A stretch of 64,000 nt of DNA from Bacteroidia bacterium (GTDB lineage: Bacteria; Bacteroidota; Bacteroidia; M30B66), in the NCBI GenBank assembly GCA_965279035.1, contig OZ257142.1:3392001-3456000 (forward strand), written 5' to 3'. A model generated the notes under the pieces. That model saw nothing but the letters and a program-made list of their open reading frames with translations, had not been told where the DNA came from and did not search any database. How positions within the stretch are numbered: the first letter of the stretch is position 1; each line of letters opens with the position of its first letter. This document shows, piece after piece, positions 1-64,000 of this stretch. The position numbers and the translations under genes were made by a program.

Positions 1-45
1 TATATTTAATTCATACTAGAATATCATTATTAAATTCAATTTATT

Positions 46-507
46 ATGGCTAATACCTATTCCAAACTACTGGTCCACCTCATTTTTGTAGTTAAATACC
101 GACAAAGTTTAATTGCTAAAGATTGGAAAGATGAATTGTGCAAATACGCTACAGGAATCATAACTAATAAGCATCATAAATTAATTGCTATTAATTGCAT
201 GCCTGATCATATGCATCTTTTACTAGTTTATAATCCCGAAACCCGTTTGCCTGATATTGCTCGCGATCTTAAATCAAATACTTCGAGATTCATAAATGAA
301 ACTAAAAAGTGTAGAACTAGGTTCGAATGGCAAAGTGGTTATGCTGCATTTAGTGTTGGTCATTCGCAATTATCGATGGTTGCTAGGTATATCGAAAATC
401 AGGAGCTTCATCATAAAAAGAAAGCTTTTCGAAAAGAGTATCGAGAACTTCTTACTAAAAATGAAATTGAATTTGAGGAGCGGTATCTTTTTGTGGAACC
501 TGCTTAA
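46..507 (+). CDS. tnpA: Y1 HUH transposase, IS200/IS605 TnpA / REP-associated tyrosine transposase (RAYT)-like
   Basis: HUH motif MPDHMHLL, FEWQSGYAAFSV, catalytic Tyr in RYIENQ; 153 aa; REP-like palindromes immediately downstream. Confidence 0.9.
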   Translation: MANTYSKLLVHLIFVVKYRQSLIAKDWKDELCKYATGIITNKHHKLIAINCMPDHMHLLLVYNPETRLPDIARDLKSNTSRFINETKKCRTRFEWQSGYAAFSVGHSQLSMVARYIENQELHHKKKAFRKEYRELLTKNEIEFEERYLFVEPA

Positions 508-546
508 AAGTTTATTCAAAACTGAATTAGGAAAGGGTGATTGGGG

Positions 547-674
547 CGGAGGTGCTGGGAGTGGCTTGGGTGACAGATATGACGCCCCGATGGGGCTGGT
601 GGAGGGGCGTTGATTGAATCGGAGGTGCTGGGAGGGAGTTGGGTGACAGATGCCGCCCCGATGGGGCTGGTGGA
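547..674. repeat. REP-like doublet: two ~55-bp direct copies (547-603, 620-674), each with hairpin GCCCCGATGGGGC
   Basis: cggaggtgctgggag..ttgggtgacagat..cgccccgatggggctggtgga occurs twice at 73-bp spacing, 40 bp after the tnpA stop. Confidence 0.8.
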
Positions 675-737
675 AAAATAGAGAATACGTGAACCTCTTT
701 TTTGGCGTTGCATAAGAGCGAACGAAACCCTTTCCTT

Positions 738-1688
738 ATGTCGATCCAAATTCAAGTACCTCAGCCTTGCCATGCTTCTTGGGATAAAATGTCTCCGCAG
801 CCAGATGGCCGTCATTGCAAATCATGCGATAAAGTAGTTGTTGATTTTAGTCGGATGAATGATGAAGAAATCAAAGATTGGTTTCGTAAAAAAGAAGGAG
901 AAAAGGTGTGTGGCCACTTTCGGGTAGATCAGGTAAAACGTTTGCAGATTGTAGTAAAACCAAAAGAATTTAAGCAGTTAGGATGGTCGCCAGTACAAAT
1001 GTTTCGGGTGGCCATTTTTTTGGTGTTTTTCTCAAGTTTATTTAGTTGCAGTCCGAACCCAGAAAATGGAGGTGCTATGACCGAAATTGTAATTGATGAA
1101 CAAAAAAATCATGCTGATGGAGTAAGTGGATTGATGTTAAGTCCTCCCTTAGAAATTGATACACCAATCACTCAAACTATCACTATTGAAACTATTACAG
1201 GAGATAGTATTTATCCAATTGACACGAGTCGCTACATCCCAATGGTGAATGGTGGTTTAACTGTTCCAACTGTTGAATCATGTGTTAAAGGCGAAGTGCG
1301 AAAAGTACCTGATGTAATTGAAAAGGACACTATTACCGAAAATTCATATATAAAAGGGAAAGTAATGCCTCCTTCTATGCTTAAACGCGAAGCTGAATTT
1401 CCTGGTGGAGCAAATGCCTTACAAAGATGGATTCTTCAAAATGCCCATTATCCCGAAGTGAATCGTGCACGAATGTTTCAGGGTGAAGTTGTTACCCTAG
1501 TAAGCATTTCGGACAAAGGAAAAGCGAGAATAATAAATTATCGTTCACCTGAAAATGTACCTGATTGTTTTCAGCGAGAAGTGGAACGTCTTTTAATTGA
1601 TATGCCTACATGGCAAGCTGCGATACTAAACGGAAAAAATGTAAATTCGGAAGTAGAAATTACCTTCCCATTTTCATTGGGAGATTAG
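738..1688 (+). CDS. Membrane-anchored protein with N-terminal Cys-rich domain and C-terminal TonB-C-like domain
   Basis: PCHASW..CKSC..VVDF..VCGHF N-terminus, hydrophobic segment ending LFSC, C-terminus AEFPGG..YP..WQAAILNGKNV..ITFPF; ATG 738 preferred over TTG 702. Confidence 0.7.
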   Translation: MSIQIQVPQPCHASWDKMSPQPDGRHCKSCDKVVVDFSRMNDEEIKDWFRKKEGEKVCGHFRVDQVKRLQIVVKPKEFKQLGWSPVQMFRVAIFLVFFSSLFSCSPNPENGGAMTEIVIDEQKNHADGVSGLMLSPPLEIDTPITQTITIETITGDSIYPIDTSRYIPMVNGGLTVPTVESCVKGEVRKVPDVIEKDTITENSYIKGKVMPPSMLKREAEFPGGANALQRWILQNAHYPEVNRARMFQGEVVTLVSISDKGKARIINYRSPENVPDCFQREVERLLIDMPTWQAAILNGKNVNSEVEITFPFSLGD

Positions 1689-1700
1689 AATTTCTGTACT

Positions 1701-2267
1701 ATGAAAACGGCAGCAAAAATTAAAGTTCCTCAACCTTGTTCACAGAATTGGAATAAGATGCCTATCCAAGATCAAGGGCGTTTTTGTAAACATTGTTCTC
1801 ATGTAGTAACCGATTTTACTCGTATGAGCGATGAGGAAGTTGTTCGATTTTTAGTTCAACACAAGAACGAAAAAGTATGCGGACATTTTCGGAACGATCA
1901 GTTGAGTCGCCTAAAAATTACTGTTACACCAGCTCAGTTGCAATCGGTAAACTGGACAGTTCTTCAACAAGTTCGAATTGCTATTTTTCTCGTTTTTGCT
2001 AGTACCTTATTTAGTTGTACGCCGACAGATTCGAAACAACAGGCGCCTGAAATTGTGATTGAGAAATCCGATTCAATTGATTTAAAATCAAGCGATAATT
2101 CGATTCCGCATTCAGTTCAATTGCAGGATACACTTCGTAACAAAAATAAAAAACGTTCAGTCAAAATTCAGGATAATGAAATAGAAGTGATTAGTGGAGA
2201 ACCTGAAATTTATGAAGTTACTTCTGGTGCACCCATGTTAGAAGTTGAGGTGGATACAATCAACTAA
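1701..2267 (+). CDS. Shorter paralog of the upstream Cys-rich-domain protein, without TonB-C domain
   Basis: VPQPCSQNWNKM..GRFCKHC..VTDF..EKVCGHFR..RIAIFLVF..LFSC aligns by eye with the upstream gene. Confidence 0.75.
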   Translation: MKTAAKIKVPQPCSQNWNKMPIQDQGRFCKHCSHVVTDFTRMSDEEVVRFLVQHKNEKVCGHFRNDQLSRLKITVTPAQLQSVNWTVLQQVRIAIFLVFASTLFSCTPTDSKQQAPEIVIEKSDSIDLKSSDNSIPHSVQLQDTLRNKNKKRSVKIQDNEIEVISGEPEIYEVTSGAPMLEVEVDTIN

Positions 2268-2291
2268 TCGAAATTTCTCAATTATTACCGA

Positions 2292-2384
2292 GCAGCAGGG
2301 ACAGCAGCGATTACCCCGCAGAGTATGCCTTCGCCGAAGGCTAGGGCATAATTGAGGAGTAAAAGCGAATGGCCCGGCCGCTGC
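2292..2384 (+). ncRNA. Structured intergenic motif, Flavo-1-like (copy 1)
   Basis: Closing stem GCAGC/GCTGC, core GGGACAGCAGCGATTACCCCGCAG-hairpin-GAGGAGTAAAAGCGAATGGCCC; similar copy at 40996-41087; family name from memory only. Confidence 0.5.
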
Positions 2385-2419
2385 ACTAGTGAATTTGAAA
2401 TAGAAAAATTTAAAAAATA

Positions 2420-2451
2420 AAAAAACCGGATGCAGCATTGCCGATCCGGTT
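2420..2451 (-). terminator. Intrinsic terminator downstream of the glutathione peroxidase gene
   Basis: AACCGGAT..ATCCGGTT stem followed by a T-run on the minus strand. Confidence 0.6.
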
Positions 2452-2468
2452 CATTTGGATTGGGTAAT

Positions 2469-3041
2469 TTATAAAGCAGAAGTAATGTCTTCGCTCATTG
2501 GTTTCACTGCTGAAGTATAAAACTTAAGCAACTTGCCATTTTCATCAATTAAATATTTGCAGAAATTCCAATTTGGAGCATCGTTGTTCCAACCATTGAG
2601 GTCTTTGGAACTTAACCATTTGTATATGGGAGCCATGTCAGCTCCTTTCACCGAAATTTTCTCCATCATTTGAAACGTAACACCGTAATTCTTTTGGCAA
2701 AAGCCCTGAATCTCGGTATTGGTTCCAGGTTCTTGTCCGCCGAAATTATTTGCAGGAAATCCTATGATACGCACTTTATCGCCATATTTTTCGTGAAGCT
2801 CTTGCAAGCCTGCATATTGAGGAGTATAGCCGCATTCGGAAGCTGTGTTTACAATGAGCACCTTTTTGCCTTTGAAAGTGCTAAAGTCGATTTCTTTCCC
2901 ATCGATGGCTTTTAACTTAAAATCGTAAAAGCTAGTAGCTGTTTTGGCTTCGGTTGTTTCCATAGTTTGAGGACGAGATTCTACACGGGCGCAGGAAGAA
3001 AACAAACTTCCAGCAATTAAAAGATAAAAAAGGTGTTTCAT
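2469..3041 (-). CDS. Glutathione peroxidase (Cys-type, lipoprotein)
   Basis: VLIVNTASECGYTPQY, GFPANNFGGQEPG, WNFCKYLID motifs; lipobox LFSSC. Confidence 0.95.
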   Translation of the reverse strand: MKHLFYLLIAGSLFSSCARVESRPQTMETTEAKTATSFYDFKLKAIDGKEIDFSTFKGKKVLIVNTASECGYTPQYAGLQELHEKYGDKVRIIGFPANNFGGQEPGTNTEIQGFCQKNYGVTFQMMEKISVKGADMAPIYKWLSSKDLNGWNNDAPNWNFCKYLIDENGKLLKFYTSAVKPMSEDITSAL

Positions 3042-3102
3042 GTTTTTTGAAATTCAACGTTAAAACATTTCCAATAGGACATTGTTCGTCAAATCGAAAA
3101 AA

Positions 3103-3516
3103 TTAAAAATTACTTCCTTGATAGGCATTCACTTTTGCACGCCATAAATCGGGAACAGCCATGCTCCGGTTTTCTTTGTAATGAAAACAAACAATGGCAC
3201 TTGTTCCTGTAGCTTTTAAAATAGGACCAGCATCACCATCGACTATAAAACGATAAGAAAACGTAATGCTCTTATTTCCAATGGCAGTGATTTCGGTTTC
3301 GATACGTAGCACATCATTGAAATAAATAGGAATGCGAAAATCCATGGTGTAGTTAGCTACAATCACTCCGGATTCGTTCCAGTTATGATTGGCACTGATT
3401 ACATCGTTGAAATAATGAACACGCCCCAATTCCATGTAGGTAGGAAATTTTGCGTTGTTGATGTGATTGAGCACATCGATATCGGAAAAGCGAATTTGAA
3501 TGGGCGTACTATGCAT
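3103..3516 (-). CDS. Acyl-CoA thioesterase (4HBT/YbgC hotdog family)
   Basis: IRFSDIDVLNHINNAKFPTYMELGR motif. Confidence 0.9.
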   Translation of the reverse strand: MHSTPIQIRFSDIDVLNHINNAKFPTYMELGRVHYFNDVISANHNWNESGVIVANYTMDFRIPIYFNDVLRIETEITAIGNKSITFSYRFIVDGDAGPILKATGTSAIVCFHYKENRSMAVPDLWRAKVNAYQGSNF

Positions 3517-5389
3517 GTTTTATAGGGTGATCGAGTTTCTCAAAAACAGAATTATTGCTTTTGTATTCAGGCACCATCGCCTTCATGAGAGAAACTATTT
3601 CAGCATTGTTTTGAGTTGAGAATAAATCAACCAATTCATCCACTTGCGCTTTCACTAAGGTATAATCAAATTCCTGAATCTTAGCACGCATAATTTGTGG
3701 ATGATGCGTTGGAAGTGTATTTTCTTGATCGTTTAGTAATTCTTCATACAACTTCTCCCCTGGTCGCAAACCTGTATAAACAATCTCAATATCTTTCCCT
3801 TCGGTAAGACCGTATAGTTTCAACATTTTCCTTACTAAATCGACAATCTTCACCGATTTACCCATATCGAAAATAAAAATCTCTCCACCCTGCCCGATTG
3901 TTCCAGCTTCTAGAACCAATTGACAAGCTTCTGGAATGGTCATGAAAAATCGTGTGATGTCGGGATCAGTAACGGTGATAGGACCACCACGTTCTATTTG
4001 ATTTTTGAAAATAGGAATGACCGAACCATTTGAGCCTAGCACATTTCCGAAGCGTGTAGTTACAAAACGTGTTTTACATACTTGTCCGAGCGATTGTACA
4101 TACATTTCTGCAATCCGCTTAGATGCACCCATTACATTGGTTGGATTAACGGCTTTATCGGTAGAAACCATCACGAATTTTTTCACTTCGAACTCAGCTG
4201 CTAAATCTGCCAAAATTCGTGTACCCATCACGTTTGTTAGAATGGCTTCTGAAGGATTGCTTTCCATGAGGGGCACATGTTTATAAGCAGCTGCATGATA
4301 AACCACATCGGGTCGAAAATGTTCAAAAACACGACGCATACGTTCTTCGCTACGAATGTCACCAATCACTACTTCAAATCCACGAACATTTAGTTCATCC
4401 AATAAAATCCGTTCAAGCTCATATAAAGGACTTTCGGCTTGATCTAAAAGAATGAGTTTTCCCGGCTTGAATGGAAGAATCTGTTTTACGATTTCACTTC
4501 CTATGGATCCAGCAGCACCACTCACAAGAACCGTTTTACCAGCTAAATCATCCCGAATTTTTTGTGAATCGAGACGGATTGGATCACGTTCAAGTAAATC
4601 GTTGATATTGATTTTCTTAATCTGCTTGAAACTCAACTCTCCATTTATCCAACTTTTTACCGGTGGCACATTAAACACTTTGGTATTATTCGATAAACAA
4701 AGTTCAATTACTTCCTGTTTCCGTGCAGGTGGCAGATTTTCAATAGCAATGATTAGTAGTTTAATATCGTATTGTTCTAATAAATCTTTTAAGTCAGCTG
4801 AAGATCGAATACTAATTCCCTGAACTTTTTTTCCAATTTTTTGGGGATTGTCATCGATGTAGGATATGACTTTGTATTTCGCGCCGGCATCGCGCTCTAT
4901 TGCTCGCTTAGAGGTAAGTCCAGTATCACCAGCACCATAAATTAAAACTCGAGTTTTCTCTCTTCGATCTTTGCTGAACTCATAAAAAACTGACTTCATC
5001 AAAATCCTCGAAATTACCATCAGAAAAAATGTAAGAATGGCGTCGATGATGATAATTGAGAATGGAATCAAGTATTGTTGATGAACCCAATACATGATTG
5101 GATTCATTAAAAGAAAAAAAGTTGTGCCTAGCGATATTGAAATAAAAATCCGCTCAACATCTTTCGTATTGGTAAAACGAATGAGTCCACGATGCGTTTG
5201 AAATATGAGAGAAGAAATTGCTCTAACGACAATTACAACTGTGAAGATTAAAGGCATAGTGGCCTTTTCATCATCGGGAATATGAAAATTGAAGCGCAAT
5301 AAAAAAGCAGCCCATATAGAAATAAAGCAAGTAATGAGATCACCTAAAAAGATAATCCATACTGGTGCATTATGTCGGTTTAACGCCAT
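3509..5389 (-). CDS. Polysaccharide biosynthesis protein CapD/PglF/WbpM-like (UDP-GlcNAc 4,6-dehydratase)
   Basis: N-terminal TM helices, IYGAG, GAAGSIG, HAAAYKHVP, STDKAVNPTNVMGASK, GLRPGEKLYEEL; ATG 5389 preferred over 5533. Confidence 0.93.
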   Translation of the reverse strand: MALNRHNAPVWIIFLGDLITCFISIWAAFLLRFNFHIPDDEKATMPLIFTVVIVVRAISSLIFQTHRGLIRFTNTKDVERIFISISLGTTFFLLMNPIMYWVHQQYLIPFSIIIIDAILTFFLMVISRILMKSVFYEFSKDRREKTRVLIYGAGDTGLTSKRAIERDAGAKYKVISYIDDNPQKIGKKVQGISIRSSADLKDLLEQYDIKLLIIAIENLPPARKQEVIELCLSNNTKVFNVPPVKSWINGELSFKQIKKININDLLERDPIRLDSQKIRDDLAGKTVLVSGAAGSIGSEIVKQILPFKPGKLILLDQAESPLYELERILLDELNVRGFEVVIGDIRSEERMRRVFEHFRPDVVYHAAAYKHVPLMESNPSEAILTNVMGTRILADLAAEFEVKKFVMVSTDKAVNPTNVMGASKRIAEMYVQSLGQVCKTRFVTTRFGNVLGSNGSVIPIFKNQIERGGPITVTDPDITRFFMTIPEACQLVLEAGTIGQGGEIFIFDMGKSVKIVDLVRKMLKLYGLTEGKDIEIVYTGLRPGEKLYEELLNDQENTLPTHHPQIMRAKIQEFDYTLVKAQVDELVDLFSTQNNAEIVSLMKAMVPEYKSNNSVFEKLDHPIKHA

Positions 5390-5444
5390 GTGCCAAATAT
5401 AACCAAATCTGCTGCCTTTTAGAAATTGGCAAGTTGTCAGTATT

Positions 5445-5580
5445 ACGATGTGCGATATACGACATAAGATTTTCGATATAAATGGAGGACAGGCATTAGT
5501 TTTCATTTGAATTAATGAAACGGAATTCACCAACCTAGCAGTTTTTTCGTATATCGTAAAGCGATGCGATCGTATATCGT
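5445..5580. repeat. Inverted arrays of degenerate 7-mers (ACGATAT-like x5 / ATATCGT-like x4)
   Basis: acgatgt gcgatat acgacat aagattt tcgatat (5445-5479) versus ttttcgt atatcgt .. cgatcgt atatcgt (5544-5580). Confidence 0.6.
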
Positions 5581-5609
5581 TTAAAAATTCAAAGTTTCGT
5601 GATTTTAAT

Positions 5610-5617
5610 TAGGTTTG
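5610..5617 (+). promoter_or_regulatory. Bacteroidota sigma-70 -7 box
   Basis: TAGGTTTG matches TAnnTTTG, 18 bp before ATG 5636. Confidence 0.5.
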
Positions 5618-5635
5618 CATTCCTTCAACCAGCTG

Positions 5636-6712
5636 ATGCGCGTATTATTCATTGTACCTTATCCAATAGGCAAAGCAGCCAGTCAGCGCTTTCGTTTTGA
5701 ACAGTATTTTTCTGCGCTTGATGAAAATAAAATTCAATACGAACTCAAGCCTTTTTTGACTGAAAAAATTTGGGATATTCTCTATTTGCCCGGTCGTTTC
5801 CCTCAAAAAGCACTTGCTATTTTTGGAGGACTTTTCAGGCGTTTCTTTTTATTATTTCAATTAGGAAAATACGATGTACTCTTTATTCATCGGGAAGCAA
5901 CGCCCATTGGACCTCCATTTTTCGAGTATTTCGCATCGCGTTGGTTGAAGAAAAAAATAATTTATGATTTTGATGATGCCATTTGGATTCCTAATTATTC
6001 GGAGGCAAATAGTGGCTTTTCCTTTTTGAAAGGCTATTCCAATGTAAAACATATTTGCAAATGGGCTTGGAAAATATCCTGTGGAAATCCTTATTTATGC
6101 GATTACGCTCGACAGTTTAATACACATGCTGAAATTGTTTTCAACCCAACTACAATCGACACAGTTCATTTACATAATCAGGTAAAAAATCAGGATTCTG
6201 GACGAATGGTCATTGGGTGGACTGGTTCACATTCTACTATTCGTTACTTACATGATCTCATACCAGTACTTCAAAAACTCGAAAAAGAAATTGATTTTGA
6301 TTTTGTGGTGATTTCTGATTTACCGCTCGAAGTGGAATTGAAATCACTCGTTTTCAGAAAGTGGAAAAAAGAAACTGAGATTGAAGATTTGATGGAATTC
6401 AATATTGGTGTGATGCCTTTGATGGATGATAAATGGGCTAAAGGAAAATGTGGTTTCAAAGCTCTGCAATACATGGCTTTAGGAATTCCAGCCTTGGTTT
6501 CTCCCGTGGGAGTGAATACCGATATTGTAGATGATGGAATAAATGGATACATCTGTTCAACACCCGAGAATTGGGAAAAAGCTTTGCGATTATTGCTAAG
6601 CGACCGAACTCTATTGAAACAGATTTCAATCAATACACGATCGAAAATCGAAAAAGCCTATTCGGTGAAATCCAATACGAATAACTTCCTTTCTTTACTC
6701 GGATACTCATGA
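5636..6712 (+). CDS. Glycosyltransferase family 4
   Basis: IYDFDDAIW, IGWTGS, GKCGFKALQYMALGIPALVSPVG; ATG 5636 preferred over TTG 5615. Confidence 0.9.
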   Translation: MRVLFIVPYPIGKAASQRFRFEQYFSALDENKIQYELKPFLTEKIWDILYLPGRFPQKALAIFGGLFRRFFLLFQLGKYDVLFIHREATPIGPPFFEYFASRWLKKKIIYDFDDAIWIPNYSEANSGFSFLKGYSNVKHICKWAWKISCGNPYLCDYARQFNTHAEIVFNPTTIDTVHLHNQVKNQDSGRMVIGWTGSHSTIRYLHDLIPVLQKLEKEIDFDFVVISDLPLEVELKSLVFRKWKKETEIEDLMEFNIGVMPLMDDKWAKGKCGFKALQYMALGIPALVSPVGVNTDIVDDGINGYICSTPENWEKALRLLLSDRTLLKQISINTRSKIEKAYSVKSNTNNFLSLLGYS

Positions 6713-8028
6713 AGAAGGTTTTAATACTGAGTTATTTTTTTCCTCCGTGCAACCTCACTGCTTCTCAACGAAGTTTAGGTTGGGCAAAATACCTCCGTGC
6801 TGAAGGTTGGGATCCTATCGTTATAACGCGCAATTGGGATATTCATATTGGACAACCCGACGATATGCATAAAGATTCGGGTACCGAAATTCATCACAAA
6901 AAACAAGATGGATATGAAGTGTATTACCTTCCTTTTAGAGGGAATCTGCGCGATCGATTGTATTCAAAGTATGGAAACACCCGTTACCGACTTCATCGCA
7001 AAGCATTATCTTTCATCGAACTCAGTGGTCATCATTTTCATACCTCGTTCATCCCTTTTTCGAATCTTTACCATTTTGCTTTAAAATATTGCCATGATCA
7101 TCCCGAAGTGGAAGCCATTGTAGTAACGGGAAATCCATTTGAGATTTTTCGATTTGGTTATAAGCTTCATCAAAAAACTGGCATTCCTTGGATTGCTGAT
7201 TACCGTGACGATTGGACCACAAGTGAAGTAAATGAGAATCGTGGATTTCTTGATTTCTTCCTGAAGGAAATGGAAAAAGGCAGTGAGAAAAAATGGATTG
7301 GAACAACACATTGTATTACATCTATTTCACCATTCTATGCCCAAAAAATTGGGGATTTTGTAGGAAAGCAAGGACATGTTTTGCTGAATGGATTTTTTGA
7401 AGAAGAATTAAACGGATTTCAAAACATTCCATTGGAGGAAAATTTTACCATCATTTATATAGGGATGTTGTATCCTTCTCAGCAGATTGAAATTTTTCTA
7501 GATGCTTTTAAAATGTTGGTGGAAAAGAATCCCGAAAGCCGTGATCGTATTCGATTAAGTTTTCCAGGGATTTTGTTTTTAAAGGATGTTGCCAAACGAG
7601 TTTGTGATTACATGAAAGGCTACGAAGATGTGGTACATTTAAGTGAACGTATTTCGCGTGATAAGGTGCTCGAACTTCAAGCAAAAGCACATCTATTATT
7701 GATGGTTTCACACAAAGGCGCGAAAGGAATTCCTTCAAGTAAAATATATGAATACCTAGGAATTGGCAGACCTGTATTGGTTTGTCCAGGTGACGATGAT
7801 ATTTTGGACGAAACTTTTTCTGCATATAATCTTGGACATATTGCCAATACTTCAGAAGAAGCATATCAGGTTTTACAAAAACTTTTCGATCGCTATCTTC
7901 AAGGACAATACTCTGAACTAAAAGCTGATTCGAATTACACTTCAAACTTTGCGCGATCTCGTCAAGCAAGTGTTTTAGCAAATTTGCTTAATGAAGCATC
8001 AGAAAAGTCCGGGCATTCCGGGGATTAA
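6709..8028 (+). CDS. Glycosyltransferase (GT4-like)
   Basis: KKVLILSYFFPP, IPWIADYRDDW, GIPSSKIYEYLGIGRPVL; ATGA overlap with the upstream GT. Confidence 0.85.
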   Translation: MKKVLILSYFFPPCNLTASQRSLGWAKYLRAEGWDPIVITRNWDIHIGQPDDMHKDSGTEIHHKKQDGYEVYYLPFRGNLRDRLYSKYGNTRYRLHRKALSFIELSGHHFHTSFIPFSNLYHFALKYCHDHPEVEAIVVTGNPFEIFRFGYKLHQKTGIPWIADYRDDWTTSEVNENRGFLDFFLKEMEKGSEKKWIGTTHCITSISPFYAQKIGDFVGKQGHVLLNGFFEEELNGFQNIPLEENFTIIYIGMLYPSQQIEIFLDAFKMLVEKNPESRDRIRLSFPGILFLKDVAKRVCDYMKGYEDVVHLSERISRDKVLELQAKAHLLLMVSHKGAKGIPSSKIYEYLGIGRPVLVCPGDDDILDETFSAYNLGHIANTSEEAYQVLQKLFDRYLQGQYSELKADSNYTSNFARSRQASVLANLLNEASEKSGHSGD

Positions 8029-8298
8029 TCCTCCAGCCATTGAACGCATTTCCGATTCATTAACACGTTCGGCTTGCTCCAATGCTCGGTTAACTGCAAC
8101 TTGAATCAAGTCTTCTAATTGTTCTGAATCTCCTAAGTCGAGTAATTCGGGGGAGATATTCACAGCGGTAACTTTCTTATTTCCGTTCATGTGAATTTTT
8201 ACTTTCCCTTGATCAGCATCACCTATTACTGTAATAGCTTCAAGACGAACTTTAATTTCGTCCATCCGCTTTTTCATTTCCATGAGTTTGTCGAGCAT
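7999..8298 (-). CDS. ybaB: YbaB/EbfC nucleoid-associated protein
   Basis: GKVKIHMNG..ISPELL..LEDLIQVAVNRAL..MAGGLIPGMPGLF. Confidence 0.9.
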   Translation of the reverse strand: MLDKLMEMKKRMDEIKVRLEAITVIGDADQGKVKIHMNGNKKVTAVNISPELLDLGDSEQLEDLIQVAVNRALEQAERVNESEMRSMAGGLIPGMPGLF

Positions 8299-8380
8299 TG
8301 TTCAAATTTTACAGCAAAACTAATCAATCAGAAATTGCAATGAGGCGTGTTTTTTCGATGGATATTTGCAAAAAACACAC

Positions 8381-8650
8381 ATGGAAGCAACGATTGATAT
8401 TAGTCTTTACCCTTTGGATGAAAAATATGCAACCATCATCAGCGATTTCATCCTTAAACTTAAGGATAACAAGGATTTACGTGTTGAAGTAAATGGACTA
8501 AGTACCCAACTATTCGGATCATACGATCATCTATTTGCCCTTCTTCAAACCAGTTTAAAGCCAGTATTGATGGAATATCCAGCAGTAGTTGTTTTGAAAA
8601 TTGCTCGTGGAATGCATACACGCGATGCTTTACCGGCAATTTTGAAATAG
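8381..8650 (+). CDS. Thiamine-binding protein family (YkoF/MTH1187-like)
   Basis: IDISLYPL..Y..II.DFI..L....LRVEVNGLSTQLFGSYD; ATG 8381. Confidence 0.75.
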   Translation: MEATIDISLYPLDEKYATIISDFILKLKDNKDLRVEVNGLSTQLFGSYDHLFALLQTSLKPVLMEYPAVVVLKIARGMHTRDALPAILK

Positions 8651-9373
8651 TATACCATAAAATGTCCTTTTGATGAGGTGAAAAATTCGAGCTTATCAAC
8701 CAAAACACTTATGAACAACAAGTGAATAACCTCAGAAAATAATTGAAATAATTGGATTTTAAAGGGCTTACAATCATTCTCTTCGGTTGAAAACCTAGTG
8801 CATATCGCGTTCAAAACTACCACACGATTTTTCTTGTTTAGTACCTGACTTTGTGCACCTTTGATACAGCAGATAACAACAACGTTCTTTAACACATAGG
8901 AAATTCAGTTTACTGAAAATCTCAAAAAAACAGCGAATGAAAATTTGCTGCACGATGTAAACCAAGATAAAGATCACCACGTGATTCCATTTTGGGGAAA
9001 AGGGCAACCGATTCTTTCATCTATGTGATTTCGGGAAGAATGTTTCTAAATGAAATGATAGAGCGCCATTCTCAAATTAAGTGTGTTGAAATACATATTT
9101 AGCTATCGTTTGGAAGAGCCCATCATGAATTTTAGATTTCATTGATAATTTGTTCTGATTTGAATGCTTGAAACAGCAATTAAAAAAGACAGAGGAGAAC
9201 GACCACAGCACAAACCAGGCTCTTTGAGAGTCGTGTGTCTAAAGATTAAGTTAAATGCTTTGCTGAATTGTTACGGCAAATCAGCTCGAAAACGGAAATT
9301 CTGGTCAAACAGGATTTCCGTTTTTTTTTTGCAATTATGTCAATTGAATGGAATGAAGTATTGAAATTCTCTA

Positions 9374-9649
9374 CTAAAATTTCAAATACACATACACAAC
9401 AGCATAAACGAAAGTCATTAGTAATATGCCTTTCCCCGTTTTTTCATAATGCCCTTTCTGCATATATTGTCTAAATGGCAAAAGGTTGACAACCAAAGCC
9501 AAAACAAGCATCGTTGGTTGATCGAATCGAGTAACAACTTTACCTGTGTTCAAGGTAATAGTGACAAATTTTTCTAAAATCAAATATACAATCATAGGTA
9601 TCACAGCTCCTATCAATGCTCCAAATATGAAGTTGTCTTTCTTAAACAT
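9374..9649 (-). CDS. Small membrane protein co-transcribed with surE
   Basis: Three hydrophobic segments; 8-bp overlap with the surE stop. Confidence 0.75.
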   Translation of the reverse strand: MFKKDNFIFGALIGAVIPMIVYLILEKFVTITLNTGKVVTRFDQPTMLVLALVVNLLPFRQYMQKGHYEKTGKGILLMTFVYAVVYVYLKF

Positions 9650-10412
9650 CTTGTTCCCAACTTTTAAATTTATTTAATGCAGCATGTGCTGTAATATCGA
9701 ATTGGCAAGGAACAACCGAAACATAATTATTTTCTAATGCCCAAATATCTGTATCCGTTCCAGAATCGTAATTCTTAAAAACGCCTGTCAACCAAAAATA
9801 GGGTTTACCTGATGGATCTTTTCGCTCATCAAATTCTTCTTCCCAATTGGCAATGGCTTGTCGACATACTTTTATGCCCTTAATCAATTCCTTGCTCACA
9901 TTGGGAATATTAACGTTCAAACAAATGCGATCGGGCATTTCGTTTTCGAGCGCTTGAGAAATGAGAATACGAGCAACATCTTGAGCGGCAGAAAAATCGG
10001 CATCAATTGAATGGTCGAGCAAAGAGAAACCAATCGAAGGAATTTGTTCCATTGCACCTTCCATCGCAGCCGACATCGTTCCAGAATAAATCACATTGAT
10101 AGAAGCATTTGAACCATGATTTATTCCTGAAACTAATAAATCAGGTTTACGATGAAGAATTTTATTTACTGCTAACTTGATACAATCTACAGGAGTTCCT
10201 GAACAGGCGTATTCAATTGTACCGTCTATTTTGATTGGATTTACACGTATGGTTGCATTGATTGTAATGGCATGTCCCATTGCCGATTGAGGTTTATCGG
10301 GAGCAACAACAACCACATCTCCAAATTCTTTTGCTACTGCAACCAGCGCACGAATACCTGGTGCAGTAATCCCGTCGTCGTTACATACAAGTATTAATTT
10401 CCTCTCGGCCAT
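9642..10412 (-). CDS. surE: 5'/3'-nucleotidase SurE
   Basis: ILVCNDDGITAPG, SGTPVDC, SGINHGSN..YSGTMSAAMEG. Confidence 0.97.
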   Translation of the reverse strand: MAERKLILVCNDDGITAPGIRALVAVAKEFGDVVVVAPDKPQSAMGHAITINATIRVNPIKIDGTIEYACSGTPVDCIKLAVNKILHRKPDLLVSGINHGSNASINVIYSGTMSAAMEGAMEQIPSIGFSLLDHSIDADFSAAQDVARILISQALENEMPDRICLNVNIPNVSKELIKGIKVCRQAIANWEEEFDERKDPSGKPYFWLTGVFKNYDSGTDTDIWALENNYVSVVPCQFDITAHAALNKFKSWEQDV

Positions 10413-10563
10413 GAATTATTTTTGCAGCCAAATTAGGCATTTTGGTTATGGCAAAAGAGGATTGACAAGTTGATTTATGTTATTTATATGAGAATTAATA
10501 ATAGGAATTGCCCGCTAAAGAAAACTGCGGAAACTCTGAATTAACCATCAAAATGATAGAAAT

Positions 10564-10598
10564 AAAAAAAGTCCTTCCGTAAGAAACGAAAGGACTTT
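10564..10598 (-). terminator. Intrinsic terminator of tRNA-Arg
   Basis: AAAGTCCTT..AAGGACTTT stem with T-run on the minus strand directly after the tRNA 3' end. Confidence 0.75.
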
Positions 10599-10603
10599 GG
10601 AAG

Positions 10604-10677
10604 TGATCCCGTTGAGATTCGAACTCAAGACCCACAGCTTAGAAGGCTGTTGCTCTATCCAGCTGAGCTACGGAACC
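10604..10677 (-). tRNA. tRNA-Arg(TCT)
   Basis: Reverse complement GGTTCCGTAGCTCAGCTGGATAGAGCAACAGC-CTTCTAA-GCTGTGGGTCTTGAGTTCGAATCTCAACGGGATCA; TATCTTTG box at 10691-10698 (minus strand). Confidence 0.96.
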
Positions 10678-10828
10678 AATTTCAGGGTGACAAAGATAGA
10701 AAAATCGATCTCTAAGCAGTTAAATCTGAAAAATCATTGCAGTTTTTCGTGATAAAAAAGTGAAATATTCGGGCATTGATTCAATACTATTTTGAAAATC
10801 AGGCACTTTGAAAAAACATTCAAGAAAG

Positions 10829-10858
10829 TTTGGAGGGAAACATTTTTTGGTACATTTG
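10829..10858 (+). promoter_or_regulatory. Bacteroidota promoter for tRNA-Ser/tRNA-Pro
   Basis: TTTG (10829-10832) and TACATTTG (10851-10858), 13 bp before tRNA-Ser. Confidence 0.65.
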
Positions 10859-10871
10859 CAGCCCACGCCAC

Positions 10872-10961
10872 GGTGAGGTGGGTGAGAGGCTGAAACCACC
10901 AGTTTGCTAAACTGACGTACGGGTAACTGTACCGCGGGTTCGAATCCCGCCCTCACCGCCA
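10872..10961 (+). tRNA. tRNA-Ser(GCT)
   Basis: GGTGAGG acceptor stem, anticodon loop TTGCTAA, long variable arm, GGTTCGAATCCC, encoded CCA. Confidence 0.96.
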
Positions 10962-11021
10962 GTAAATTCTGAAACCAACCGGAATTCAGAATGAGTGCAA
11001 AAAAATTACCTTCGGGTAGTT

Positions 11022-11096
11022 CGGGATGTAGCGTAGTCCGGTCATCGCGCCTGGTTTGGGACCAGGAGGTCGCAAGTTCGAATCTTGCCATCCCGA
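11022..11096 (+). tRNA. tRNA-Pro(TGG), integration target
   Basis: CGGGATG/CATCCCG acceptor stem, CCTGG-TTTGGGA-CCAGG anticodon arm, GTTCGAATC T-loop. Confidence 0.96.
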
Positions 11097-11100
11097 CGAA
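11077..11100 (+). repeat. attL core (24 bp)
   Basis: TTCGAATCTTGCCATCCCGACGAA, identical to 18651-18674. Confidence 0.92.
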
Positions 11101-11101
11101 T

Positions 11102-11134
11102 AAGCCCCTAGTATGTTGATTACTAGGGGCTTTT
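11102..11134 (+). terminator. Element-supplied terminator after tRNA-Pro
   Basis: AAGCCCCTAGTA-tgttgat-TACTAGGGGCTT then TT. Confidence 0.8.
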
Positions 11135-11250
11135 CATTTTATGTGAACACGTATTGAACACGATTTTCAAAATACGGTGCTTTCACGGCTCAATTGCCAA
11201 CCTACCACCCCAATAGTGAAAATAGTGAATAAATGGTCGGCTTATTCTGG

Positions 11251-11850
11251 TCATGCTGCTTGTTTCAATAGCTTCTTAACTTTCTGAACAGTTCCTAGTG
11301 CCACGTTGCAGCGACTAGCTATATCTCGTAACGGTTTTTTCATTCGAAGATGGATTACAACTTCTTTGTAGTGTTTCAGAACTTCTTCTGGTGATTCCGT
11401 TGTTCCTTTCTCACGTCCTTTATACACTCCACGCTTTTTAGCTTCTGCAATACCTTCTAATTGACGTTCACGTAAGGTCGAACGTTCCATTTCGGCTATG
11501 TTAGCCAGCACACTGACAATTAGCTTGAACGTTGGATTCTCTTTTCCGTTAACCAGTGATTCTAATCCTAGGTTATCCACTCTTAAGATTACACCCGCAA
11601 CTGTAAAGTTCTCGATTGTCTGCAATACATCGAGTGTGTTACGCCCAAGTCTTGAAATGTCACTAACAGATACGTAGTTGATTTCGCCACGTTTAATCGC
11701 TTCTAATAGCTCATTTGCCTTTGGTCGGTCATGGAATAGAATAGCACCAGAAACCTTATCCATAAAAATCATTTCATCTGGATGCTGTTTAGCCATCTGG
11801 CGGGCTTCATTCTGAGAAAAACAACTTGTCCGAATATATCTTGCTTTCAT
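11251..11850 (-). CDS. Serine recombinase (resolvase/invertase) with C-terminal HTH
   Basis: ARYIRTS, DKVSG, ISRLGRN, ERQLEGIAEAKKRGVYKGR. Confidence 0.93.
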   Translation of the reverse strand: MKARYIRTSCFSQNEARQMAKQHPDEMIFMDKVSGAILFHDRPKANELLEAIKRGEINYVSVSDISRLGRNTLDVLQTIENFTVAGVILRVDNLGLESLVNGKENPTFKLIVSVLANIAEMERSTLRERQLEGIAEAKKRGVYKGREKGTTESPEEVLKHYKEVVIHLRMKKPLRDIASRCNVALGTVQKVKKLLKQAA

Positions 11851-12028
11851 GATTCATCTGTTTGATGAACCAAAGATAATAATTTATTTCTAATGTACTA
11901 TTTTTAGGGTAGTTATTTTTAGCACAGCAAAAAGGCACATAATTGCCACATATTTTTCTTTCACCTATACCACCGTTTGGTTATAGTCTTTTTTTGGTAC
12001 ACCATGATATTTATAGCTAAACGTATAC

Positions 12029-12196
12029 ATGGAAACAATCGACCTACAAAACCAGCTTAAACTGAAACAAACCGAATTGAACCTAACATCAGATATCGAC
12101 AAACGCCAAAAGCTTGTGAATGATATTGAAATCATCAAACACAAGCTTTCGATTGACCGCATAAAACAAATTATAAAACAAATTCAGAACCGTTAG
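12029..12196 (+). CDS. Small coiled-coil-like hypothetical protein (55 aa, not in the ORF track)
   Basis: ATG..TAG frame METIDLQNQLKLKQTELNLTSDIDKRQKLVNDIEIIKHKLSIDRIKQIIKQIQNR; 4-bp convergent overlap with the next gene. Confidence 0.6.
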   Translation: METIDLQNQLKLKQTELNLTSDIDKRQKLVNDIEIIKHKLSIDRIKQIIKQIQNR

Positions 12197-12837
12197 GCAG
12201 CATCCCTATTGATGATAATGGTGCTATCCAAAATATCCCAATCATCATTCACCAATCCATCTTTGACCATGTAAAACAATCCAGCTTCATACTTATTATA
12301 TGGTTCGATATCTATTCGATTGCCTACCAGATAAGATTGCATATCCGCTTTAACATCATCCAGCAATTCGTTCTTTGAACAATAGATTACAAAATGATTG
12401 TGATATCCTTTGCGATTGGTGAACGACTCAGTAGTGAAGAATAAACGTATTTCTGATGCATCACCATACTTAGCGGCTAAAGCATCATATAAACCATGCA
12501 TCATCTTAAAACATGATTTCTTGTTACGTTCATGCGCATAAGCCACGGTAACGAATAAACTCCATTCTTTATACCATAAATTCGATTGAAGTGAATCCTT
12601 ATCCATTAGACAATCAATTACATTTCGCATTGAATTGTTTTCTCTATTCAATTGCTGATTTTCATCAAACATTATTTCGCTATCAAAAAACTTTGCGTGA
12701 CTAACAGGAAATAAACGTTTATTATTCTTCAAGCGTGATTGTTCCCAATATTCTGGATACTTCTTATAAAACCTATATAATGTGCTTTTACTTATTGATG
12801 TTCGTTTTATAAACTCTGTGATATTTTCTAATTTCAT
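12193..12837 (-). CDS. HTH plus HUH endonuclease, rolling-circle Rep-like
   Basis: N-terminal ISKSTLYRF HTH; motif I FVTVAY, motif II GYHNHFVI, motif III FYMVK in RCR-Rep order. Confidence 0.6.
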   Translation of the reverse strand: MKLENITEFIKRTSISKSTLYRFYKKYPEYWEQSRLKNNKRLFPVSHAKFFDSEIMFDENQQLNRENNSMRNVIDCLMDKDSLQSNLWYKEWSLFVTVAYAHERNKKSCFKMMHGLYDALAAKYGDASEIRLFFTTESFTNRKGYHNHFVIYCSKNELLDDVKADMQSYLVGNRIDIEPYNKYEAGLFYMVKDGLVNDDWDILDSTIIINRDAA

Positions 12838-13384
12838 TTACCATAGTATATTTCTTTAAATGTTATTTGATACAAGAATCCCATACAAGAGGTATCATCC
12901 TCGCATCTTTACAATAAATACTACATATTTCTTAAAAAGTCAAGCAAAATGACACAGTTTAGCAAAATAAAATTCAATTACAAAGTGTTTCAAAATGACA
13001 CAATCCAGCAAACTAGGCAATTCTAGCCCCAATTTTATTCACACCATCATAGGTATTAGTTTTAGAAGATAAAATTTTATTTCATCCAGAAGAGGGGTAA
13101 CTGAAATTCAAAATCCTCAAAAAGTATCCTAAGTAGCCCCCCCTACACGATTTAAATAATAATTAGCACCTAAACGTTAAAAAAGGGAATTAGCCGAAAC
13201 GTGTTAGCATTAATGCATAAAGTACACATAACCAAGTTATTCTACACTAATTTCATCAATTTCGGACATGCTACGAATTGTTTCATTTAAAGCCCAATTA
13301 TAAGCTGATAATGAAGAATTTTGACAATAATCGAATTGCTCCAAGCTCAACATTTCTAATTAGTATTATTTCAGCGGCAGAAGT

Positions 13385-14086
13385 TTAATGTAAAAGTGAA
13401 TCGACAAGCACAAGCGTTTCATATTCATCAGATTCAGGATTATACATATTGAGAAGAACCTTATTTTTCTTCATATCTCTATTTGTAATAAAGAACATAC
13501 TTTTATCAAAGTTGTTTTTTTCTGTTGATTGATTTTTAATGAAGTTAACGCTTTCCTCATATTTATTACCAGAATATGAATGTATGAATGATTGACTAAA
13601 ATCAGAAATCTTCAACTCGGTTTTATGTCCATCATCTAGTTCACTCGCAAAAATGTATGTTTTAGTAACTTTATCCAATAACTTAATTTCTAGCAATCTT
13701 TTTTCTGGCGAATTATAAGGCTTATCAAATGTTAATAGAAATCTTTTGTTAGCATATGGACTAATCATTCGATTATTTCCGAAACTCTCATCACAAAAAA
13801 ATGGTGGCTGATTTTTTAATTGTGTCAGTTGTTCGTCATCTAGTGAAATAGATTCGCCACCTTCAGTTTGAAAATCATATGATGGGAAACGTGCGTAACA
13901 TTGACAGCTTTTAAAACTCACAATTACCTGATTTTCATTTTCAATAATTGCTGTATCAATATTTTTTTCGCTAGGATTTTCGCCTGAATCTTTTGATGAT
14001 TTTGAAGAACACGCAAAAATGACAATTGATAAAAAGCCGATTAACAAAAAAGTTAATTTATTTGTTTTGATTGGAAAATTAGCCAT
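13385..14086 (-). CDS. Hypothetical lipoprotein (island cargo)
   Basis: Signal peptide with lipobox IFAC followed by a Ser/Lys-rich linker. Confidence 0.7.
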   Translation of the reverse strand: MANFPIKTNKLTFLLIGFLSIVIFACSSKSSKDSGENPSEKNIDTAIIENENQVIVSFKSCQCYARFPSYDFQTEGGESISLDDEQLTQLKNQPPFFCDESFGNNRMISPYANKRFLLTFDKPYNSPEKRLLEIKLLDKVTKTYIFASELDDGHKTELKISDFSQSFIHSYSGNKYEESVNFIKNQSTEKNNFDKSMFFITNRDMKKNKVLLNMYNPESDEYETLVLVDSLLH

Positions 14087-14268
14087 GTTAGTTCTTTGTC
14101 TGAAATGGGTTTAGCTTATTGTAAGCTTCAAAATAAATTATGCAAATATTATTGTGAAACAAAGTGAAAAGTTACATATTATTCCTAAAAGATGAACTCC
14201 ACATTAATCCGAATGAGTCTCAAGTAAAAAATTAATATTGATGAATATTGAGATTAAAATAATTATAA

Positions 14269-16170
14269 TTAACGGTGATGCCCTTGACAAGTACAATTCA
14301 TTCCAATACCACCATAAGAAAAAGGCAACCCTCTTTCAATCCATTTCCCAACCTTCTCATTATCTTTATATTCTCCCAATGTTGTAATCTTTCCGCTTCT
14401 ATCTCGCACTTCATAACTTCCTTGTTTTATCCCACGACTATCGGTATGCCACTTTATCAAATTATTTCCCTCCCAAGACTCAAATTCATTAAGAATATTT
14501 GCTTCTGCATTATTACTTTTTGATTTTGCAATAGAACAAAGCTCCTTCAACATTTCATAACATTTCTGTGCTTGTTCTTTTCTAACAACAATACTAAATC
14601 CTTTTCTTGTCCCCATTTTATAATAATTTATACATCTACATGTTGCTTCATCAATATCAATATCAAAAGGGTCTTGTTTACTATCAAAATCAAAGCCTGA
14701 TGAAGACCTCGCCCAAAAATATTTGGGTTCAAAACCAGTCGCAAAGTCCATACATATGCATGAATATTGGAAAGTCAAATCGTTAATATTAATGTCAGTT
14801 AAATGCCCCCATTGTATATCAGTTGTTTTAAATACATTAATATCATTTTCGCTATAAAATATTTCTTTTACTTTGGCTGCATAACCTCTAGGTGAGAATG
14901 ATGCAGATAATTGATATGCATTACGAGTAGATACTAATTTTTGATTGCATTCCTTAACACACTTGTCTATAAAACTATAATTATCCCTTTCTTTCTGTGA
15001 AATATTTTCATAAGGAATGGATTTGATTTCCAAATCAACGGTTTTTTTATTTAATGACCCAACACTTTGAAATGCGGTTAACTGTTTGTCTATAATTATA
15101 AAGTCATTGCTTATCTCAAATTCCCACAGTCCACAACCTCTCTTTTGAGGGAGCTTGCAAAGATTTGAAACTTGAAATCTTGATTTATGCAAAGTATCAA
15201 TGTAATAATAGATATCACCATCTTCAAATATATTTTCTGATAAATTAATTGTTTTCTTTTTAGTTAATAAATATAATGTATCCTTATAAATATAAGTATT
15301 TCTAATGCCATTTAAAGGGATTTCTTTCTTAGTGTCTAGGTCATATATAAATTGACTCCCATCAATATTATTTGAATAGATGTTAACATAAAGTTTGTTT
15401 TGAAAGCATGATAATTCTTTAATTGTACCCATACTTGCTAACCCAGCTTTATCTATATTTTTTTTATTCAAGCCAATGAAATCAAGCTTATACCAATTTT
15501 TACCCTTGTCTGAACTAGAATAAATATTCTCCATAGTAGCAATGAAGAATTCATCTCCCTTTGAGCAAATTTTAAAATCTTGCTCAATAATTGGAATAGT
15601 CACTTTAGTCCATTCATTGCAATCTTCTGATATGTATAAGCAATTTTCATAATATGAACTAAATACAAAAAGATTTTCAGAAACCACAGCTTGAAATAAC
15701 CCCGCATTAATATTTTCATCAAATCCTATTTCACTTTCATTTATTGAAATAGATTTGTTAATACTAATCCTATTAAATGTTCTTCCAAAATCCTCACTTA
15801 TAAAGAACTTTCCAAGTGTAAAAAATATCAAATTATTCCCTTTTACAAATATTTGTTTCGGCATAATTTCTCTTCTCACCCCATCATTGGGGGCTATTTG
15901 ATACTTTATATCCGAGAAATCCCAACTCCTCCCTTTGTCGTAAGAATAAAAACAATATCCGTCATCAAAACTTCTTGAAAAGCCTAATATTGAATCTCCC
16001 TTACTTACTAATATTTCAAATGTTATTTTTGTTGTTTTAGAGCCTGAATCAGGTGTTTTTCCAATAAATTCTATGGCTTCATTTTGTGAAAAACAATTAC
16101 CCGTATTTATTAGAATCAAAAAAAGAAAAAAAGAAGTCTTAAATAGAAATTTACAAATAAAATTAATCAT
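14269..16170 (-). CDS. Secreted Asp-box (BNR) repeat protein with C-terminal MORN-like repeat
   Basis: Signal peptide; SYDKGRSW, SEDFGRTF, SEDCNEW, SSDKGKNW; C-terminal GIKQGSY..GEYKDNEKVGKW. Confidence 0.7.
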   Translation of the reverse strand: MINFICKFLFKTSFFLFLILINTGNCFSQNEAIEFIGKTPDSGSKTTKITFEILVSKGDSILGFSRSFDDGYCFYSYDKGRSWDFSDIKYQIAPNDGVRREIMPKQIFVKGNNLIFFTLGKFFISEDFGRTFNRISINKSISINESEIGFDENINAGLFQAVVSENLFVFSSYYENCLYISEDCNEWTKVTIPIIEQDFKICSKGDEFFIATMENIYSSSDKGKNWYKLDFIGLNKKNIDKAGLASMGTIKELSCFQNKLYVNIYSNNIDGSQFIYDLDTKKEIPLNGIRNTYIYKDTLYLLTKKKTINLSENIFEDGDIYYYIDTLHKSRFQVSNLCKLPQKRGCGLWEFEISNDFIIIDKQLTAFQSVGSLNKKTVDLEIKSIPYENISQKERDNYSFIDKCVKECNQKLVSTRNAYQLSASFSPRGYAAKVKEIFYSENDINVFKTTDIQWGHLTDININDLTFQYSCICMDFATGFEPKYFWARSSSGFDFDSKQDPFDIDIDEATCRCINYYKMGTRKGFSIVVRKEQAQKCYEMLKELCSIAKSKSNNAEANILNEFESWEGNNLIKWHTDSRGIKQGSYEVRDRSGKITTLGEYKDNEKVGKWIERGLPFSYGGIGMNCTCQGHHR

Positions 16171-16225
16171 GTTGTGAGATTAGATTTTGAATTAACACTT
16201 TAAAAAGTTCGGCATTAGTGGTGAA

Positions 16226-16747
16226 TCAATATTCAATGTGTCCTTTACCATCACAAGTTATACATTTTCTTCCTTCTTTTTCAACGGTATTAGGTTTCAG
16301 TATATTTTCAATCCCAGTTCCGTTACACTTTGAGCATTCGTCTCCTGGAACTCGTCCTTTATTATTTGTATCATCAATATACGAATTCATTTTATTTGTA
16401 TGTCTAAGCCCGCAACTAGGACTACATATAAAGCATTGATATGGGTCTTCGCATAATTTCCATAATCCGTTTGAAACTTCCTTATAACCTTTACCAATGA
16501 ATTCTTTTCCACAAATTGTGCACGTTTCCTTTGATATTTTGTCCCTATTTATTCTTGAGACTGTTCCATAACTATTAGGTTCTGATTTTGTTTCATTTAT
16601 TTTTACTTCTTTGTTGCTTTTCGGAATAATAATTAATGCGATGCTCAAAGTGAAAATTGAAATTCCAATAATAGCAGTTATAATTTTCTTAGCTTTTTTC
16701 TGCTTTATTCGAATTTGACCTTTTGTTAATATATCATTCTGATTCAT
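16226..16747 (-). CDS. Membrane-anchored Cys-rich hypothetical protein
   Basis: One TM helix, CTICG..CSPSC and two DnaJ-type CxxCxGxG motifs (CSKCNGTG, CITCDGKG). Confidence 0.7.
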   Translation of the reverse strand: MNQNDILTKGQIRIKQKKAKKIITAIIGISIFTLSIALIIIPKSNKEVKINETKSEPNSYGTVSRINRDKISKETCTICGKEFIGKGYKEVSNGLWKLCEDPYQCFICSPSCGLRHTNKMNSYIDDTNNKGRVPGDECSKCNGTGIENILKPNTVEKEGRKCITCDGKGHIEY

Positions 16748-16770
16748 CTTATAAATTATATTTTACTAGA

Positions 16771-17229
16771 TTAATTAAAACCACCAGTTATTCCTAACAA
16801 CTTTTTGAATTTGGCAACTTCTGATTCTGATAAGTATCGCTTACGTGGTGATTCAACTCGCACCTTAATTGTTTTTTGGTCTCTCAGATGCTTGTTCAGA
16901 TTCTGAACGGTCATTTTTAGCTGTTTTGCTACCTCAACTATGGTGAACTCCTTTTCGTTTGGATTCACTTTAACAATCCGTTCAGCTTCTATGGAATGAA
17001 TGTGCTCATTATGGTATTGGCGAAATGCACTTTTCAACTTCCATTGAAGTAATTCTGCTTTCTTGTCAAATTCGAATCTAATTTTAGGAAGTGGCTTACC
17101 TTCATTTGCTTTCAACACTGAATTGTAAAATGTTTTCATTGCTGATGCTAATGCCTTATCAACTGTATTATCGTCTATCTCCAGTTGAGCAAAAATCTCC
17201 AGTAGGTTGTTCGCTTGCTGCCTATCCAT
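16771..17229 (-). CDS. HTH DNA-binding protein (excisionase/regulator-like)
   Basis: FTIVEVAKQLKMTVQNLNKHLR..RYLSESEV; overlaps the integrase stop. Confidence 0.65.
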   Translation of the reverse strand: MDRQQANNLLEIFAQLEIDDNTVDKALASAMKTFYNSVLKANEGKPLPKIRFEFDKKAELLQWKLKSAFRQYHNEHIHSIEAERIVKVNPNEKEFTIVEVAKQLKMTVQNLNKHLRDQKTIKVRVESPRKRYLSESEVAKFKKLLGITGGFN

Positions 17230-18484
17230 TTGTTAAATCATTGAATACCTTAATGTTCTCAGAAATCAACTCGTAATTAGGGTTTATATATTCTTGCAAA
17301 GTACTTAATTTCTTATGTCCTGTCATTTTCATGATAGCGTTAAGATTAACGTTGTTATTTACCAAATTGGTGATGAATGTTCGCCTACCCGTGTGGAATG
17401 TTATCAGTTGATACTTTGGAGCATCTTCGTTATCAGCACCATAAACATAATATTCGTTGAATTCATCTAACGTACTCAATGCTTCGTGAATGTACTTGTT
17501 CGTATTCACCTCTGAATACAGACGAAGATTGTAATCATACTTCACAAGTATCTGTTCTGCAAATTGGCTTAACGGTATTTCTACATCTGCTTTCGTCTTT
17601 TTCGTCACAAGCTCCAAAAATCTTCGACCACTTTTTGTCTTCACCATTGATTTTTTCACACTTCTAACATCACTAATTCGAAGTCCTGTATGACAAGCAA
17701 ACAGAAACAGGTCGATTGCTTTCTGATGTGTTTCCTTACTGAATGTTGTCTGGTGTATCAGTTTCATTTCAGCTAGTGTTAAAGCATAGTGGTCATTGCC
17801 CACTACTCGAATACCATATGAATTCAGAACATTAAAATTTGTCAAATGACCATTCAACACCAGCCATTTGCCAAATCCCTTTAAACAGCTGAATCTTTTG
17901 TGGCGTGTTTTCGAACTTTGCTTCTTCGTTAAAAAGATATAGTTTACTATTCGTGGACGGTCATTCGCAAGAAACTGGTTAAAACGTTCCAACCATTCAT
18001 TCGAGTTGATTGCATTCAATGGTATTGAACCAGTCACTTTCTGGTAATCCATCAATGCGTTATAGGTTGACTTATAATCTTTCAATGATTGTATCGACCT
18101 ATCTGGATTCTTGAAGAACAATGCTTTCTCGGTCAAAAACTGCTGGTAGTATTCTGTAAGTTCTGCATCCGACTTCAATCGAATAGAATCAGAATTAAGT
18201 TGAAGCTGTTTCTTCACATAAGCACCATCGGGTTTTATTCGGTGCTCATACATATATGTATCTATGATGTGCTCAATATCCGAATGAACTCTGGCAATTA
18301 TCCTATTCTTACGTTCGTGGTCTTCATCTGACTGCCTCACCCGTTCGGCTTTCTTATCAAAATCTTTCGATTTCACATAAACTGTTGTACTTTCCCGCAA
18401 AGTGCTGATGTGCTTATAATAAATCACAACAAGCTTTTCCTTTTGAACATTTTCCCTGTAGAGGGTAACTGAACTATAACCCAT
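17222..18484 (-). CDS. Tyrosine recombinase/integrase
   Basis: HTGLRISD, TKKT, FHTGRRTFIT, TGHK..EY catalytic residues; ATG 18484 preferred over 18517. Confidence 0.95.
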   Translation of the reverse strand: MGYSSVTLYRENVQKEKLVVIYYKHISTLRESTTVYVKSKDFDKKAERVRQSDEDHERKNRIIARVHSDIEHIIDTYMYEHRIKPDGAYVKKQLQLNSDSIRLKSDAELTEYYQQFLTEKALFFKNPDRSIQSLKDYKSTYNALMDYQKVTGSIPLNAINSNEWLERFNQFLANDRPRIVNYIFLTKKQSSKTRHKRFSCLKGFGKWLVLNGHLTNFNVLNSYGIRVVGNDHYALTLAEMKLIHQTTFSKETHQKAIDLFLFACHTGLRISDVRSVKKSMVKTKSGRRFLELVTKKTKADVEIPLSQFAEQILVKYDYNLRLYSEVNTNKYIHEALSTLDEFNEYYVYGADNEDAPKYQLITFHTGRRTFITNLVNNNVNLNAIMKMTGHKKLSTLQEYINPNYELISENIKVFNDLTNG

Positions 18485-18650
18485 AATTAAAACTATAACT
18501 GAACACGATTTGAACACGATTTAACGAAAATAGTGAAAATACTGAAACTATTTAGTGAAACCTAAACCAACAAAAACGACCTCAACAATGAATATATTAT
18601 CTGTTAATCAATCACTTACAAATTCAATTGTGAAAACAGTGAAAACTGTA

Positions 18651-18674
18651 TTCGAATCTTGCCATCCCGACGAA
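18651..18674 (+). repeat. attR core (24 bp duplicate of the tRNA-Pro 3' end)
   Basis: Identical to 11077-11100. Confidence 0.92.
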
Positions 18675-18705
18675 AGCTCTGTTAGCATGCTAACAGAGCT
18701 TTTTT
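18673..18705 (+). terminator. Probable original tRNA-Pro terminator, displaced by integration
   Basis: Perfect palindrome AAAGCTCTGTTAGCATGCTAACAGAGCTTT plus T-run directly after attR. Confidence 0.8.
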
Positions 18706-18915
18706 ATTGGCATAATGTGTCTAATATTAAGATTTAGTTTTAATTATTAATCATCGTATTCAATCAGCAATCAGGTTAAATTGAATCTGAATGAGAGTTG
18801 TTGGAAATTATGAATAAAACTATACAGGTTTCAATCGTGGACTAAGTAAGAAATAGAGCATAGTAAACGTATTATTTCGAAACTAGTTTTCCCTTTTAGG
18901 GTATATTTGTATAGT

Positions 18916-20220
18916 ATGCCATTTATAAAATTTGCTTCCCGTGCTGTTCGCAATTCGGGGAATTTAATGATCGACAAAGCCAATCAGCTTTTTGTTATGC
19001 TGCTGATGGTAATGTTTAGCTATTCGATTATATTCAGCTTGATAGATTATAATCTACAGTATTATCATTCAGCAATTGTTAATTTATGCATGCTTCCTAT
19101 TTCATTACTTTCTTTTTATCTATTAAATAATAAACACACACGAGCTGCAAAATTAATAGCAATATTATTTGCTAATTATGTAATTACATCTCACTGCTTC
19201 ACATATTCTCCAGGTTCATTTGTATGTTCTTTTTATTTTCCAATTATCATGTGTTCCTTGGTTATTCTACCTGGCAAAGACCGTGTAATTGGATATGGAT
19301 TGGCCATTTTTACTTTCCTGTTGCTTAATATCATGTTGTTTGCAGAGTATCCAATCGAGATGCATTCAATTTCTAGAGATGAAATGAAACTTCAGTGGCT
19401 AATGAATTCATTAGGTGCTGCAATTCTAACTCTACTTGTAACCTCTTTTATCCTTCGAGTTAACCAACAAATACAGCTTGAATTAACCAATCAAACCGAA
19501 GAAGCAACTCAAAAAAACGATCATCTTGAATTAAATATCCGAACTAAAAACAGATTATTTTCTATTATTTCTCATGATTTACGAAATCCACTAATCACCA
19601 TCCGTGGAGCATTTGACATGCTTAATAATGATGAAATACCTGAAGATAAGAAAAGGTACTTATTGGTAGAATTAGGTAAACGAGTTGATAATACAATGGT
19701 GTTGATGGATAATCTTCTCATGTGGTCGCGTACTCAATTGGATGGAATTGTTTATCAACCTGAAGTTATTGATCCGAATCATTTGATTAAATCTGTTGTT
19801 CGACAATTAGAGCCTCAAGCGGAAGAAAAAAAGATTCTTATTATTCAACACTGCCCTAAAACACTATTAGTCAATGTTGATAGAAATATGTTTGAATTGA
19901 TTTTTAGAAATCTAATTTCAAATGCAATTAAGTTCACCCATCCCGAAGGGTATATTAAGATTGCTATCGAAAAGGAAGACAATAAAGCAAAAATAACCGT
20001 TTCAGATTCAGGTATAGGAATGACTCCCGAAGTACTTGAAAAGCTTAGGAATAAAGAATTCTTTTCTAACCCAGGAACTAAAAAAGAAAAAGGTACTGGT
20101 TTGGGTCTTGTTTTATGTCAAGAATTTATTGCAAAACATCGAGGTGAATTGATCATTGAATCACAACCTCAATTAGGCACAATCATTACCGTTTTGGTTA
20201 ATGTTTTTGAAGAAGAATAA
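18916..20220 (+). CDS. Membrane sensor histidine kinase
   Basis: TM region, ISHDLRNP H-box, NLISNAIKF, DSGIG, GTGLGL; TATATTTG box at 18902 supports ATG 18916. Confidence 0.93.
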   Translation: MPFIKFASRAVRNSGNLMIDKANQLFVMLLMVMFSYSIIFSLIDYNLQYYHSAIVNLCMLPISLLSFYLLNNKHTRAAKLIAILFANYVITSHCFTYSPGSFVCSFYFPIIMCSLVILPGKDRVIGYGLAIFTFLLLNIMLFAEYPIEMHSISRDEMKLQWLMNSLGAAILTLLVTSFILRVNQQIQLELTNQTEEATQKNDHLELNIRTKNRLFSIISHDLRNPLITIRGAFDMLNNDEIPEDKKRYLLVELGKRVDNTMVLMDNLLMWSRTQLDGIVYQPEVIDPNHLIKSVVRQLEPQAEEKKILIIQHCPKTLLVNVDRNMFELIFRNLISNAIKFTHPEGYIKIAIEKEDNKAKITVSDSGIGMTPEVLEKLRNKEFFSNPGTKKEKGTGLGLVLCQEFIAKHRGELIIESQPQLGTIITVLVNVFEEE

Positions 20221-20293
20221 AAATTATCAAACTCTATTTTTACAAAACTATATTTCTAAAATTAAACCAAAAATAAATTAATAAACGAGTAAA

Positions 20294-21598
20294 ATGTTGT
20301 TCCGTCGTATTTCGAATTACTTTGTGAAGAATACCGGAAATCTCATGATTGACAATGCAAATCAGTTGTTTTTCATGTTGATCATTGTCACTTTCTTTTA
20401 TTCAATCATTTTTGGAATAATTGGTTTTCATCTGAATTATACCAATTCAGCTTATGTTAATTTATCTTTATTACCCGGTTCATTGTTAGCATTGTTATTA
20501 TTGAAAAAAGGGATTCCACTTATTGGAAAGATCCTTTTGATAATTCATGCAGACATTATCATTGCATTATCCTGTGTATATTTTTCCCCAGATACTTATT
20601 CAATTTCATTCCTTTTCCCAATATCGATTTGTGCTTTAGTAATTCTTCCCGGAAAAGAAAAAATGATTGGATATGTTTTAGCTTCATTTTCCCTCCTACT
20701 ACTCATTGTGCTTTTGCTTGGAGATTACGATGTTGGACGACCTAATATGCCAATGAACGAATTGAAATTGCAGTGGATTATCAATGCAATTGGTGCTGTA
20801 ACACTCACATTTCTAGTTACTCAATTCATTTTAAATGTGAACAATCAAATTCAATATGGACTCACGAAAAAAACAGAAAAAGAAGTACTAAAAAACCAAG
20901 AATTGAATTTAAATATTGATACTAAAAATCGATTATTTTCTATCATTTCTCACGACTTACGAAATCCGCTAGTTACAATTCGTGGAGCATTTGATATGCT
21001 TAATAGCATTGATGTACCTGATGAAAAAAAGAAGTTTCTAATTGCCGAATTAGGGAAACGAGTTGATAATACAATGGTTTTAATGGATAATCTATTAATG
21101 TGGTCAAGAACACAATTAAATGGTATTGTTTATCAACCCGAAATTATAGATCCTAATTATTCTATAAGATCTGTTGTTCGCCAACTTGAGGGACAAGCGG
21201 AAGAGAAAAAAATCATGATTGTTCAACAATGCCCAGAAACAGTTATGATCAATGCTGATCGAAATATGTTTGAATTAATTTTCAGAAACCTTATTTCTAA
21301 TTCTATCAAATTCACTCAGCCCGAAGGCTATATCAATATATTGATTAAGAAAGAACTAAATAAAGTAAAGATTACCGTTTCTGATTCTGGAATCGGAATG
21401 AGTACAGAGTTAATTGAAAAATTAAGAAATAAAATTTTCATTTCAAACTTAGGAACTCAAAAAGAAAAAGGAACTGGATTAGGCTTAGTTCTATGTCACG
21501 AATTTATTGAGCGAAATAAAGGTGAACTCATTATTGAGTCGCAGCTACTTGCAGGAACGATCATTACCGTTTTGTTTGATTATTTGGAAGTTGAATAA
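20294..21598 (+). CDS. Membrane sensor histidine kinase (tandem paralog)
   Basis: Same motifs; long identical stretches such as GKRVDNTMVLMDNLLMWSRTQL. Confidence 0.93.
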   Translation: MLFRRISNYFVKNTGNLMIDNANQLFFMLIIVTFFYSIIFGIIGFHLNYTNSAYVNLSLLPGSLLALLLLKKGIPLIGKILLIIHADIIIALSCVYFSPDTYSISFLFPISICALVILPGKEKMIGYVLASFSLLLLIVLLLGDYDVGRPNMPMNELKLQWIINAIGAVTLTFLVTQFILNVNNQIQYGLTKKTEKEVLKNQELNLNIDTKNRLFSIISHDLRNPLVTIRGAFDMLNSIDVPDEKKKFLIAELGKRVDNTMVLMDNLLMWSRTQLNGIVYQPEIIDPNYSIRSVVRQLEGQAEEKKIMIVQQCPETVMINADRNMFELIFRNLISNSIKFTQPEGYINILIKKELNKVKITVSDSGIGMSTELIEKLRNKIFISNLGTQKEKGTGLGLVLCHEFIERNKGELIIESQLLAGTIITVLFDYLEVE

Positions 21599-21816
21599 TT
21601 ACTTGGTAGTTCGATTTTCAATTGAGAACCAAATTCACATACAGTTTTCAACAAAAACCTCAATTACAAACATGTAAGGAAAATCTATAAATCGAAGCAA
21701 CATTCGGTTTTGATTCGAGTAATACATATTCAAACCATCGTTCTCTAAGCTGTTTAAAAGATTAGGAAACTGGCTTAGAATCGAAAACACAACAAACGAA
21801 CTTTAACAAAAAAAAC

Positions 21817-22629
21817 ATGATTCGGAAACTCTTAGCACCGCTTGCACTGTTTGTATTCTTATCTACACAAATAACCGCTGCAGAAAGTATTGTCCGTATT
21901 GCTCAAACACTTTCACAATCGAAAGCATACGCTGGTGGAACTTTTCTTGTAAAAATTAAAATCGAACGAAGAAGCCTAGATAGTTTCTTTCAAATTGAAC
22001 AAGAACTACCTAAAGGAATGACTGCCATTGGTGTTGAAAGTCAAGGAGCTACTTTCAGTTGTAAAGACGGTAAAGTGAAATACAACTGGCTCCGATTACC
22101 AGCTCAAGAAGAAATTCAAGTCATCTATAAAGTATCTATTCCCTTCGAAATGCGTGGGAAACAATCCATTGAAGGAAGATACTACTACATTCAAAATGAG
22201 GAAAAAGAAGTTTTTACTCTTCCTAAAAATACCATTGAAGTAGTTGAATTCATTGCAGCTAGCGATTCTTTAGCAGAAAAAACACTCTTAGGTGTAATCA
22301 ATAACAACGAAGATAAACCTGCTTACATGGAAGAAGCTAAAATGGATTTGGAATATAAAGTTCAAATTCTGAGCTCTACACGTGCACTTGATCGGGATTC
22401 AATTCGTAAGGAATATGCGATAAAAGACAAATTACAAGAAGAAAACTTCAACGGACTTTACAAATACACGGTTGGTTCTTTCAGTACTTACGAACAAGCA
22501 CGTGACTTCAAAAACAAACTCGATTTCTCTCGCTACATTCCTTTTGTAATAGCTTATAACCGAGGAACCCGCATTACTGTAGGTGAGGCGATGAGCTTAG
22601 CATCTAAGAAGAAAACAATTCAAAAATAA
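21817..22629 (+). CDS. Secreted protein with Ig/cohesin-like N-domain and SPOR-like C-domain
   Basis: Signal peptide; C-terminal YKVQILS..GLYKYTVGSF.TYEQA..FVIAYNRGTRI. Confidence 0.7.
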   Translation: MIRKLLAPLALFVFLSTQITAAESIVRIAQTLSQSKAYAGGTFLVKIKIERRSLDSFFQIEQELPKGMTAIGVESQGATFSCKDGKVKYNWLRLPAQEEIQVIYKVSIPFEMRGKQSIEGRYYYIQNEEKEVFTLPKNTIEVVEFIAASDSLAEKTLLGVINNNEDKPAYMEEAKMDLEYKVQILSSTRALDRDSIRKEYAIKDKLQEENFNGLYKYTVGSFSTYEQARDFKNKLDFSRYIPFVIAYNRGTRITVGEAMSLASKKKTIQK

Positions 22630-22654
22630 TAAACTGTGCTGTGTTAATCCTCCT

Positions 22655-22692
22655 AACGTCCTGTAGTGTAAACTGCAGGACGTTTTTATTTT
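22655..22692 (+). terminator. Intrinsic terminator
   Basis: AACGTCCTGTAG..CTGCAGGACGTT followed by TTTATTTT. Confidence 0.65.
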
Positions 22693-22724
22693 ATCGGGGA
22701 GCTTGAATTTCCGATATTCGTTGC

Positions 22725-23768
22725 ATGAAGCAAACACAGTTTCTGGTTTTAGTTATCGCCCTATTCCTACAGAATTTCATTTCGGCTCAAGTGGATGCTG
22801 TTGGAATCGAATATGAAATTCCTAGTCAAATAGAAGCCGGGACTCCTTTTATTATCACTTTAAAACTTAACCGAGCTTCATTAACAGGTATTGCGCGTAT
22901 TCAACAATCTTGGCCTCGTGGATTTACCTTAAATGAAATGGAGAATGCAGGTGCAATTTTCTCTTTCAGTAAAACACAATTGCAATTTCTTTGGGTAACT
23001 CTTCCTACAGAGAAAATTATCACCTTGAAATATGAAGTTCTTGCAGGAAAAGAATATTCGGGTAAACTTGAGATACCAGGCGTTTTAATCTATTTAGATG
23101 GCTCTCAACGGAAAGAGATTCCATTTCCACCTCTCAAACTCGACATCAAAGGAAAAGGAACTAAATCGTTCGAAAAACCTTTATCTCCAAATCTTAACTC
23201 TTCCGAAATCAACCCTATTAAATCAACTGTTGCTATCAATTCAGGTGCGCAGACAAAAACAACTACACCAATAAAAAAAGAAAATCCTCCTGCTAAAACG
23301 GAGAAAAAGGAAATTCCTAAAGAAGCTGTCAATCCTGCTAAAAAAGAAGTAAAAACAGAAGCTGCACCTAAACCTATCGATCAAAAGAAAAATCCAATTA
23401 AACAGGAAAATAAACCAAAGGATACTGAAGCTAAACCTGCTAAAAAAGAAGAAACACCTACTACTCTAAACACCTCAACATCTACAAGTAAATCTCTTAT
23501 TACATTTAGAATTCAATTGGCAGCGGTTCCTCAAAAAGTCGATAAAGAATCTATCGCTCGCGATTTTAATGTAGATGCAAAGGAGTTGCAAGAAGAAAGT
23601 CATAACGGACTTTTTAAGTATACCTTTGGTGAATTCCCCAGTCTAGTTGAAGCGCGTAAAAAAATGAACACTAATCCCAAAATGAAAGGGAAAGCATTTA
23701 TTACGGGATATCGGAATAATATCCGAATCGACTTAGAAGAAGCTATCCGTTTAAGTAAAGAAAAATAA
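22725..23768 (+). CDS. Paralog with Ig-like N-domain, Lys/Pro-rich linker and SPOR-like C-domain
   Basis: FRIQLAA..GLFKYTFGEF.SLVEA..AFITGYRNNIRI. Confidence 0.7.
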   Translation: MKQTQFLVLVIALFLQNFISAQVDAVGIEYEIPSQIEAGTPFIITLKLNRASLTGIARIQQSWPRGFTLNEMENAGAIFSFSKTQLQFLWVTLPTEKIITLKYEVLAGKEYSGKLEIPGVLIYLDGSQRKEIPFPPLKLDIKGKGTKSFEKPLSPNLNSSEINPIKSTVAINSGAQTKTTTPIKKENPPAKTEKKEIPKEAVNPAKKEVKTEAAPKPIDQKKNPIKQENKPKDTEAKPAKKEETPTTLNTSTSTSKSLITFRIQLAAVPQKVDKESIARDFNVDAKELQEESHNGLFKYTFGEFPSLVEARKKMNTNPKMKGKAFITGYRNNIRIDLEEAIRLSKEK

Positions 23769-23772
23769 GCCA

Positions 23773-24813
23773 GTGCCAATTCAAGATTATCGACTTCGTA
23801 GAAGAATCATTTTACTCCTGACACTCATATCAGGTACGTTTTTACTTTATGCTTTACACGAACTTTTTCCAGCATTTTTAGGTGCTGTAGTTTTATACGT
23901 CCTGTTCCGTCCTCTTTTTGGCTTGCTTCGGTATGTAAAAAAATGGCCCAATTGGTTAGCTACATGGACGATAATGTTGCTCACGTTCTTGCTCATCGTT
24001 CTACCGCTTACCACCGTTGGAATAATGATCGGAACCAAAGTTTCAAACCTTCTTAAACATACCGAAGCCATTACTTCCATCCTTGATAAAGTCCAGAATT
24101 ATTTTGGAATAACCTTGAATGATGATTCAACCGTTGAAAAGATACTAGGCTTTTTACAAGACAATTTGTTTGGTGGTGTGAGCTCCTTTGTGAACGGAGT
24201 TTTTGGGATAATATTCACGCTTGGAATGATGTATTTCATTCTGTATTTCATGTTGAGCAGTCACCGTTCGTTTGAAAAAACTCTCGTCAAATACATGCCC
24301 TTCAAAAAGGAAAACACACTAAGATTTGCAGCTGAATTAAGGAATTCAACCTATTCTAATGTGCTCGGACAAGGACTCATTGCCTTCGTTCAAGGTAGTT
24401 TGGTAAGTGTTGGATTATGGATTTTCGATTTTAATGATCCCGTTTTTTGGGGGATAATTTCGTTCTTTCTCTCCTTCCTTCCTGTGATAGGCGCACCTAT
24501 CGTGTTTGTTCCTGCAGGATTAATCGCTATAGCAAACGGACATGCATCCGATGGTTATGGAATCATTCTTTGGGGATTTATCCTAGTAACGAATATCGAC
24601 AACGTATTACGCTATTTTATTTCCAAATACATGGCTGATACACATCCTCTGGTTGCCATCATCGGGGTGATTATTGGGATTCCTATATTTGGAATACTGG
24701 GATTGGTATTCGGTCCGTTGCTGATTTCCTGGTTCTTCCTGCTTATTAAAATTTATGAGGAAGGAAAAGATGAGGAAGAAACGGATGAAGAGGATGAAAG
24801 TATCCTTGCCTAA
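23773..24813 (+). CDS. AI-2E family transporter
   Basis: Multiple TM helices; NIDNVLRY..HPLVAIIGVIIG..FGILGLVFGP. Confidence 0.9.
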   Translation: MPIQDYRLRRRIILLLTLISGTFLLYALHELFPAFLGAVVLYVLFRPLFGLLRYVKKWPNWLATWTIMLLTFLLIVLPLTTVGIMIGTKVSNLLKHTEAITSILDKVQNYFGITLNDDSTVEKILGFLQDNLFGGVSSFVNGVFGIIFTLGMMYFILYFMLSSHRSFEKTLVKYMPFKKENTLRFAAELRNSTYSNVLGQGLIAFVQGSLVSVGLWIFDFNDPVFWGIISFFLSFLPVIGAPIVFVPAGLIAIANGHASDGYGIILWGFILVTNIDNVLRYFISKYMADTHPLVAIIGVIIGIPIFGILGLVFGPLLISWFFLLIKIYEEGKDEEETDEEDESILA

Positions 24814-26328
24814 TTATCGGTGACTGCGTTTCGAACTTCCAAATAAAACCCCAAAAATTCCTCGCACTAATTCTCGTCCAATACTGCGCGTAACAGAAGA
24901 ATTCATCACTTCTTCTAACATCGTCTTTTCTTGTTTACCCGATTTTTTGGGTGATGTAGAAGTTGATGTTGATTCTTGTTGTTCTTGCAAACGAGAATTC
25001 AGCATTTCGTATGCACTCACCGGATCGGTTGTTTCGGCATATTTGGCAAATAACTCTGACTGTTGAAGATGATCTTGATATTCACTTGCAGGAAGCGGTC
25101 CCATAACTGCTGCAGGAGGAACGAGATGAGTATGAACCACTTCCGTTGGAATTCCTTTCGCGTTGAGTACAGTTACCAAAGCTTGTCCAATTCCCATTTG
25201 GGTGAGCGTTTCTTCAATCTCGTAAAAAGCCGAACGCGGATAGGTCTTCACAGTATCTTTCAAAGCTTTAGCATCGTTGGGTGTGAAAGCACGTAATACA
25301 TGCTGAAAACGGTTTCCCAACTGAGCCAACACATTCACCGGAATATCTTGAGCCATTTGAGAACAAAAGAATACCCCTACTCCTTTCGAACGAATCAAGC
25401 GGACAATCTGTTCTACTTGATCCAAAAATGCTTTAGGAGCGTCGCTAAATAACAAATGCGCTTCATCGAGGAAGAATACTAATTTGGGTTTGTCTAAATC
25501 GCCTGCCTCGGGTAAGGTTTCATACAACTCAACCAATAAACTCAATAGGAATGTAGAAAACACGGCTGGTTTATCTTGCATATCGCTCACATTGAGCAAA
25601 CTCACCACACCTTGTCCATCAACTTTCAACATCAAATCGGAAATATCAAACGATGGTTCTCCAAAAACAGCCGCTACTCCTTGCTGCTCTAATGAAACAA
25701 TCTTACGCAAGATGGTTCCGGAAGTAGCACTTGAAATAATTCCGTAGCTTTCTTTTATCTCTGCTTTTCCGGGACCTTCGCTTAAGTAATTGAGGACTTT
25801 TTTCAAATCCTGCAAATCCACAATGGGAAGACCTTTATCGTCGGCATACTTAAACAGGATAGACAAAACACCTGTTTGCGTTTCGTTTAGTTCGAGGATT
25901 TTGGCGAGCAAGACAGGACCAAATTCCATCACTGTAGCCCGCATTTGTGCACCTAATTTCCCACTGAGTGAATACAGCTCAATAGGAACTCCTTCGGGTT
26001 GAAAGTCAATGTTTAAGGCGGATGCACGTTCTTCGATTTTAGCATTGGAAACACCTGGTTTACCTAATCCACTTAAATCACCTTTGATATCGGAAAGAAA
26101 TACCGGAACACCTGCTTTACTCAACTGTTCTGCTAAAACCTGAAGCGTACGTGTTTTACCCGAACCAGTAGCACCAGCAATCAAACCATGACGGTTCATC
26201 ATACTCAAGGGAATATTCACCCGAGCATCGGATAAAATTTCTCCATGGAGCACTCCACATCCTAAAAAAATATGTGCTTGACTATCGGGATATGACGATT
26301 GAACTGCTGTGATGAATTCCTGTTTCAT
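24814..26328 (-). CDS. HerA-like ATPase, YjgR/DUF853 family
   Basis: NRHGLIAGATGSGKT, DIKGDLSG, FFLDEAHLLF, RLIRSKGVG; ATG 26328 preferred over 26361. Confidence 0.92.
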   Translation of the reverse strand: MKQEFITAVQSSYPDSQAHIFLGCGVLHGEILSDARVNIPLSMMNRHGLIAGATGSGKTRTLQVLAEQLSKAGVPVFLSDIKGDLSGLGKPGVSNAKIEERASALNIDFQPEGVPIELYSLSGKLGAQMRATVMEFGPVLLAKILELNETQTGVLSILFKYADDKGLPIVDLQDLKKVLNYLSEGPGKAEIKESYGIISSATSGTILRKIVSLEQQGVAAVFGEPSFDISDLMLKVDGQGVVSLLNVSDMQDKPAVFSTFLLSLLVELYETLPEAGDLDKPKLVFFLDEAHLLFSDAPKAFLDQVEQIVRLIRSKGVGVFFCSQMAQDIPVNVLAQLGNRFQHVLRAFTPNDAKALKDTVKTYPRSAFYEIEETLTQMGIGQALVTVLNAKGIPTEVVHTHLVPPAAVMGPLPASEYQDHLQQSELFAKYAETTDPVSAYEMLNSRLQEQQESTSTSTSPKKSGKQEKTMLEEVMNSSVTRSIGRELVRGIFGVLFGSSKRSHR

Positions 26329-26380
26329 AGTTTGCGGAAACGACAAATTACGGACAGGCAAGCATCGGAATAAAGGCTCT

Positions 26381-28525
26381 TTATGCTTTTTTCTTCACAG
26401 CGGCTTTTTTATGACGAGCAGTCAAGCGAAACACCTGTACCGACAAGGGAGGCAAATCAATTGCGATAGAATGTGGGCGACCATGTTTCTCAACATCGGT
26501 TGATTCGTACTTGTGTTTTGCCGAATAATCACTTCCCCAGTAGGCTTTGCTATCACTATTGAATATGACCGAATATTTACCACCATCTGGAACACCAATT
26601 CGGTAATTTTCCTGAGGAACTGGAGTGAAATTGCAAGCTATCACCAAATAATCTTCCGGCTTTTCTCCTCTGCGGATATAAGTTAAAGTACTGTTGCGAC
26701 TATCGTTTAAATCGATCCACTCAAATCCTTTTGTATCGAATTGCAAGCTGTGAAGAGCTGGTTCTTTGCGGTATAAAGCGTTCAAGTCTTTTATGAGTTT
26801 TTGCAAACCGCTATTGGGCTCAAAACCTGTGAGATGCCAGTCGAGACTCGTTTTGTAATTCCACTCGCTATATTGTCCAAACTCATCACCCATGAAAAGT
26901 AATTTACTTCCCGGATGCGTGAACATGTAGGAATACATAGCGCGCAGATTGGCAAATTTCTGCCATTGATCGCCCGGCATGCGATCGATAAGCGAACCTT
27001 TTCCATGAACTACTTCATCATGCGAAAGTGGTAGCATGAAACTTTCGGTGAAGGCGTAATAAATCGAGAATGTTACATCGTTTTGATGATGTTCGCGGTA
27101 GAGCGGATCGGTTTTGAAATAACGAAGTGTATCGTGCATCCAGCCCATCATCCATTTCATCCCGAAACCTAAACCACCATCGCGCACCGGACCGGAAACT
27201 TTTGGCCAAGAAGTCGATTCTTCGGCAATCATCTGGATTTCGGGAAAATGATAATACATCGTTTCATTCAATTCCTTGAGGAAAGAAATGGCTTCGAGAT
27301 TTTCGTTTCCACCGTAAATATTGGGCTCCCACTCGCCATCCTTGCGAGAATAGTCGAGATAGAGCATTGAAGCTACCGCATCAACCCGTAAACCATCCAC
27401 TTTGTACACATCGGCCCAAAACATAGCGGAGCTGATGAGGAAAGAACGCACTTCAAATCGTCCGTAATTGAAAATGAGGCTCTTCCAATCGGGATGAAAG
27501 CCTTTACGCAAATCTTGATGTTCGAAAAGATGCGTGCCGTCGAATTGCGCTAGGGCAAAACTATCCTCTGGAAAATGCGATGGAACCCAATCGAGTATTA
27601 CTCCAATTCCAGCTTCGTGAAAAGCATCTACCATCGCCATGAATTCCTGTGGTGAGCCAAATCGAGAAGTTGGCGCGAAGAATCCTGTGGTTTGATATCC
27701 CCATGAACCCGAATAAGGATGTTCAGTTAAAGGTAGAAACTCAACATGCGTGAAACCCATTTCCTTCACGTATGCGACAAGTTCTTTGCTTAAATCGTTG
27801 TAGCTGAGATAATCGTCTTCTTTGGAACCGGGCTTTTTCCATGATCCAGCATGGACTTCATACACCGACCAAGCTTTGGATGCCGAACCGCGACCTTTTT
27901 GTCCTAACCACGTTTTTGCTTTCCAAGAATAATTCAAATCCCACACGATGGAAGCGCGCTTAGGTGGCACTTCGTTGAAGAATGCAAATGGATCGAATTT
28001 CTCCAAAATGCGACCTGTTTGTGCATTACGAAGCATGTATTTGTACAAACTACCGTGTCCAACTCCGGGAATAAAAACTTCCCAAATTCCTGAGCCATCA
28101 CTTCGTGCCGACATGTGGCCTTGCTCTGGATTCCAACCATTAAAGTCACCAATCACACTAACTGCGGATGCATTCGGTGCCCAAACGGCAAAGAAAGTTC
28201 CTTTAACTCCATTGTTATCGCATAAGTGAGCGCCTAATTTTTGGTAGAGGCGATAGTGTTTTCCCTGACGGAAGAGGTAAATATCAAAATCGGTGAAGAG
28301 CGAAAAACTCGAAGGATCATCTTTTCCATTTCCTAAGTTCTGAGAGCTAGCCAAAAGATCGGTTGTCTTTACTTTGGTTTCTTTAGTTATTTCGACTTTT
28401 GCTACAGCCGATTTGACCGCTTTTTTAACCGATGATTTAGGTGTTGGAGTTTCGCTTTTTTTACTGACAGCTTTCTTAGCTGGTTTCACTTCCACGATTT
28501 CGGCAGTATCTTTCTTTTTCGCCAT
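26381..28525 (-). CDS. glgB: 1,4-alpha-glucan branching enzyme
   Basis: FAVWAPNA, YEVHAGSW, SWGYQ, DWVPSHFP, DGLRVDAVASMLY, AEEST, LSHDEVVHGK. Confidence 0.97.
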   Translation of the reverse strand: MAKKKDTAEIVEVKPAKKAVSKKSETPTPKSSVKKAVKSAVAKVEITKETKVKTTDLLASSQNLGNGKDDPSSFSLFTDFDIYLFRQGKHYRLYQKLGAHLCDNNGVKGTFFAVWAPNASAVSVIGDFNGWNPEQGHMSARSDGSGIWEVFIPGVGHGSLYKYMLRNAQTGRILEKFDPFAFFNEVPPKRASIVWDLNYSWKAKTWLGQKGRGSASKAWSVYEVHAGSWKKPGSKEDDYLSYNDLSKELVAYVKEMGFTHVEFLPLTEHPYSGSWGYQTTGFFAPTSRFGSPQEFMAMVDAFHEAGIGVILDWVPSHFPEDSFALAQFDGTHLFEHQDLRKGFHPDWKSLIFNYGRFEVRSFLISSAMFWADVYKVDGLRVDAVASMLYLDYSRKDGEWEPNIYGGNENLEAISFLKELNETMYYHFPEIQMIAEESTSWPKVSGPVRDGGLGFGMKWMMGWMHDTLRYFKTDPLYREHHQNDVTFSIYYAFTESFMLPLSHDEVVHGKGSLIDRMPGDQWQKFANLRAMYSYMFTHPGSKLLFMGDEFGQYSEWNYKTSLDWHLTGFEPNSGLQKLIKDLNALYRKEPALHSLQFDTKGFEWIDLNDSRNSTLTYIRRGEKPEDYLVIACNFTPVPQENYRIGVPDGGKYSVIFNSDSKAYWGSDYSAKHKYESTDVEKHGRPHSIAIDLPPLSVQVFRLTARHKKAAVKKKA

Positions 28526-28579
28526 GCGAGTTGGATGTTCTTATTATGTGAACAATATTTATTTCGTTAATCAGGTTGA

Positions 28580-30244
28580 TTAATCGAGGTAGTGTTTGAC
28601 AAATTTGACTAAGCTTTGAAGCGGAATCAGTGCCCAATCGGGACGGTTATTTATTTCGTATCCCAACTCGTAGATTGCCTTTTGAAAGGAATATATCTGA
28701 AGTAGATCATTCACTTTATCGTCCGAAGGAATTAAGCCACTGCCTAGTGTAGTTTCGATGTAGGATCCAAGAAAATAGCGACTTACAAAGTGATACCAGA
28801 TATCGGCTACAGGGATGAGTTTATTTTGAAGATCTTGATCATGTTGAAAATTCTGAAAGAGTGTTGCGTAGGCTGCATAGCGATAGGAACGCATCATTCC
28901 TGCAACATCTTTTAGAGAAGGATATTTATCGCGTCGTTCGGTATGAGGTTTATCCGGTTCACCTTCAAAATCAAGAAGGAAAAAATCGCCATTCGAAACC
29001 AATACCTGTCCGAGATGGTAATCACCATGAATGCGAATACGCTTGCCTTGCAGAGGTTTTTCAAGTACACGACCAAAGAAAGCTTTTACCTTTTCTTTGT
29101 CTTTAATCATCGAAGCAGCATCGTCACGTAGGGTGGGGGGTACGCGATGTAAATTTCGTTCGAGAAGTTCAAATTTACTTTCCACCAAATACATCAATTC
29201 TTTATAAAGTTTCTTTTGAAAATCTTCATCTACTTCTTCTGCTGCAAATGCAGGATTGCTATTGCTATTTAATAAAGCAAGATGAAATTCAGCTGTCCGT
29301 TTTCCTAATAACCGAGCTGCATGAAATACATCTTCTCCAATTAATTGTTGTAAAGCTTCAGGTGTTTTTTCCCAAGAAATAGAAAGCACATGTGGCTTCA
29401 AAGGCAAAGGGCGAAGATGATATTCTGTTTCAATGACTTGTTTATAGAAGCGATCTAATTGCAATACAGTATTTTTCCAAGCATCACCTTCGTTAGGAAT
29501 GAGCTGTTGCAACATCACCAACAGCATCGGCGGTTTTTCGGGATGCTGAATTTCTATCGAACCTGCATAAGCTGGTAGCTGATGAAATGTATCCTGCGTT
29601 GTGAGAAAATTCACGATTTCCCAATCGGGATTGATCATGTATTCGACTTTACGAAACAGTTTAAGGAAATAGGTATCGTTGAAGATGACAGCCGAATTGC
29701 TCTGATCTGCTTTGAGCACATGCGACTTCAAGGGCGAAGGCAATCCGTGTTGCATGAGGAATTTCCCAGAGCTCGCTAGCAATGGATAATGATCACCTTT
29801 TTGAATTTGCCGTTTATTCATGAGCAAAAACAGGGTATTCCTGAAATCTTCATCATAGATTCCATCTATTAAATAACCTACAGAGTTTCCTTCTCCAATG
29901 CGCGCTATAACTGCATCAGCAGGAAAATTACCTAAACCTGCAAACCGCTCATGAATGAACACGATAGGTAATGTATAAATCTCAGTTGGCCCATCAGGAT
30001 AACGGACTTTCAGCAAAAGAACACGAGCAATACTGGAAGCCGTTTCGAGTGGAATATTCTGATAAATTTTTATCCCCGTTATCAATCGAGCTTTTCCACC
30101 AAACCAGCGCATCCGCTTAAGAAATACGGGAAGTATTTGATTTTCGAGTTGATGAATACAGCGTTCTTGCTGAAATAAATCGTTCCATTCAGCATCGATG
30201 TGAGGCTGAGCGATGTCTTTAATTCGTTGCAATGATTCAGGCAT
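28580..30244 (-). CDS. Maltokinase (Mak/Pep2; resembles the C-terminal half of TreS-Mak fusions)
   Basis: RWFGGK, DQSNS, LKLFRK, RIHGDYHLGQVL, DFEGEP, DVAGMMRS, YELGYEINNRPDW; lies between glgE and glgB. Confidence 0.9.
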   Translation of the reverse strand: MPESLQRIKDIAQPHIDAEWNDLFQQERCIHQLENQILPVFLKRMRWFGGKARLITGIKIYQNIPLETASSIARVLLLKVRYPDGPTEIYTLPIVFIHERFAGLGNFPADAVIARIGEGNSVGYLIDGIYDEDFRNTLFLLMNKRQIQKGDHYPLLASSGKFLMQHGLPSPLKSHVLKADQSNSAVIFNDTYFLKLFRKVEYMINPDWEIVNFLTTQDTFHQLPAYAGSIEIQHPEKPPMLLVMLQQLIPNEGDAWKNTVLQLDRFYKQVIETEYHLRPLPLKPHVLSISWEKTPEALQQLIGEDVFHAARLLGKRTAEFHLALLNSNSNPAFAAEEVDEDFQKKLYKELMYLVESKFELLERNLHRVPPTLRDDAASMIKDKEKVKAFFGRVLEKPLQGKRIRIHGDYHLGQVLVSNGDFFLLDFEGEPDKPHTERRDKYPSLKDVAGMMRSYRYAAYATLFQNFQHDQDLQNKLIPVADIWYHFVSRYFLGSYIETTLGSGLIPSDDKVNDLLQIYSFQKAIYELGYEINNRPDWALIPLQSLVKFVKHYLD

Positions 30245-30256
30245 ATTACTAATTGA

Positions 30257-32212
30257 TTATGATAAGACTGAAATTTGAAAAATATGTGCTGCAATCAACT
30301 TCGGGTCGAGTTCAATATAATTCCATTGTCGATTCCAGCGGTAATGATTATCGTCCATTAAATCGTGCATTTCAAGTGTATGTCCTTCGTGAGCCGGCAT
30401 CAGCGTTTCAGGAAGTTTTACCCAACCTGTTTGCTTGTTTACTGGATCGAGATTGACAACAGTCAGAACTTTATTGGTTCCGTCCCGACTGATCTTGTAA
30501 TACGCGATTAGTTGTTCGTTATCTGTTTCGCAAAATAGAATGTTAAAGGTAGTATGAAAGGCGTCATTTTCTTTACGAATTCGGTTGATCTTTCTTATCA
30601 ATTCACGAAATGGTGTTGATGCATGCCAATCCCAATGACGAGCCTCGTATTTTTCAGAATTAAAATATTCTTCTTTCCCCGGCATAGGTTCATTTTCGAG
30701 TAATTCGTAAACCGGACCATACATCCCATAATTGGACGATAAAGTTGCTGCTAAAACATAGCGTGCAGCCGAATGTGCATGATCAGTTTTTTGAATATAG
30801 AATGGTAGAATATCGGGTGTATTGGGCCAGAAATTTCCGCGGAAATAATCACGTAATTCTGTTTCTGTGAGTTCTTTAAGGTATTTTTCGAGTTCAGCTT
30901 TTGTTTGTCGCCAAGTGAAGTACGAATACGATTGTTGAAACCCAACTTTAGCCAAGCGCGCCATAATTTTAGGTCGGGTGAAGGCTTCGCTCAAGAAAAT
31001 CACTTGGGGATGATCCCGTCGCATTTCACTCATTATCCACTGCCAGAAAATAAAGGGTTTTGTGTGTGGATTATCTACTCGAAAGATGTTGATTCCTTTC
31101 GCTATCCAAAACTCAATAACACTTTTTAATTCGTTCCATAGATTTTCCCAATCTTCTGTTTCGAAGTTGATGGGCAACACATCTTGGTATTTCTTAGGTG
31201 GATTTTCAGCATACTGAACAGTGCCATCGGGACGCCAACGAAACCATTGAGGATGCTCTTTTACGTATGGATGATCGGGTGAACATTGGTAAGCTAAATC
31301 GAGTGCGATTTCGATACCTTGCTTTTTTGCAGATTTCACCAATTTTTCAAAATCAACCATGGTTCCCAATTCAGGGTTGATGGCTTTATGTCCGCCCAAA
31401 TGAGAACCTATTGCCCAAGGTGAGCCCGGTTCGCCTGCTTGAGCAGTGGTGCTATTATTCTTACCTTTCCGATGGGAAATTCCGATGGGATGAATTGGAG
31501 GAAAATAAAGTGTATCAAATCCCCAATCGGCAATGAGAGGCAAGAGTGCCTCACAATCTTTGAATGTTCCAGTACGAGTAGGATCGGGTGATGAGGAGCG
31601 AGGAAAAAACTCATACCATGTACTGAATTGCGCTTTTTCACGCTCAACAACTAATGATAGAATTTGTCCATTAGTTTCATTTTCACGTAAGGGTAAGGAT
31701 TCAATTAAATCTTCCAAACGATCGCTTTTCGCAATAATTACAGCATTTACATACTGTTCTTCGTTCTCGAAAAGATCAGCAGTGGTGTTGAGCCAAACAG
31801 CATCTTCCCCTTTCGATTTCTTAGCAATTTTTCGCAAGTGCTCTGCTCCTATTCGTAATTCTAAATCGAGCTTCTCCCCTGTTTCAGCCTTTTTACAAAA
31901 ACCATGATGCCAGCTTAAGGCATGATCTATCCAAGCCACGACGGTATATTCATACATTCCGGGATTTCCTGTTACAAAACTTCCTGTCCATTCATCATTA
32001 TCCACTTCATGAAATGGTTCTTCCACCCACTTTTTCTCCCCTACTTTTCGATGTAGCAAGATTGCTCGAACGATGTCATGTCCATCTCCATATACATGCG
32101 CCGTTACTGCAAGCGTTTCATTTGGAATACGTTTTACCGGAAATTGTCCCTCGTCTATTTGCGGACCGATATGTTCGATTACCGCTCGTGCTTTGGCTAT
32201 TGCTCCTTTCAT
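30257..32212 (-). CDS. glgE: Alpha-1,4-glucan:maltose-1-phosphate maltosyltransferase
   Basis: WYEFFPRS, PPIHPIG..RKGKNN, AENPPKKYQD, FRVDNPHTKP, SEAFTRP, PNTPDIL. Confidence 0.96.
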   Translation of the reverse strand: MKGAIAKARAVIEHIGPQIDEGQFPVKRIPNETLAVTAHVYGDGHDIVRAILLHRKVGEKKWVEEPFHEVDNDEWTGSFVTGNPGMYEYTVVAWIDHALSWHHGFCKKAETGEKLDLELRIGAEHLRKIAKKSKGEDAVWLNTTADLFENEEQYVNAVIIAKSDRLEDLIESLPLRENETNGQILSLVVEREKAQFSTWYEFFPRSSSPDPTRTGTFKDCEALLPLIADWGFDTLYFPPIHPIGISHRKGKNNSTTAQAGEPGSPWAIGSHLGGHKAINPELGTMVDFEKLVKSAKKQGIEIALDLAYQCSPDHPYVKEHPQWFRWRPDGTVQYAENPPKKYQDVLPINFETEDWENLWNELKSVIEFWIAKGINIFRVDNPHTKPFIFWQWIMSEMRRDHPQVIFLSEAFTRPKIMARLAKVGFQQSYSYFTWRQTKAELEKYLKELTETELRDYFRGNFWPNTPDILPFYIQKTDHAHSAARYVLAATLSSNYGMYGPVYELLENEPMPGKEEYFNSEKYEARHWDWHASTPFRELIRKINRIRKENDAFHTTFNILFCETDNEQLIAYYKISRDGTNKVLTVVNLDPVNKQTGWVKLPETLMPAHEGHTLEMHDLMDDNHYRWNRQWNYIELDPKLIAAHIFQISVLS

Positions 32213-32275
32213 ACTTCCAAATATAGGAGTTGATCTGAACGAGTCAAATAAAATGTTGTAAAAATGACACTTAGA

Positions 32276-32315
32276 TGATGTGCTGGTTTGTTAATGTGCT
32301 GGTGTGCTAGTGGCT
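32276..32315. repeat. Degenerate 8-mer tandem array (TGRTGTGC-like x5)
   Basis: tgatgtgc tggtttgt taatgtgc tggtgtgc tagtggct; same unit as at 47861 and 55088. Confidence 0.7.
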
Positions 32316-32607
32316 TGGGGAAAGATGGATTAGAACGGTTGGGGTGATAGATTCATTTTTGATCCGATCGCTATCAGATAGAAAATTTGCTATTTATTAT
32401 GAATTCGTGTTTAAGTGTTTCAAGGATGATCAGTTCTAGGTGAAAAAAATCCATATACGCTGTAAATGAGTAACATAGTAGATTCATATAGGAATAAAGG
32501 GACTTAATTCAACATACGAAGCCGTTCTGTGTTATGTTTGCGCCCGTTTAGGTTGAAAGAATTAAGTATACCACTAATTCGGTGAGATTTGATTAGGAAA
32601 ACTACGC

Positions 32608-33483
32608 ATGACGACACATCAAAGAGGTAAAATCAAACTTCTAGATTATTGGGGATTTATTGGAATTCACTTTGTTCCATTTTTAGCAATATTCACAGGA
32701 ACGTTTGCATTCGATTGGTACTTGGCATTAGCACTTTACCTTATTCGTATGTTTTTTATTACCGCTGGATATCACCGATATTTTTCACATCGAACATTTA
32801 AAACATCTCGGGTATTTCAGTTTATAATGGCTTTCATGGCTCAAACGAGCATGCAAAAAGGTGCATTATGGTGGGCTGCCAATCATCGAATTCACCACAA
32901 ATACAGCGACACACCTGCCGATCCACATTCAGCCAAGTTGTTCGGATTCTGGTATGCACATGTAGGCTGGATTGTTGGTCCCGATTTTAAAGAAACTCGT
33001 TATGATCTGATAAAAGACATGGCGAAATACCCCGAATTAGTTTGGCTCAATAAATACCATTGGGTTCCAGCTGCTTCTTTAATGGCCTTTTGTTTATTCC
33101 TTGGGAATTATGTGAATGGTGCTGGATTACTTGATTTTCAAGCAGGTGTTAGCACTTTGTTAATTGGTTTCTTTTTGAGTACAGCTGTCCTATATCATGG
33201 AACGTTTACCATCAATTCACTCATGCACGAAATGGGCTTCCCTCGCTACAAAACTACCGACGAGAGTAAGAACAGCGTCATTCTTGCTTTAGTAACTTTA
33301 GGTGAAGGCTGGCACAACAATCACCATTACTATCAAAGCACTGCACGACAAGGTTTTTATTGGTGGGAAATTGATATTACCTATTACATTATTCGGCTAC
33401 TCGGATTCTTTAGAATAGTATGGAATATTCGAGAAGTACCGAAACATGTAAAAGATGGTAATCACTTGAAGAGCGCTGCTTAA
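32608..33483 (+). CDS. Delta-9-type acyl-CoA/acyl-lipid desaturase
   Basis: His boxes GYHRYFSH, HRIHH, GEGWHNNHH; TATGTTTG box at 32533. Confidence 0.93.
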   Translation: MTTHQRGKIKLLDYWGFIGIHFVPFLAIFTGTFAFDWYLALALYLIRMFFITAGYHRYFSHRTFKTSRVFQFIMAFMAQTSMQKGALWWAANHRIHHKYSDTPADPHSAKLFGFWYAHVGWIVGPDFKETRYDLIKDMAKYPELVWLNKYHWVPAASLMAFCLFLGNYVNGAGLLDFQAGVSTLLIGFFLSTAVLYHGTFTINSLMHEMGFPRYKTTDESKNSVILALVTLGEGWHNNHHYYQSTARQGFYWWEIDITYYIIRLLGFFRIVWNIREVPKHVKDGNHLKSAA

Positions 33484-34370
33484 ATAATAGTCGCAAGAGC
33501 AAATACGACATATTCGATAAAAAACAATCCCCAAAAAAGCATGTAAAATTGCTTGATGGATGTATCGTTTGTTAAATCGATTCGGTAAGCCATAAAGAGG
33601 AAAAGTGCCCATAATATTGCATGACTCGAAATCATGAAAATGGGTGATGGGATTTGGCTTATAGCAGCAAGAATTATTACACTCAAATACGCTAGTGAAA
33701 CCACGATTAAACCAGCTCTAAAAGCACCTGTTCGTCCTGTTTTAACTGCCAACGTTTGAAAAGAATATTCTGCATCACCAAGTGTATCGGGAATATCTTT
33801 GAACCAAGCAATTCCTAAGCTAAATGCTACCACAAAAATAATCAAGGAACTAATGAGAGCATTGACTTCGGTATGATGAAAAAATGCCTGTTGGAAATGC
33901 CAATAAAACCCCAAATTAACTAATACACCTCTGACCAAAGCAATAGCTGAAGCTGCAGCTAAATGACTGCGTTTTAATTTCAAGGGAGGAAGTGAATATG
34001 CAGTTCCGATAAGCATAATACTGGCTATTAGTCCTAAGAATGCGAGTGACAAATACGCAGCTGAAATCAAGGAAATTCCTCCACTAATCAACACGATAAT
34101 TAATCCTGCCTGTCTTGAAAGTTCGCCTGATGCGATGGGCAACCAAGGTTTATTGACTTTGTCGACATCCACATCGGACCATTGATTTAAACCGGTGATG
34201 TAAATATTACAGCCCCAAGCACTGATTAAACTAATACTTACAATACCGAGTTGCTCAATTGAAATCGCACTTTCATTGAGAGCAATAATATAGAGAGCAA
34301 TAATGCTGAGTGTACTTCCAATAATGGTATGCGGGCGACTAAATTGCCAGAGAATTTTGAGTTTATTCAT
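33480..34370 (-). CDS. Homogentisate phytyltransferase-like UbiA prenyltransferase (VTE2/HPT type)
   Basis: LWQFSRPHTIIGS, NIYITGLNQWSDVDVDKVNKPWLPIASGE, YSLPPLKLKR, FKDIPDTLGD, FYMLFWGLFFIEY are characteristic of the HPT clade. Confidence 0.85.
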   Translation of the reverse strand: MNKLKILWQFSRPHTIIGSTLSIIALYIIALNESAISIEQLGIVSISLISAWGCNIYITGLNQWSDVDVDKVNKPWLPIASGELSRQAGLIIVLISGGISLISAAYLSLAFLGLIASIMLIGTAYSLPPLKLKRSHLAAASAIALVRGVLVNLGFYWHFQQAFFHHTEVNALISSLIIFVVAFSLGIAWFKDIPDTLGDAEYSFQTLAVKTGRTGAFRAGLIVVSLAYLSVIILAAISQIPSPIFMISSHAILWALFLFMAYRIDLTNDTSIKQFYMLFWGLFFIEYVVFALATII

Positions 34371-35124
34371 GATTTGCAGGCACTATATAAAACCAACTGA
34401 CAGGTGCCCACCAAGGCCCATGAATTCCAGATTTTATCAAACATCCAGTTGGTAGATGTTGTTTAGCATGAGCACTCATTTTAGTATGAGTTTCTGATTT
34501 TAATACACTAACAACTCCATCCCAAGTAATGGTGAAGAGGTTAATAGGAAGTATGTAAGTGAATAATAATCTTGTCCACGAAAAGGGTTTAACGAAAGGT
34601 GTTAATACGAGTTGACCAATTGTAGTAGTGAAAATAATTTTGAGAAAAACCAACACATTAGGCTGTAATACTTCAGCCACGAAAAATCCTTTTTTACCAT
34701 GTTGTTTGATTAATTGTGCCTTTTGTTTTGCATCGAAATGATGGTATGCATTAAAGAGTGTGCAGATATCTTGTTGCTGAGATTGCCAGGTTAATGCATC
34801 AACAGCCGTTTTGTTTGTATGTGCTTGATTGGGTAAATTATTTGGGAATTCTGGAAATAAATCGGTCAATTCCAAGGGAAATTGTTCCCATTTTTTATCC
34901 GATTTTCTTAGTTCTTTCAATAATGATAGTGCTGGCCCACCATTGCCTGATGCCAAATCTGTCCAACTGTTTGCTTGAGCTAAAACTACTGCTTCTACGA
35001 ATTTTTCTTTGATGGGTTTATACACACCAAATTGAGCTACTAACCAGCCTATATAGGTCGTTTGCATTCCTCGAAATACTTTTGGAAACCACGATTTATC
35101 CTCCCATTCAAACATCTTTAGCAT
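34363..35124 (-). CDS. Putative class I SAM-dependent methyltransferase with hydrophobic C-terminal part
   Basis: Gly-rich motif I DLASGNGGP, LTDLFP, AVDA, FNAYHHF; 8-bp overlap with the HPT gene. Confidence 0.65.
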   Translation of the reverse strand: MLKMFEWEDKSWFPKVFRGMQTTYIGWLVAQFGVYKPIKEKFVEAVVLAQANSWTDLASGNGGPALSLLKELRKSDKKWEQFPLELTDLFPEFPNNLPNQAHTNKTAVDALTWQSQQQDICTLFNAYHHFDAKQKAQLIKQHGKKGFFVAEVLQPNVLVFLKIIFTTTIGQLVLTPFVKPFSWTRLLFTYILPINLFTITWDGVVSVLKSETHTKMSAHAKQHLPTGCLIKSGIHGPWWAPVSWFYIVPANHE

Positions 35125-35147
35125 GTATCGGTTATCTTCACAAACCT

Positions 35148-36605
35148 ATGGATAAGGATTCAGTCATTTTAATTTTTTCGGGATTACTGGTGTTATTTAT
35201 ATCTATAACGCTCGAAATGCTTTCCCGTAAAGGAATTCTACCACAATGGATAGGGCGGAAATTACTGCATATTTCGGCCGTTAGCACCTGCGCTTTTGTA
35301 CCATTGTATTTAGAGGATTTATTGTTTCTTCAATATATAGTTGTCATCGCCGAAATCATCTTGATTTATTTGGTGTGGAAAGGAATTTTATTTGAAGAAG
35401 AGCATAAACGAAAAAGTTGGGGCATTGCTTTGTTTCCCTTACCATTTATCGCTTTTCTGCTTTTGTTTGAAGATCAACGTTGGTTAATTTCTTTTCCAAT
35501 GCTCATACTTGCTTGGAGTGATGCACTAGCCGCTATTGTTGGAATTGCTCTTGCTAAGCGATATTTTACAATGAGTGGTGATCCCAAATCCTTAGCTGGT
35601 AGTTTTGCTTTTTTTATTTCGTGTGTATTATTATTCTTCTTAGGTCGGTTCGGATTTTTCCCGCTTTTCCCCAATTGGTCTGCTATTCCAATTAGCAACT
35701 TCTTTGTATTAGCTGCTTTATTTTCGATAATTCTGTCAGCTGTTGAAGCACTAGGATCTCAAGGTTCCGATAATTTATTTATCCCCATTGCTGCACTAAT
35801 CTTGTTTTTGCGCATGGATGAAATCATCTCGCACTTACACGTATTTTCTATCCTTGTTTTATTTGCTGGATTATTCGTTTTAATTACCGTTAAGAAAAAT
35901 TCCTTAAGTCCGAGTGGTGCATTTACCGCAGCATTCATGGGGATTTCTGTGGCCGAATTTGCAGGTACAGAATGGTTGATTTTACCTGCTGTTTTTTTCT
36001 TAAGTAGTACGCTTATCGGTAGAATGTTCAAAGGAAAATCGACTCAAAGCGATTCAAAGCAGGGAAAAGCGCGTGATGCTGTTCAAGTAATATGTAATGG
36101 TGGCGTTTATTGGCTGATGGCTTTGTTATTTCCTTATTTCCCGGATTTAAGTTTAGTGATGATTGTGTCGATGGCGATTGCCACATCGGATACTTGGGCT
36201 TCGGAAATTGGTATTGGCTTGAAAGGAAAAACGTATGATATTATTTACTGGAAAAAGCTTCCTTCAGGAATTTCTGGAGGCGTTTCAATCATTGGCACTA
36301 TAGCAGGATTTATAGGTGCATTTATTATTGCATGCATCGGTTGTATTTTGATAGATCATGTTGAATTTACTTACATTCTTCTCCTTACTTCATTAGGCTT
36401 TTTAGGAATGTTATTAGATAGTTTTATCGGTTCCCTTTTTCAAGCACGCTATAAAAATTCGGAGGGCATTTCGGACGATAAAAAAGGAAATCATGTTCAA
36501 TTAATTCACGGATATTTATGGTTTAGTAATGATCTCGTTAATTTATTGAGTAATCTTATAGTAACAGCAATCGTTTTTACCTACTGTTATCAAATCCTAA
36601 AATAA
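35148..36605 (+). CDS. Fusion of phytol/dolichol kinase-like domain (VTE5-like) and DUF92 domain (VTE6-like)
   Basis: N-half RKLLHI, SDALAAIVG, KSLAGS, DNLFIP; C-half RDAVQVICNGG, ATSDTWASEIG, GISGGVS..GT, DSFIGSLFQARY, NDLVN; ATG 35148. Confidence 0.85.
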   Translation: MDKDSVILIFSGLLVLFISITLEMLSRKGILPQWIGRKLLHISAVSTCAFVPLYLEDLLFLQYIVVIAEIILIYLVWKGILFEEEHKRKSWGIALFPLPFIAFLLLFEDQRWLISFPMLILAWSDALAAIVGIALAKRYFTMSGDPKSLAGSFAFFISCVLLFFLGRFGFFPLFPNWSAIPISNFFVLAALFSIILSAVEALGSQGSDNLFIPIAALILFLRMDEIISHLHVFSILVLFAGLFVLITVKKNSLSPSGAFTAAFMGISVAEFAGTEWLILPAVFFLSSTLIGRMFKGKSTQSDSKQGKARDAVQVICNGGVYWLMALLFPYFPDLSLVMIVSMAIATSDTWASEIGIGLKGKTYDIIYWKKLPSGISGGVSIIGTIAGFIGAFIIACIGCILIDHVEFTYILLLTSLGFLGMLLDSFIGSLFQARYKNSEGISDDKKGNHVQLIHGYLWFSNDLVNLLSNLIVTAIVFTYCYQILK

Positions 36606-36737
36606 ATTCATTTAATTCCTCGATTTTTTTTGTAGAGTGATGTGTTTGAAAACCATGTTCATAGATTTTAATTTATCATTTTAAATCAAGGATAGATTGA
36701 GGATAAATTGCTTTACCTAATTTAACCTACGTCTAAA

Positions 36738-37715
36738 ATGAAACATTTTCTAACAGTTCTATTTGTTTGTGCTTGTCACATGCTATTTGCTCAACCCGAT
36801 TTTACTAGCTCTGATATGCCTAACATTGGCGATAATGATACAGTGATGTATCTAAATTATCAAGCAATTGACAATAATTTGGAAACTGAAACTGGAAACA
36901 ATTATTCCTGGGATTTTAGCTTTCTACCTTTTGCGACCTATCCCAATTTCATACGCCTTGATTCCTTTAGAGTGAAAACGCATTATTTAAGTCAATCGTT
37001 TCCAGATGCAACCATTGAAGAATTCATTTACGATGGAACAGCAGGCGACCTCAATCTCTTTAGTTATAGCAACGATACCTTAATGATACATCGATTAGGA
37101 GGTGTTGATGCAGGATTATCGATAATTCCGGCGATGCCTTCTATGGCATTCCCTTATTCTTTCAACGAAACATCCGATATCAATATGATTTTTCATGCGG
37201 GTCCTGTTACTACGGGAGAGCGAAGAACAACGGTTTCATACGATGGTTTTGGAACGCTTCATATGCCTTCTGGGAAAACGTATTCCAATGTATTTCGCAT
37301 TAAGAAAGTCGAACGTGATACCTCTTATGTTTTAAATACAACACAATCGAGCACGCGCTATATGTGGTACAAACAAGGTGGACAAATTCCGCTACTTGTA
37401 TTAACTTATTCAGGGGCACTTAATTTATATTTTGTATTAGGAAGTAAATCAAACAATACTTCTTTAGGAATTAATCCAGTGATTGAATTTCAATCAGAAA
37501 TTCGCATTTCGCCCAATCCTTCTCATGGAATTTTTCAGATTCAAACCAATGATATTCAACCTGATAAATTAGAGGTATTTACTGTTTTAGGTAAAAAGGT
37601 TTATTCCGGAAAATCAGAAAAACAACTCGATTTAAGCGGATATCCTCAAGGTGTTTATTTTGTTTCTGTAACTAAAAACCAAAAAATAATCACTAAGAAA
37701 ATTGTATTGAATTAA
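36738..37715 (+). CDS. T9SS type A sorting domain-containing secreted protein
   Basis: Signal peptide; C-terminal ISPNPS..LDLSGYPQGVYFV..KKIVLN. Confidence 0.88.
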   Translation: MKHFLTVLFVCACHMLFAQPDFTSSDMPNIGDNDTVMYLNYQAIDNNLETETGNNYSWDFSFLPFATYPNFIRLDSFRVKTHYLSQSFPDATIEEFIYDGTAGDLNLFSYSNDTLMIHRLGGVDAGLSIIPAMPSMAFPYSFNETSDINMIFHAGPVTTGERRTTVSYDGFGTLHMPSGKTYSNVFRIKKVERDTSYVLNTTQSSTRYMWYKQGGQIPLLVLTYSGALNLYFVLGSKSNNTSLGINPVIEFQSEIRISPNPSHGIFQIQTNDIQPDKLEVFTVLGKKVYSGKSEKQLDLSGYPQGVYFVSVTKNQKIITKKIVLN

Positions 37716-38175
37716 CCCATTATGCGGTTAAAAATTAAAAATATTCTTCAATAATGTTCATCACTTATGCCAATTTTCAACACTTGATAAAAGCTTTTAA
37801 ATAAAATTATTTTAAAGTAAAATTAGGTTTAAAAACGGATCAGTGCGATGGCTTTGTCTGGGCGGCGAGGGTGTGTTTCGACTTTGACTAGAAAATTGAA
37901 TGTCCGAGCAGAATGGTCGAAAAAAAGCCCTGCGGGTGAGCAGCATCGTCCAGACTTGAACTTTTTTATTCGTTCGTGTTTGTTTTTTAAAGGTACTCAT
38001 GAGGGCTTCGCCGTTGGTTAATTCTTGTTTCAAGACAAGAATTAACACGTCGTAGACAAACTTGAATGATGTAATGACAAGGTACTTAAACAGCCTTATT
38101 TCAATGATTGATATGAAATATTTATATATAAAAGTCAACCGCACAATAGGTTGAATTAATTTCATTTATTCAATT

Positions 38176-38218
38176 AAAAAAGGCTCATTTACTATCTAAC
38201 TAGTTAATGAGCCTTTTC
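38176..38218. terminator. Intrinsic, possibly bidirectional terminator after the DUF2147 gene
   Basis: AAAAGGCTCATT..AATGAGCCTTTT stem. Confidence 0.7.
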
Positions 38219-38236
38219 ATTTGAAGAATTTACAAA

Positions 38237-38677
38237 TCAACTTTTTCGCTTCCAATTCTCGGTTCGCCCTATGAGAGAAATGCCAATATATCCGCGTACA
38301 TCCAATGTATTTTTATCGGGCATAGTGATTTTGCAACTGTATGTTTTTCCTTCTTCCGGATCGTAAATAGTTCCGCCTTTCCAAACTTCATCATCGTAAA
38401 TAAAGTTCTTCAATAATAGATAACCCATTATAGGTGTGTTTCGCTTTGTTGGCTCAGGATTTTTCTTGTCAACTTTGGGTTTTCCAGTGATGGAATCGAG
38501 TGGTTCTTTTAACCAGATAATTGCACCGTAATAATGCTCCCCGCTTTTATAAATGCGAACATGAGCTTTTCCACTTTTGGGAATCCATGTTCCTTCTATA
38601 TCGCTTGCCTTTTGTGAATAGGCATGTTGAGTAGTTAAAACGAGTACAAATGAGAAAATTAAACTCAATAATTTCAT
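38237..38677 (-). CDS. DUF2147 domain-containing protein
   Basis: IEGTW..VRIYK..GAIIWL..DKKNP..WKGGTIYDPEEGKTYSC..LDVRGYIGISLIGRTENW. Confidence 0.9.
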   Translation of the reverse strand: MKLLSLIFSFVLVLTTQHAYSQKASDIEGTWIPKSGKAHVRIYKSGEHYYGAIIWLKEPLDSITGKPKVDKKNPEPTKRNTPIMGYLLLKNFIYDDEVWKGGTIYDPEEGKTYSCKITMPDKNTLDVRGYIGISLIGRTENWKRKS

Positions 38678-38717
38678 TTTTAATTCTGATTTTAATTTTT
38701 TAGATGATTTCCCAAAC

Positions 38718-40880
38718 TTATTTATTTCGTTTGAATATCCCTAGCACAGTTTTTCCAATTTCATCTAAACGAAGTAGATTCTCTGTTACAGAAGGCATCA
38801 TATTCAAATCCTTAAATCCCGAATCATTCAAATTAGAGGAAATTCCTTGAATTGGATAAATGAGTAAAACACTGTTTGACTTAAAATAGTTTTCAATTTG
38901 ACCAGGTATGCGCAACATAGCTGATTGGTATGAACGATGAAGCCTTCGACTCATTACAATCGTAAATAAATCATCTGGTTTTACATCACGTGAAAACAAT
39001 AAGAAATCATCCCAATTCGTAAAGGTTTCAAATTGAATATCAACCGGATGTTTTAATTGAATATCTCGGAAAAATTTGAGGCTGTTTTCATTTCCATAAA
39101 CAAGAAGTTTTGTTCCGGTATTTCGAGCTAAACTCCATACACGAATAAGCCATAATGCAAAACCAGCTTCGGTTTCGGAATTTGGTGGAATAACCAAAAT
39201 TTGCCGTTTGATTGTAGTTAAGGGCTGAGTAGGCCGATAAATAAATAATGTCGACTGAGTACTTTCCAAAATTTCTTCGACTAATTCTTTCGGAAATTTC
39301 TTCTCAATTCCTTCTCCAGCAGTAAATCCCAAAAGTATATCACTAATTTTTTGTTCTTGGATAACCGAAATGATTGCCTGACTTATACTACTATCATATC
39401 GCAATACAGGTTGTAATTTATGATCGGTTGCAGCTGCCGATTGAACAGCATGATCGAGAATTTTCTTGGCTGATTTCTCGTTTGATACTTCTGTTGGAGA
39501 ATTTCCTAACACCGATAATCCAAAGAAACCATTCGTATTTTTCTTTGATTTAATACTGATGCTAAGTTGAATTAATTCTTCAATTTGATTTTCGGAAAGA
39601 AGAGGAATGAGTATTTTTTCGGATTCAAGAACATTTCCATCTAATTGTTCTTCGGCTTCGAGCAAGGCAATGTTTCTACCGCCTTTTTGTGCAGCAAACG
39701 AAGCAATGGTGCAGGAAACTAGAATCATAAGAATAGTTCCATTAAGCACATATTCGTTAAGTAAACGAATAGGCTGACCATTTGCATCTGTTCCTAAAAT
39801 GATGTTGTAACCAACTAATACCGTTGCAAGCGTGGCGGCTGCTTGGGCATTACTAAGACTGAAAATAATACGACGTTCATCGCGTGAATAACCAAACGTT
39901 TTTTGTCCTAACCAAGAAGTTAAATATTTAGAACCCATGGCACAGAAAATCATGACAACAGCAACTTCTAATGTTTCCCAATCTTTAATAAATACGCGGT
40001 AATCGATTAACATTCCGATTCCAATGAGGAAAAATGGAATGAATAAAGCATTGCCAACGAATTCAATTCGATTCATTAATGCCGATGTATGGGGAATAAG
40101 TCGATTGAGTGCTAAACCGGCAAGGAATGCACCTATGATGGGTTCAATACCTGCAACTTCTGCAAGAAATCCTGCTAGAAAAACCATTCCCAAAACGAAG
40201 ATATATTGGGAAACACTTTCTTGATTGATTTTAAAAAACCATCGCCCAATGACGGGAAACAGGAAAAGTACAATCAATGCAAATAATAAAACTCCAATTC
40301 CTAACCGAATCCAGAATTCGTTATTTATTTCTCCGGTTGCCATTCCAGCTACAGCAGCCAAGACGAGCAATGCTAAAGTGTCGGTGATCATAGTTGCGCC
40401 CACCGTTACTGTAACAGCTCGGTTTTGTGCTACTCCTAATTTGCTGAGTAATGGATAAACAATGAGTGTGTGTGATGCAAACATACTCGCCAACAAAACC
40501 GATGTCATGAGCGAAAAATGCAGCACATAATATGTGACCGCCGTTCCAATAACCATCGGGAATATGAAGGTGTATAATCCTAAAATAACACTTTTCCCAC
40601 TGTTCTTTTTAAACTGAATTAAATCGATTTCAAGTCCGGCCATGAACATGATATACAGTAAACCAACTGTGCCGAAGAGCGTTACACTAGCATCGCGTAG
40701 CATGAGATTAAACCCAAATGGACCAATGAGTGCTCCTGCTATGATGAGGCCAATGAGTGGTGGTATTTTGACTCGATTAAGCAGTATCGGGACAAACAAG
40801 ACAATGAAAAGAATCAAGGAAAAAATGAGAACAGGATTCTTTAATGGAAGATTGAATTCGAGCGCGTTTAGAAAAAGCAT
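38718..40880 (-). CDS. Cation:proton antiporter (CPA2) with cytoplasmic C-terminal domain
   Basis: GLLYIMFMAGLEID, EPIIGAFLAGL, FIPFFLIGIGM; ATG 40880 preferred over 40919. Confidence 0.92.
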   Translation of the reverse strand: MLFLNALEFNLPLKNPVLIFSLILFIVLFVPILLNRVKIPPLIGLIIAGALIGPFGFNLMLRDASVTLFGTVGLLYIMFMAGLEIDLIQFKKNSGKSVILGLYTFIFPMVIGTAVTYYVLHFSLMTSVLLASMFASHTLIVYPLLSKLGVAQNRAVTVTVGATMITDTLALLVLAAVAGMATGEINNEFWIRLGIGVLLFALIVLFLFPVIGRWFFKINQESVSQYIFVLGMVFLAGFLAEVAGIEPIIGAFLAGLALNRLIPHTSALMNRIEFVGNALFIPFFLIGIGMLIDYRVFIKDWETLEVAVVMIFCAMGSKYLTSWLGQKTFGYSRDERRIIFSLSNAQAAATLATVLVGYNIILGTDANGQPIRLLNEYVLNGTILMILVSCTIASFAAQKGGRNIALLEAEEQLDGNVLESEKILIPLLSENQIEELIQLSISIKSKKNTNGFFGLSVLGNSPTEVSNEKSAKKILDHAVQSAAATDHKLQPVLRYDSSISQAIISVIQEQKISDILLGFTAGEGIEKKFPKELVEEILESTQSTLFIYRPTQPLTTIKRQILVIPPNSETEAGFALWLIRVWSLARNTGTKLLVYGNENSLKFFRDIQLKHPVDIQFETFTNWDDFLLFSRDVKPDDLFTIVMSRRLHRSYQSAMLRIPGQIENYFKSNSVLLIYPIQGISSNLNDSGFKDLNMMPSVTENLLRLDEIGKTVLGIFKRNK

Positions 40881-40995
40881 ACAAGTTGGGTTAAACCAAA
40901 TGTAGGCTAAACGAAGCATGAGAATTGGACAATAAAATTAATCGGTGAACAAGTATGATGATTAATCAGAATCGAATATTCGTTTTTACAAATGA

Positions 40996-41087
40996 GCGGT
41001 AAGGATTGAATGGATAGCCCGCAGCGTAAGCCGAAGCAATTGCTAAGGCTTACAGTGAGGACTAGGAATGAAAGCCTGACTGACCGC
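40996..41087 (+). ncRNA. Structured intergenic motif, Flavo-1-like (copy 2)
   Basis: GCGGT/ACCGC closing stem; GGATTGAATGGATAGCCCGCAG-hairpin(GTAAGCC..GGCTTAC)-GAGGACTAGGAATGAAAGCC. Confidence 0.5.
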
Positions 41088-41099
41088 CCAAAAAAAAAA

Positions 41100-43193
41100 T
41101 TATTTAGGATATTCTGTCCGCACATGATAAATATTCATAAGCATTTTCTTGAATAATTTTTTAATTGCGGTGATGTCTTTAAAAGTAATGTTGGCGTTGA
41201 TGTATTGATTGTCTTCGATTTGTTGACGAATAATGTCTTCGACTAATTTATCAATGGTTTCGCTGTTTATAATTTTGAGACTACGGGAAGTTGCTTCAAC
41301 TGCGTCTGCCATCATCACAACGGCGGTTTCGCGGGAGAATGGAATAGGGCCAGGATAGCGAAATGCAGCTTCATCTACTTCGGCATCGGGAAAATTTCGG
41401 AGGAAGGATTTATAGAAATATTGAACGCGTGAATTCCCATGATGCGTGCGAATAAAATCGATAATTTTTTCGGGTAATGAATGTTTTCGAGCGAGCTGAA
41501 TGCCGCGTTTAACGTGGGAAATAATGAGTCGGGCACTTTCGTCGAAATCGAGTTCATCGTGTGGATTTACACCTGTCACTTGATTTTCGATAAAATAACG
41601 CGCTAATTCCATTTTACCGATATCGTGGTAAAGTGCGCCAGTTCGGGTGAGTAGCGTGTTTCCACCAATACGAGAAATTCCAGCTTCCGCTAAATTTGCT
41701 ACTTGAAGCGAATGCTGAAATGTTCCGGGAGCCTGTAATGCCAATTGTTTGAGCAATGGATTGTTGGTATCGGAAAGTTCGAGCAGTGAAACATCACTCG
41801 TAAATCCAAATACTTTTTCGATGAAATAAATAATTGGATAGGAGAAAAGTGATAAGGCAGCACTAGCACATAACCAGGAAATCTCGCGGTATCGAATGGC
41901 ATGCGGTTGACCTTCGACCATGAGTGTAATGGCCATATAACACGCCAAATAAGCGATCGTTAACAGCGTGATTGTAATGAATAATTGCGAACGCTTACGC
42001 ATATTCACAATGCTGAAAATACAGGCAATACCACCCGTCATTTGAATGATAAAAAATTCGAATGGGTTGGGCACTAAAAATCCAATAATCATCATGGTAA
42101 GCAAATGGGCAAAAAGTGCCAAGCGCGTATCGAAAAATGATCGGATAATAATGGGCATGATGCAGAATGGAAAAATATACACACTCACTACATGCATGCG
42201 GGTTAGAAGGCTTACAAGTATTACCTCAACAACCACCAAACTAAATAGAAAACTCAATTTAATAGAGTCTTCAAATAAATCGCGTCGAAGCAAAATGAGA
42301 AACAAAAGGAGCATTGCCAAAAGCACTGTCACCATAGTTGTTTGACCTGCAATAACCCAAAACGGATCAATTTGCAAGGAACCTAATTGGGCTTCGTATT
42401 CTTGTCGTACAGATTCTAAAATCTGATATTTTTCTGGTGTAACGAGTTCTCCTTTAGAGATAACAAGTTCTCCTTTGCTCACCATTCCTCGGGTGAGGGA
42501 AATATTATTGATTGCTTTTTCGCGTGCCGATCGTGTTAATTGATCGCTGTAAAATACATTGGGAGTAATAAAACGTTCGAAGAATAATTTTAATTCAGGA
42601 TCTTTCCAATTGTCGCTACCATAGAGTTTTGTAGCGAATAATTTCATTGCGGCATCTTTGGTAAAATAATCAGAAACGCGTTTTTCTTCTGCAACATTTT
42701 CACGCATTTCAACAATTAAATTGGCTGATGCTTTTTCAGGACTATCAAGCATGTTTTGAAGCAAGCCACGGCTGTAAATTTCAGAAAGCCATTCCCGACC
42801 ATGTTCAATGATTTGCATCCGATCGTTACGAGCCGGAGCATATGCGCTGGCATCTACGCCCGTTACGCGACGAATAAATGTATCAAGTTCGACTGGAAGA
42901 TCGCGTTGCTTTTCATACAAAACAAGGTCATCGTGCACATAGTATTTTTTTCCAGCACGTTCGAGTAATGCTGTTTCATCGCGAATTTCGGCATCCGATT
43001 TATTGATGGCAAAATCGAAAGGAGCAATGAAATCGTTATGTAACCAGACTTTTCCTTTTACGAATTCATAACGAAATTTCCCTTCGCGAGGAAGTACATA
43101 CACCATGAGTGCAACACTGATGAAAAAGATCATCAGTTTAACAATCAGGTTGTGTTGATTAGAAAGATAGAATAGAATTTTCCGTGTTGCCAT
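41100..43193 (-). CDS. 7TM-HD (HDIG) phosphohydrolase, PgpH-like
   Basis: Extracytoplasmic domain, TM block, APGTFQHS, ALYHDIGK, RTHHG, YPGP, MMADAVEA. Confidence 0.93.
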   Translation of the reverse strand: MATRKILFYLSNQHNLIVKLMIFFISVALMVYVLPREGKFRYEFVKGKVWLHNDFIAPFDFAINKSDAEIRDETALLERAGKKYYVHDDLVLYEKQRDLPVELDTFIRRVTGVDASAYAPARNDRMQIIEHGREWLSEIYSRGLLQNMLDSPEKASANLIVEMRENVAEEKRVSDYFTKDAAMKLFATKLYGSDNWKDPELKLFFERFITPNVFYSDQLTRSAREKAINNISLTRGMVSKGELVISKGELVTPEKYQILESVRQEYEAQLGSLQIDPFWVIAGQTTMVTVLLAMLLLFLILLRRDLFEDSIKLSFLFSLVVVEVILVSLLTRMHVVSVYIFPFCIMPIIIRSFFDTRLALFAHLLTMMIIGFLVPNPFEFFIIQMTGGIACIFSIVNMRKRSQLFITITLLTIAYLACYMAITLMVEGQPHAIRYREISWLCASAALSLFSYPIIYFIEKVFGFTSDVSLLELSDTNNPLLKQLALQAPGTFQHSLQVANLAEAGISRIGGNTLLTRTGALYHDIGKMELARYFIENQVTGVNPHDELDFDESARLIISHVKRGIQLARKHSLPEKIIDFIRTHHGNSRVQYFYKSFLRNFPDAEVDEAAFRYPGPIPFSRETAVVMMADAVEATSRSLKIINSETIDKLVEDIIRQQIEDNQYINANITFKDITAIKKLFKKMLMNIYHVRTEYPK

Positions 43194-43236
43194 CGACTGC
43201 CAAGATACGGCGAATCAGAAAATCACATCAAGAAAA

Positions 43237-44913
43237 TTAAGCGAGATGAAAAGCCATTTTACGAAACAGGTCATCTGGGTTGAAAGGCTTATGGATAAAG
43301 TCGTTCATGCCGCAGCGACTGTACATATCGCCCACTTCATTGGCTTCAGAAGCAGATAAAGCAATGATAGGAAGTTTGATAAATTGAGATCCAACCAAAC
43401 GTCGAATCGATCGAGTGGCTTCATAACCGTCCATTTCGGGCATTTGAAGATCCATTAAAACAAGATCCACTTCATGCTCTCGCACATGATCCAAGGCTTC
43501 GCGTCCATTATTGACTATTTTGAGATTAACGCCCCAACCTTCGAGGAATTTTCGTGCAACAAGCTGATTAATGGCATTGTCTTCGGCTAATAGAACACGT
43601 ACATTTCTTAATGAATCGGACGAAACTAAATTTGCATTTTGAGTCGATTCAGTTTGAAGAGCAAATTCGAAATCGAGTTCAAATTGAAATTCGGAGCCTT
43701 GACCTGGCATACTCGATAAATGAATTTTGCTTTGTTTCATTTCGAGTAAGCGTTTACTGATAGCAAGTCCGAGTCCTGTTCCTCCGTATTTGCGAGTTGT
43801 ATCGGGTGTTGCTTGTGTGAAACGTTCGAAGATAATTTCTTGTTTTTCAATGGGGATTCCAATCCCAGTGTCACGAATGATAAATTGAAGTTTACATGAT
43901 TTCTCTTGCAAGGACTTTTGAGTGACCGCAACTAAAACTTTTCCTTCGTTGGTAAATTTTATTGCGTTGTTGATGAGATTCATTAGCACTTGAGTGAGTC
44001 GATTGGGATCACCAATTATTTGAGTTGGAATCTTTTCATCGAGCTCAATAAATAATGCAATATTTTTTTCTTTAGCTAAATGTTGCATAGATGCGCGCAA
44101 ATTATAAATCAATTCAGGTAAATTAAATGATGTTTTTTCCCATACAATTTTACCTGCTTCAATACGCGAATAATCAAGTATATCGTTAATGATATGCAAT
44201 AAATTACCAGAAGAAAATTTCAACACATTTAAATGTTCCATTTGATCTTTTCGGGGCAATTCTTGAATTAATAAATCGGTCATCCCAACCACTGCATTCA
44301 ATGGTGTTCTAAGCTCATGGCTCATGTTGGATAAGAACTGAGTTTTTAATTCGGCTACTTCTTCGGCTTTCTTTAAAGCATCTTTTAAACGAATTTCAGA
44401 TTTTCGATAGGCATGAACCATAAAATAAACAACAGTAAACGTACATGCAGAAGCAATAATGAAATTAATCGTATATAAATGAAATTGGGTAATATCGAGA
44501 CCTTGAACTTGATTATAAAATCGAGGAGATGCTCCAGGAATATTGGTTAAAACAAGTGTCAATAATGAGATTCCAATGCCAATAGTTCGAAATGGAATTT
44601 CTTTACGTTCGAATAATATAAATCCGCATAATATTGTTGAAACGAGATAATAATATAAGCCTGTATTCCCACCAAAACCATCATCATACATATATACATT
44701 GAGGCTAGCAAATAACATGGTGCTTAGCGATGCCCAAGCCAATTTATTTTTGTGAATTAAATAAACTGTTATAATCAGAGGCAGTAAATTGAGAATACCG
44801 ATATAAAATAAAAGCATCTCATTTTTCATCCACCAAATGATAAAAAAAGGAATGAATGCAATAGCCGAAAAAAGGCAAATTTGTTTCAGGAACAATGATC
44901 GATTCTCAAGCAT
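43237..44913 (-). CDS. Hybrid sensor histidine kinase/response regulator
   Basis: FLSNMSHELRTPLN, GGTGLGL, receiver LLAEDN..LMDLQMPEMDG..KP. Confidence 0.95.
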   Translation of the reverse strand: MLENRSLFLKQICLFSAIAFIPFFIIWWMKNEMLLFYIGILNLLPLIITVYLIHKNKLAWASLSTMLFASLNVYMYDDGFGGNTGLYYYLVSTILCGFILFERKEIPFRTIGIGISLLTLVLTNIPGASPRFYNQVQGLDITQFHLYTINFIIASACTFTVVYFMVHAYRKSEIRLKDALKKAEEVAELKTQFLSNMSHELRTPLNAVVGMTDLLIQELPRKDQMEHLNVLKFSSGNLLHIINDILDYSRIEAGKIVWEKTSFNLPELIYNLRASMQHLAKEKNIALFIELDEKIPTQIIGDPNRLTQVLMNLINNAIKFTNEGKVLVAVTQKSLQEKSCKLQFIIRDTGIGIPIEKQEIIFERFTQATPDTTRKYGGTGLGLAISKRLLEMKQSKIHLSSMPGQGSEFQFELDFEFALQTESTQNANLVSSDSLRNVRVLLAEDNAINQLVARKFLEGWGVNLKIVNNGREALDHVREHEVDLVLMDLQMPEMDGYEATRSIRRLVGSQFIKLPIIALSASEANEVGDMYSRCGMNDFIHKPFNPDDLFRKMAFHLA

Positions 44914-45021
44914 AGTTTTGTTTCATGTGCGTTATTAGTACGCTTAAAACAAGTCCCCGTTCTTTGATTTAAACGGAGGATTACGTTATTACTTACACAA
45001 GTAACACATAACTTTATGAAT

Positions 45022-46143
45022 TCAATTCGAAGCCGAATACCATGATCGAATAGCTTGAACTTCATGTTCCCAACTTAGTTCTGACGAGGCTTTCAGACAA
45101 TTTCTTCGATAATGAATTAATTGATCATTATTTTCTTTCAAATCTTTAATAAGCTTAGCTAAATATACCGGATCGTGTTGAATGGCTATTTTTCCCACAT
45201 CATATCCTTCAATAATTTTTTTTAATTCAGGTAGATTACTCGATAATACTGGAATGCCAGCATGGATATAATCAAAAACTTTATTGGGTAAACTAAATCG
45301 GTAATTAATATTGGTGTCTTTATCGAGTGTTAATCCAAGATCACAACAATGAGTGTAACTCATTAATTCAGCATAAGGCATGCGATCCAGAAATAAAACA
45401 CGTTCAGATAAATGATGATTTAAAACATATTCTTTCAATTTAGGAATCACATCACCAGAGCCAGCAATTATTAATATGCAATCATCCAAAAATTCCATCA
45501 TTTGCACCGCTTCTTCACCACCTCGATCGACATTTATCCCATTGCCTTGAAGGATGATGAGAAATTTGTTTTCTGGAAGATTTAATTCTTTTCGTGTTGC
45601 TGATTTGATAGTAATACTTGAAGGAATATTTCGAATTACTTTTAGATTGACGCCATATTCTTTTTCATACAATTCGGCGATGGAGCGATTTACAGTAACG
45701 ATTCTTTTTAAACGAGGGAAGATAAATCGTTCGATGCTTTTCCAAATGGCTTGGATCCTTGGTCGAGCTTGAAGTTCGGGAACGCCTGTAAAGTATTCGT
45801 GTGTATCATAAACCAATTGCTTTTTACGAATTACCGAAACGAGATAAGCTGGCAAAAGAGTATCGAGATCATTTGCGTGAATGGCATCACAACGAGTAAA
45901 AAGTAAGCGAAAAAACAATCGAACGGTGAGTTCCGCATAAAAAAATGGTCCGGTTTCGAAGAATAAATTCATGCGAATTGCTCGGAATGACCAAGCTGGA
46001 AGTGGCAAACTTTGAGACCTTTTTCTGCCTATTAACACAGGTTCATAACCCCATTCAACAAGGGAAGAACATACCTTTTGAACTCGTTGATCAGTAACGA
46101 GATCATTGCTTAAGGTAACTAAAACCCGAAGTTTGCGTGCCAT
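45022..46143 (-). CDS. Glycosyltransferase family 4
   Basis: DQRVQK, HANDLDTL, VYDTHEYF, SLPNKVFDYIHAGIPV. Confidence 0.9.
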   Translation of the reverse strand: MARKLRVLVTLSNDLVTDQRVQKVCSSLVEWGYEPVLIGRKRSQSLPLPAWSFRAIRMNLFFETGPFFYAELTVRLFFRLLFTRCDAIHANDLDTLLPAYLVSVIRKKQLVYDTHEYFTGVPELQARPRIQAIWKSIERFIFPRLKRIVTVNRSIAELYEKEYGVNLKVIRNIPSSITIKSATRKELNLPENKFLIILQGNGINVDRGGEEAVQMMEFLDDCILIIAGSGDVIPKLKEYVLNHHLSERVLFLDRMPYAELMSYTHCCDLGLTLDKDTNINYRFSLPNKVFDYIHAGIPVLSSNLPELKKIIEGYDVGKIAIQHDPVYLAKLIKDLKENNDQLIHYRRNCLKASSELSWEHEVQAIRSWYSASN

Positions 46144-46178
46144 GGGGCGAAGTTAACTAAGGCATCGGTGCATGCAAG

Positions 46179-46778
46179 ATGGAATTTGTACCTTTCGCTT
46201 TTAATTTTTGGGTAATGGAAGATATGAAAGCAGAGTTACGTTCAGGTATAGCAATAGGAGTTTGTAGTTTTCTCTGGCTTCTACTTGAATTTTTTCTTGG
46301 ATTTCATTCTGTTCGTATCGATTATCAACCCTTCTTCAATTTAATCTCTTTTACGATTCCAATTATAGGAATTTACTGGGCCATGAAGGCGAAAAGAGAT
46401 CGCTATTATGCAGGGAAAATTAGTTTTATTCAAGCTTTGAAAACGGGCTTATTCATTACACTGGTCATGAGTGTAATTAGTCCAATCTTGATGTTTTTAT
46501 ATCTCACCGTCGTGAATCCGAATTATCAAGCAACCATGTTAGGACATGAACGTTTGTTTATTGATGGATTAAATCTATCTCCGGAAGATAAAAATTCAAT
46601 GTTAACGAACGCTATTCAAAATTATTCGTTACTCGCACTCTTGTTAAAATCGTTTTTGATATCCGCTATTTCAGGTGGAATTTTGAGTTTCTTAACAGCT
46701 GCATTGATGAAAAGGAACAATCATGCAAAAGAAAAGTCGTCGGATCATTCAGTTAGTGATTACACAAAATCGACTTAA
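46179..46778 (+). CDS. DUF4199 family membrane protein
   Basis: Four TM helices; KRDRYYAGKISFIQALKTG..YLTVVNPNY; true start may be 46215. Confidence 0.75.
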   Translation: MEFVPFAFNFWVMEDMKAELRSGIAIGVCSFLWLLLEFFLGFHSVRIDYQPFFNLISFTIPIIGIYWAMKAKRDRYYAGKISFIQALKTGLFITLVMSVISPILMFLYLTVVNPNYQATMLGHERLFIDGLNLSPEDKNSMLTNAIQNYSLLALLLKSFLISAISGGILSFLTAALMKRNNHAKEKSSDHSVSDYTKST

Positions 46779-46843
46779 TTTATTTATTGAAATTTATTTT
46801 TTCAACCAGGATTACTCAGCTAGTTTTGATTTAGTTTCGAACT

Positions 46844-47863
46844 ATGTTTAAAGAAGAAAAAGTATCTATCAAAGCATACAATACATTCGGAATTGATGTG
46901 AGTTCAGATTGTTTTTCGATTGCTAAATCAGAAAACGATATTCATGAAGCATTAGCATTTCAGAATAAAAACAATCTTGCTTTATTGATCTTAGGCGGTG
47001 GTTCGAATATACTTTTTACTCGCAATGTTGAAGGACTTATTCTTCAAAATTCGTTAAAAGGAATTCGTTCAGAAATTCTCAATGATGATTCGATAATTGT
47101 AGAATCTGCAGCTGGTGAAAATTGGCACTCATTCGTTCAACATTGCATTGATCATAATTGGGGTGGATTAGAAAATCTATCATTAATTCCCGGAAATGTT
47201 GGTGCTTCACCCATGCAAAATATTGGCGCATATGGAGTGGAAATTAAAGATTCCTTTTATTCCCTTCGGGCGATGAAAATAGCTGATGGTAGCATACACG
47301 AATTTGATACTGCATCATGTAATTTTGGCTATCGGGAAAGTAGTTTCAAACGAGCATTGAAAGGACAATTCATCATCCTTTCGGTTCAATATAAATTGAG
47401 TAGAAGAAATCATGTGTTGAATACATCCTATGGAGCTATTTCACAAGAGATTGAAAAAATGTCGATTCAAAATCCGAGCATTCGAGATGTGAGTAATGCC
47501 GTAATAGCTATTCGTCGTTCTAAGCTTCCCAATCCTGCAGAAATTGGCAATGCAGGTAGCTTCTTCAAAAATCCAGTCGTTGAGAATTCACTACTTGAAA
47601 GCATTCGTTCAAATTATCCGAATGTTGTTGCTTATCCTGCCGGAGATAATCAATCTAAACTTGCAGCTGGCTGGCTCATTGAAACAGCTGGCTGGAAAGG
47701 ATATCGCCGCGCAGATGCAGGCGTCCACGCCTTTCAAGCACTCGTGCTCGTAAACTACGGCTCCGCTACTGGCGCACAAATCTGGCAACTATCTCAAGAT
47801 ATTGTCGACGATGTTCAATCTAAATTCGGTGTTGAACTCGAACGTGAGGTGAATGTGTATTGA
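46844..47863 (+). CDS. murB: UDP-N-acetylmuramate dehydrogenase
   Basis: LGGGSNIL, GLENLSLIPG.VGASPMQNIGAYG, FGYRES, GNAGSFFKNP, QALVLVN, LEREV. Confidence 0.97.
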   Translation: MFKEEKVSIKAYNTFGIDVSSDCFSIAKSENDIHEALAFQNKNNLALLILGGGSNILFTRNVEGLILQNSLKGIRSEILNDDSIIVESAAGENWHSFVQHCIDHNWGGLENLSLIPGNVGASPMQNIGAYGVEIKDSFYSLRAMKIADGSIHEFDTASCNFGYRESSFKRALKGQFIILSVQYKLSRRNHVLNTSYGAISQEIEKMSIQNPSIRDVSNAVIAIRRSKLPNPAEIGNAGSFFKNPVVENSLLESIRSNYPNVVAYPAGDNQSKLAAGWLIETAGWKGYRRADAGVHAFQALVLVNYGSATGAQIWQLSQDIVDDVQSKFGVELEREVNVY

Positions 47864-47999
47864 TGTGCTGGTGTGATGATGTGCTGGTGTGCTAGTGTTT
47901 TAATGTGCTGGTGTATTGGTTTGATTGGATCAGCACATCAACCAATCAGCACATCAACCAATCAGCACTTCAGCACATCAACTAATCAGCACACCATCA
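47861..47999. repeat. Symmetric inverted 8-mer array (8 x TGRTGTGC-like, spacer, 8 x GCACATCA-like)
   Basis: Fills the whole gap between the convergent stop codons of murB and the WG-repeat gene. Confidence 0.85.
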
Positions 48000-50102
48000 A
48001 TGTTCCTCCCAAAAAATCTTCTTCATCCCCGTATGGTATAAAACCATTTTGCTTCCGGAAGTAAATTGAAAAACTTCCTTGTCACTTGTCCTTCGGATAT
48101 CATCCCAAATCACTTCTGATTGCAGATTCAATTGTGAATCAATTAAGACTTTCTTCCCATTTTTCACACCCACATACCATCCTGCATCTTCTTGCAATTC
48201 ATCCCATTCGAATGGCAATAACACTGCTCCATCAGTTGATATAAGTCCGAATTTTCCTTTCTTCTTCACGCGGGCACGGCTATCTATAAACGGATAAGCT
48301 TCATCAAACTGTGCTTCAACGGCAATTTTTCCTTGAGAAGTTAAATATCCCCAGCGATTCTTCTTTTTGTATGGAGCTCTTCCCCAAATAAAATATCCGC
48401 TTTCCTCCCACTCCATGGGGATTACCAATTTTCCTTTCCGGTTGATGTAGCCTTTTTTTCCTTTTTTCTCCACCCGAGCCAATCCTTCGCTAAAGCCATC
48501 TACACCTAAAACTGGAGAGGAACAGGTTGGTTGAAACGGAATGACTTCTTTCCCGTTAATATCATAAAATGCACATTTCCCATCGCGACTAACACGGGCT
48601 AATCCTTCTTGAAACTTACCAATACGATCATTTTTGAGGGAGATAATTTCTTTCCCCATTTGATCGATTAATCCAACACGATCGTTTTTCATCACACGAA
48701 CGCGACCATTTTCAAACAAGATCACATCCTCATACAAAAAAGGAATTACCAACATCCCTGTTGTATCGACAAATCCTGTTAATCCATCTTTGGTTACTGC
48801 TGCCAAACCTTCAGAAAATGGATCCATGTTCTCATAAACCGGTTCCTGAATTATTTTTCCTTTCGGATCAGCAAACCCATAAAACTCTCCCTTGCTAATG
48901 ATATAATACCCATTGTCAGGACCATCCACAATTTCATATTCCATTGGTAGAATAACTTTTCCCCGTTGATCAATTATCCCATATAAACCATTCTTCTCCA
49001 CAACAGCTAATTGATTGTGGAATGGTTCTCCATCGTTATAAATTGGCTGTACCACACGAATACCAGCTTTGTTGATATATCCAACTTTTCCATCGAATCG
49101 CACCATAGCAAGATTTTCAGAAAACGACCAAACCTCTTCATACTGATAGCTTAAAACAACCTTTCCAGTTGAATCGACAAATCCCCACAATTCTCCTTGA
49201 ACCGCAGGATAGAGATGAATTCCTGCTAATTTGAAATCGCGATTTAGACGATCTGGATAAGGATATTCGGGGAAGGCTTTTTTGAATGCTTCGAAACTTT
49301 CTACCCGCTGATCGGAAGTAAAATCAGCATAGATTAAATCCCAAGCTTCATCAGCATTTCGATTTTTAGGGAAAGCTTTAACAAATTCGTATAAAGTTTC
49401 TCGAGTACGTTGCGGTGCCATCAAAGCATACAACGCATCTTCCGCTTCTCCTTTGTGCGCTGATGCTGGATATTTAGTGATAAACGCCGCAAACTGTTCA
49501 CGCGATTGCTCCTTGGTTTCTTCTAAGAACAGCACATCATCGAGCCTTCGTAAAGCTTGTTCCTTTTGAATTGCTTCTGGATAATTACTAAGAAATGCTT
49601 TCAAATCACCCGATTTTCCCAAACTATCTGCTAGGAAATATGCACGTGCCATTTCTAATTTATAAGCCTCATCTAAGTGATTGGATTGTTTGAAAAATGA
49701 GCGAAAATAGGAGTAGCTTGATGGTGTATTTTGTTGTTTAGCTCGAAAAAAAGCTGCTTCCAAAACTCGGTTTTTCAATCCCGAAATAGCAGTATCGGAA
49801 ATACCATATTCTAAGAGATCAATTTTTTTCGAAGGAGTTAAAATCTTCCAAGCTGAATCAGCTTTGAGCATATTCACATAAGCCGAATCGAGTGAATGAA
49901 AATGATTCAGTTTATCGTATCGCACTTGAGCTAATCCGAAATATGCAGGAACTGGATTCTTTTTCAGTTTAGCTGTAAATACCTTTTTCGCTAAAAAAAA
50001 ATCATACTGCTTTAATGCCGCAAAGCCCTTTTCTAATGACTGTGAATAAGCTGACAGACTAAGAAAAAGCGATAAAAAAAGGATGACAACGCGAAAAAGC
50101 AT
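47997..50102 (-). CDS. WG (KWG Leptospira) repeat-containing secreted protein
   Basis: Repeats of WGFVDSTG..FSENLA.V..GYINKAG type; helical N-half; ATG 50102 preferred over 50120. Confidence 0.9.
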   Translation of the reverse strand: MLFRVVILFLSLFLSLSAYSQSLEKGFAALKQYDFFLAKKVFTAKLKKNPVPAYFGLAQVRYDKLNHFHSLDSAYVNMLKADSAWKILTPSKKIDLLEYGISDTAISGLKNRVLEAAFFRAKQQNTPSSYSYFRSFFKQSNHLDEAYKLEMARAYFLADSLGKSGDLKAFLSNYPEAIQKEQALRRLDDVLFLEETKEQSREQFAAFITKYPASAHKGEAEDALYALMAPQRTRETLYEFVKAFPKNRNADEAWDLIYADFTSDQRVESFEAFKKAFPEYPYPDRLNRDFKLAGIHLYPAVQGELWGFVDSTGKVVLSYQYEEVWSFSENLAMVRFDGKVGYINKAGIRVVQPIYNDGEPFHNQLAVVEKNGLYGIIDQRGKVILPMEYEIVDGPDNGYYIISKGEFYGFADPKGKIIQEPVYENMDPFSEGLAAVTKDGLTGFVDTTGMLVIPFLYEDVILFENGRVRVMKNDRVGLIDQMGKEIISLKNDRIGKFQEGLARVSRDGKCAFYDINGKEVIPFQPTCSSPVLGVDGFSEGLARVEKKGKKGYINRKGKLVIPMEWEESGYFIWGRAPYKKKNRWGYLTSQGKIAVEAQFDEAYPFIDSRARVKKKGKFGLISTDGAVLLPFEWDELQEDAGWYVGVKNGKKVLIDSQLNLQSEVIWDDIRRTSDKEVFQFTSGSKMVLYHTGMKKIFWEEH

Positions 50103-50208
50103 GCTGCAAATATAGGGCATGGGTAATTGCTCTTGGAAATTGAATGGTTACAATTAATACAAAAGCAAATTGAACTAGTCGCAACGCAGCTATTTTTTGA
50201 TAATATGT

Positions 50209-51579
50209 CACACCCGTCCAAGACGTTTTAAAATAGGGTAAAAAAATAGAGTTGGTCCGGATTAAATCCGGTATGTTTGAGTTACGACACAAAAACATAA
50301 ACCAACTCCGGCATGAAGATCACATTATTTGCTCAGATATTCCAAAAAATTAAGCGAGATTCTTTCAATAAACTAGTAGAAAAGTTTGAGTCCAATAAAC
50401 ATTGTAAAGGCAATGATGCTTGGTCTCACTTTGTGACAATGGTTTTTTGCCAGTTTTCCAAGTCTAATAGCTTAAATGACGTTTGCAATGGAATGCGATC
50501 AGCAACAGGCGATTTAAATCATCTGGGAGTGTCAAAAGCCATGAGGCGATCATCGTTGGCATATAATAACCAACATCGCAACTGGGAGCTGTTTCAAGCG
50601 ATGTATTTTAACTTGTATGAGCAGTTTGAATCAACCTTAAAAACAAGCCGAAAGCTGCTTCCCAAACGTAAAATCTATCTGCTCGATTCAACCACGATTG
50701 ACCTTTGTCTTAAAGTGTTCGACTGGGCACTATTTCGAAAGAAGAAGGGAGCTATAAAACTTCACACAGTCCTTGACTTTGACGGCTGTATGCCCGTTTT
50801 TGCTGATTTGAGTGATGGCAAAAAGCACGATGTAAATGCAGCACATGATATTGAATTTCCCACAGGAAGCATTGTTGTAGCTGATAGAGGATATGTCGAT
50901 TTTAACTGGATGAGAAAATTAGATGAACAAGGAGTATTCTTTGTTATTCGAGGAAAAGAAAACATTCAGTTTGAACTTTATGAGCGAACTAAGAGCCCAA
51001 CCGATGAAGCAAATCCAGACTTGCAATACGACTGGAAAGGCTTTTTGAGTTTACCTCAATCAAAAGAAAAATACCCGCAAAAGCTCCGAATGGTTCAGAT
51101 CTGGGATGAAGAACAACAGATATATCTTGAACTTCTTACAAACAATTTTTCTTGGACAGCATCGACCATTTCAGAACTATATAAACGTAGATGGAGCATC
51201 GAATCGTTCTTCAAGGAGATCAAAACACACCTGAAAATCAAGTCTTTCATAGGAACCAGCATGAATGCTGTTCTGATACAGATTTGGACAGCACTAATCA
51301 CCATACTGCTTTTAAAGACACTTCAAAAGGAAGCAAAACACTCTTGGCACCTCTCAAATTTGGTGTCCTTTATTCGATTAAATCTCTTTGTGAAAATTGA
51401 CCTCAAAAAATGGCTTGATAAACCCTTTTTAGATGATGACGAAATTGATAAACTGGAATTACAAATGTCCCTTTTTTAAATTATAGAGGGTTTAATTTTC
51501 AAAAGAGCGTTCTTTGATGAGTAATCTCGCATCAAATCAGGATTGTATTTTCGTTATACAAACGTCTTGGACGGGTGTG
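50209..51579 (+). mobile_element. IS4-family insertion sequence (1371 bp)
   Basis: Perfect 20-bp TIRs CACACCCGTCCAAGACGTTT (50209-50228 and 51560-51579); 9-bp TSD ATAATATGT (50200-50208 and 51580-51588). Confidence 0.95.
50313..51479 (+). CDS. IS4-family DDE transposase (DUF4372 N-domain)
   Basis: LLDSTTI, VADRGY, YKRRWSIESFFKEIK (YREK-like signature). Confidence 0.95.
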   Translation: MKITLFAQIFQKIKRDSFNKLVEKFESNKHCKGNDAWSHFVTMVFCQFSKSNSLNDVCNGMRSATGDLNHLGVSKAMRRSSLAYNNQHRNWELFQAMYFNLYEQFESTLKTSRKLLPKRKIYLLDSTTIDLCLKVFDWALFRKKKGAIKLHTVLDFDGCMPVFADLSDGKKHDVNAAHDIEFPTGSIVVADRGYVDFNWMRKLDEQGVFFVIRGKENIQFELYERTKSPTDEANPDLQYDWKGFLSLPQSKEKYPQKLRMVQIWDEEQQIYLELLTNNFSWTASTISELYKRRWSIESFFKEIKTHLKIKSFIGTSMNAVLIQIWTALITILLLKTLQKEAKHSWHLSNLVSFIRLNLFVKIDLKKWLDKPFLDDDEIDKLELQMSLF

Positions 51580-51667
51580 ATAATATGTAACAATTAGAAC
51601 TATTAGCTTCGAATAATTAAAAATAATTTCTAAGTTTACTCATACTCAAAATTATAAACTCCATTTT

Positions 51668-52174
51668 ATGAAAATACGTCTGTTTGTTCTGTTAACATTA
51701 GCACTCACATCATTCAAAGTGAATGCACAACAACTCTATTTTTATTTGAATGATGGATCCATGCAAATGTATGCTATCGATGAAGTTCGTCGAATGGACT
51801 TTGATTCGACAAACATCAACATACGTTTGACCGATGAAAGTGTTGTTTCGATTGAGTTGGATGCTTTATTAAAATATCAATATTACCCTGGAAATATTAC
51901 TCAGGTTGAAGCAATTTCAGATCGCCCTTCATTAAATTTCTATCCTAATCCAGCAGATCAACAATTGAATGTTCGTTATGCATTACCCAATATTGCCTCA
52001 AATGTGCAAGTTCGCATTCATAATCTCAAAGGTGAAAAACTATTGGAACAAACAGTAAAATCAAGCCCTTCAGGTGAATTAGCTCTTGATTTAACCAAGT
52101 TCGCAGCCGGACAATACTTTTGCACACTTACTTCAGGTGAATTAGTGATTTCGAAAGCGTTTATGAAAAATTAA
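51668..52174 (+). CDS. Small T9SS type A sorting domain-containing protein
   Basis: Signal peptide; FYPNPA..IHNLKGE..LDLTKFAAGQYF..KAFMKN. Confidence 0.85.
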   Translation: MKIRLFVLLTLALTSFKVNAQQLYFYLNDGSMQMYAIDEVRRMDFDSTNINIRLTDESVVSIELDALLKYQYYPGNITQVEAISDRPSLNFYPNPADQQLNVRYALPNIASNVQVRIHNLKGEKLLEQTVKSSPSGELALDLTKFAAGQYFCTLTSGELVISKAFMKN

Positions 52175-52175
52175 T

Positions 52176-52206
52176 AGTAGAAAGTACAAAGTAGAAAGTG
52201 TAAAGT
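52176..52206. repeat. 7-mer array AGTnnAA x4 (left arm)
   Basis: agtagaa agtacaa agtagaa agtgtaa agt. Confidence 0.75.
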
Positions 52207-52230
52207 TGTTCACGGATAATATGAATTCTT

Positions 52231-52581
52231 ATGCGCATAGAAAGATTTGAGGATGCAATTGCATGGCAAAAGTCGAAAGTTTTGTGTGTAGAGGTTTATA
52301 AGCAATTTGAAAACAGCAAAGACTTTGGCTTCAAAGATCAAATTCAACGAGCTGCAGTATCTGTGATGAATAATATCGCTGAAGGTTTTGAGCGAAAAGG
52401 AAACAAGGAATTCGCTTATTTTCTATATGTCGCTAAAGGCTCCTGCGGAGAAGTTCGTTCAATGCTAATTCTGGCTAAAGAACTCAACAAAATTTCTGAA
52501 AACATTCAAAAATCACTTTCTGCTTTAGCCGAGGAAGTCTCCAAAATAATCTCCGGCCTAATCAAATCCATTACCACCTGA
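52231..52581 (+). CDS. Four helix bundle protein (23S rRNA IVP / bAvd-like family)
   Basis: FEDAIAWQKS..KDFGFKDQIQRAAVSVMNNIAEGFER..FLYVAKGSCGEVRSML. Confidence 0.93.
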   Translation: MRIERFEDAIAWQKSKVLCVEVYKQFENSKDFGFKDQIQRAAVSVMNNIAEGFERKGNKEFAYFLYVAKGSCGEVRSMLILAKELNKISENIQKSLSALAEEVSKIISGLIKSITT

Positions 52582-52604
52582 AAAACTTTCCAACCCTATA
52601 ACCA

Positions 52605-52693
52605 TTCTACTTTCAACTTCATACTCTACACATTATACTCTCCCCTTTCCGCAAGCATTCCCCCTTTCTACTTTCCTCTTTTTACTTTATACT
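52605..52693. repeat. 7-mer array TTnnACT (right arm, inverted relative to the left arm)
   Basis: ttctact ttcaact tcatact ctacaca ttatact .. ttctact ttcctct ttttact ttatact. Confidence 0.75.
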
Positions 52694-52705
52694 TAAGTGA
52701 AGCCC

Positions 52706-54829
52706 ATGAAAAACCTATATACCACATTTTTCCTCATAAGCTTTGGAATAATTGCTAGCCTCTCTGCCCAAACCCTCAAAAACATCCACCGTCACAACCA
52801 GCCGGTGCTGCGTATTCCAACGCATTTGATCGATAAGGTTGAAACCGCCGATATCAATGGAGAGCGGATGTTAAAGGTAATTCAGCTAAATGGCTTTGTT
52901 TCACAAATTCCACTTTCTCAAATCGATAGCATCACACACAGTGAAGGACAAGCGGTAGATCCAGCCCAACTCGGAAATCTGCGCACGGCTAGTGTAATGG
53001 GCGTGGTAACTGGCCCAACAGGCGCTCCGGAAATGAATGCAATCGTTCGTTCGCCCTATGGCGGCGAAGAAACCCGCACCGATCCCAATGGCGTGTTTTT
53101 CCTAAACAACATTTTGGTTTACGACAAACTCGGGTATATCACCATTACGAAACCGGGCTTTCACCAAGGCTCTCGTAGTTTTTTACCTTTAGAAAATGGC
53201 AGCAATCGGTTGAATGTGCAACTTTTATCGATGATACAGTCAGGTTCTTTCAGCGCTGTAACAGGTGGAACGGTCACATCCGGTTTATTGCAACTCAGCT
53301 TTCCTGCAAATGCCATCCAACTCAACGGACAACCATACTCTGGAACTGTTAATGTCTTTGCTGAGGCTTTAGACCCAACATCAACCGCCATGTTCGACCA
53401 AATACCAGGCGAATTGCTCGGTGGGATGAACGATTCACTTCGTTTACTTCGCTCTTTCGGCATGGCTGGTATTGAACTGCGCGATGAGAACATGAATGAA
53501 TTGCAATTGGCAGATAGTGTCTTTTCTACTTTAACTTTTACAATTCCTGCCTCATTACAAGCCGAAGCTCCAACAACAATCGATTGGTGGAGTTTTGATG
53601 AAGAACAGGGCATTTGGATTCATGAAGGAATGGCGCTTAAGCAGGGTAATCAATATGTAGGACAGGCAAGTCATTTTTCTTGGTGGAGCTTAGAGGTTCC
53701 GGGCACATTTAATGAGTTTTATGGTATTGTGAATTCAAGTTCAGGTGCTCCAGTTAGTGATGCACAATTAAAATTGATTTCTCCAACCAATGGAAATGCA
53801 TTTAATTATACAAGTTCTTTCGGTGAATTTAGTGGCCGTATACCAAAAAACCAAACTTTGATTCTAAACATCAATTTAATTTGTGACACATCAAACACAT
53901 GGGCATTAGCTCATTCTGAAGATATTATAAGTGATGATGCAACAATTTCAGGTAATTACATTGCTGAATTGAACGGATACTATCCAATAACTGGAATGGT
54001 TGTCGATTGTGAAAGTCAGCCGATTGAATCAGGTTATGTAAAAATAGGATTACAAGTATTTTTAACAATAAACGGAGAGTTTACTATTCAAACGTGCCAA
54101 ATTGGGGAGTATTCATTACGTGGATTTAACATAAGTAATCCAGACTCTATCCTAATAAGCGATTTGATGAATGTTCAAGTTGACATAGATGGAACCGATG
54201 CAGGGAATTTAGTTGCATGTTCAACTATGCTTAGCTCAGTAAATGACATTGATGGAAATGTTTATGAAACTGTACTAATTGGTGATCAATGGTGGATGGC
54301 AGAGAACTTACGCACCACTAGCTATTCCAATGGTGATGCTATACCAAATGTAACTAACAATACTGCTTGGACACAGGTCGGAAACGGTGCTTATTGCTAT
54401 TTAAATAACCTTTATGTTAATAATACTTTGTATGGTGCGCTCTACAATTGGTACACTACGGTTGACCCTAGAAATCTTTGCCCAGTAGATTGGCATGTTC
54501 CTACTGATCATGAATGGACAATATTAATAGAATATTTAGGTGGAGAATCGCTTGCTGGTGGGAAAATGAAATCAGTAACGAGTTGGGATTCGCCTAATAC
54601 GGCTGCAAACAACGAAAGTGGCTTTTCTGGTCTCGGCGGTGGTTGGCGTGCAAACGTTGATGGCACTTTTTCAAATGTTGGATTCGGCGGTTATTGGTGG
54701 AGCTCAACTGAAAACGTTATCCCAGGTTCCGGATCATTGGTCCGCGTTCTTAACAATTACACTGGTAATGTAAACAGATATTTCTTCGATAGCTGGATTG
54801 GTTTATCTGTCCGCTGCATCAAGGATTAA
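52706..54829 (+). CDS. Secreted protein with C-terminal FISUMP (Fib_succ_major) domain
   Basis: DIDGNVYETVLIGDQWWMAENL, YGALYNWY, CPVDWHVPT..EW, GYWWSST, GLSVRCIKD; ATG 52706 (GTG 52697 alternative). Confidence 0.9.
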   Translation: MKNLYTTFFLISFGIIASLSAQTLKNIHRHNQPVLRIPTHLIDKVETADINGERMLKVIQLNGFVSQIPLSQIDSITHSEGQAVDPAQLGNLRTASVMGVVTGPTGAPEMNAIVRSPYGGEETRTDPNGVFFLNNILVYDKLGYITITKPGFHQGSRSFLPLENGSNRLNVQLLSMIQSGSFSAVTGGTVTSGLLQLSFPANAIQLNGQPYSGTVNVFAEALDPTSTAMFDQIPGELLGGMNDSLRLLRSFGMAGIELRDENMNELQLADSVFSTLTFTIPASLQAEAPTTIDWWSFDEEQGIWIHEGMALKQGNQYVGQASHFSWWSLEVPGTFNEFYGIVNSSSGAPVSDAQLKLISPTNGNAFNYTSSFGEFSGRIPKNQTLILNINLICDTSNTWALAHSEDIISDDATISGNYIAELNGYYPITGMVVDCESQPIESGYVKIGLQVFLTINGEFTIQTCQIGEYSLRGFNISNPDSILISDLMNVQVDIDGTDAGNLVACSTMLSSVNDIDGNVYETVLIGDQWWMAENLRTTSYSNGDAIPNVTNNTAWTQVGNGAYCYLNNLYVNNTLYGALYNWYTTVDPRNLCPVDWHVPTDHEWTILIEYLGGESLAGGKMKSVTSWDSPNTAANNESGFSGLGGGWRANVDGTFSNVGFGGYWWSSTENVIPGSGSLVRVLNNYTGNVNRYFFDSWIGLSVRCIKD

Positions 54830-54982
54830 CACTTAAGAAGACGATTCAATCGAATCGTAGAATAAATTACACAATACTAAAGGCTAAATCTGTTTAGTTT
54901 GAAGTTGTATGTTGCACACTACCGATAAATCCTCCTAAGGGATTGCCCATACGGACAAGTCGCGGAAAGCTAACAGCATATA

Positions 54983-55129
54983 CCTTCGCTAAAGCTTCGG
55001 CATACACGAGCCCGACTCCTTTAGATGCAAGCCTACGCATCGACAAGCTCAGCGTGCGGTACTCGCTCCCTGAGCCTGTCGAAGGGAGCACATCAAAAAT
55101 CACCAGCACATTAGCACACCAGCACACCA
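54983..55129. repeat. Composite REP-like cluster plus 8-mer array
   Basis: CCTTCGCTAAAGCTTCGG (54983-55000); inverted pair TCGACAAGCTCAG / CTGAGCCTGTCGA (55040-55082); GCACAYYA-like units (55088-55129). Confidence 0.65.
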
Positions 55130-55132
55130 ACT

Positions 55133-58100
55133 CTACATATTTCTCCGGTACTGCCCTCCAACCTCAAACAAGGAACTAGTAATTTGACCGAGTGATGCGT
55201 ATTTGCTCACTTCCATCAATTGTTCGAAAATGTTCTGGTTGAGGACTGCTGCTTCTTGGAGCTTGCGTAAAAGCTCGTCGATGCGGTTTGAGTTGCGGGT
55301 GTGAAGGTCCTTGAGCATATCGATTTGATACTGCTTTTCTTCTTCCGAAGCACGAATGACTTCTTTCGGTAAAACCGTTGGAGAACCTTTGGAACTGAGG
55401 AAAGTATTCACACCAATGATTGGGAATTCGCCTGTATGCTTTTGCATTTCGTAGTACATCGACTCTTCCTGAATCTTACTGCGCTGATACATGGTTTCCA
55501 TCGCTCCTAATACGCCTCCGCGCTCGGTAATGCGATCGAATTCGGCGTAGATGGCTTCTTCTACCAAATCAGTCAATTCTTCAATGATGAACGAACCTTG
55601 AATCGGGTTTTCGTTCTTCGCTAAACCAAGCTCTTTGTTGATGATGAGCTGAATGGCCATGGCACGACGAACAGATTCTTCCGTAGGCGTAGTAATCGCT
55701 TCATCGTAGGCATTGGTGTGCAAGGAATTACAGTTGTCGTATATCGCATACAAGGCTTGAAGCGTCGTACGAATATCATTGAAATCGATTTCCTGTGCGT
55801 GTAGCGAACGACCCGAGGTTTGGATGTGGTATTTCAACATCTGACTGCGTTCGTTTCCACCGTATTTCAACTTCATGGCTTTTGCCCAAATACGACGAGC
55901 TACTCGACCAATTACCGCATACTCAGGATCGATTCCGTTGCTGAAGAAGAAACTCAAATTCGGTGCAAAATCATCGATGTGCATTCCACGACTCAGGTAA
56001 TATTCCACGAACGTGAAACCATTCGAAAGCGTGAATGCCAGTTGCGTGATTGGATTCGCACCCGCTTCTGCAATGTGGTAACCAGAAATGGAAACGCTAT
56101 AGAAATTGCGGATTTTCTCGCTGATGAAATACTGCTGAATATCGCCCATCATTCGAAGCGCGAATTCGGTACTGAAAATACAAGTGTTTTGCGCCTGATC
56201 TTCTTTTAAAATATCTGCTTGAACGGTTCCGCGAACAACGCTCAATGTTTTGGCTTTGATGCCAGCATACACATCGGCAGGAAGCACCTGATCGCCCGTT
56301 ACGCCGAGAAGTAATAAACCCAATCCGTTATTGCCTTCTGGAAGTTCGCCTTGATACATCGGACGCTTCATTCCTTTAGCTGCAAAGAGCTCATCAATCT
56401 TGGCATTTACCTCATCTAGCAATCCATTTTGACGAATATAAACCTCGCATTGCTGATCAATAGCAGCATTCATGAAAAAGCCTAACAGCATCGGAGCCGG
56501 ACCGTTAATGGTCATCGAAACCGAAGTGCTTGGGGCACATAAATCGAAACCGGAATAGAGTTTTTTCGCATCATCGAGACAGCAAATACTCACACCCGAA
56601 TTCCCAATTTTCCCGTAAATATCAGGACGAAGATCGGGGTCATTTCCATAAAGCGTAACCGAATCAAATGCCGTCGACAAACGTGCTGCTGGCATGCCTT
56701 TGCTCACGTAATGGAAACGACGATTGGTGCGTTCTGGTCCACCTTCTCCAGCAAACATGCGTGTTGGATCTTCTCCTTCGCGTTTGAATGGATAAATTCC
56801 TGCAGCAAATGGAAATTCGCCTGGAACATTTTCGGTAAGCGACCAACGTAAAATTCCGCCCCAGTTCTTGTATGCTGGAGTAACAACTTTAGGAATGCGG
56901 CTTTGTGAAAGACTTACGGTATGTGTGGCAATCTTGAGTTCTTTGTCGCGCACTTTAAAGATGAAATATTCATCCTTGTAGCTTTGGCGTTTGGCTTCCC
57001 ATTGTTCGATGAGCAACCAATTTTTAGGATCGAGTTCGAGTTTCACGCGATCAAATTCCGCCTGAAGTACTTTTAGAATGTCAGCTTCAGCGCCCTTCTC
57101 CCCTCTCCCGAGGAGAGGGGCCGGGGGTGAGGTCCTCAAATGCCCCATTGTGACATTTATCGCATATAATTTCTCAGCTACTTCCGATTGTTTCTCTACC
57201 CAGCTATTGTAATTCCGATTGTTCTCGGTGATTTCGCTGAGGTAACGCGTACGATTCGGTGGAATGACATAAATCTTCTCGCTCATTTCTTGCGTAACCA
57301 CATAGCCCGACTTCAACTCAGCACCTGTGCGTTCCACAATGGTATCCATGATGCGACGATACAGGTTGTTCATGCCCGGATCGTTGAATTGAGAAGCGAT
57401 GGTACCAAAAACTGGCATTTCTTCCGGTGGTGTATCCCACAAATTATGATTGCGCTGGTACTGCTTTTTCACATCACGCAAGGCATCCAAGGCCCCACGT
57501 TTATCGAATTTATTGAGCGCGATTAAATCTGCAAAATCGAGCATGTCAATCTTCTCGAGTTGTGTGGCAGCGCCATATTCTGGCGTCATCACATACAAGC
57601 TCACATCGCTATGATCCAAGATTTCGGTATCACTTTGTCCAATTCCGGATGTTTCTAGAATGATTAAGTCATAGTTAGCTGCTTTCAGCACAGCTACTGC
57701 TTCTTTCACGTGCTTACTCAATGCCAAATTGCTTTGACGAGTAGCCAAAGAACGCATGTAGACACGTGGATTGCGAATGGCATTCATACGAATACGATCG
57801 CCTAGTAATGCCCCGCCCGTTTTGCGTTTAGAAGGATCAACTGAAATAACACCGATGTGTTTTTCCGGAAAATCGATTAGGAAACGACGTACTAATTCGT
57901 CCACCAAAGAACTCTTCCCTGCTCCACCCGTTCCTGTAATTCCCAGGACCGGTGATTTACTTGCAGCAGCTAATTCGTGAATACGATCGAAAGAATTACC
58001 CACCGCATCAGGATGATTTTCGGCCATGCTGATTAATCGCGCAATGGACTTCCAATCTTTCTCTGCCAAATGGTTGACTTCCCCATTGAGTTGAGAAACG

Positions 58101-58537
58101 GTATCAAAATCACAGCGCGACATTAAATCGTTGATCATGCCTTGTAATCCCATGCTTCGTCCGTCATCGGGATGATACAAGCGTGAAATTCCATATTGCT
58201 GCAATTCCTCAATTTCGGAAGGCAAAATAGTTCCGCCACCGCCACCTAAAATGCGGATATGACCAGCGCCTTTCTCATGAAGTAAGTCGTACATGTACTT
58301 GAAATACTCCACGTGACCACCTTGGTAGGAAGTCATAGCAATGGCTTGAGCATCCTCTTGAATGGCGCAATTCACGACTTCTTCCACCGAGCGGTCGTGA
58401 CCGAGGTGAATAACTTCGGCTCCTGAACTTTGGATGATACGGCGCATGATGTTAATGGCAGCATCGTGCCCATCGAAGAGGGAGGCTGCCGTAACGATAC
58501 GGATCTTATGCTGAGGCTGGTAAACAGATGTTTCCAT
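55133..58537 (-). CDS. icmF: Fused isobutyryl-CoA mutase (B12-binding, MeaB GTPase and mutase domains)
   Basis: [61 protein letters not shown]; ATG 58537 with TATCTTTG box at 58562-58569. Confidence 0.95.
57098..57133. repeat. REP-like palindrome inserted in frame in icmF
   Basis: CCCCTCTCC-cga-GGAGAGGGG-CCGGGGGTGAGGT; translated as [12 protein letters not shown]. Confidence 0.75.
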
Positions 58538-58820
58538 GCTAATCAATAGATTTTGGGGTGACAAAGATAAGCAGAAGGTGATTAGACATTAATAGTCAAA
58601 ATGAGTAAATAGACGTTAATATTAAAATCAAAAGAACAATAAACATATTGGTCAACACAAAACAAAAAACAAATACATCTATAAATTATATTTAATAATG
58701 AACATTATCACATCAACTATTCTTAATACTTTCGTCCAATTAACGAGAGAGCAAATGTCAAGAATTGCAAGGAGAATGAATTATTTGAAAATATCTAAAT
58801 AGAATATTTAAAACAAGATT

Positions 58821-60284
58821 ATGCTATTTAATTCATTTCATTTTGCTTTATTTCTACCAATTGTATTTATTATATATTGGTCACTATCTGATAAAAAATT
58901 ATGGATTCAAAATAGCTTGCTTTTAGTATCAAGCTATTTCTTTTATGCATGTTGGGATTGGAAATTTATGTTTCTACTAATATTTTCAACACTATTAGAT
59001 TATTTTACAGGAATTAAAATATACAATGCTAATTCAATAAAAAATAAATCTTTTTGGTTGTGGCTTAGTATCCTAATTAATTTAGGATTTCTTTGTGTTT
59101 TTAAATATTACAATTTTTTCATACATTCATTCGCAGAAGGAATTACAATACTAGGTTTAAAATCAAATTTTAGTTCTTTACAAATAATTTTACCAGTTGG
59201 AATATCATTTTATACTTTTCATGGATTATCTTATGTTATTGATATTTATAAGAATAGAATCAAACCTGAACGGAATTTTGTAGATTATTCCTTGTTTGTT
59301 AGTTTCTTTCCATTATTAGTAGCCGGACCAATAGAAAGAGCTACACATTTATTACCTCAAATTATTAATAAAAGGAAATTTGATTATACCAAAGCAGTAG
59401 ATGGATTACGTCAAATTTTATGGGGTTTATTCAAAAAGATTGTAATTGCAGATAATTGTGCAGAATATGCAAATTTAATTTTCAATAATTCAACAGATTA
59501 TTCTGGTAGTACCTTGGTTATAGGAGCAATATTTTTTGCAATTCAGATATATGGTGATTTTTCCGGATATTCTGATATCGCTTTAGGTACAGCAAGATTA
59601 TTTGGAATTGATTTGTTAAGAAATTTTGCTTTCCCCTACTTTTCAAGAGATATTGCTGAATTTTGGAGACGATGGCACATTTCTTTATCTTCTTGGTTTA
59701 AAGATTATTTATACATTCCATTAGGTGGAAGTAAAGGTGGAATGAAAATGAAAATCAGAAACACTTTTGCAATATTCTTAGTAAGTGGATTTTGGCATGG
59801 AGCTAATTGGACATTTTTAGTATGGGGTTTTCTTAATGCTTTATATATAATGCCTTCAATTATTTTTAACACCAATAGAAATAATTTAGATAGTGTGGCT
59901 AAAGGGAAATTAATACCATCTTTAAAAGAATTATTTCAAGTAACAATTACATTCATATTGACAGTTTTTGCATGGATATTCTTTAGAGCAAGCAATATGA
60001 CTCACGCAATTAATTATGTTAAAAAAATAGGTGAAGGGATCTTTAAAAAATCATCTTATATAGAATCATTGAATTTATTGCGTTGGGAAATTGGATATGC
60101 TATTCCAATACTGATAGTAATTTTTTTCATAATAGAATGGATTGGAAGAGAGCGTCAGTTTGCAATTGCACATTTAGGATTAAATTGGTACAGACCTGTT
60201 AGATGGCTAATGTATTCATCAATAATAATTGGGATTTTTTATTTTACAGGGAAAGAACAACAATTCATTTACTTTCAATTTTAA
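58821..60284 (+). CDS. MBOAT family O-acyltransferase (AlgI/DltB-like)
   Basis: MLFNS, LPVGISFYTF, FFPLLVAGPIER, DFSGYSDIA, EFWRRWHISLSSWFKDY, SGFWHGA, FIYFQF. Confidence 0.95.
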   Translation: MLFNSFHFALFLPIVFIIYWSLSDKKLWIQNSLLLVSSYFFYACWDWKFMFLLIFSTLLDYFTGIKIYNANSIKNKSFWLWLSILINLGFLCVFKYYNFFIHSFAEGITILGLKSNFSSLQIILPVGISFYTFHGLSYVIDIYKNRIKPERNFVDYSLFVSFFPLLVAGPIERATHLLPQIINKRKFDYTKAVDGLRQILWGLFKKIVIADNCAEYANLIFNNSTDYSGSTLVIGAIFFAIQIYGDFSGYSDIALGTARLFGIDLLRNFAFPYFSRDIAEFWRRWHISLSSWFKDYLYIPLGGSKGGMKMKIRNTFAIFLVSGFWHGANWTFLVWGFLNALYIMPSIIFNTNRNNLDSVAKGKLIPSLKELFQVTITFILTVFAWIFFRASNMTHAINYVKKIGEGIFKKSSYIESLNLLRWEIGYAIPILIVIFFIIEWIGRERQFAIAHLGLNWYRPVRWLMYSSIIIGIFYFTGKEQQFIYFQF

Positions 60285-60289
60285 TAAAA

Positions 60290-61243
60290 ATGAAAATATT
60301 CTTGAAATCTTTATTGCTATTTTCATTTTTCCTCTTAACAATCATTGTAATTGATCTTTTATTTTTTTGCTATAAAAATGATATTACACAAAATGATATT
60401 CCGGCATTAAATTTTTCTGATAGTTACTCTTTTAATGAAAAGATTCGATTCATAAAAACATTAAATAAAGAAGATTCAATCTTTGTTTTTGGCTCATCAA
60501 TGTCCTTAAATAATCTTCATTCACAAACTGTATTAAATAATTTTAATTGCCAACATTATTTAAATACCTCATCTTGGGGTATGACTATGTGCGATAATTA
60601 TAGATTATTAAAATCTCTATCTACTATTTATAAAATTAAAAAGATATTAATGGTGAGTAATATTGTAGATTTTAAATTGACTGACAAAAAAATTAATTTT
60701 GAATATATGGAAAGCTATTTAAATTCAAATTATTTAAATACTATATACAGAATCGCAGATAATTTTGATTTGAACTATTATATGGAGAACGCAATTTTCG
60801 CTAAGAAAGCAAGAGCTTGTTTAAGTGAATATTGGTATTTGAAATTTGACAAATGTGGCACAATTAATTTAAATTTAAAACCTGATGATATTGATAAAAA
60901 AAGATGGAATAATGATTATTTAAATGAAAATGGATCAAAAACCCAATATAAATATTTAGATAGTATATCCAACTATTGCAAGAATAATAAGATAGAACTT
61001 ATTATTTTCCAAAGTCCATTAAGGGAAGGTATAATGCAAAATTTAAATCAAACCAAGATGTATACTCTAAATAACCATATAAATAAAGTGGATTCAATTT
61101 TAAAAATAAATCATCAAGTGTTTGTAGATTCAAATAATAGTTTTTGGCCAGATTCATTATTTGCTGATGCTATTCATTTTAATAAAGGAGGCGCAAAATT
61201 ATTTACAGAATTTTGCTTTAATAAAATCAAATTGAAAAATTAA
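60290..61243 (+). CDS. SGNH-like companion protein of the MBOAT (AlgJ/DltD-like)
   Basis: N-terminal TM helix, FGSS block I, FADAIHFN DxxH block; ATG 60290 just after the MBOAT stop. Confidence 0.7.
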   Translation: MKIFLKSLLLFSFFLLTIIVIDLLFFCYKNDITQNDIPALNFSDSYSFNEKIRFIKTLNKEDSIFVFGSSMSLNNLHSQTVLNNFNCQHYLNTSSWGMTMCDNYRLLKSLSTIYKIKKILMVSNIVDFKLTDKKINFEYMESYLNSNYLNTIYRIADNFDLNYYMENAIFAKKARACLSEYWYLKFDKCGTINLNLKPDDIDKKRWNNDYLNENGSKTQYKYLDSISNYCKNNKIELIIFQSPLREGIMQNLNQTKMYTLNNHINKVDSILKINHQVFVDSNNSFWPDSLFADAIHFNKGGAKLFTEFCFNKIKLKN

Positions 61244-61497
61244 ATTTTATTTATTAATATTTTATAGTATTATTTATATTAAGAAAAGGAAAAAATGCTA
61301 TTTGATAAAGAATCTTAATTCAACATAAAATGAGGATTACCGCTTAAGTACTATCACCACTAAAATCGAAAATCTTACTTAAATAATTAATACTTCAACA
61401 TAAATAGCTATAAAACGAATGAATGAATTTTCATTTGGTACATACAATAAGAATATTGCTAAATGAACATTTTTATTATTGTAATAAAAAAAACATT

Positions 61498-62625
61498 CTA
61501 AATAGGTCTTGAATTGATAACTTCAAATTTCTTCTTTAATTTTAAAAAAGGTGTCTCAATAAACTTATATGAAATTATTGATACGATAACAGTAAAAGAC
61601 AGAGAATATATAAAAGAAACGAGCGAATTCGAAGGCAAAACAGAAATACGCGCAGTCATATAATCAGCAACTCCATTCCCCAATAAATGATATAAGTAAA
61701 GCCCGTATGACCTTTTGCCTAAAAAAACAAATATTTCTTTTGAAAAAATAAATTTCAAATATTTGCTGTGTAATACTGAGTATAATACCATTGAAGTTGA
61801 AATTCCTACCAAAGTATAGCTTAAGACTAACCAGTATGATATATTATCTAAGTTTGGTAGAAAGCATAATAAAATGAAATTTAATATCCCCAAAAAACCT
61901 ATCAATAAAGGCTTCATTCTTTTTAATAAATAATCGAAACCTCCAAAGCCAATTACTATGCCCAAGATAATTGATTCAAAATGAGTAATTGGCAAAACCC
62001 AAATGGCAGGATGAGGAATATTGATAGCAATTAATGCACACCTGATAATATTAAAAAAAACAAAAACAGAGATTAGGGAAATTATCCTAATCTTAAAAGA
62101 GGAGCGAATTAAAAATAAAATAATAATCGGAATAAATATATAAAACTGTTCTTCATAAGTAATTGTCCATAGATGAGCAAGATATGGCAATGGGTTATAT
62201 CCATAAATAGCAGTAAATATATTATCAGAAAATGTGAATAATCCAATAATTCTGATTCCGATATTATCTCTAATAGGACCTATAAACAAGCTATAAAGTG
62301 CTACTGAAAATCCTATTAAAAGAAAGTAAATTGGCCAAATTCGGAAAATTCTCCTCAAATAAAATTTCTTGAAATTTATTTCATTCGTTTTATAAAATTC
62401 AGCGATAAGAAGTTTAGTAAATAAAAAGGCGGATAATGCAAAGAATAAATCAACACCTATCCAACCATTAGAATGCAAAATTGATAGAAAGGGTATTTTA
62501 GAAAATAAACTATGATGATGAACAAAAACTAATAAAAAAGCAAAAAATCTTAATCCATCCAATTCAGGAAAATAAATTCTTTCAATTCCTTTATCATTTT
62601 TATTTAAAATTTTGTTCATGAACAT
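61498..62625 (-). CDS. Acyltransferase family 3 (OafA/YrhL-like)
   Basis: LDGLRFFA, GVDLFFALS, FYLRRIFRIWP, HLWTITYEEQFY, SYGLYLYH, SYKFIETP. Confidence 0.93.
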   Translation of the reverse strand: MFMNKILNKNDKGIERIYFPELDGLRFFAFLLVFVHHHSLFSKIPFLSILHSNGWIGVDLFFALSAFLFTKLLIAEFYKTNEINFKKFYLRRIFRIWPIYFLLIGFSVALYSLFIGPIRDNIGIRIIGLFTFSDNIFTAIYGYNPLPYLAHLWTITYEEQFYIFIPIIILFLIRSSFKIRIISLISVFVFFNIIRCALIAINIPHPAIWVLPITHFESIILGIVIGFGGFDYLLKRMKPLLIGFLGILNFILLCFLPNLDNISYWLVLSYTLVGISTSMVLYSVLHSKYLKFIFSKEIFVFLGKRSYGLYLYHLLGNGVADYMTARISVLPSNSLVSFIYSLSFTVIVSIISYKFIETPFLKLKKKFEVINSRPI

Positions 62626-62835
62626 TTTTGTTATTAAAAACTAACAGAGAAGCTTTTGCTATAAATCTAGTGCAAAACAATCTGCTTTCCAATCAATTTT
62701 AAAAAAGGTGAACCTAAATTTATACCTGACAAATATAACAAGAAAAACAAAATACTTTAAACTTACAAAATGAATAAATCTTGAGATTATGCTCTAAATC
62801 ATAAGTGTTTTATTAATACTATCTTTTATAAAAAT

Positions 62836-63843
62836 TTATTCTAAGTTTAAATTCAGCCATTTTAACCAATCATTTGCTATATTGTCCCAATTATTATTTT
62901 CAAAATCAATTTCGCCAGTTTTATTAACTCCAAAAAAATTATGATCTAAACCAATATAAGCCTGAAATCTAAAATTATTTTTCCTTTTTCTAATAATTTC
63001 TGTATGCAAATAATCATTGAAAGGTGTGCTCGGATCCATAGTTCCATAGCAAACTAATACAGGAATTTTCAATTTTGAAAAGGAGCTAATTGAAGATTTT
63101 GAGAAACTATAAGTTGATTTATATAAATCATAGTACTTCCCATCAATGTTGTCAATGTTTTCTACAACTTCTTCATAATATTGAAATTCATCATCTGCAT
63201 ATTTTGTAGAATCTGCAAGATTTTCTCTTTGTCTTGATTTTGATACCATAGACATTATTTGGCCACATGGATTTCCGCATGCGTATATTAAGTGTGTTAT
63301 TCTTTTAGATTTCAAAGCCATTTCAATAGCAACTCGTGCACCTTGAGAATGACCGGCAACTATTAAGTTACACACATTAACATATTTTTGGTGAGTCAAA
63401 TAGTCAATTATATAAAGATTTCTTTTTACATAATATTCAAGGTAATTATTTTTGGAATACTTAATGGGTGGCTTTTGAGAATTGCTTTCAAAATATGAAT
63501 AATCAGATTGTAAATCTTTTGAATCAATTATAAAAGGAATTCCAGGCTTGCCAACTAATACAAGGTGATATTTCTCACAAATTGCATTTGTATTGAATGG
63601 GAATTGAGGGAAATATTCTTTGCCTTCTTTAATTAATAAGGGAATTGGTAAGCTACCTTGGCAGAAGAAAAATAATGGTTTAGACTTCATTTCATCACCG
63701 CTTTTAGATTTTATTAATATGTTGATGCTATCATTATTATATAAAATACTAATTCGTTTGAAGCCCTGAATATCAAGGAAATTAGTTTGTCCAAAAACTT
63801 TAACAGTTAATAATAATATTATTATAAAAGAGCTATTTTTCAT
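62836..63843 (-). CDS. Secreted alpha/beta hydrolase
   Basis: Signal peptide; GHSQG nucleophile elbow, YGTMD, GLDHNF. Confidence 0.8.
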   Translation of the reverse strand: MKNSSFIIILLLTVKVFGQTNFLDIQGFKRISILYNNDSINILIKSKSGDEMKSKPLFFFCQGSLPIPLLIKEGKEYFPQFPFNTNAICEKYHLVLVGKPGIPFIIDSKDLQSDYSYFESNSQKPPIKYSKNNYLEYYVKRNLYIIDYLTHQKYVNVCNLIVAGHSQGARVAIEMALKSKRITHLIYACGNPCGQIMSMVSKSRQRENLADSTKYADDEFQYYEEVVENIDNIDGKYYDLYKSTYSFSKSSISSFSKLKIPVLVCYGTMDPSTPFNDYLHTEIIRKRKNNFRFQAYIGLDHNFFGVNKTGEIDFENNNWDNIANDWLKWLNLNLE

Positions 63844-63881
63844 TCTACTTGTCTGATAATATTTTAAAATAATGTTCCTTA

Positions 63882-64000
63882 TGTAAGCTCCCCCGAAAAT
63901 AGTACAGTTTGAAAAAAGAATTTCTAATTTTAAAACTGTAATATGAGAAAGACAAGATTCACCCCGACGCAGATTGCAAAGATCCTTAAAGAGTTTGAAC
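63882..64000 (+). mobile_element. IS3-family element, left end (truncated by the window); OrfA starts at 63943
   Basis: TG-starting IRL-like TGTAAGCTCCCCCGAAAATAGTACAG; OrfA MRKTRFTPTQIAKILKEFE. Confidence 0.8.

Follow-up and report, generated by a model that had tools for sequence, protein, structure and literature searches.

A candidate cyclase-free offshoot of the tocopherol pathway encoded by three linked genes in Bacteroidota

We have identified, in a Bacteroidota genome, a cassette of three adjacent genes that may form a self-contained pathway to a homogentisate-derived, methylated prenyl-benzoquinol, and may be an offshoot of the tocopherol pathway that does without the cyclase. Reading from sequence, we place the probability of this interpretation at roughly 0.55. 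The genes lie in the window, the 64,000-nucleotide stretch of DNA analysed here, and encode a homogentisate phytyltransferase (HPT)-family UbiA protein, a divergent protein of methyltransferase fold (referred to as mid) and a fusion of two kinase-like domains. The tocopherol pathway of cyanobacteria and plants, which is usually ascribed to phototrophs only, comprises the phytol kinase VTE5, the phytyl-phosphate kinase VTE6, the prenyltransferase VTE2/HPT, the methyltransferases VTE3 and VTE4 and the cyclase VTE1. A limited paper search found no report of the cassette genes in Bacteroidota.

Results

An initial annotation had described a UbiA gene, an overlapping methyltransferase-like gene and a divergent kinase fusion side by side, and ORF coordinates and family searches confirm that all three are real and arranged as described. 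The gene for the UbiA intramembrane prenyltransferase (33480..34370, minus strand, 296 aa) is overlapped at its start by 8 nt of mid (34363..35124, minus strand, 253 aa). The fusion occupies an ORF at 35082-36605 on the plus strand; the annotated protein has 485 aa, and its start, at 35148, lies 23 bp away from that of the divergent mid. Its N-half (35148..35861, plus strand) is a SEC59/DGK1/VTE5-type (CTP-dependent prenol kinase-like) membrane domain, and its C-half (35865..36605, plus strand) a DUF92 membrane domain (COG1836 / VTE6-type phytyl-phosphate-kinase family). A fatty-acid desaturase (PF00487; 32608..33483, plus strand) does abut the cluster, as annotated; of 81 loci compared, only those of the closest relatives (L001, L002/L003 on one contig, and L038) have it beside the cassette, and it is thus placed outside the module. 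Neither homogentisate-forming HPPD nor a cyclase was found in a family scan of 49 of the 52 selected window ORFs (the other three being 7999-8298, 9374-9649 and 37812-38165), in agreement with the annotation. T9SS sorting domains are present in the window, as for a Bacteroidota host.

Co-conservation of the three genes, set beforehand as a refutation test, is evident across Flavobacteriales, Saprospirales and Chitinophagales. The order and orientation UbiA<-mid<- ->fusion are kept in 48 of 80 related loci, with mid adjoining UbiA in 48/80, and 3 further loci hold the cassette with the UbiA gene cut by a contig end. No other real gene neighbours the cassette in more than 6 of the 80 loci, and the larger neighbour clusters consist of shadow ORFs on the strand opposite the three cassette genes themselves. 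In Bacteroidota with an unlinked fusion, the genome nevertheless encodes an HPT (3/3). One Ignavibacteriota and one Chlorobiota genome carry the fusion without any HPT (0/2), and thus the tie between the kinases and HPT is not universal.

Placement of the UbiA protein in the HPT clade, as initially proposed and likewise set beforehand as a refutation test, is well founded. Its score on the NCBIfam model NF009525 'homogentisate phytyltransferase' is 308.9 bits against a cut-off of 226, with ChlG second among NCBIfam families at 66.8 bits, and it matches PF01040 with E 1.6e-33. This score exceeds the equivalog cut-off, identity to four cyanobacterial HPTs is 37-40%, and the motifs NQxxDxxxDKxNKPxLPxASGExS, YSLPPxxLKR, VRGxxVNLG and FKDIPDxxGD are shared with them; in these respects it resembles the prenyltransferase of the known tocopherol pathway. 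In a tree whose reference set, being without plant HPT or homogentisate solanesyltransferase (HST), leaves C20 versus solanesyl preference outside its reach, the protein falls on the side of the cyanobacterial HPTs and apart from ChlG (SH-aLRT 100). Homologues 58-89% identical to it carry the public name 'homogentisate phytyltransferase'.

A second likeness to the tocopherol pathway is the pairing of VTE5-family and DUF92-family kinases, and the fusion initially proposed holds for both halves. The C-half matches PF01940 at 193.5 bits (cut-off 27.5), as do 40/40 fusion homologues, and TIGR00297 at 102 bits, under its cut-off of 205.85. The N-half from the window has no Pfam match of its own, and PF01148 is matched by 6/40 full-length fusion homologues and 4/38 N-halves. 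A profile (A3) built from 38 homologous fusion N-halves matches 234-264-aa proteins in 4/4 cyanobacteria (E 1.7e-28 to 2.1e-23), two of which are named 'SEC59/DGK1/VTE5 family protein' or 'phytol kinase'. When the fusion was compared pairwise with cyanobacterial VTE5-like loci by tblastn, identity did not exceed 29-32% across 50-142 residues, cyanobacterial DUF92 loci gave no match, and fold matches were weak and within noise (N-half to CdsA 4q2e, Z 5.9; C-half to CDP-archaeol synthase 5guf, Z 7.2). Unlike the fused cassette kinases (485 aa), the cyanobacterial ones are separate proteins of 234-270 aa.

The mid protein belongs to no Pfam or NCBIfam family and matches no methyltransferase HMM. 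Its AlphaFold model (pLDDT 95.7) has a class-I SAM methyltransferase fold by Foldseek and VIA-align. Over its full length, in alignments of about 200 residues, mid is structurally closest to the aminocoumarin C-8 methyltransferases NovO (Z 16.2, rmsd 3.1, 201 aligned) and CouO (Z 16.0) and the benzoquinol C-methyltransferase Coq5 (Z 14.3), enzymes whose substrates are phenolic or quinol rings. All Foldseek rows at E<=0.001 are methyltransferases except two from a GRAS-domain complex, and the best PDB profile match has an E of only 0.015. Across 40 homologues, a SAM-motif-like DLxSGxGxP pattern is conserved, and D88, N125..H128-H129 and the acidic E6, E8 and D9 of an N-terminal lid are invariant. 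However, mid is only 10-11% identical to NovO, CouO and Coq5, and differs from them in the silence of methyltransferase HMMs, in a conserved N-terminal ELEDxxWFPxxLRxxQ element and in a hydrophobic helical segment at residues ~157-222. Thus, predicted fold and conserved motifs, with family HMMs silent, bear out the SAM methyltransferase-like gene of the initial annotation; the modelled fold alone would be compatible with C-methylation, O-methylation or a non-methylating role.

Members of the wider mid family adjoin other UbiA genes in 11/80 loci and type III PKS genes in 6/80, and one or more are fused to an FAD aromatic hydroxylase; these contexts are lipophilic-phenol pathways. The wider family also occurs in operons without any prenyl-quinol context, and one member matches Methyltransf_25 at E 0.005. 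The mid family was absent from the 3 cyanobacterial genomes searched. One read-through mid-UbiA sequence was found in an algal (Mallomonas) data set.

HPT-bearing Bacteroidota split into two exclusive types, one carrying mid and one carrying a canonical-looking tocopherol set, and the window cassette is of the mid type. The ten mid-less HPT genomes (Neolewinella lacunae, Lewinella sp. W8 and eight others, some of them MAGs) all encode a PF14249 cyclase-like gene, a tandem pair of canonical class-I methyltransferases and a geranylgeranyl-reductase-family gene (10/10 each), and none encodes mid (0/10; positive control for the mid search 2/2). Among mid-bearing genomes, PF14249 was found in 0/20 and orthologues of the two canonical methyltransferases in 0/10; across the phylum, PF14249 has a background frequency of 12/401. 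One tandem methyltransferase is 54-55% identical to a cyanobacterial 'tocopherol O-methyltransferase' adjoining HPT. The single translated Bacteroidota cyclase-like gene carries YTEKDWG and FPKTWVWMQSNHF, motifs proposed in PMC4963081.

Although the two types differ in the cyclase-like gene, the two methyltransferases, the regular presence of a geranylgeranyl-reductase-family gene and mid, they share the same HPT family, in one case as sub-clade-mates, and in 5/10 canonical-type genomes a VTE5-DUF92 fusion adjoins HPT (full-length in locus L309 of genome G133). The type switches within one HPT sub-clade, where L006 has mid and L008, L012, L018, L021, L025 and L035 do not; the HPTs of both types intermingle on the tree, and the type label requires only 2 changes. 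No alignment column separates the types among 64 HPT rows, across all of which 51 positions are at least 95% conserved. HPTs 52-59% identical to that of the window come from genomes with the cyclase-like gene (5/5) and both canonical methyltransferases (5/5). That HPTs of the same radiation share their genomes with this tocopherol-type set argues for the same MPBQ-type product.

HPPD scored above cut-off in 5/5 cassette genomes tested, all relatives of the window genome, where it is encoded away from the cassette; as it is common in the phylum (113/201 genomes), this is only permissive. The geranylgeranyl-reductase family is missing from 9/20 cassette genomes, including a complete Phnomibacter chromosome, which fits either the salvage of a prenol that is already reduced or the use of an unsaturated prenol. 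The initial annotation had proposed either an MPBQ/DMPBQ- or a tocochromanol-like product. Absence of the cyclase from 20 cassette genomes favours the quinol over the tocochromanol, these counts of HPPD presence and cyclase absence coming from relatives of the window genome, the nearest being an incomplete 2.2-Mb bin.

Discussion

Family membership suggests that the fused VTE5-like and DUF92/VTE6-like kinases would phosphorylate a free isoprenoid alcohol twice to yield a prenyl diphosphate, with phytol the most likely alcohol and geranylgeraniol or farnesol possible. On the same grounds, HPT would condense this diphosphate with homogentisate, supplied by an HPPD encoded elsewhere in the genome, to give 2-methyl-6-prenyl-1,4-benzoquinol (MPBQ type). 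Fold and context suggest that the translationally coupled, NovO/CouO/Coq5-like mid would then methylate the quinol head group; C-methylation to a 2,3-dimethyl (DMPBQ / plastoquinol-type) head seems most plausible, and O-methylation possible. As the mid type has no cyclase-like gene and no canonical tocopherol methyltransferases, we take the end product to be a membrane quinol or quinone, not a chromanol. The window cassette likely turns a salvaged prenol into a homogentisate-derived prenylquinol that is methylated but not cyclised. We only infer that the prenol is phytol and that it is of algal origin, and we can only guess that the product acts as a lipid antioxidant.

We consider it quite improbable that mid is a non-homologous replacement for tocopherol cyclase, its methyltransferase fold closing the chromanol ring to give a tocochromanol-like product while SAM is a bystander cofactor or methylates a side-chain double bond. 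Methyltransferase-fold enzymes such as SpnF, LepI and TleD can act as cyclases, and the strict exclusivity of mid and PF14249, the low background of the latter, the switch inside a single HPT sub-clade and the invariant acidic lid residues would all suit such a role. However, mid takes the place of both canonical methyltransferases as well as the cyclase-like gene, three genes in all, and the exclusivity is explained equally well if the end products differ. Additionally, mid conserves the SAM-motif-like pattern together with a His-His motif typical of phenol methyltransferases, the structures closest to its fold belong to genuine C- and O-methyltransferases, and its wider family extends to operons lacking prenyl-quinol context.

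Two further alternatives concern the prenyl chain. The pathway might run on an endogenous prenol, geranylgeraniol or farnesol released from diphosphates that the cell itself makes, instead of scavenged chlorophyll-derived phytol, to give an unsaturated, tocotrienol-type quinol, which we regard as unlikely. Cassette genomes without a geranylgeranyl-reductase-family gene would make no saturated chain de novo via that route, the fusion in HPT-less Ignavibacteriota and Chlorobiota suggests general prenol recycling, and kinases for farnesol and geranylgeraniol belong to the VTE5 family, according to PMC9782597 and PMC10849223. Against this, a GGPP-making cell needs no two kinases for supply, and the strict linkage of the two to HPT suggests that the alcohol comes from outside; the Mallomonas sequence fits life beside phototrophs. 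None of these arguments is decisive. Very unlikely, in our view, is a UbiA protein that acts like HST or on another aromatic acceptor, yielding a plastoquinone-like or new redox quinone for electron transport. The 2,3-dimethyl-prenyl-benzoquinol is the plastoquinol head group, the HPT family also includes HST and other acceptor specificities, HST was not in our tree, and an NCBIfam model for methyl-plastoquinone methyltransferase (MpqE) indicates that such quinones are known in bacteria. HPT, HST and HGGT are given as one group in PMC5133447. Yet the tight linkage to VTE5/VTE6-type kinases points to short (C15-C20) free alcohols, and neither the window ORFs nor the related loci place a long-chain prenyl-diphosphate synthase with the cassette. 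Same-radiation HPTs also co-occur with the complete tocopherol-type tailoring set, and no HPT residue sets the mid type apart.

The preferred reading, a methylated and non-cyclised prenylquinol, departs from known tocopherol systems in having one methyltransferase-fold protein in place of a VTE1-like cyclase (0/20) and a VTE4-like or second canonical methyltransferase (0/10), and in its Bacteroidota host, while HPPD in relatives is a shared trait. Cyclase-like proteins of unknown function have been noted in non-photosynthetic bacteria, namely Firmicutes and Actinobacteria (Peptoclostridium, Clostridium, Haloplasma, Rhodococcus, Corynebacterium), with no HPT link given in the accessible text of PMC4963081, where a text search for 'Bacteroidetes' returned 0 occurrences; the window type differs from these heterotrophs in being without any such protein. 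If our interpretation is correct, the cassette would represent a stripped-down relative of the tocopherol pathway in non-photosynthetic Bacteroidota.

A conserved three-gene cassette

Comparative genomics reveals a canonical-looking set of tocopherol genes in some heterotrophic Bacteroidota and, in a second, larger group, which includes the window, a reduced cassette in which one methyltransferase-fold protein stands in place of three tailoring enzymes. In the window this cassette consists of a UbiA-family prenyltransferase gene (33480–34370, minus strand, 296 aa), a gene that we call mid (34363–35124, minus strand, 253 aa), whose stop end overlaps the UbiA start by 8 nt, and a divergent plus-strand gene for a membrane protein in which a VTE5-like half is fused to a DUF92 half (35148–36605; 485 aa in the protein collection). 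The fusion start lies 23 bp from that of mid; a TTG at 35082, which would lengthen the gene, is an unlikely start. A sigma-70 promoter scan was at chance level, with 18 found and 18.4 expected. Several window ORFs carry T9SS sorting domains, and the closest relatives of the window are bins titled Flavobacteriales, with 76–98% protein identity over four genes. A neighbouring desaturase was rejected as a member of the module, as it adjoins the cassette in these closest relatives only.

The initial annotation had treated the three genes as one module, and they are indeed co-conserved. A scan with the fusion profile returned 80 distinct loci (L002 was dropped as a duplicate of L003), and ORF clustering placed the fusion in 70 of them, UbiA in 54 and mid in 51. 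In 48 of the 80, UbiA and mid are both present and arranged as in the window with respect to order and orientation; three further loci have mid with UbiA cut by a contig end, six have UbiA adjoining the fusion and no mid, and 23 have neither, several of these with too little upstream DNA to judge. By record label, complete cassettes come from Chitinophagales (18), Flavobacteriales (13), Saprospirales (10) and others. No further real gene recurs in more than six of the 80 loci; ORF clusters found in 12–17 loci were rejected as opposite-strand shadow ORFs inside the three genes.

This type is rare in Bacteroidota: across an even sample of 401 genomes, homogentisate phytyl/prenyltransferase (HPT, VTE2) was above cut-off in 3 only, one of them the query genome. 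At locus L028 the whole cassette is carried by a bin with the title 'uncultured Gemmatimonas sp.'. The HPT there pairs with one from a bin labelled Chryseobacterium (SH-aLRT 99), suggesting that the bin is mislabelled or mixed rather than that the cassette occurs outside Bacteroidota.

Elsewhere in the window, a minus-strand run at 24814–32212 encodes a HerA-like ATPase, a GlgB-type branching enzyme (26381–28525), a maltokinase-cap protein (28580–30244) and a GlgE maltosyltransferase (30257–32212), a gene content that resembles a GlgE-type alpha-glucan pathway, here in a member of the Bacteroidota. The stretch at about 11250–18520, with a GC content of 0.30–0.33 compared to about 0.38–0.40, holds a resolvase (11251–11850), a tyrosine integrase (17222–18517) and several family-less ORFs, and probably represents a mobile element that has integrated. 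Transposase genes lie at 46–507 (IS200-like Y1) and 50313–51479 (DDE, with DUF4372), and a 1143-aa fusion of B12-binding, MeaB GTPase and methylmalonyl-CoA mutase domains, IcmF-like in architecture, at 55133–58564. Finally, the segment at 58000–64000 (GC 0.25–0.32), which carries an MBOAT acyltransferase (58821–60284) and an Acyl_transf_3 gene (61498–62625), may have been gained horizontally as an island for surface-polysaccharide modification.

The prenyltransferase is a divergent HPT

The window UbiA protein scores 308.9 bits on NCBIfam NF009525, the homogentisate phytyltransferase equivalog, above its cut-off of 226. Among sister families ChlG was next best at 66.8 bits, DGGGPS gave at most 34 and MenA 17, and an ebo-type UbiA (EboC) was ruled out at 22 bits against a cut-off of 250. 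Four cyanobacterial HPTs, taken from genomes reached by a 16S primer scan, score 466–506 bits on NF009525; thus, the window protein is a divergent member of the family. It is 37–40% identical to these four, aligns with them at NQWSDVDVDKVNKPWLPIASGELS, YSLPPLKLKR, VRGVLVNLG and FKDIPDTLGD, and has in common with them two Asp-rich motifs and HPT-specific blocks, of which VRGxxVNLG is not found in ChlG.

Across a 64-row HPT alignment, 51 positions are at least 95% conserved. In a 68-row tree (55 rows from the cassette radiation, 5 from other Bacteroidota, 4 cyanobacterial HPTs and 4 cyanobacterial ChlG; quick IQ-TREE search, LG+G4), the HPT rows split from ChlG at SH-aLRT 100, a separation obtained with the root and outgroup on a very long branch, with the cyanobacterial HPTs as the only reference HPTs and with ChlG as the sole other UbiA-family clade. 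Score, common motifs and this split uphold the placement of the enzyme in the HPT clade by the initial annotation. As public pipelines already name close homologues in Bacteroidia bins 'homogentisate phytyltransferase', the gene name itself is not new.

A candidate phytol kinase fusion

The C-half of the fusion matches PF01940 (DUF92) at 193.5 bits, above the gathering score of 27.5, and reaches 102.4 bits on NCBIfam TIGR00297, short of the cut-off of 205.85. PF01940 was matched by 40 of 40 fusion homologues. When the fusion was compared pairwise with DUF92 loci of cyanobacteria by tblastn, nothing was found at 1e-3; the two are connected through profiles only. Judged by sequence, this domain is a divergent member of its family, joined to another domain.

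The N-half of the window protein had no Pfam match, even at E ≤ 10. PF01148 is the sole recurrent Pfam family for this half among the homologues, with matches in 6 of the 40 full-length sequences and in 4 of the 38 N-halves (best E 2e-7). A profile of the 38 N-halves matches proteins of 234–264 aa over nearly their full length in all four cyanobacteria searched (E 1.7e-28 to 2.1e-23), and two of these proteins bear the names 'SEC59/DGK1/VTE5 family protein', 'phytol kinase' or 'diacylglycerol/polyprenol kinase family protein'. The N-half family also conserves an SDAxAAxxG...KSxxGS pattern, presumably a counterpart of the similar SEC59/DGK1/VTE5 family motif, and we take DUF92 to be COG1836. 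VTE5 is a phytol kinase, and VTE6, a COG1836 protein, is a phytyl-phosphate kinase, according to PMC9782597 and PMC10849223.

The AlphaFold model of the fusion has a pLDDT of 92.0. Foldseek with the whole model found no solved relative at E ≤ 0.001, and a PDB profile search with the N-half gave a single chance-level match (E 0.48). The best enzyme-like fold matches, CarS (5guf, Z 7.2) and CdsA (4q2e, Z 5.9), lie within the stated noise for helical proteins. Both are membrane CTP-transferases, one for each half of the modelled fusion; they are consistent with the kinase reading and carry no weight as evidence.

Bins of Ignavibacteriota and Chlorobiota (loci L044 and L053; also L049 and L076) carry the same VTE5–DUF92 fusion. 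An HPT search in two such genomes found none, suggesting that the fusion serves another client pathway there.

The mid protein and its wider family

No Pfam or NCBIfam family matches mid of the window at E ≤ 0.01, and among sequence models for methyltransferases one distant family member matches Methyltransf_25 (E 0.005). An alignment of 40 homologues nevertheless retains a DLxSGxGxP loop (D56 and P64 at least 90% conserved, G60 invariant), together with three invariant features: D88, an N..HH motif and an N-terminal E-x-E-D..F-P...R..Q element. From their usual positions, we tentatively take the loop and D88 to be SAM motif I and the acidic residue after strand 2; a HMMER alignment of mid to Plu4890 gives a second basis for placing these candidate SAM-binding motifs.

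The AlphaFold model of mid (pLDDT 95.7) has a Rossmann-like class-I methyltransferase fold. All Foldseek matches at E ≤ 0.001 are methyltransferases except one GRAS-domain complex, as are 12 of 12 PDB profile matches at E ≤ 10 (best E 0.015). On re-alignment, 954 of 1000 chains reached Z ≥ 8, headed by the aromatic C-methyltransferases NovO (Z 16.2) and CouO (Z 16.0) over about 200 of 230 residues, with Coq5 at Z 14.3 and phenol O-methyltransferases near Z 13.9. An uncontrolled complex prediction for the prenyltransferase with mid gave a score of 0.19 and a mark of 0.32, and is given no weight either way.

The family extends well beyond the cassette, with 2425 clusters (50% identity) at E ≤ 1e-3 among 1.84 billion representatives, no Pfam model, and at least 585 mid-like stretches in species genomes. 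Hosts include Acidobacteriota, Planctomycetota, Chlamydiota, Chloroflexota, Myxococcota and Bacteroidota. A locus scan, for which a profile of 12 closer rows was used as the wider alignment was too diverse, yielded 80 mid-like loci (L092–L171), none with an HPT or DUF92 gene. A different, non-HPT UbiA adjoins the mid-like gene in 11 of these 80 and a type III PKS in 6; one Bacteroidales locus (L165, 1581–6777) has an operon with, in this order, UbiA, type III PKS, Methyltransf_25, FAD aromatic hydroxylase and mid-like genes, and one family member is fused to an FAD hydroxylase. These neighbours suggest that the mid family recurs in lipophilic-phenol pathways.

A 451-aa protein in a eukaryote set labelled Mallomonas (P0304) combines a UbiA domain with the N-half of a mid homologue, as if the two overlapping bacterial genes had been read through; its apparent source is a bacterial associate or contaminant in algal data.

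Two exclusive types of HPT genome

Bacteroidota genomes with HPT fall into those with mid (mid type) and those without it (canonical type). The latter number ten: Neolewinella lacunae, Lewinella sp. W8, three further genomes whose HPTs belong to a separate lineage, and five in which HPT adjoins the fusion. A cyclase-like gene is present in all ten (5/5 and 5/5), compared with none of 20 mid-type relatives of the window's genome searched with PF14249, the tocopherol cyclase family (0/5 and 0/15), and with a phylum background of 12/401; PF14249 was also absent among 49 ORFs scanned in the 64-kb window. Conversely, mid was found in none of the canonical-type genomes (0/5 and 0/5), while a positive control was recovered in 2/2. 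These counts are of genomes, not of independent events, and most of the genomes are bins of unknown completeness. The two types can be mapped onto the HPT tree with only two changes of state.

The canonical-type genomes also share tailoring methyltransferases. In one of them two ordinary class-I methyltransferase genes come after HPT, and orthologues of both occur in tandem in 10/10 genomes without mid versus 0/10 of mid type. One of the two is 54–55% identical to a cyanobacterial protein encoded beside HPT in Chlorogloeopsis and Microcoleus, which carries the JGI name 'tocopherol O-methyltransferase'. One translated cyclase-like protein keeps YTEKDWG and FPKTWVWMQSNHF, which PMC4963081 proposes as cyclase motifs. 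By gene content, then, ten Bacteroidota genomes hold a canonical-looking tocopherol set. Cultured carriers are Neolewinella lacunae KCTC 42187 and Lewinella sp. W8 for this type and Phnomibacter sp. MR for the mid type.

The canonical-type loci are L295–L304 (L298 being that of genome G133) and L008, L018, L021, L025 and L035, in genomes G133, G352, G411, G412 and G415–G420. The VTE5–DUF92 fusion is present in all nine of these ten that were checked for it, the tenth being G352.

A proposed pathway and its alternatives

As HPTs of the same radiation serve canonical-type tailoring sets, the simplest inference is that the window HPT makes the same MPBQ-type quinol. It would condense homogentisate with a C20 prenyl diphosphate, which the kinase fusion may supply from the free alcohol, and mid would act as the sole tailoring enzyme of the cassette. 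From its fold and context, we favour a role for mid in methylating the ring, giving a DMPBQ- or plastoquinol-type head with no ring closure, and assign this reading a probability of about 0.55. HPPD, which makes homogentisate, was above cut-off in 5/5 cassette genomes, all of them relatives of the window's own; because 113 of the 201 Bacteroidota sampled have it too, we treat this as permissive only and give it little weight.

The strict exclusivity of mid and the cyclase-like gene could instead mean that mid is itself a non-homologous cyclase. This we consider unlikely, as mid replaces three genes at once and keeps its methyltransferase motifs. In the boldest proposal, mid would represent a new enzyme class for vitamin-E-like lipids, one NovO-like fold protein taking over from both methyltransferases and from the VTE1 cyclase; closure of the chromanol ring might, for instance, be methylation-triggered or SAM-assisted. 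Heterotrophic Bacteroidota would then make a tocochromanol-type antioxidant, or a quinol antioxidant of some new kind, from the phytol of the phototrophs on which they live. We regard this as improbable. An HST-like or other acceptor specificity, with a redox quinone as product, is distinctly unlikely in our estimate; no column of the HPT alignment separates mid-type from canonical-type enzymes.

The ring-methylation pathway could also be fed by endogenous unsaturated prenols, and the origin of the side chain bears on this. A geranylgeranyl-reductase-family gene is present in 10/10 canonical-type versus 11/20 mid-type genomes, and is absent from the complete chromosome of the mid-type Phnomibacter. 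Where this gene is missing, a saturated chain would have to be scavenged, which fits the phytol idea, short of proof. We think endogenous feeding rather unlikely, and retain ring methylation of a quinol built on salvaged alcohol as the working model.

Novelty and implications

We found no literature on HPT, VTE5/VTE6 or tocopherol genes in Bacteroidota, with subscription-only papers outside the scope of the search. The PlantSEED study of Seaver and colleagues in 2014 reportedly drew on the clustering or fusion, in bacteria, of COG1836 and phytol kinase genes, and VTE5–DUF92 fusions as such may thus already be in print in that work. The elements that appear novel are the cassette, the function suggested for mid and the division into two types. 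According to reviews, photosynthetic organisms are the sole makers of tocochromanols (PMC5745509), and another paper describes cyclase-like proteins of unknown function in other heterotrophs (PMC4963081). If mid does represent a new enzyme class, this, together with the canonical-looking sets in Lewinella-like genomes, would overturn the view that tocochromanols come from oxygenic phototrophs only.

If the chemistry holds, the cassette would add a new membrane quinol to a phylum known for menaquinone, and would provide a first functional handle on the mid family. Additionally, a natural VTE5–VTE6 fusion could simplify the engineering of phytol salvage. The same chemistry would offer a testable link between the turnover of algal chlorophyll and the lipid antioxidants of the bacteria that associate with algae.
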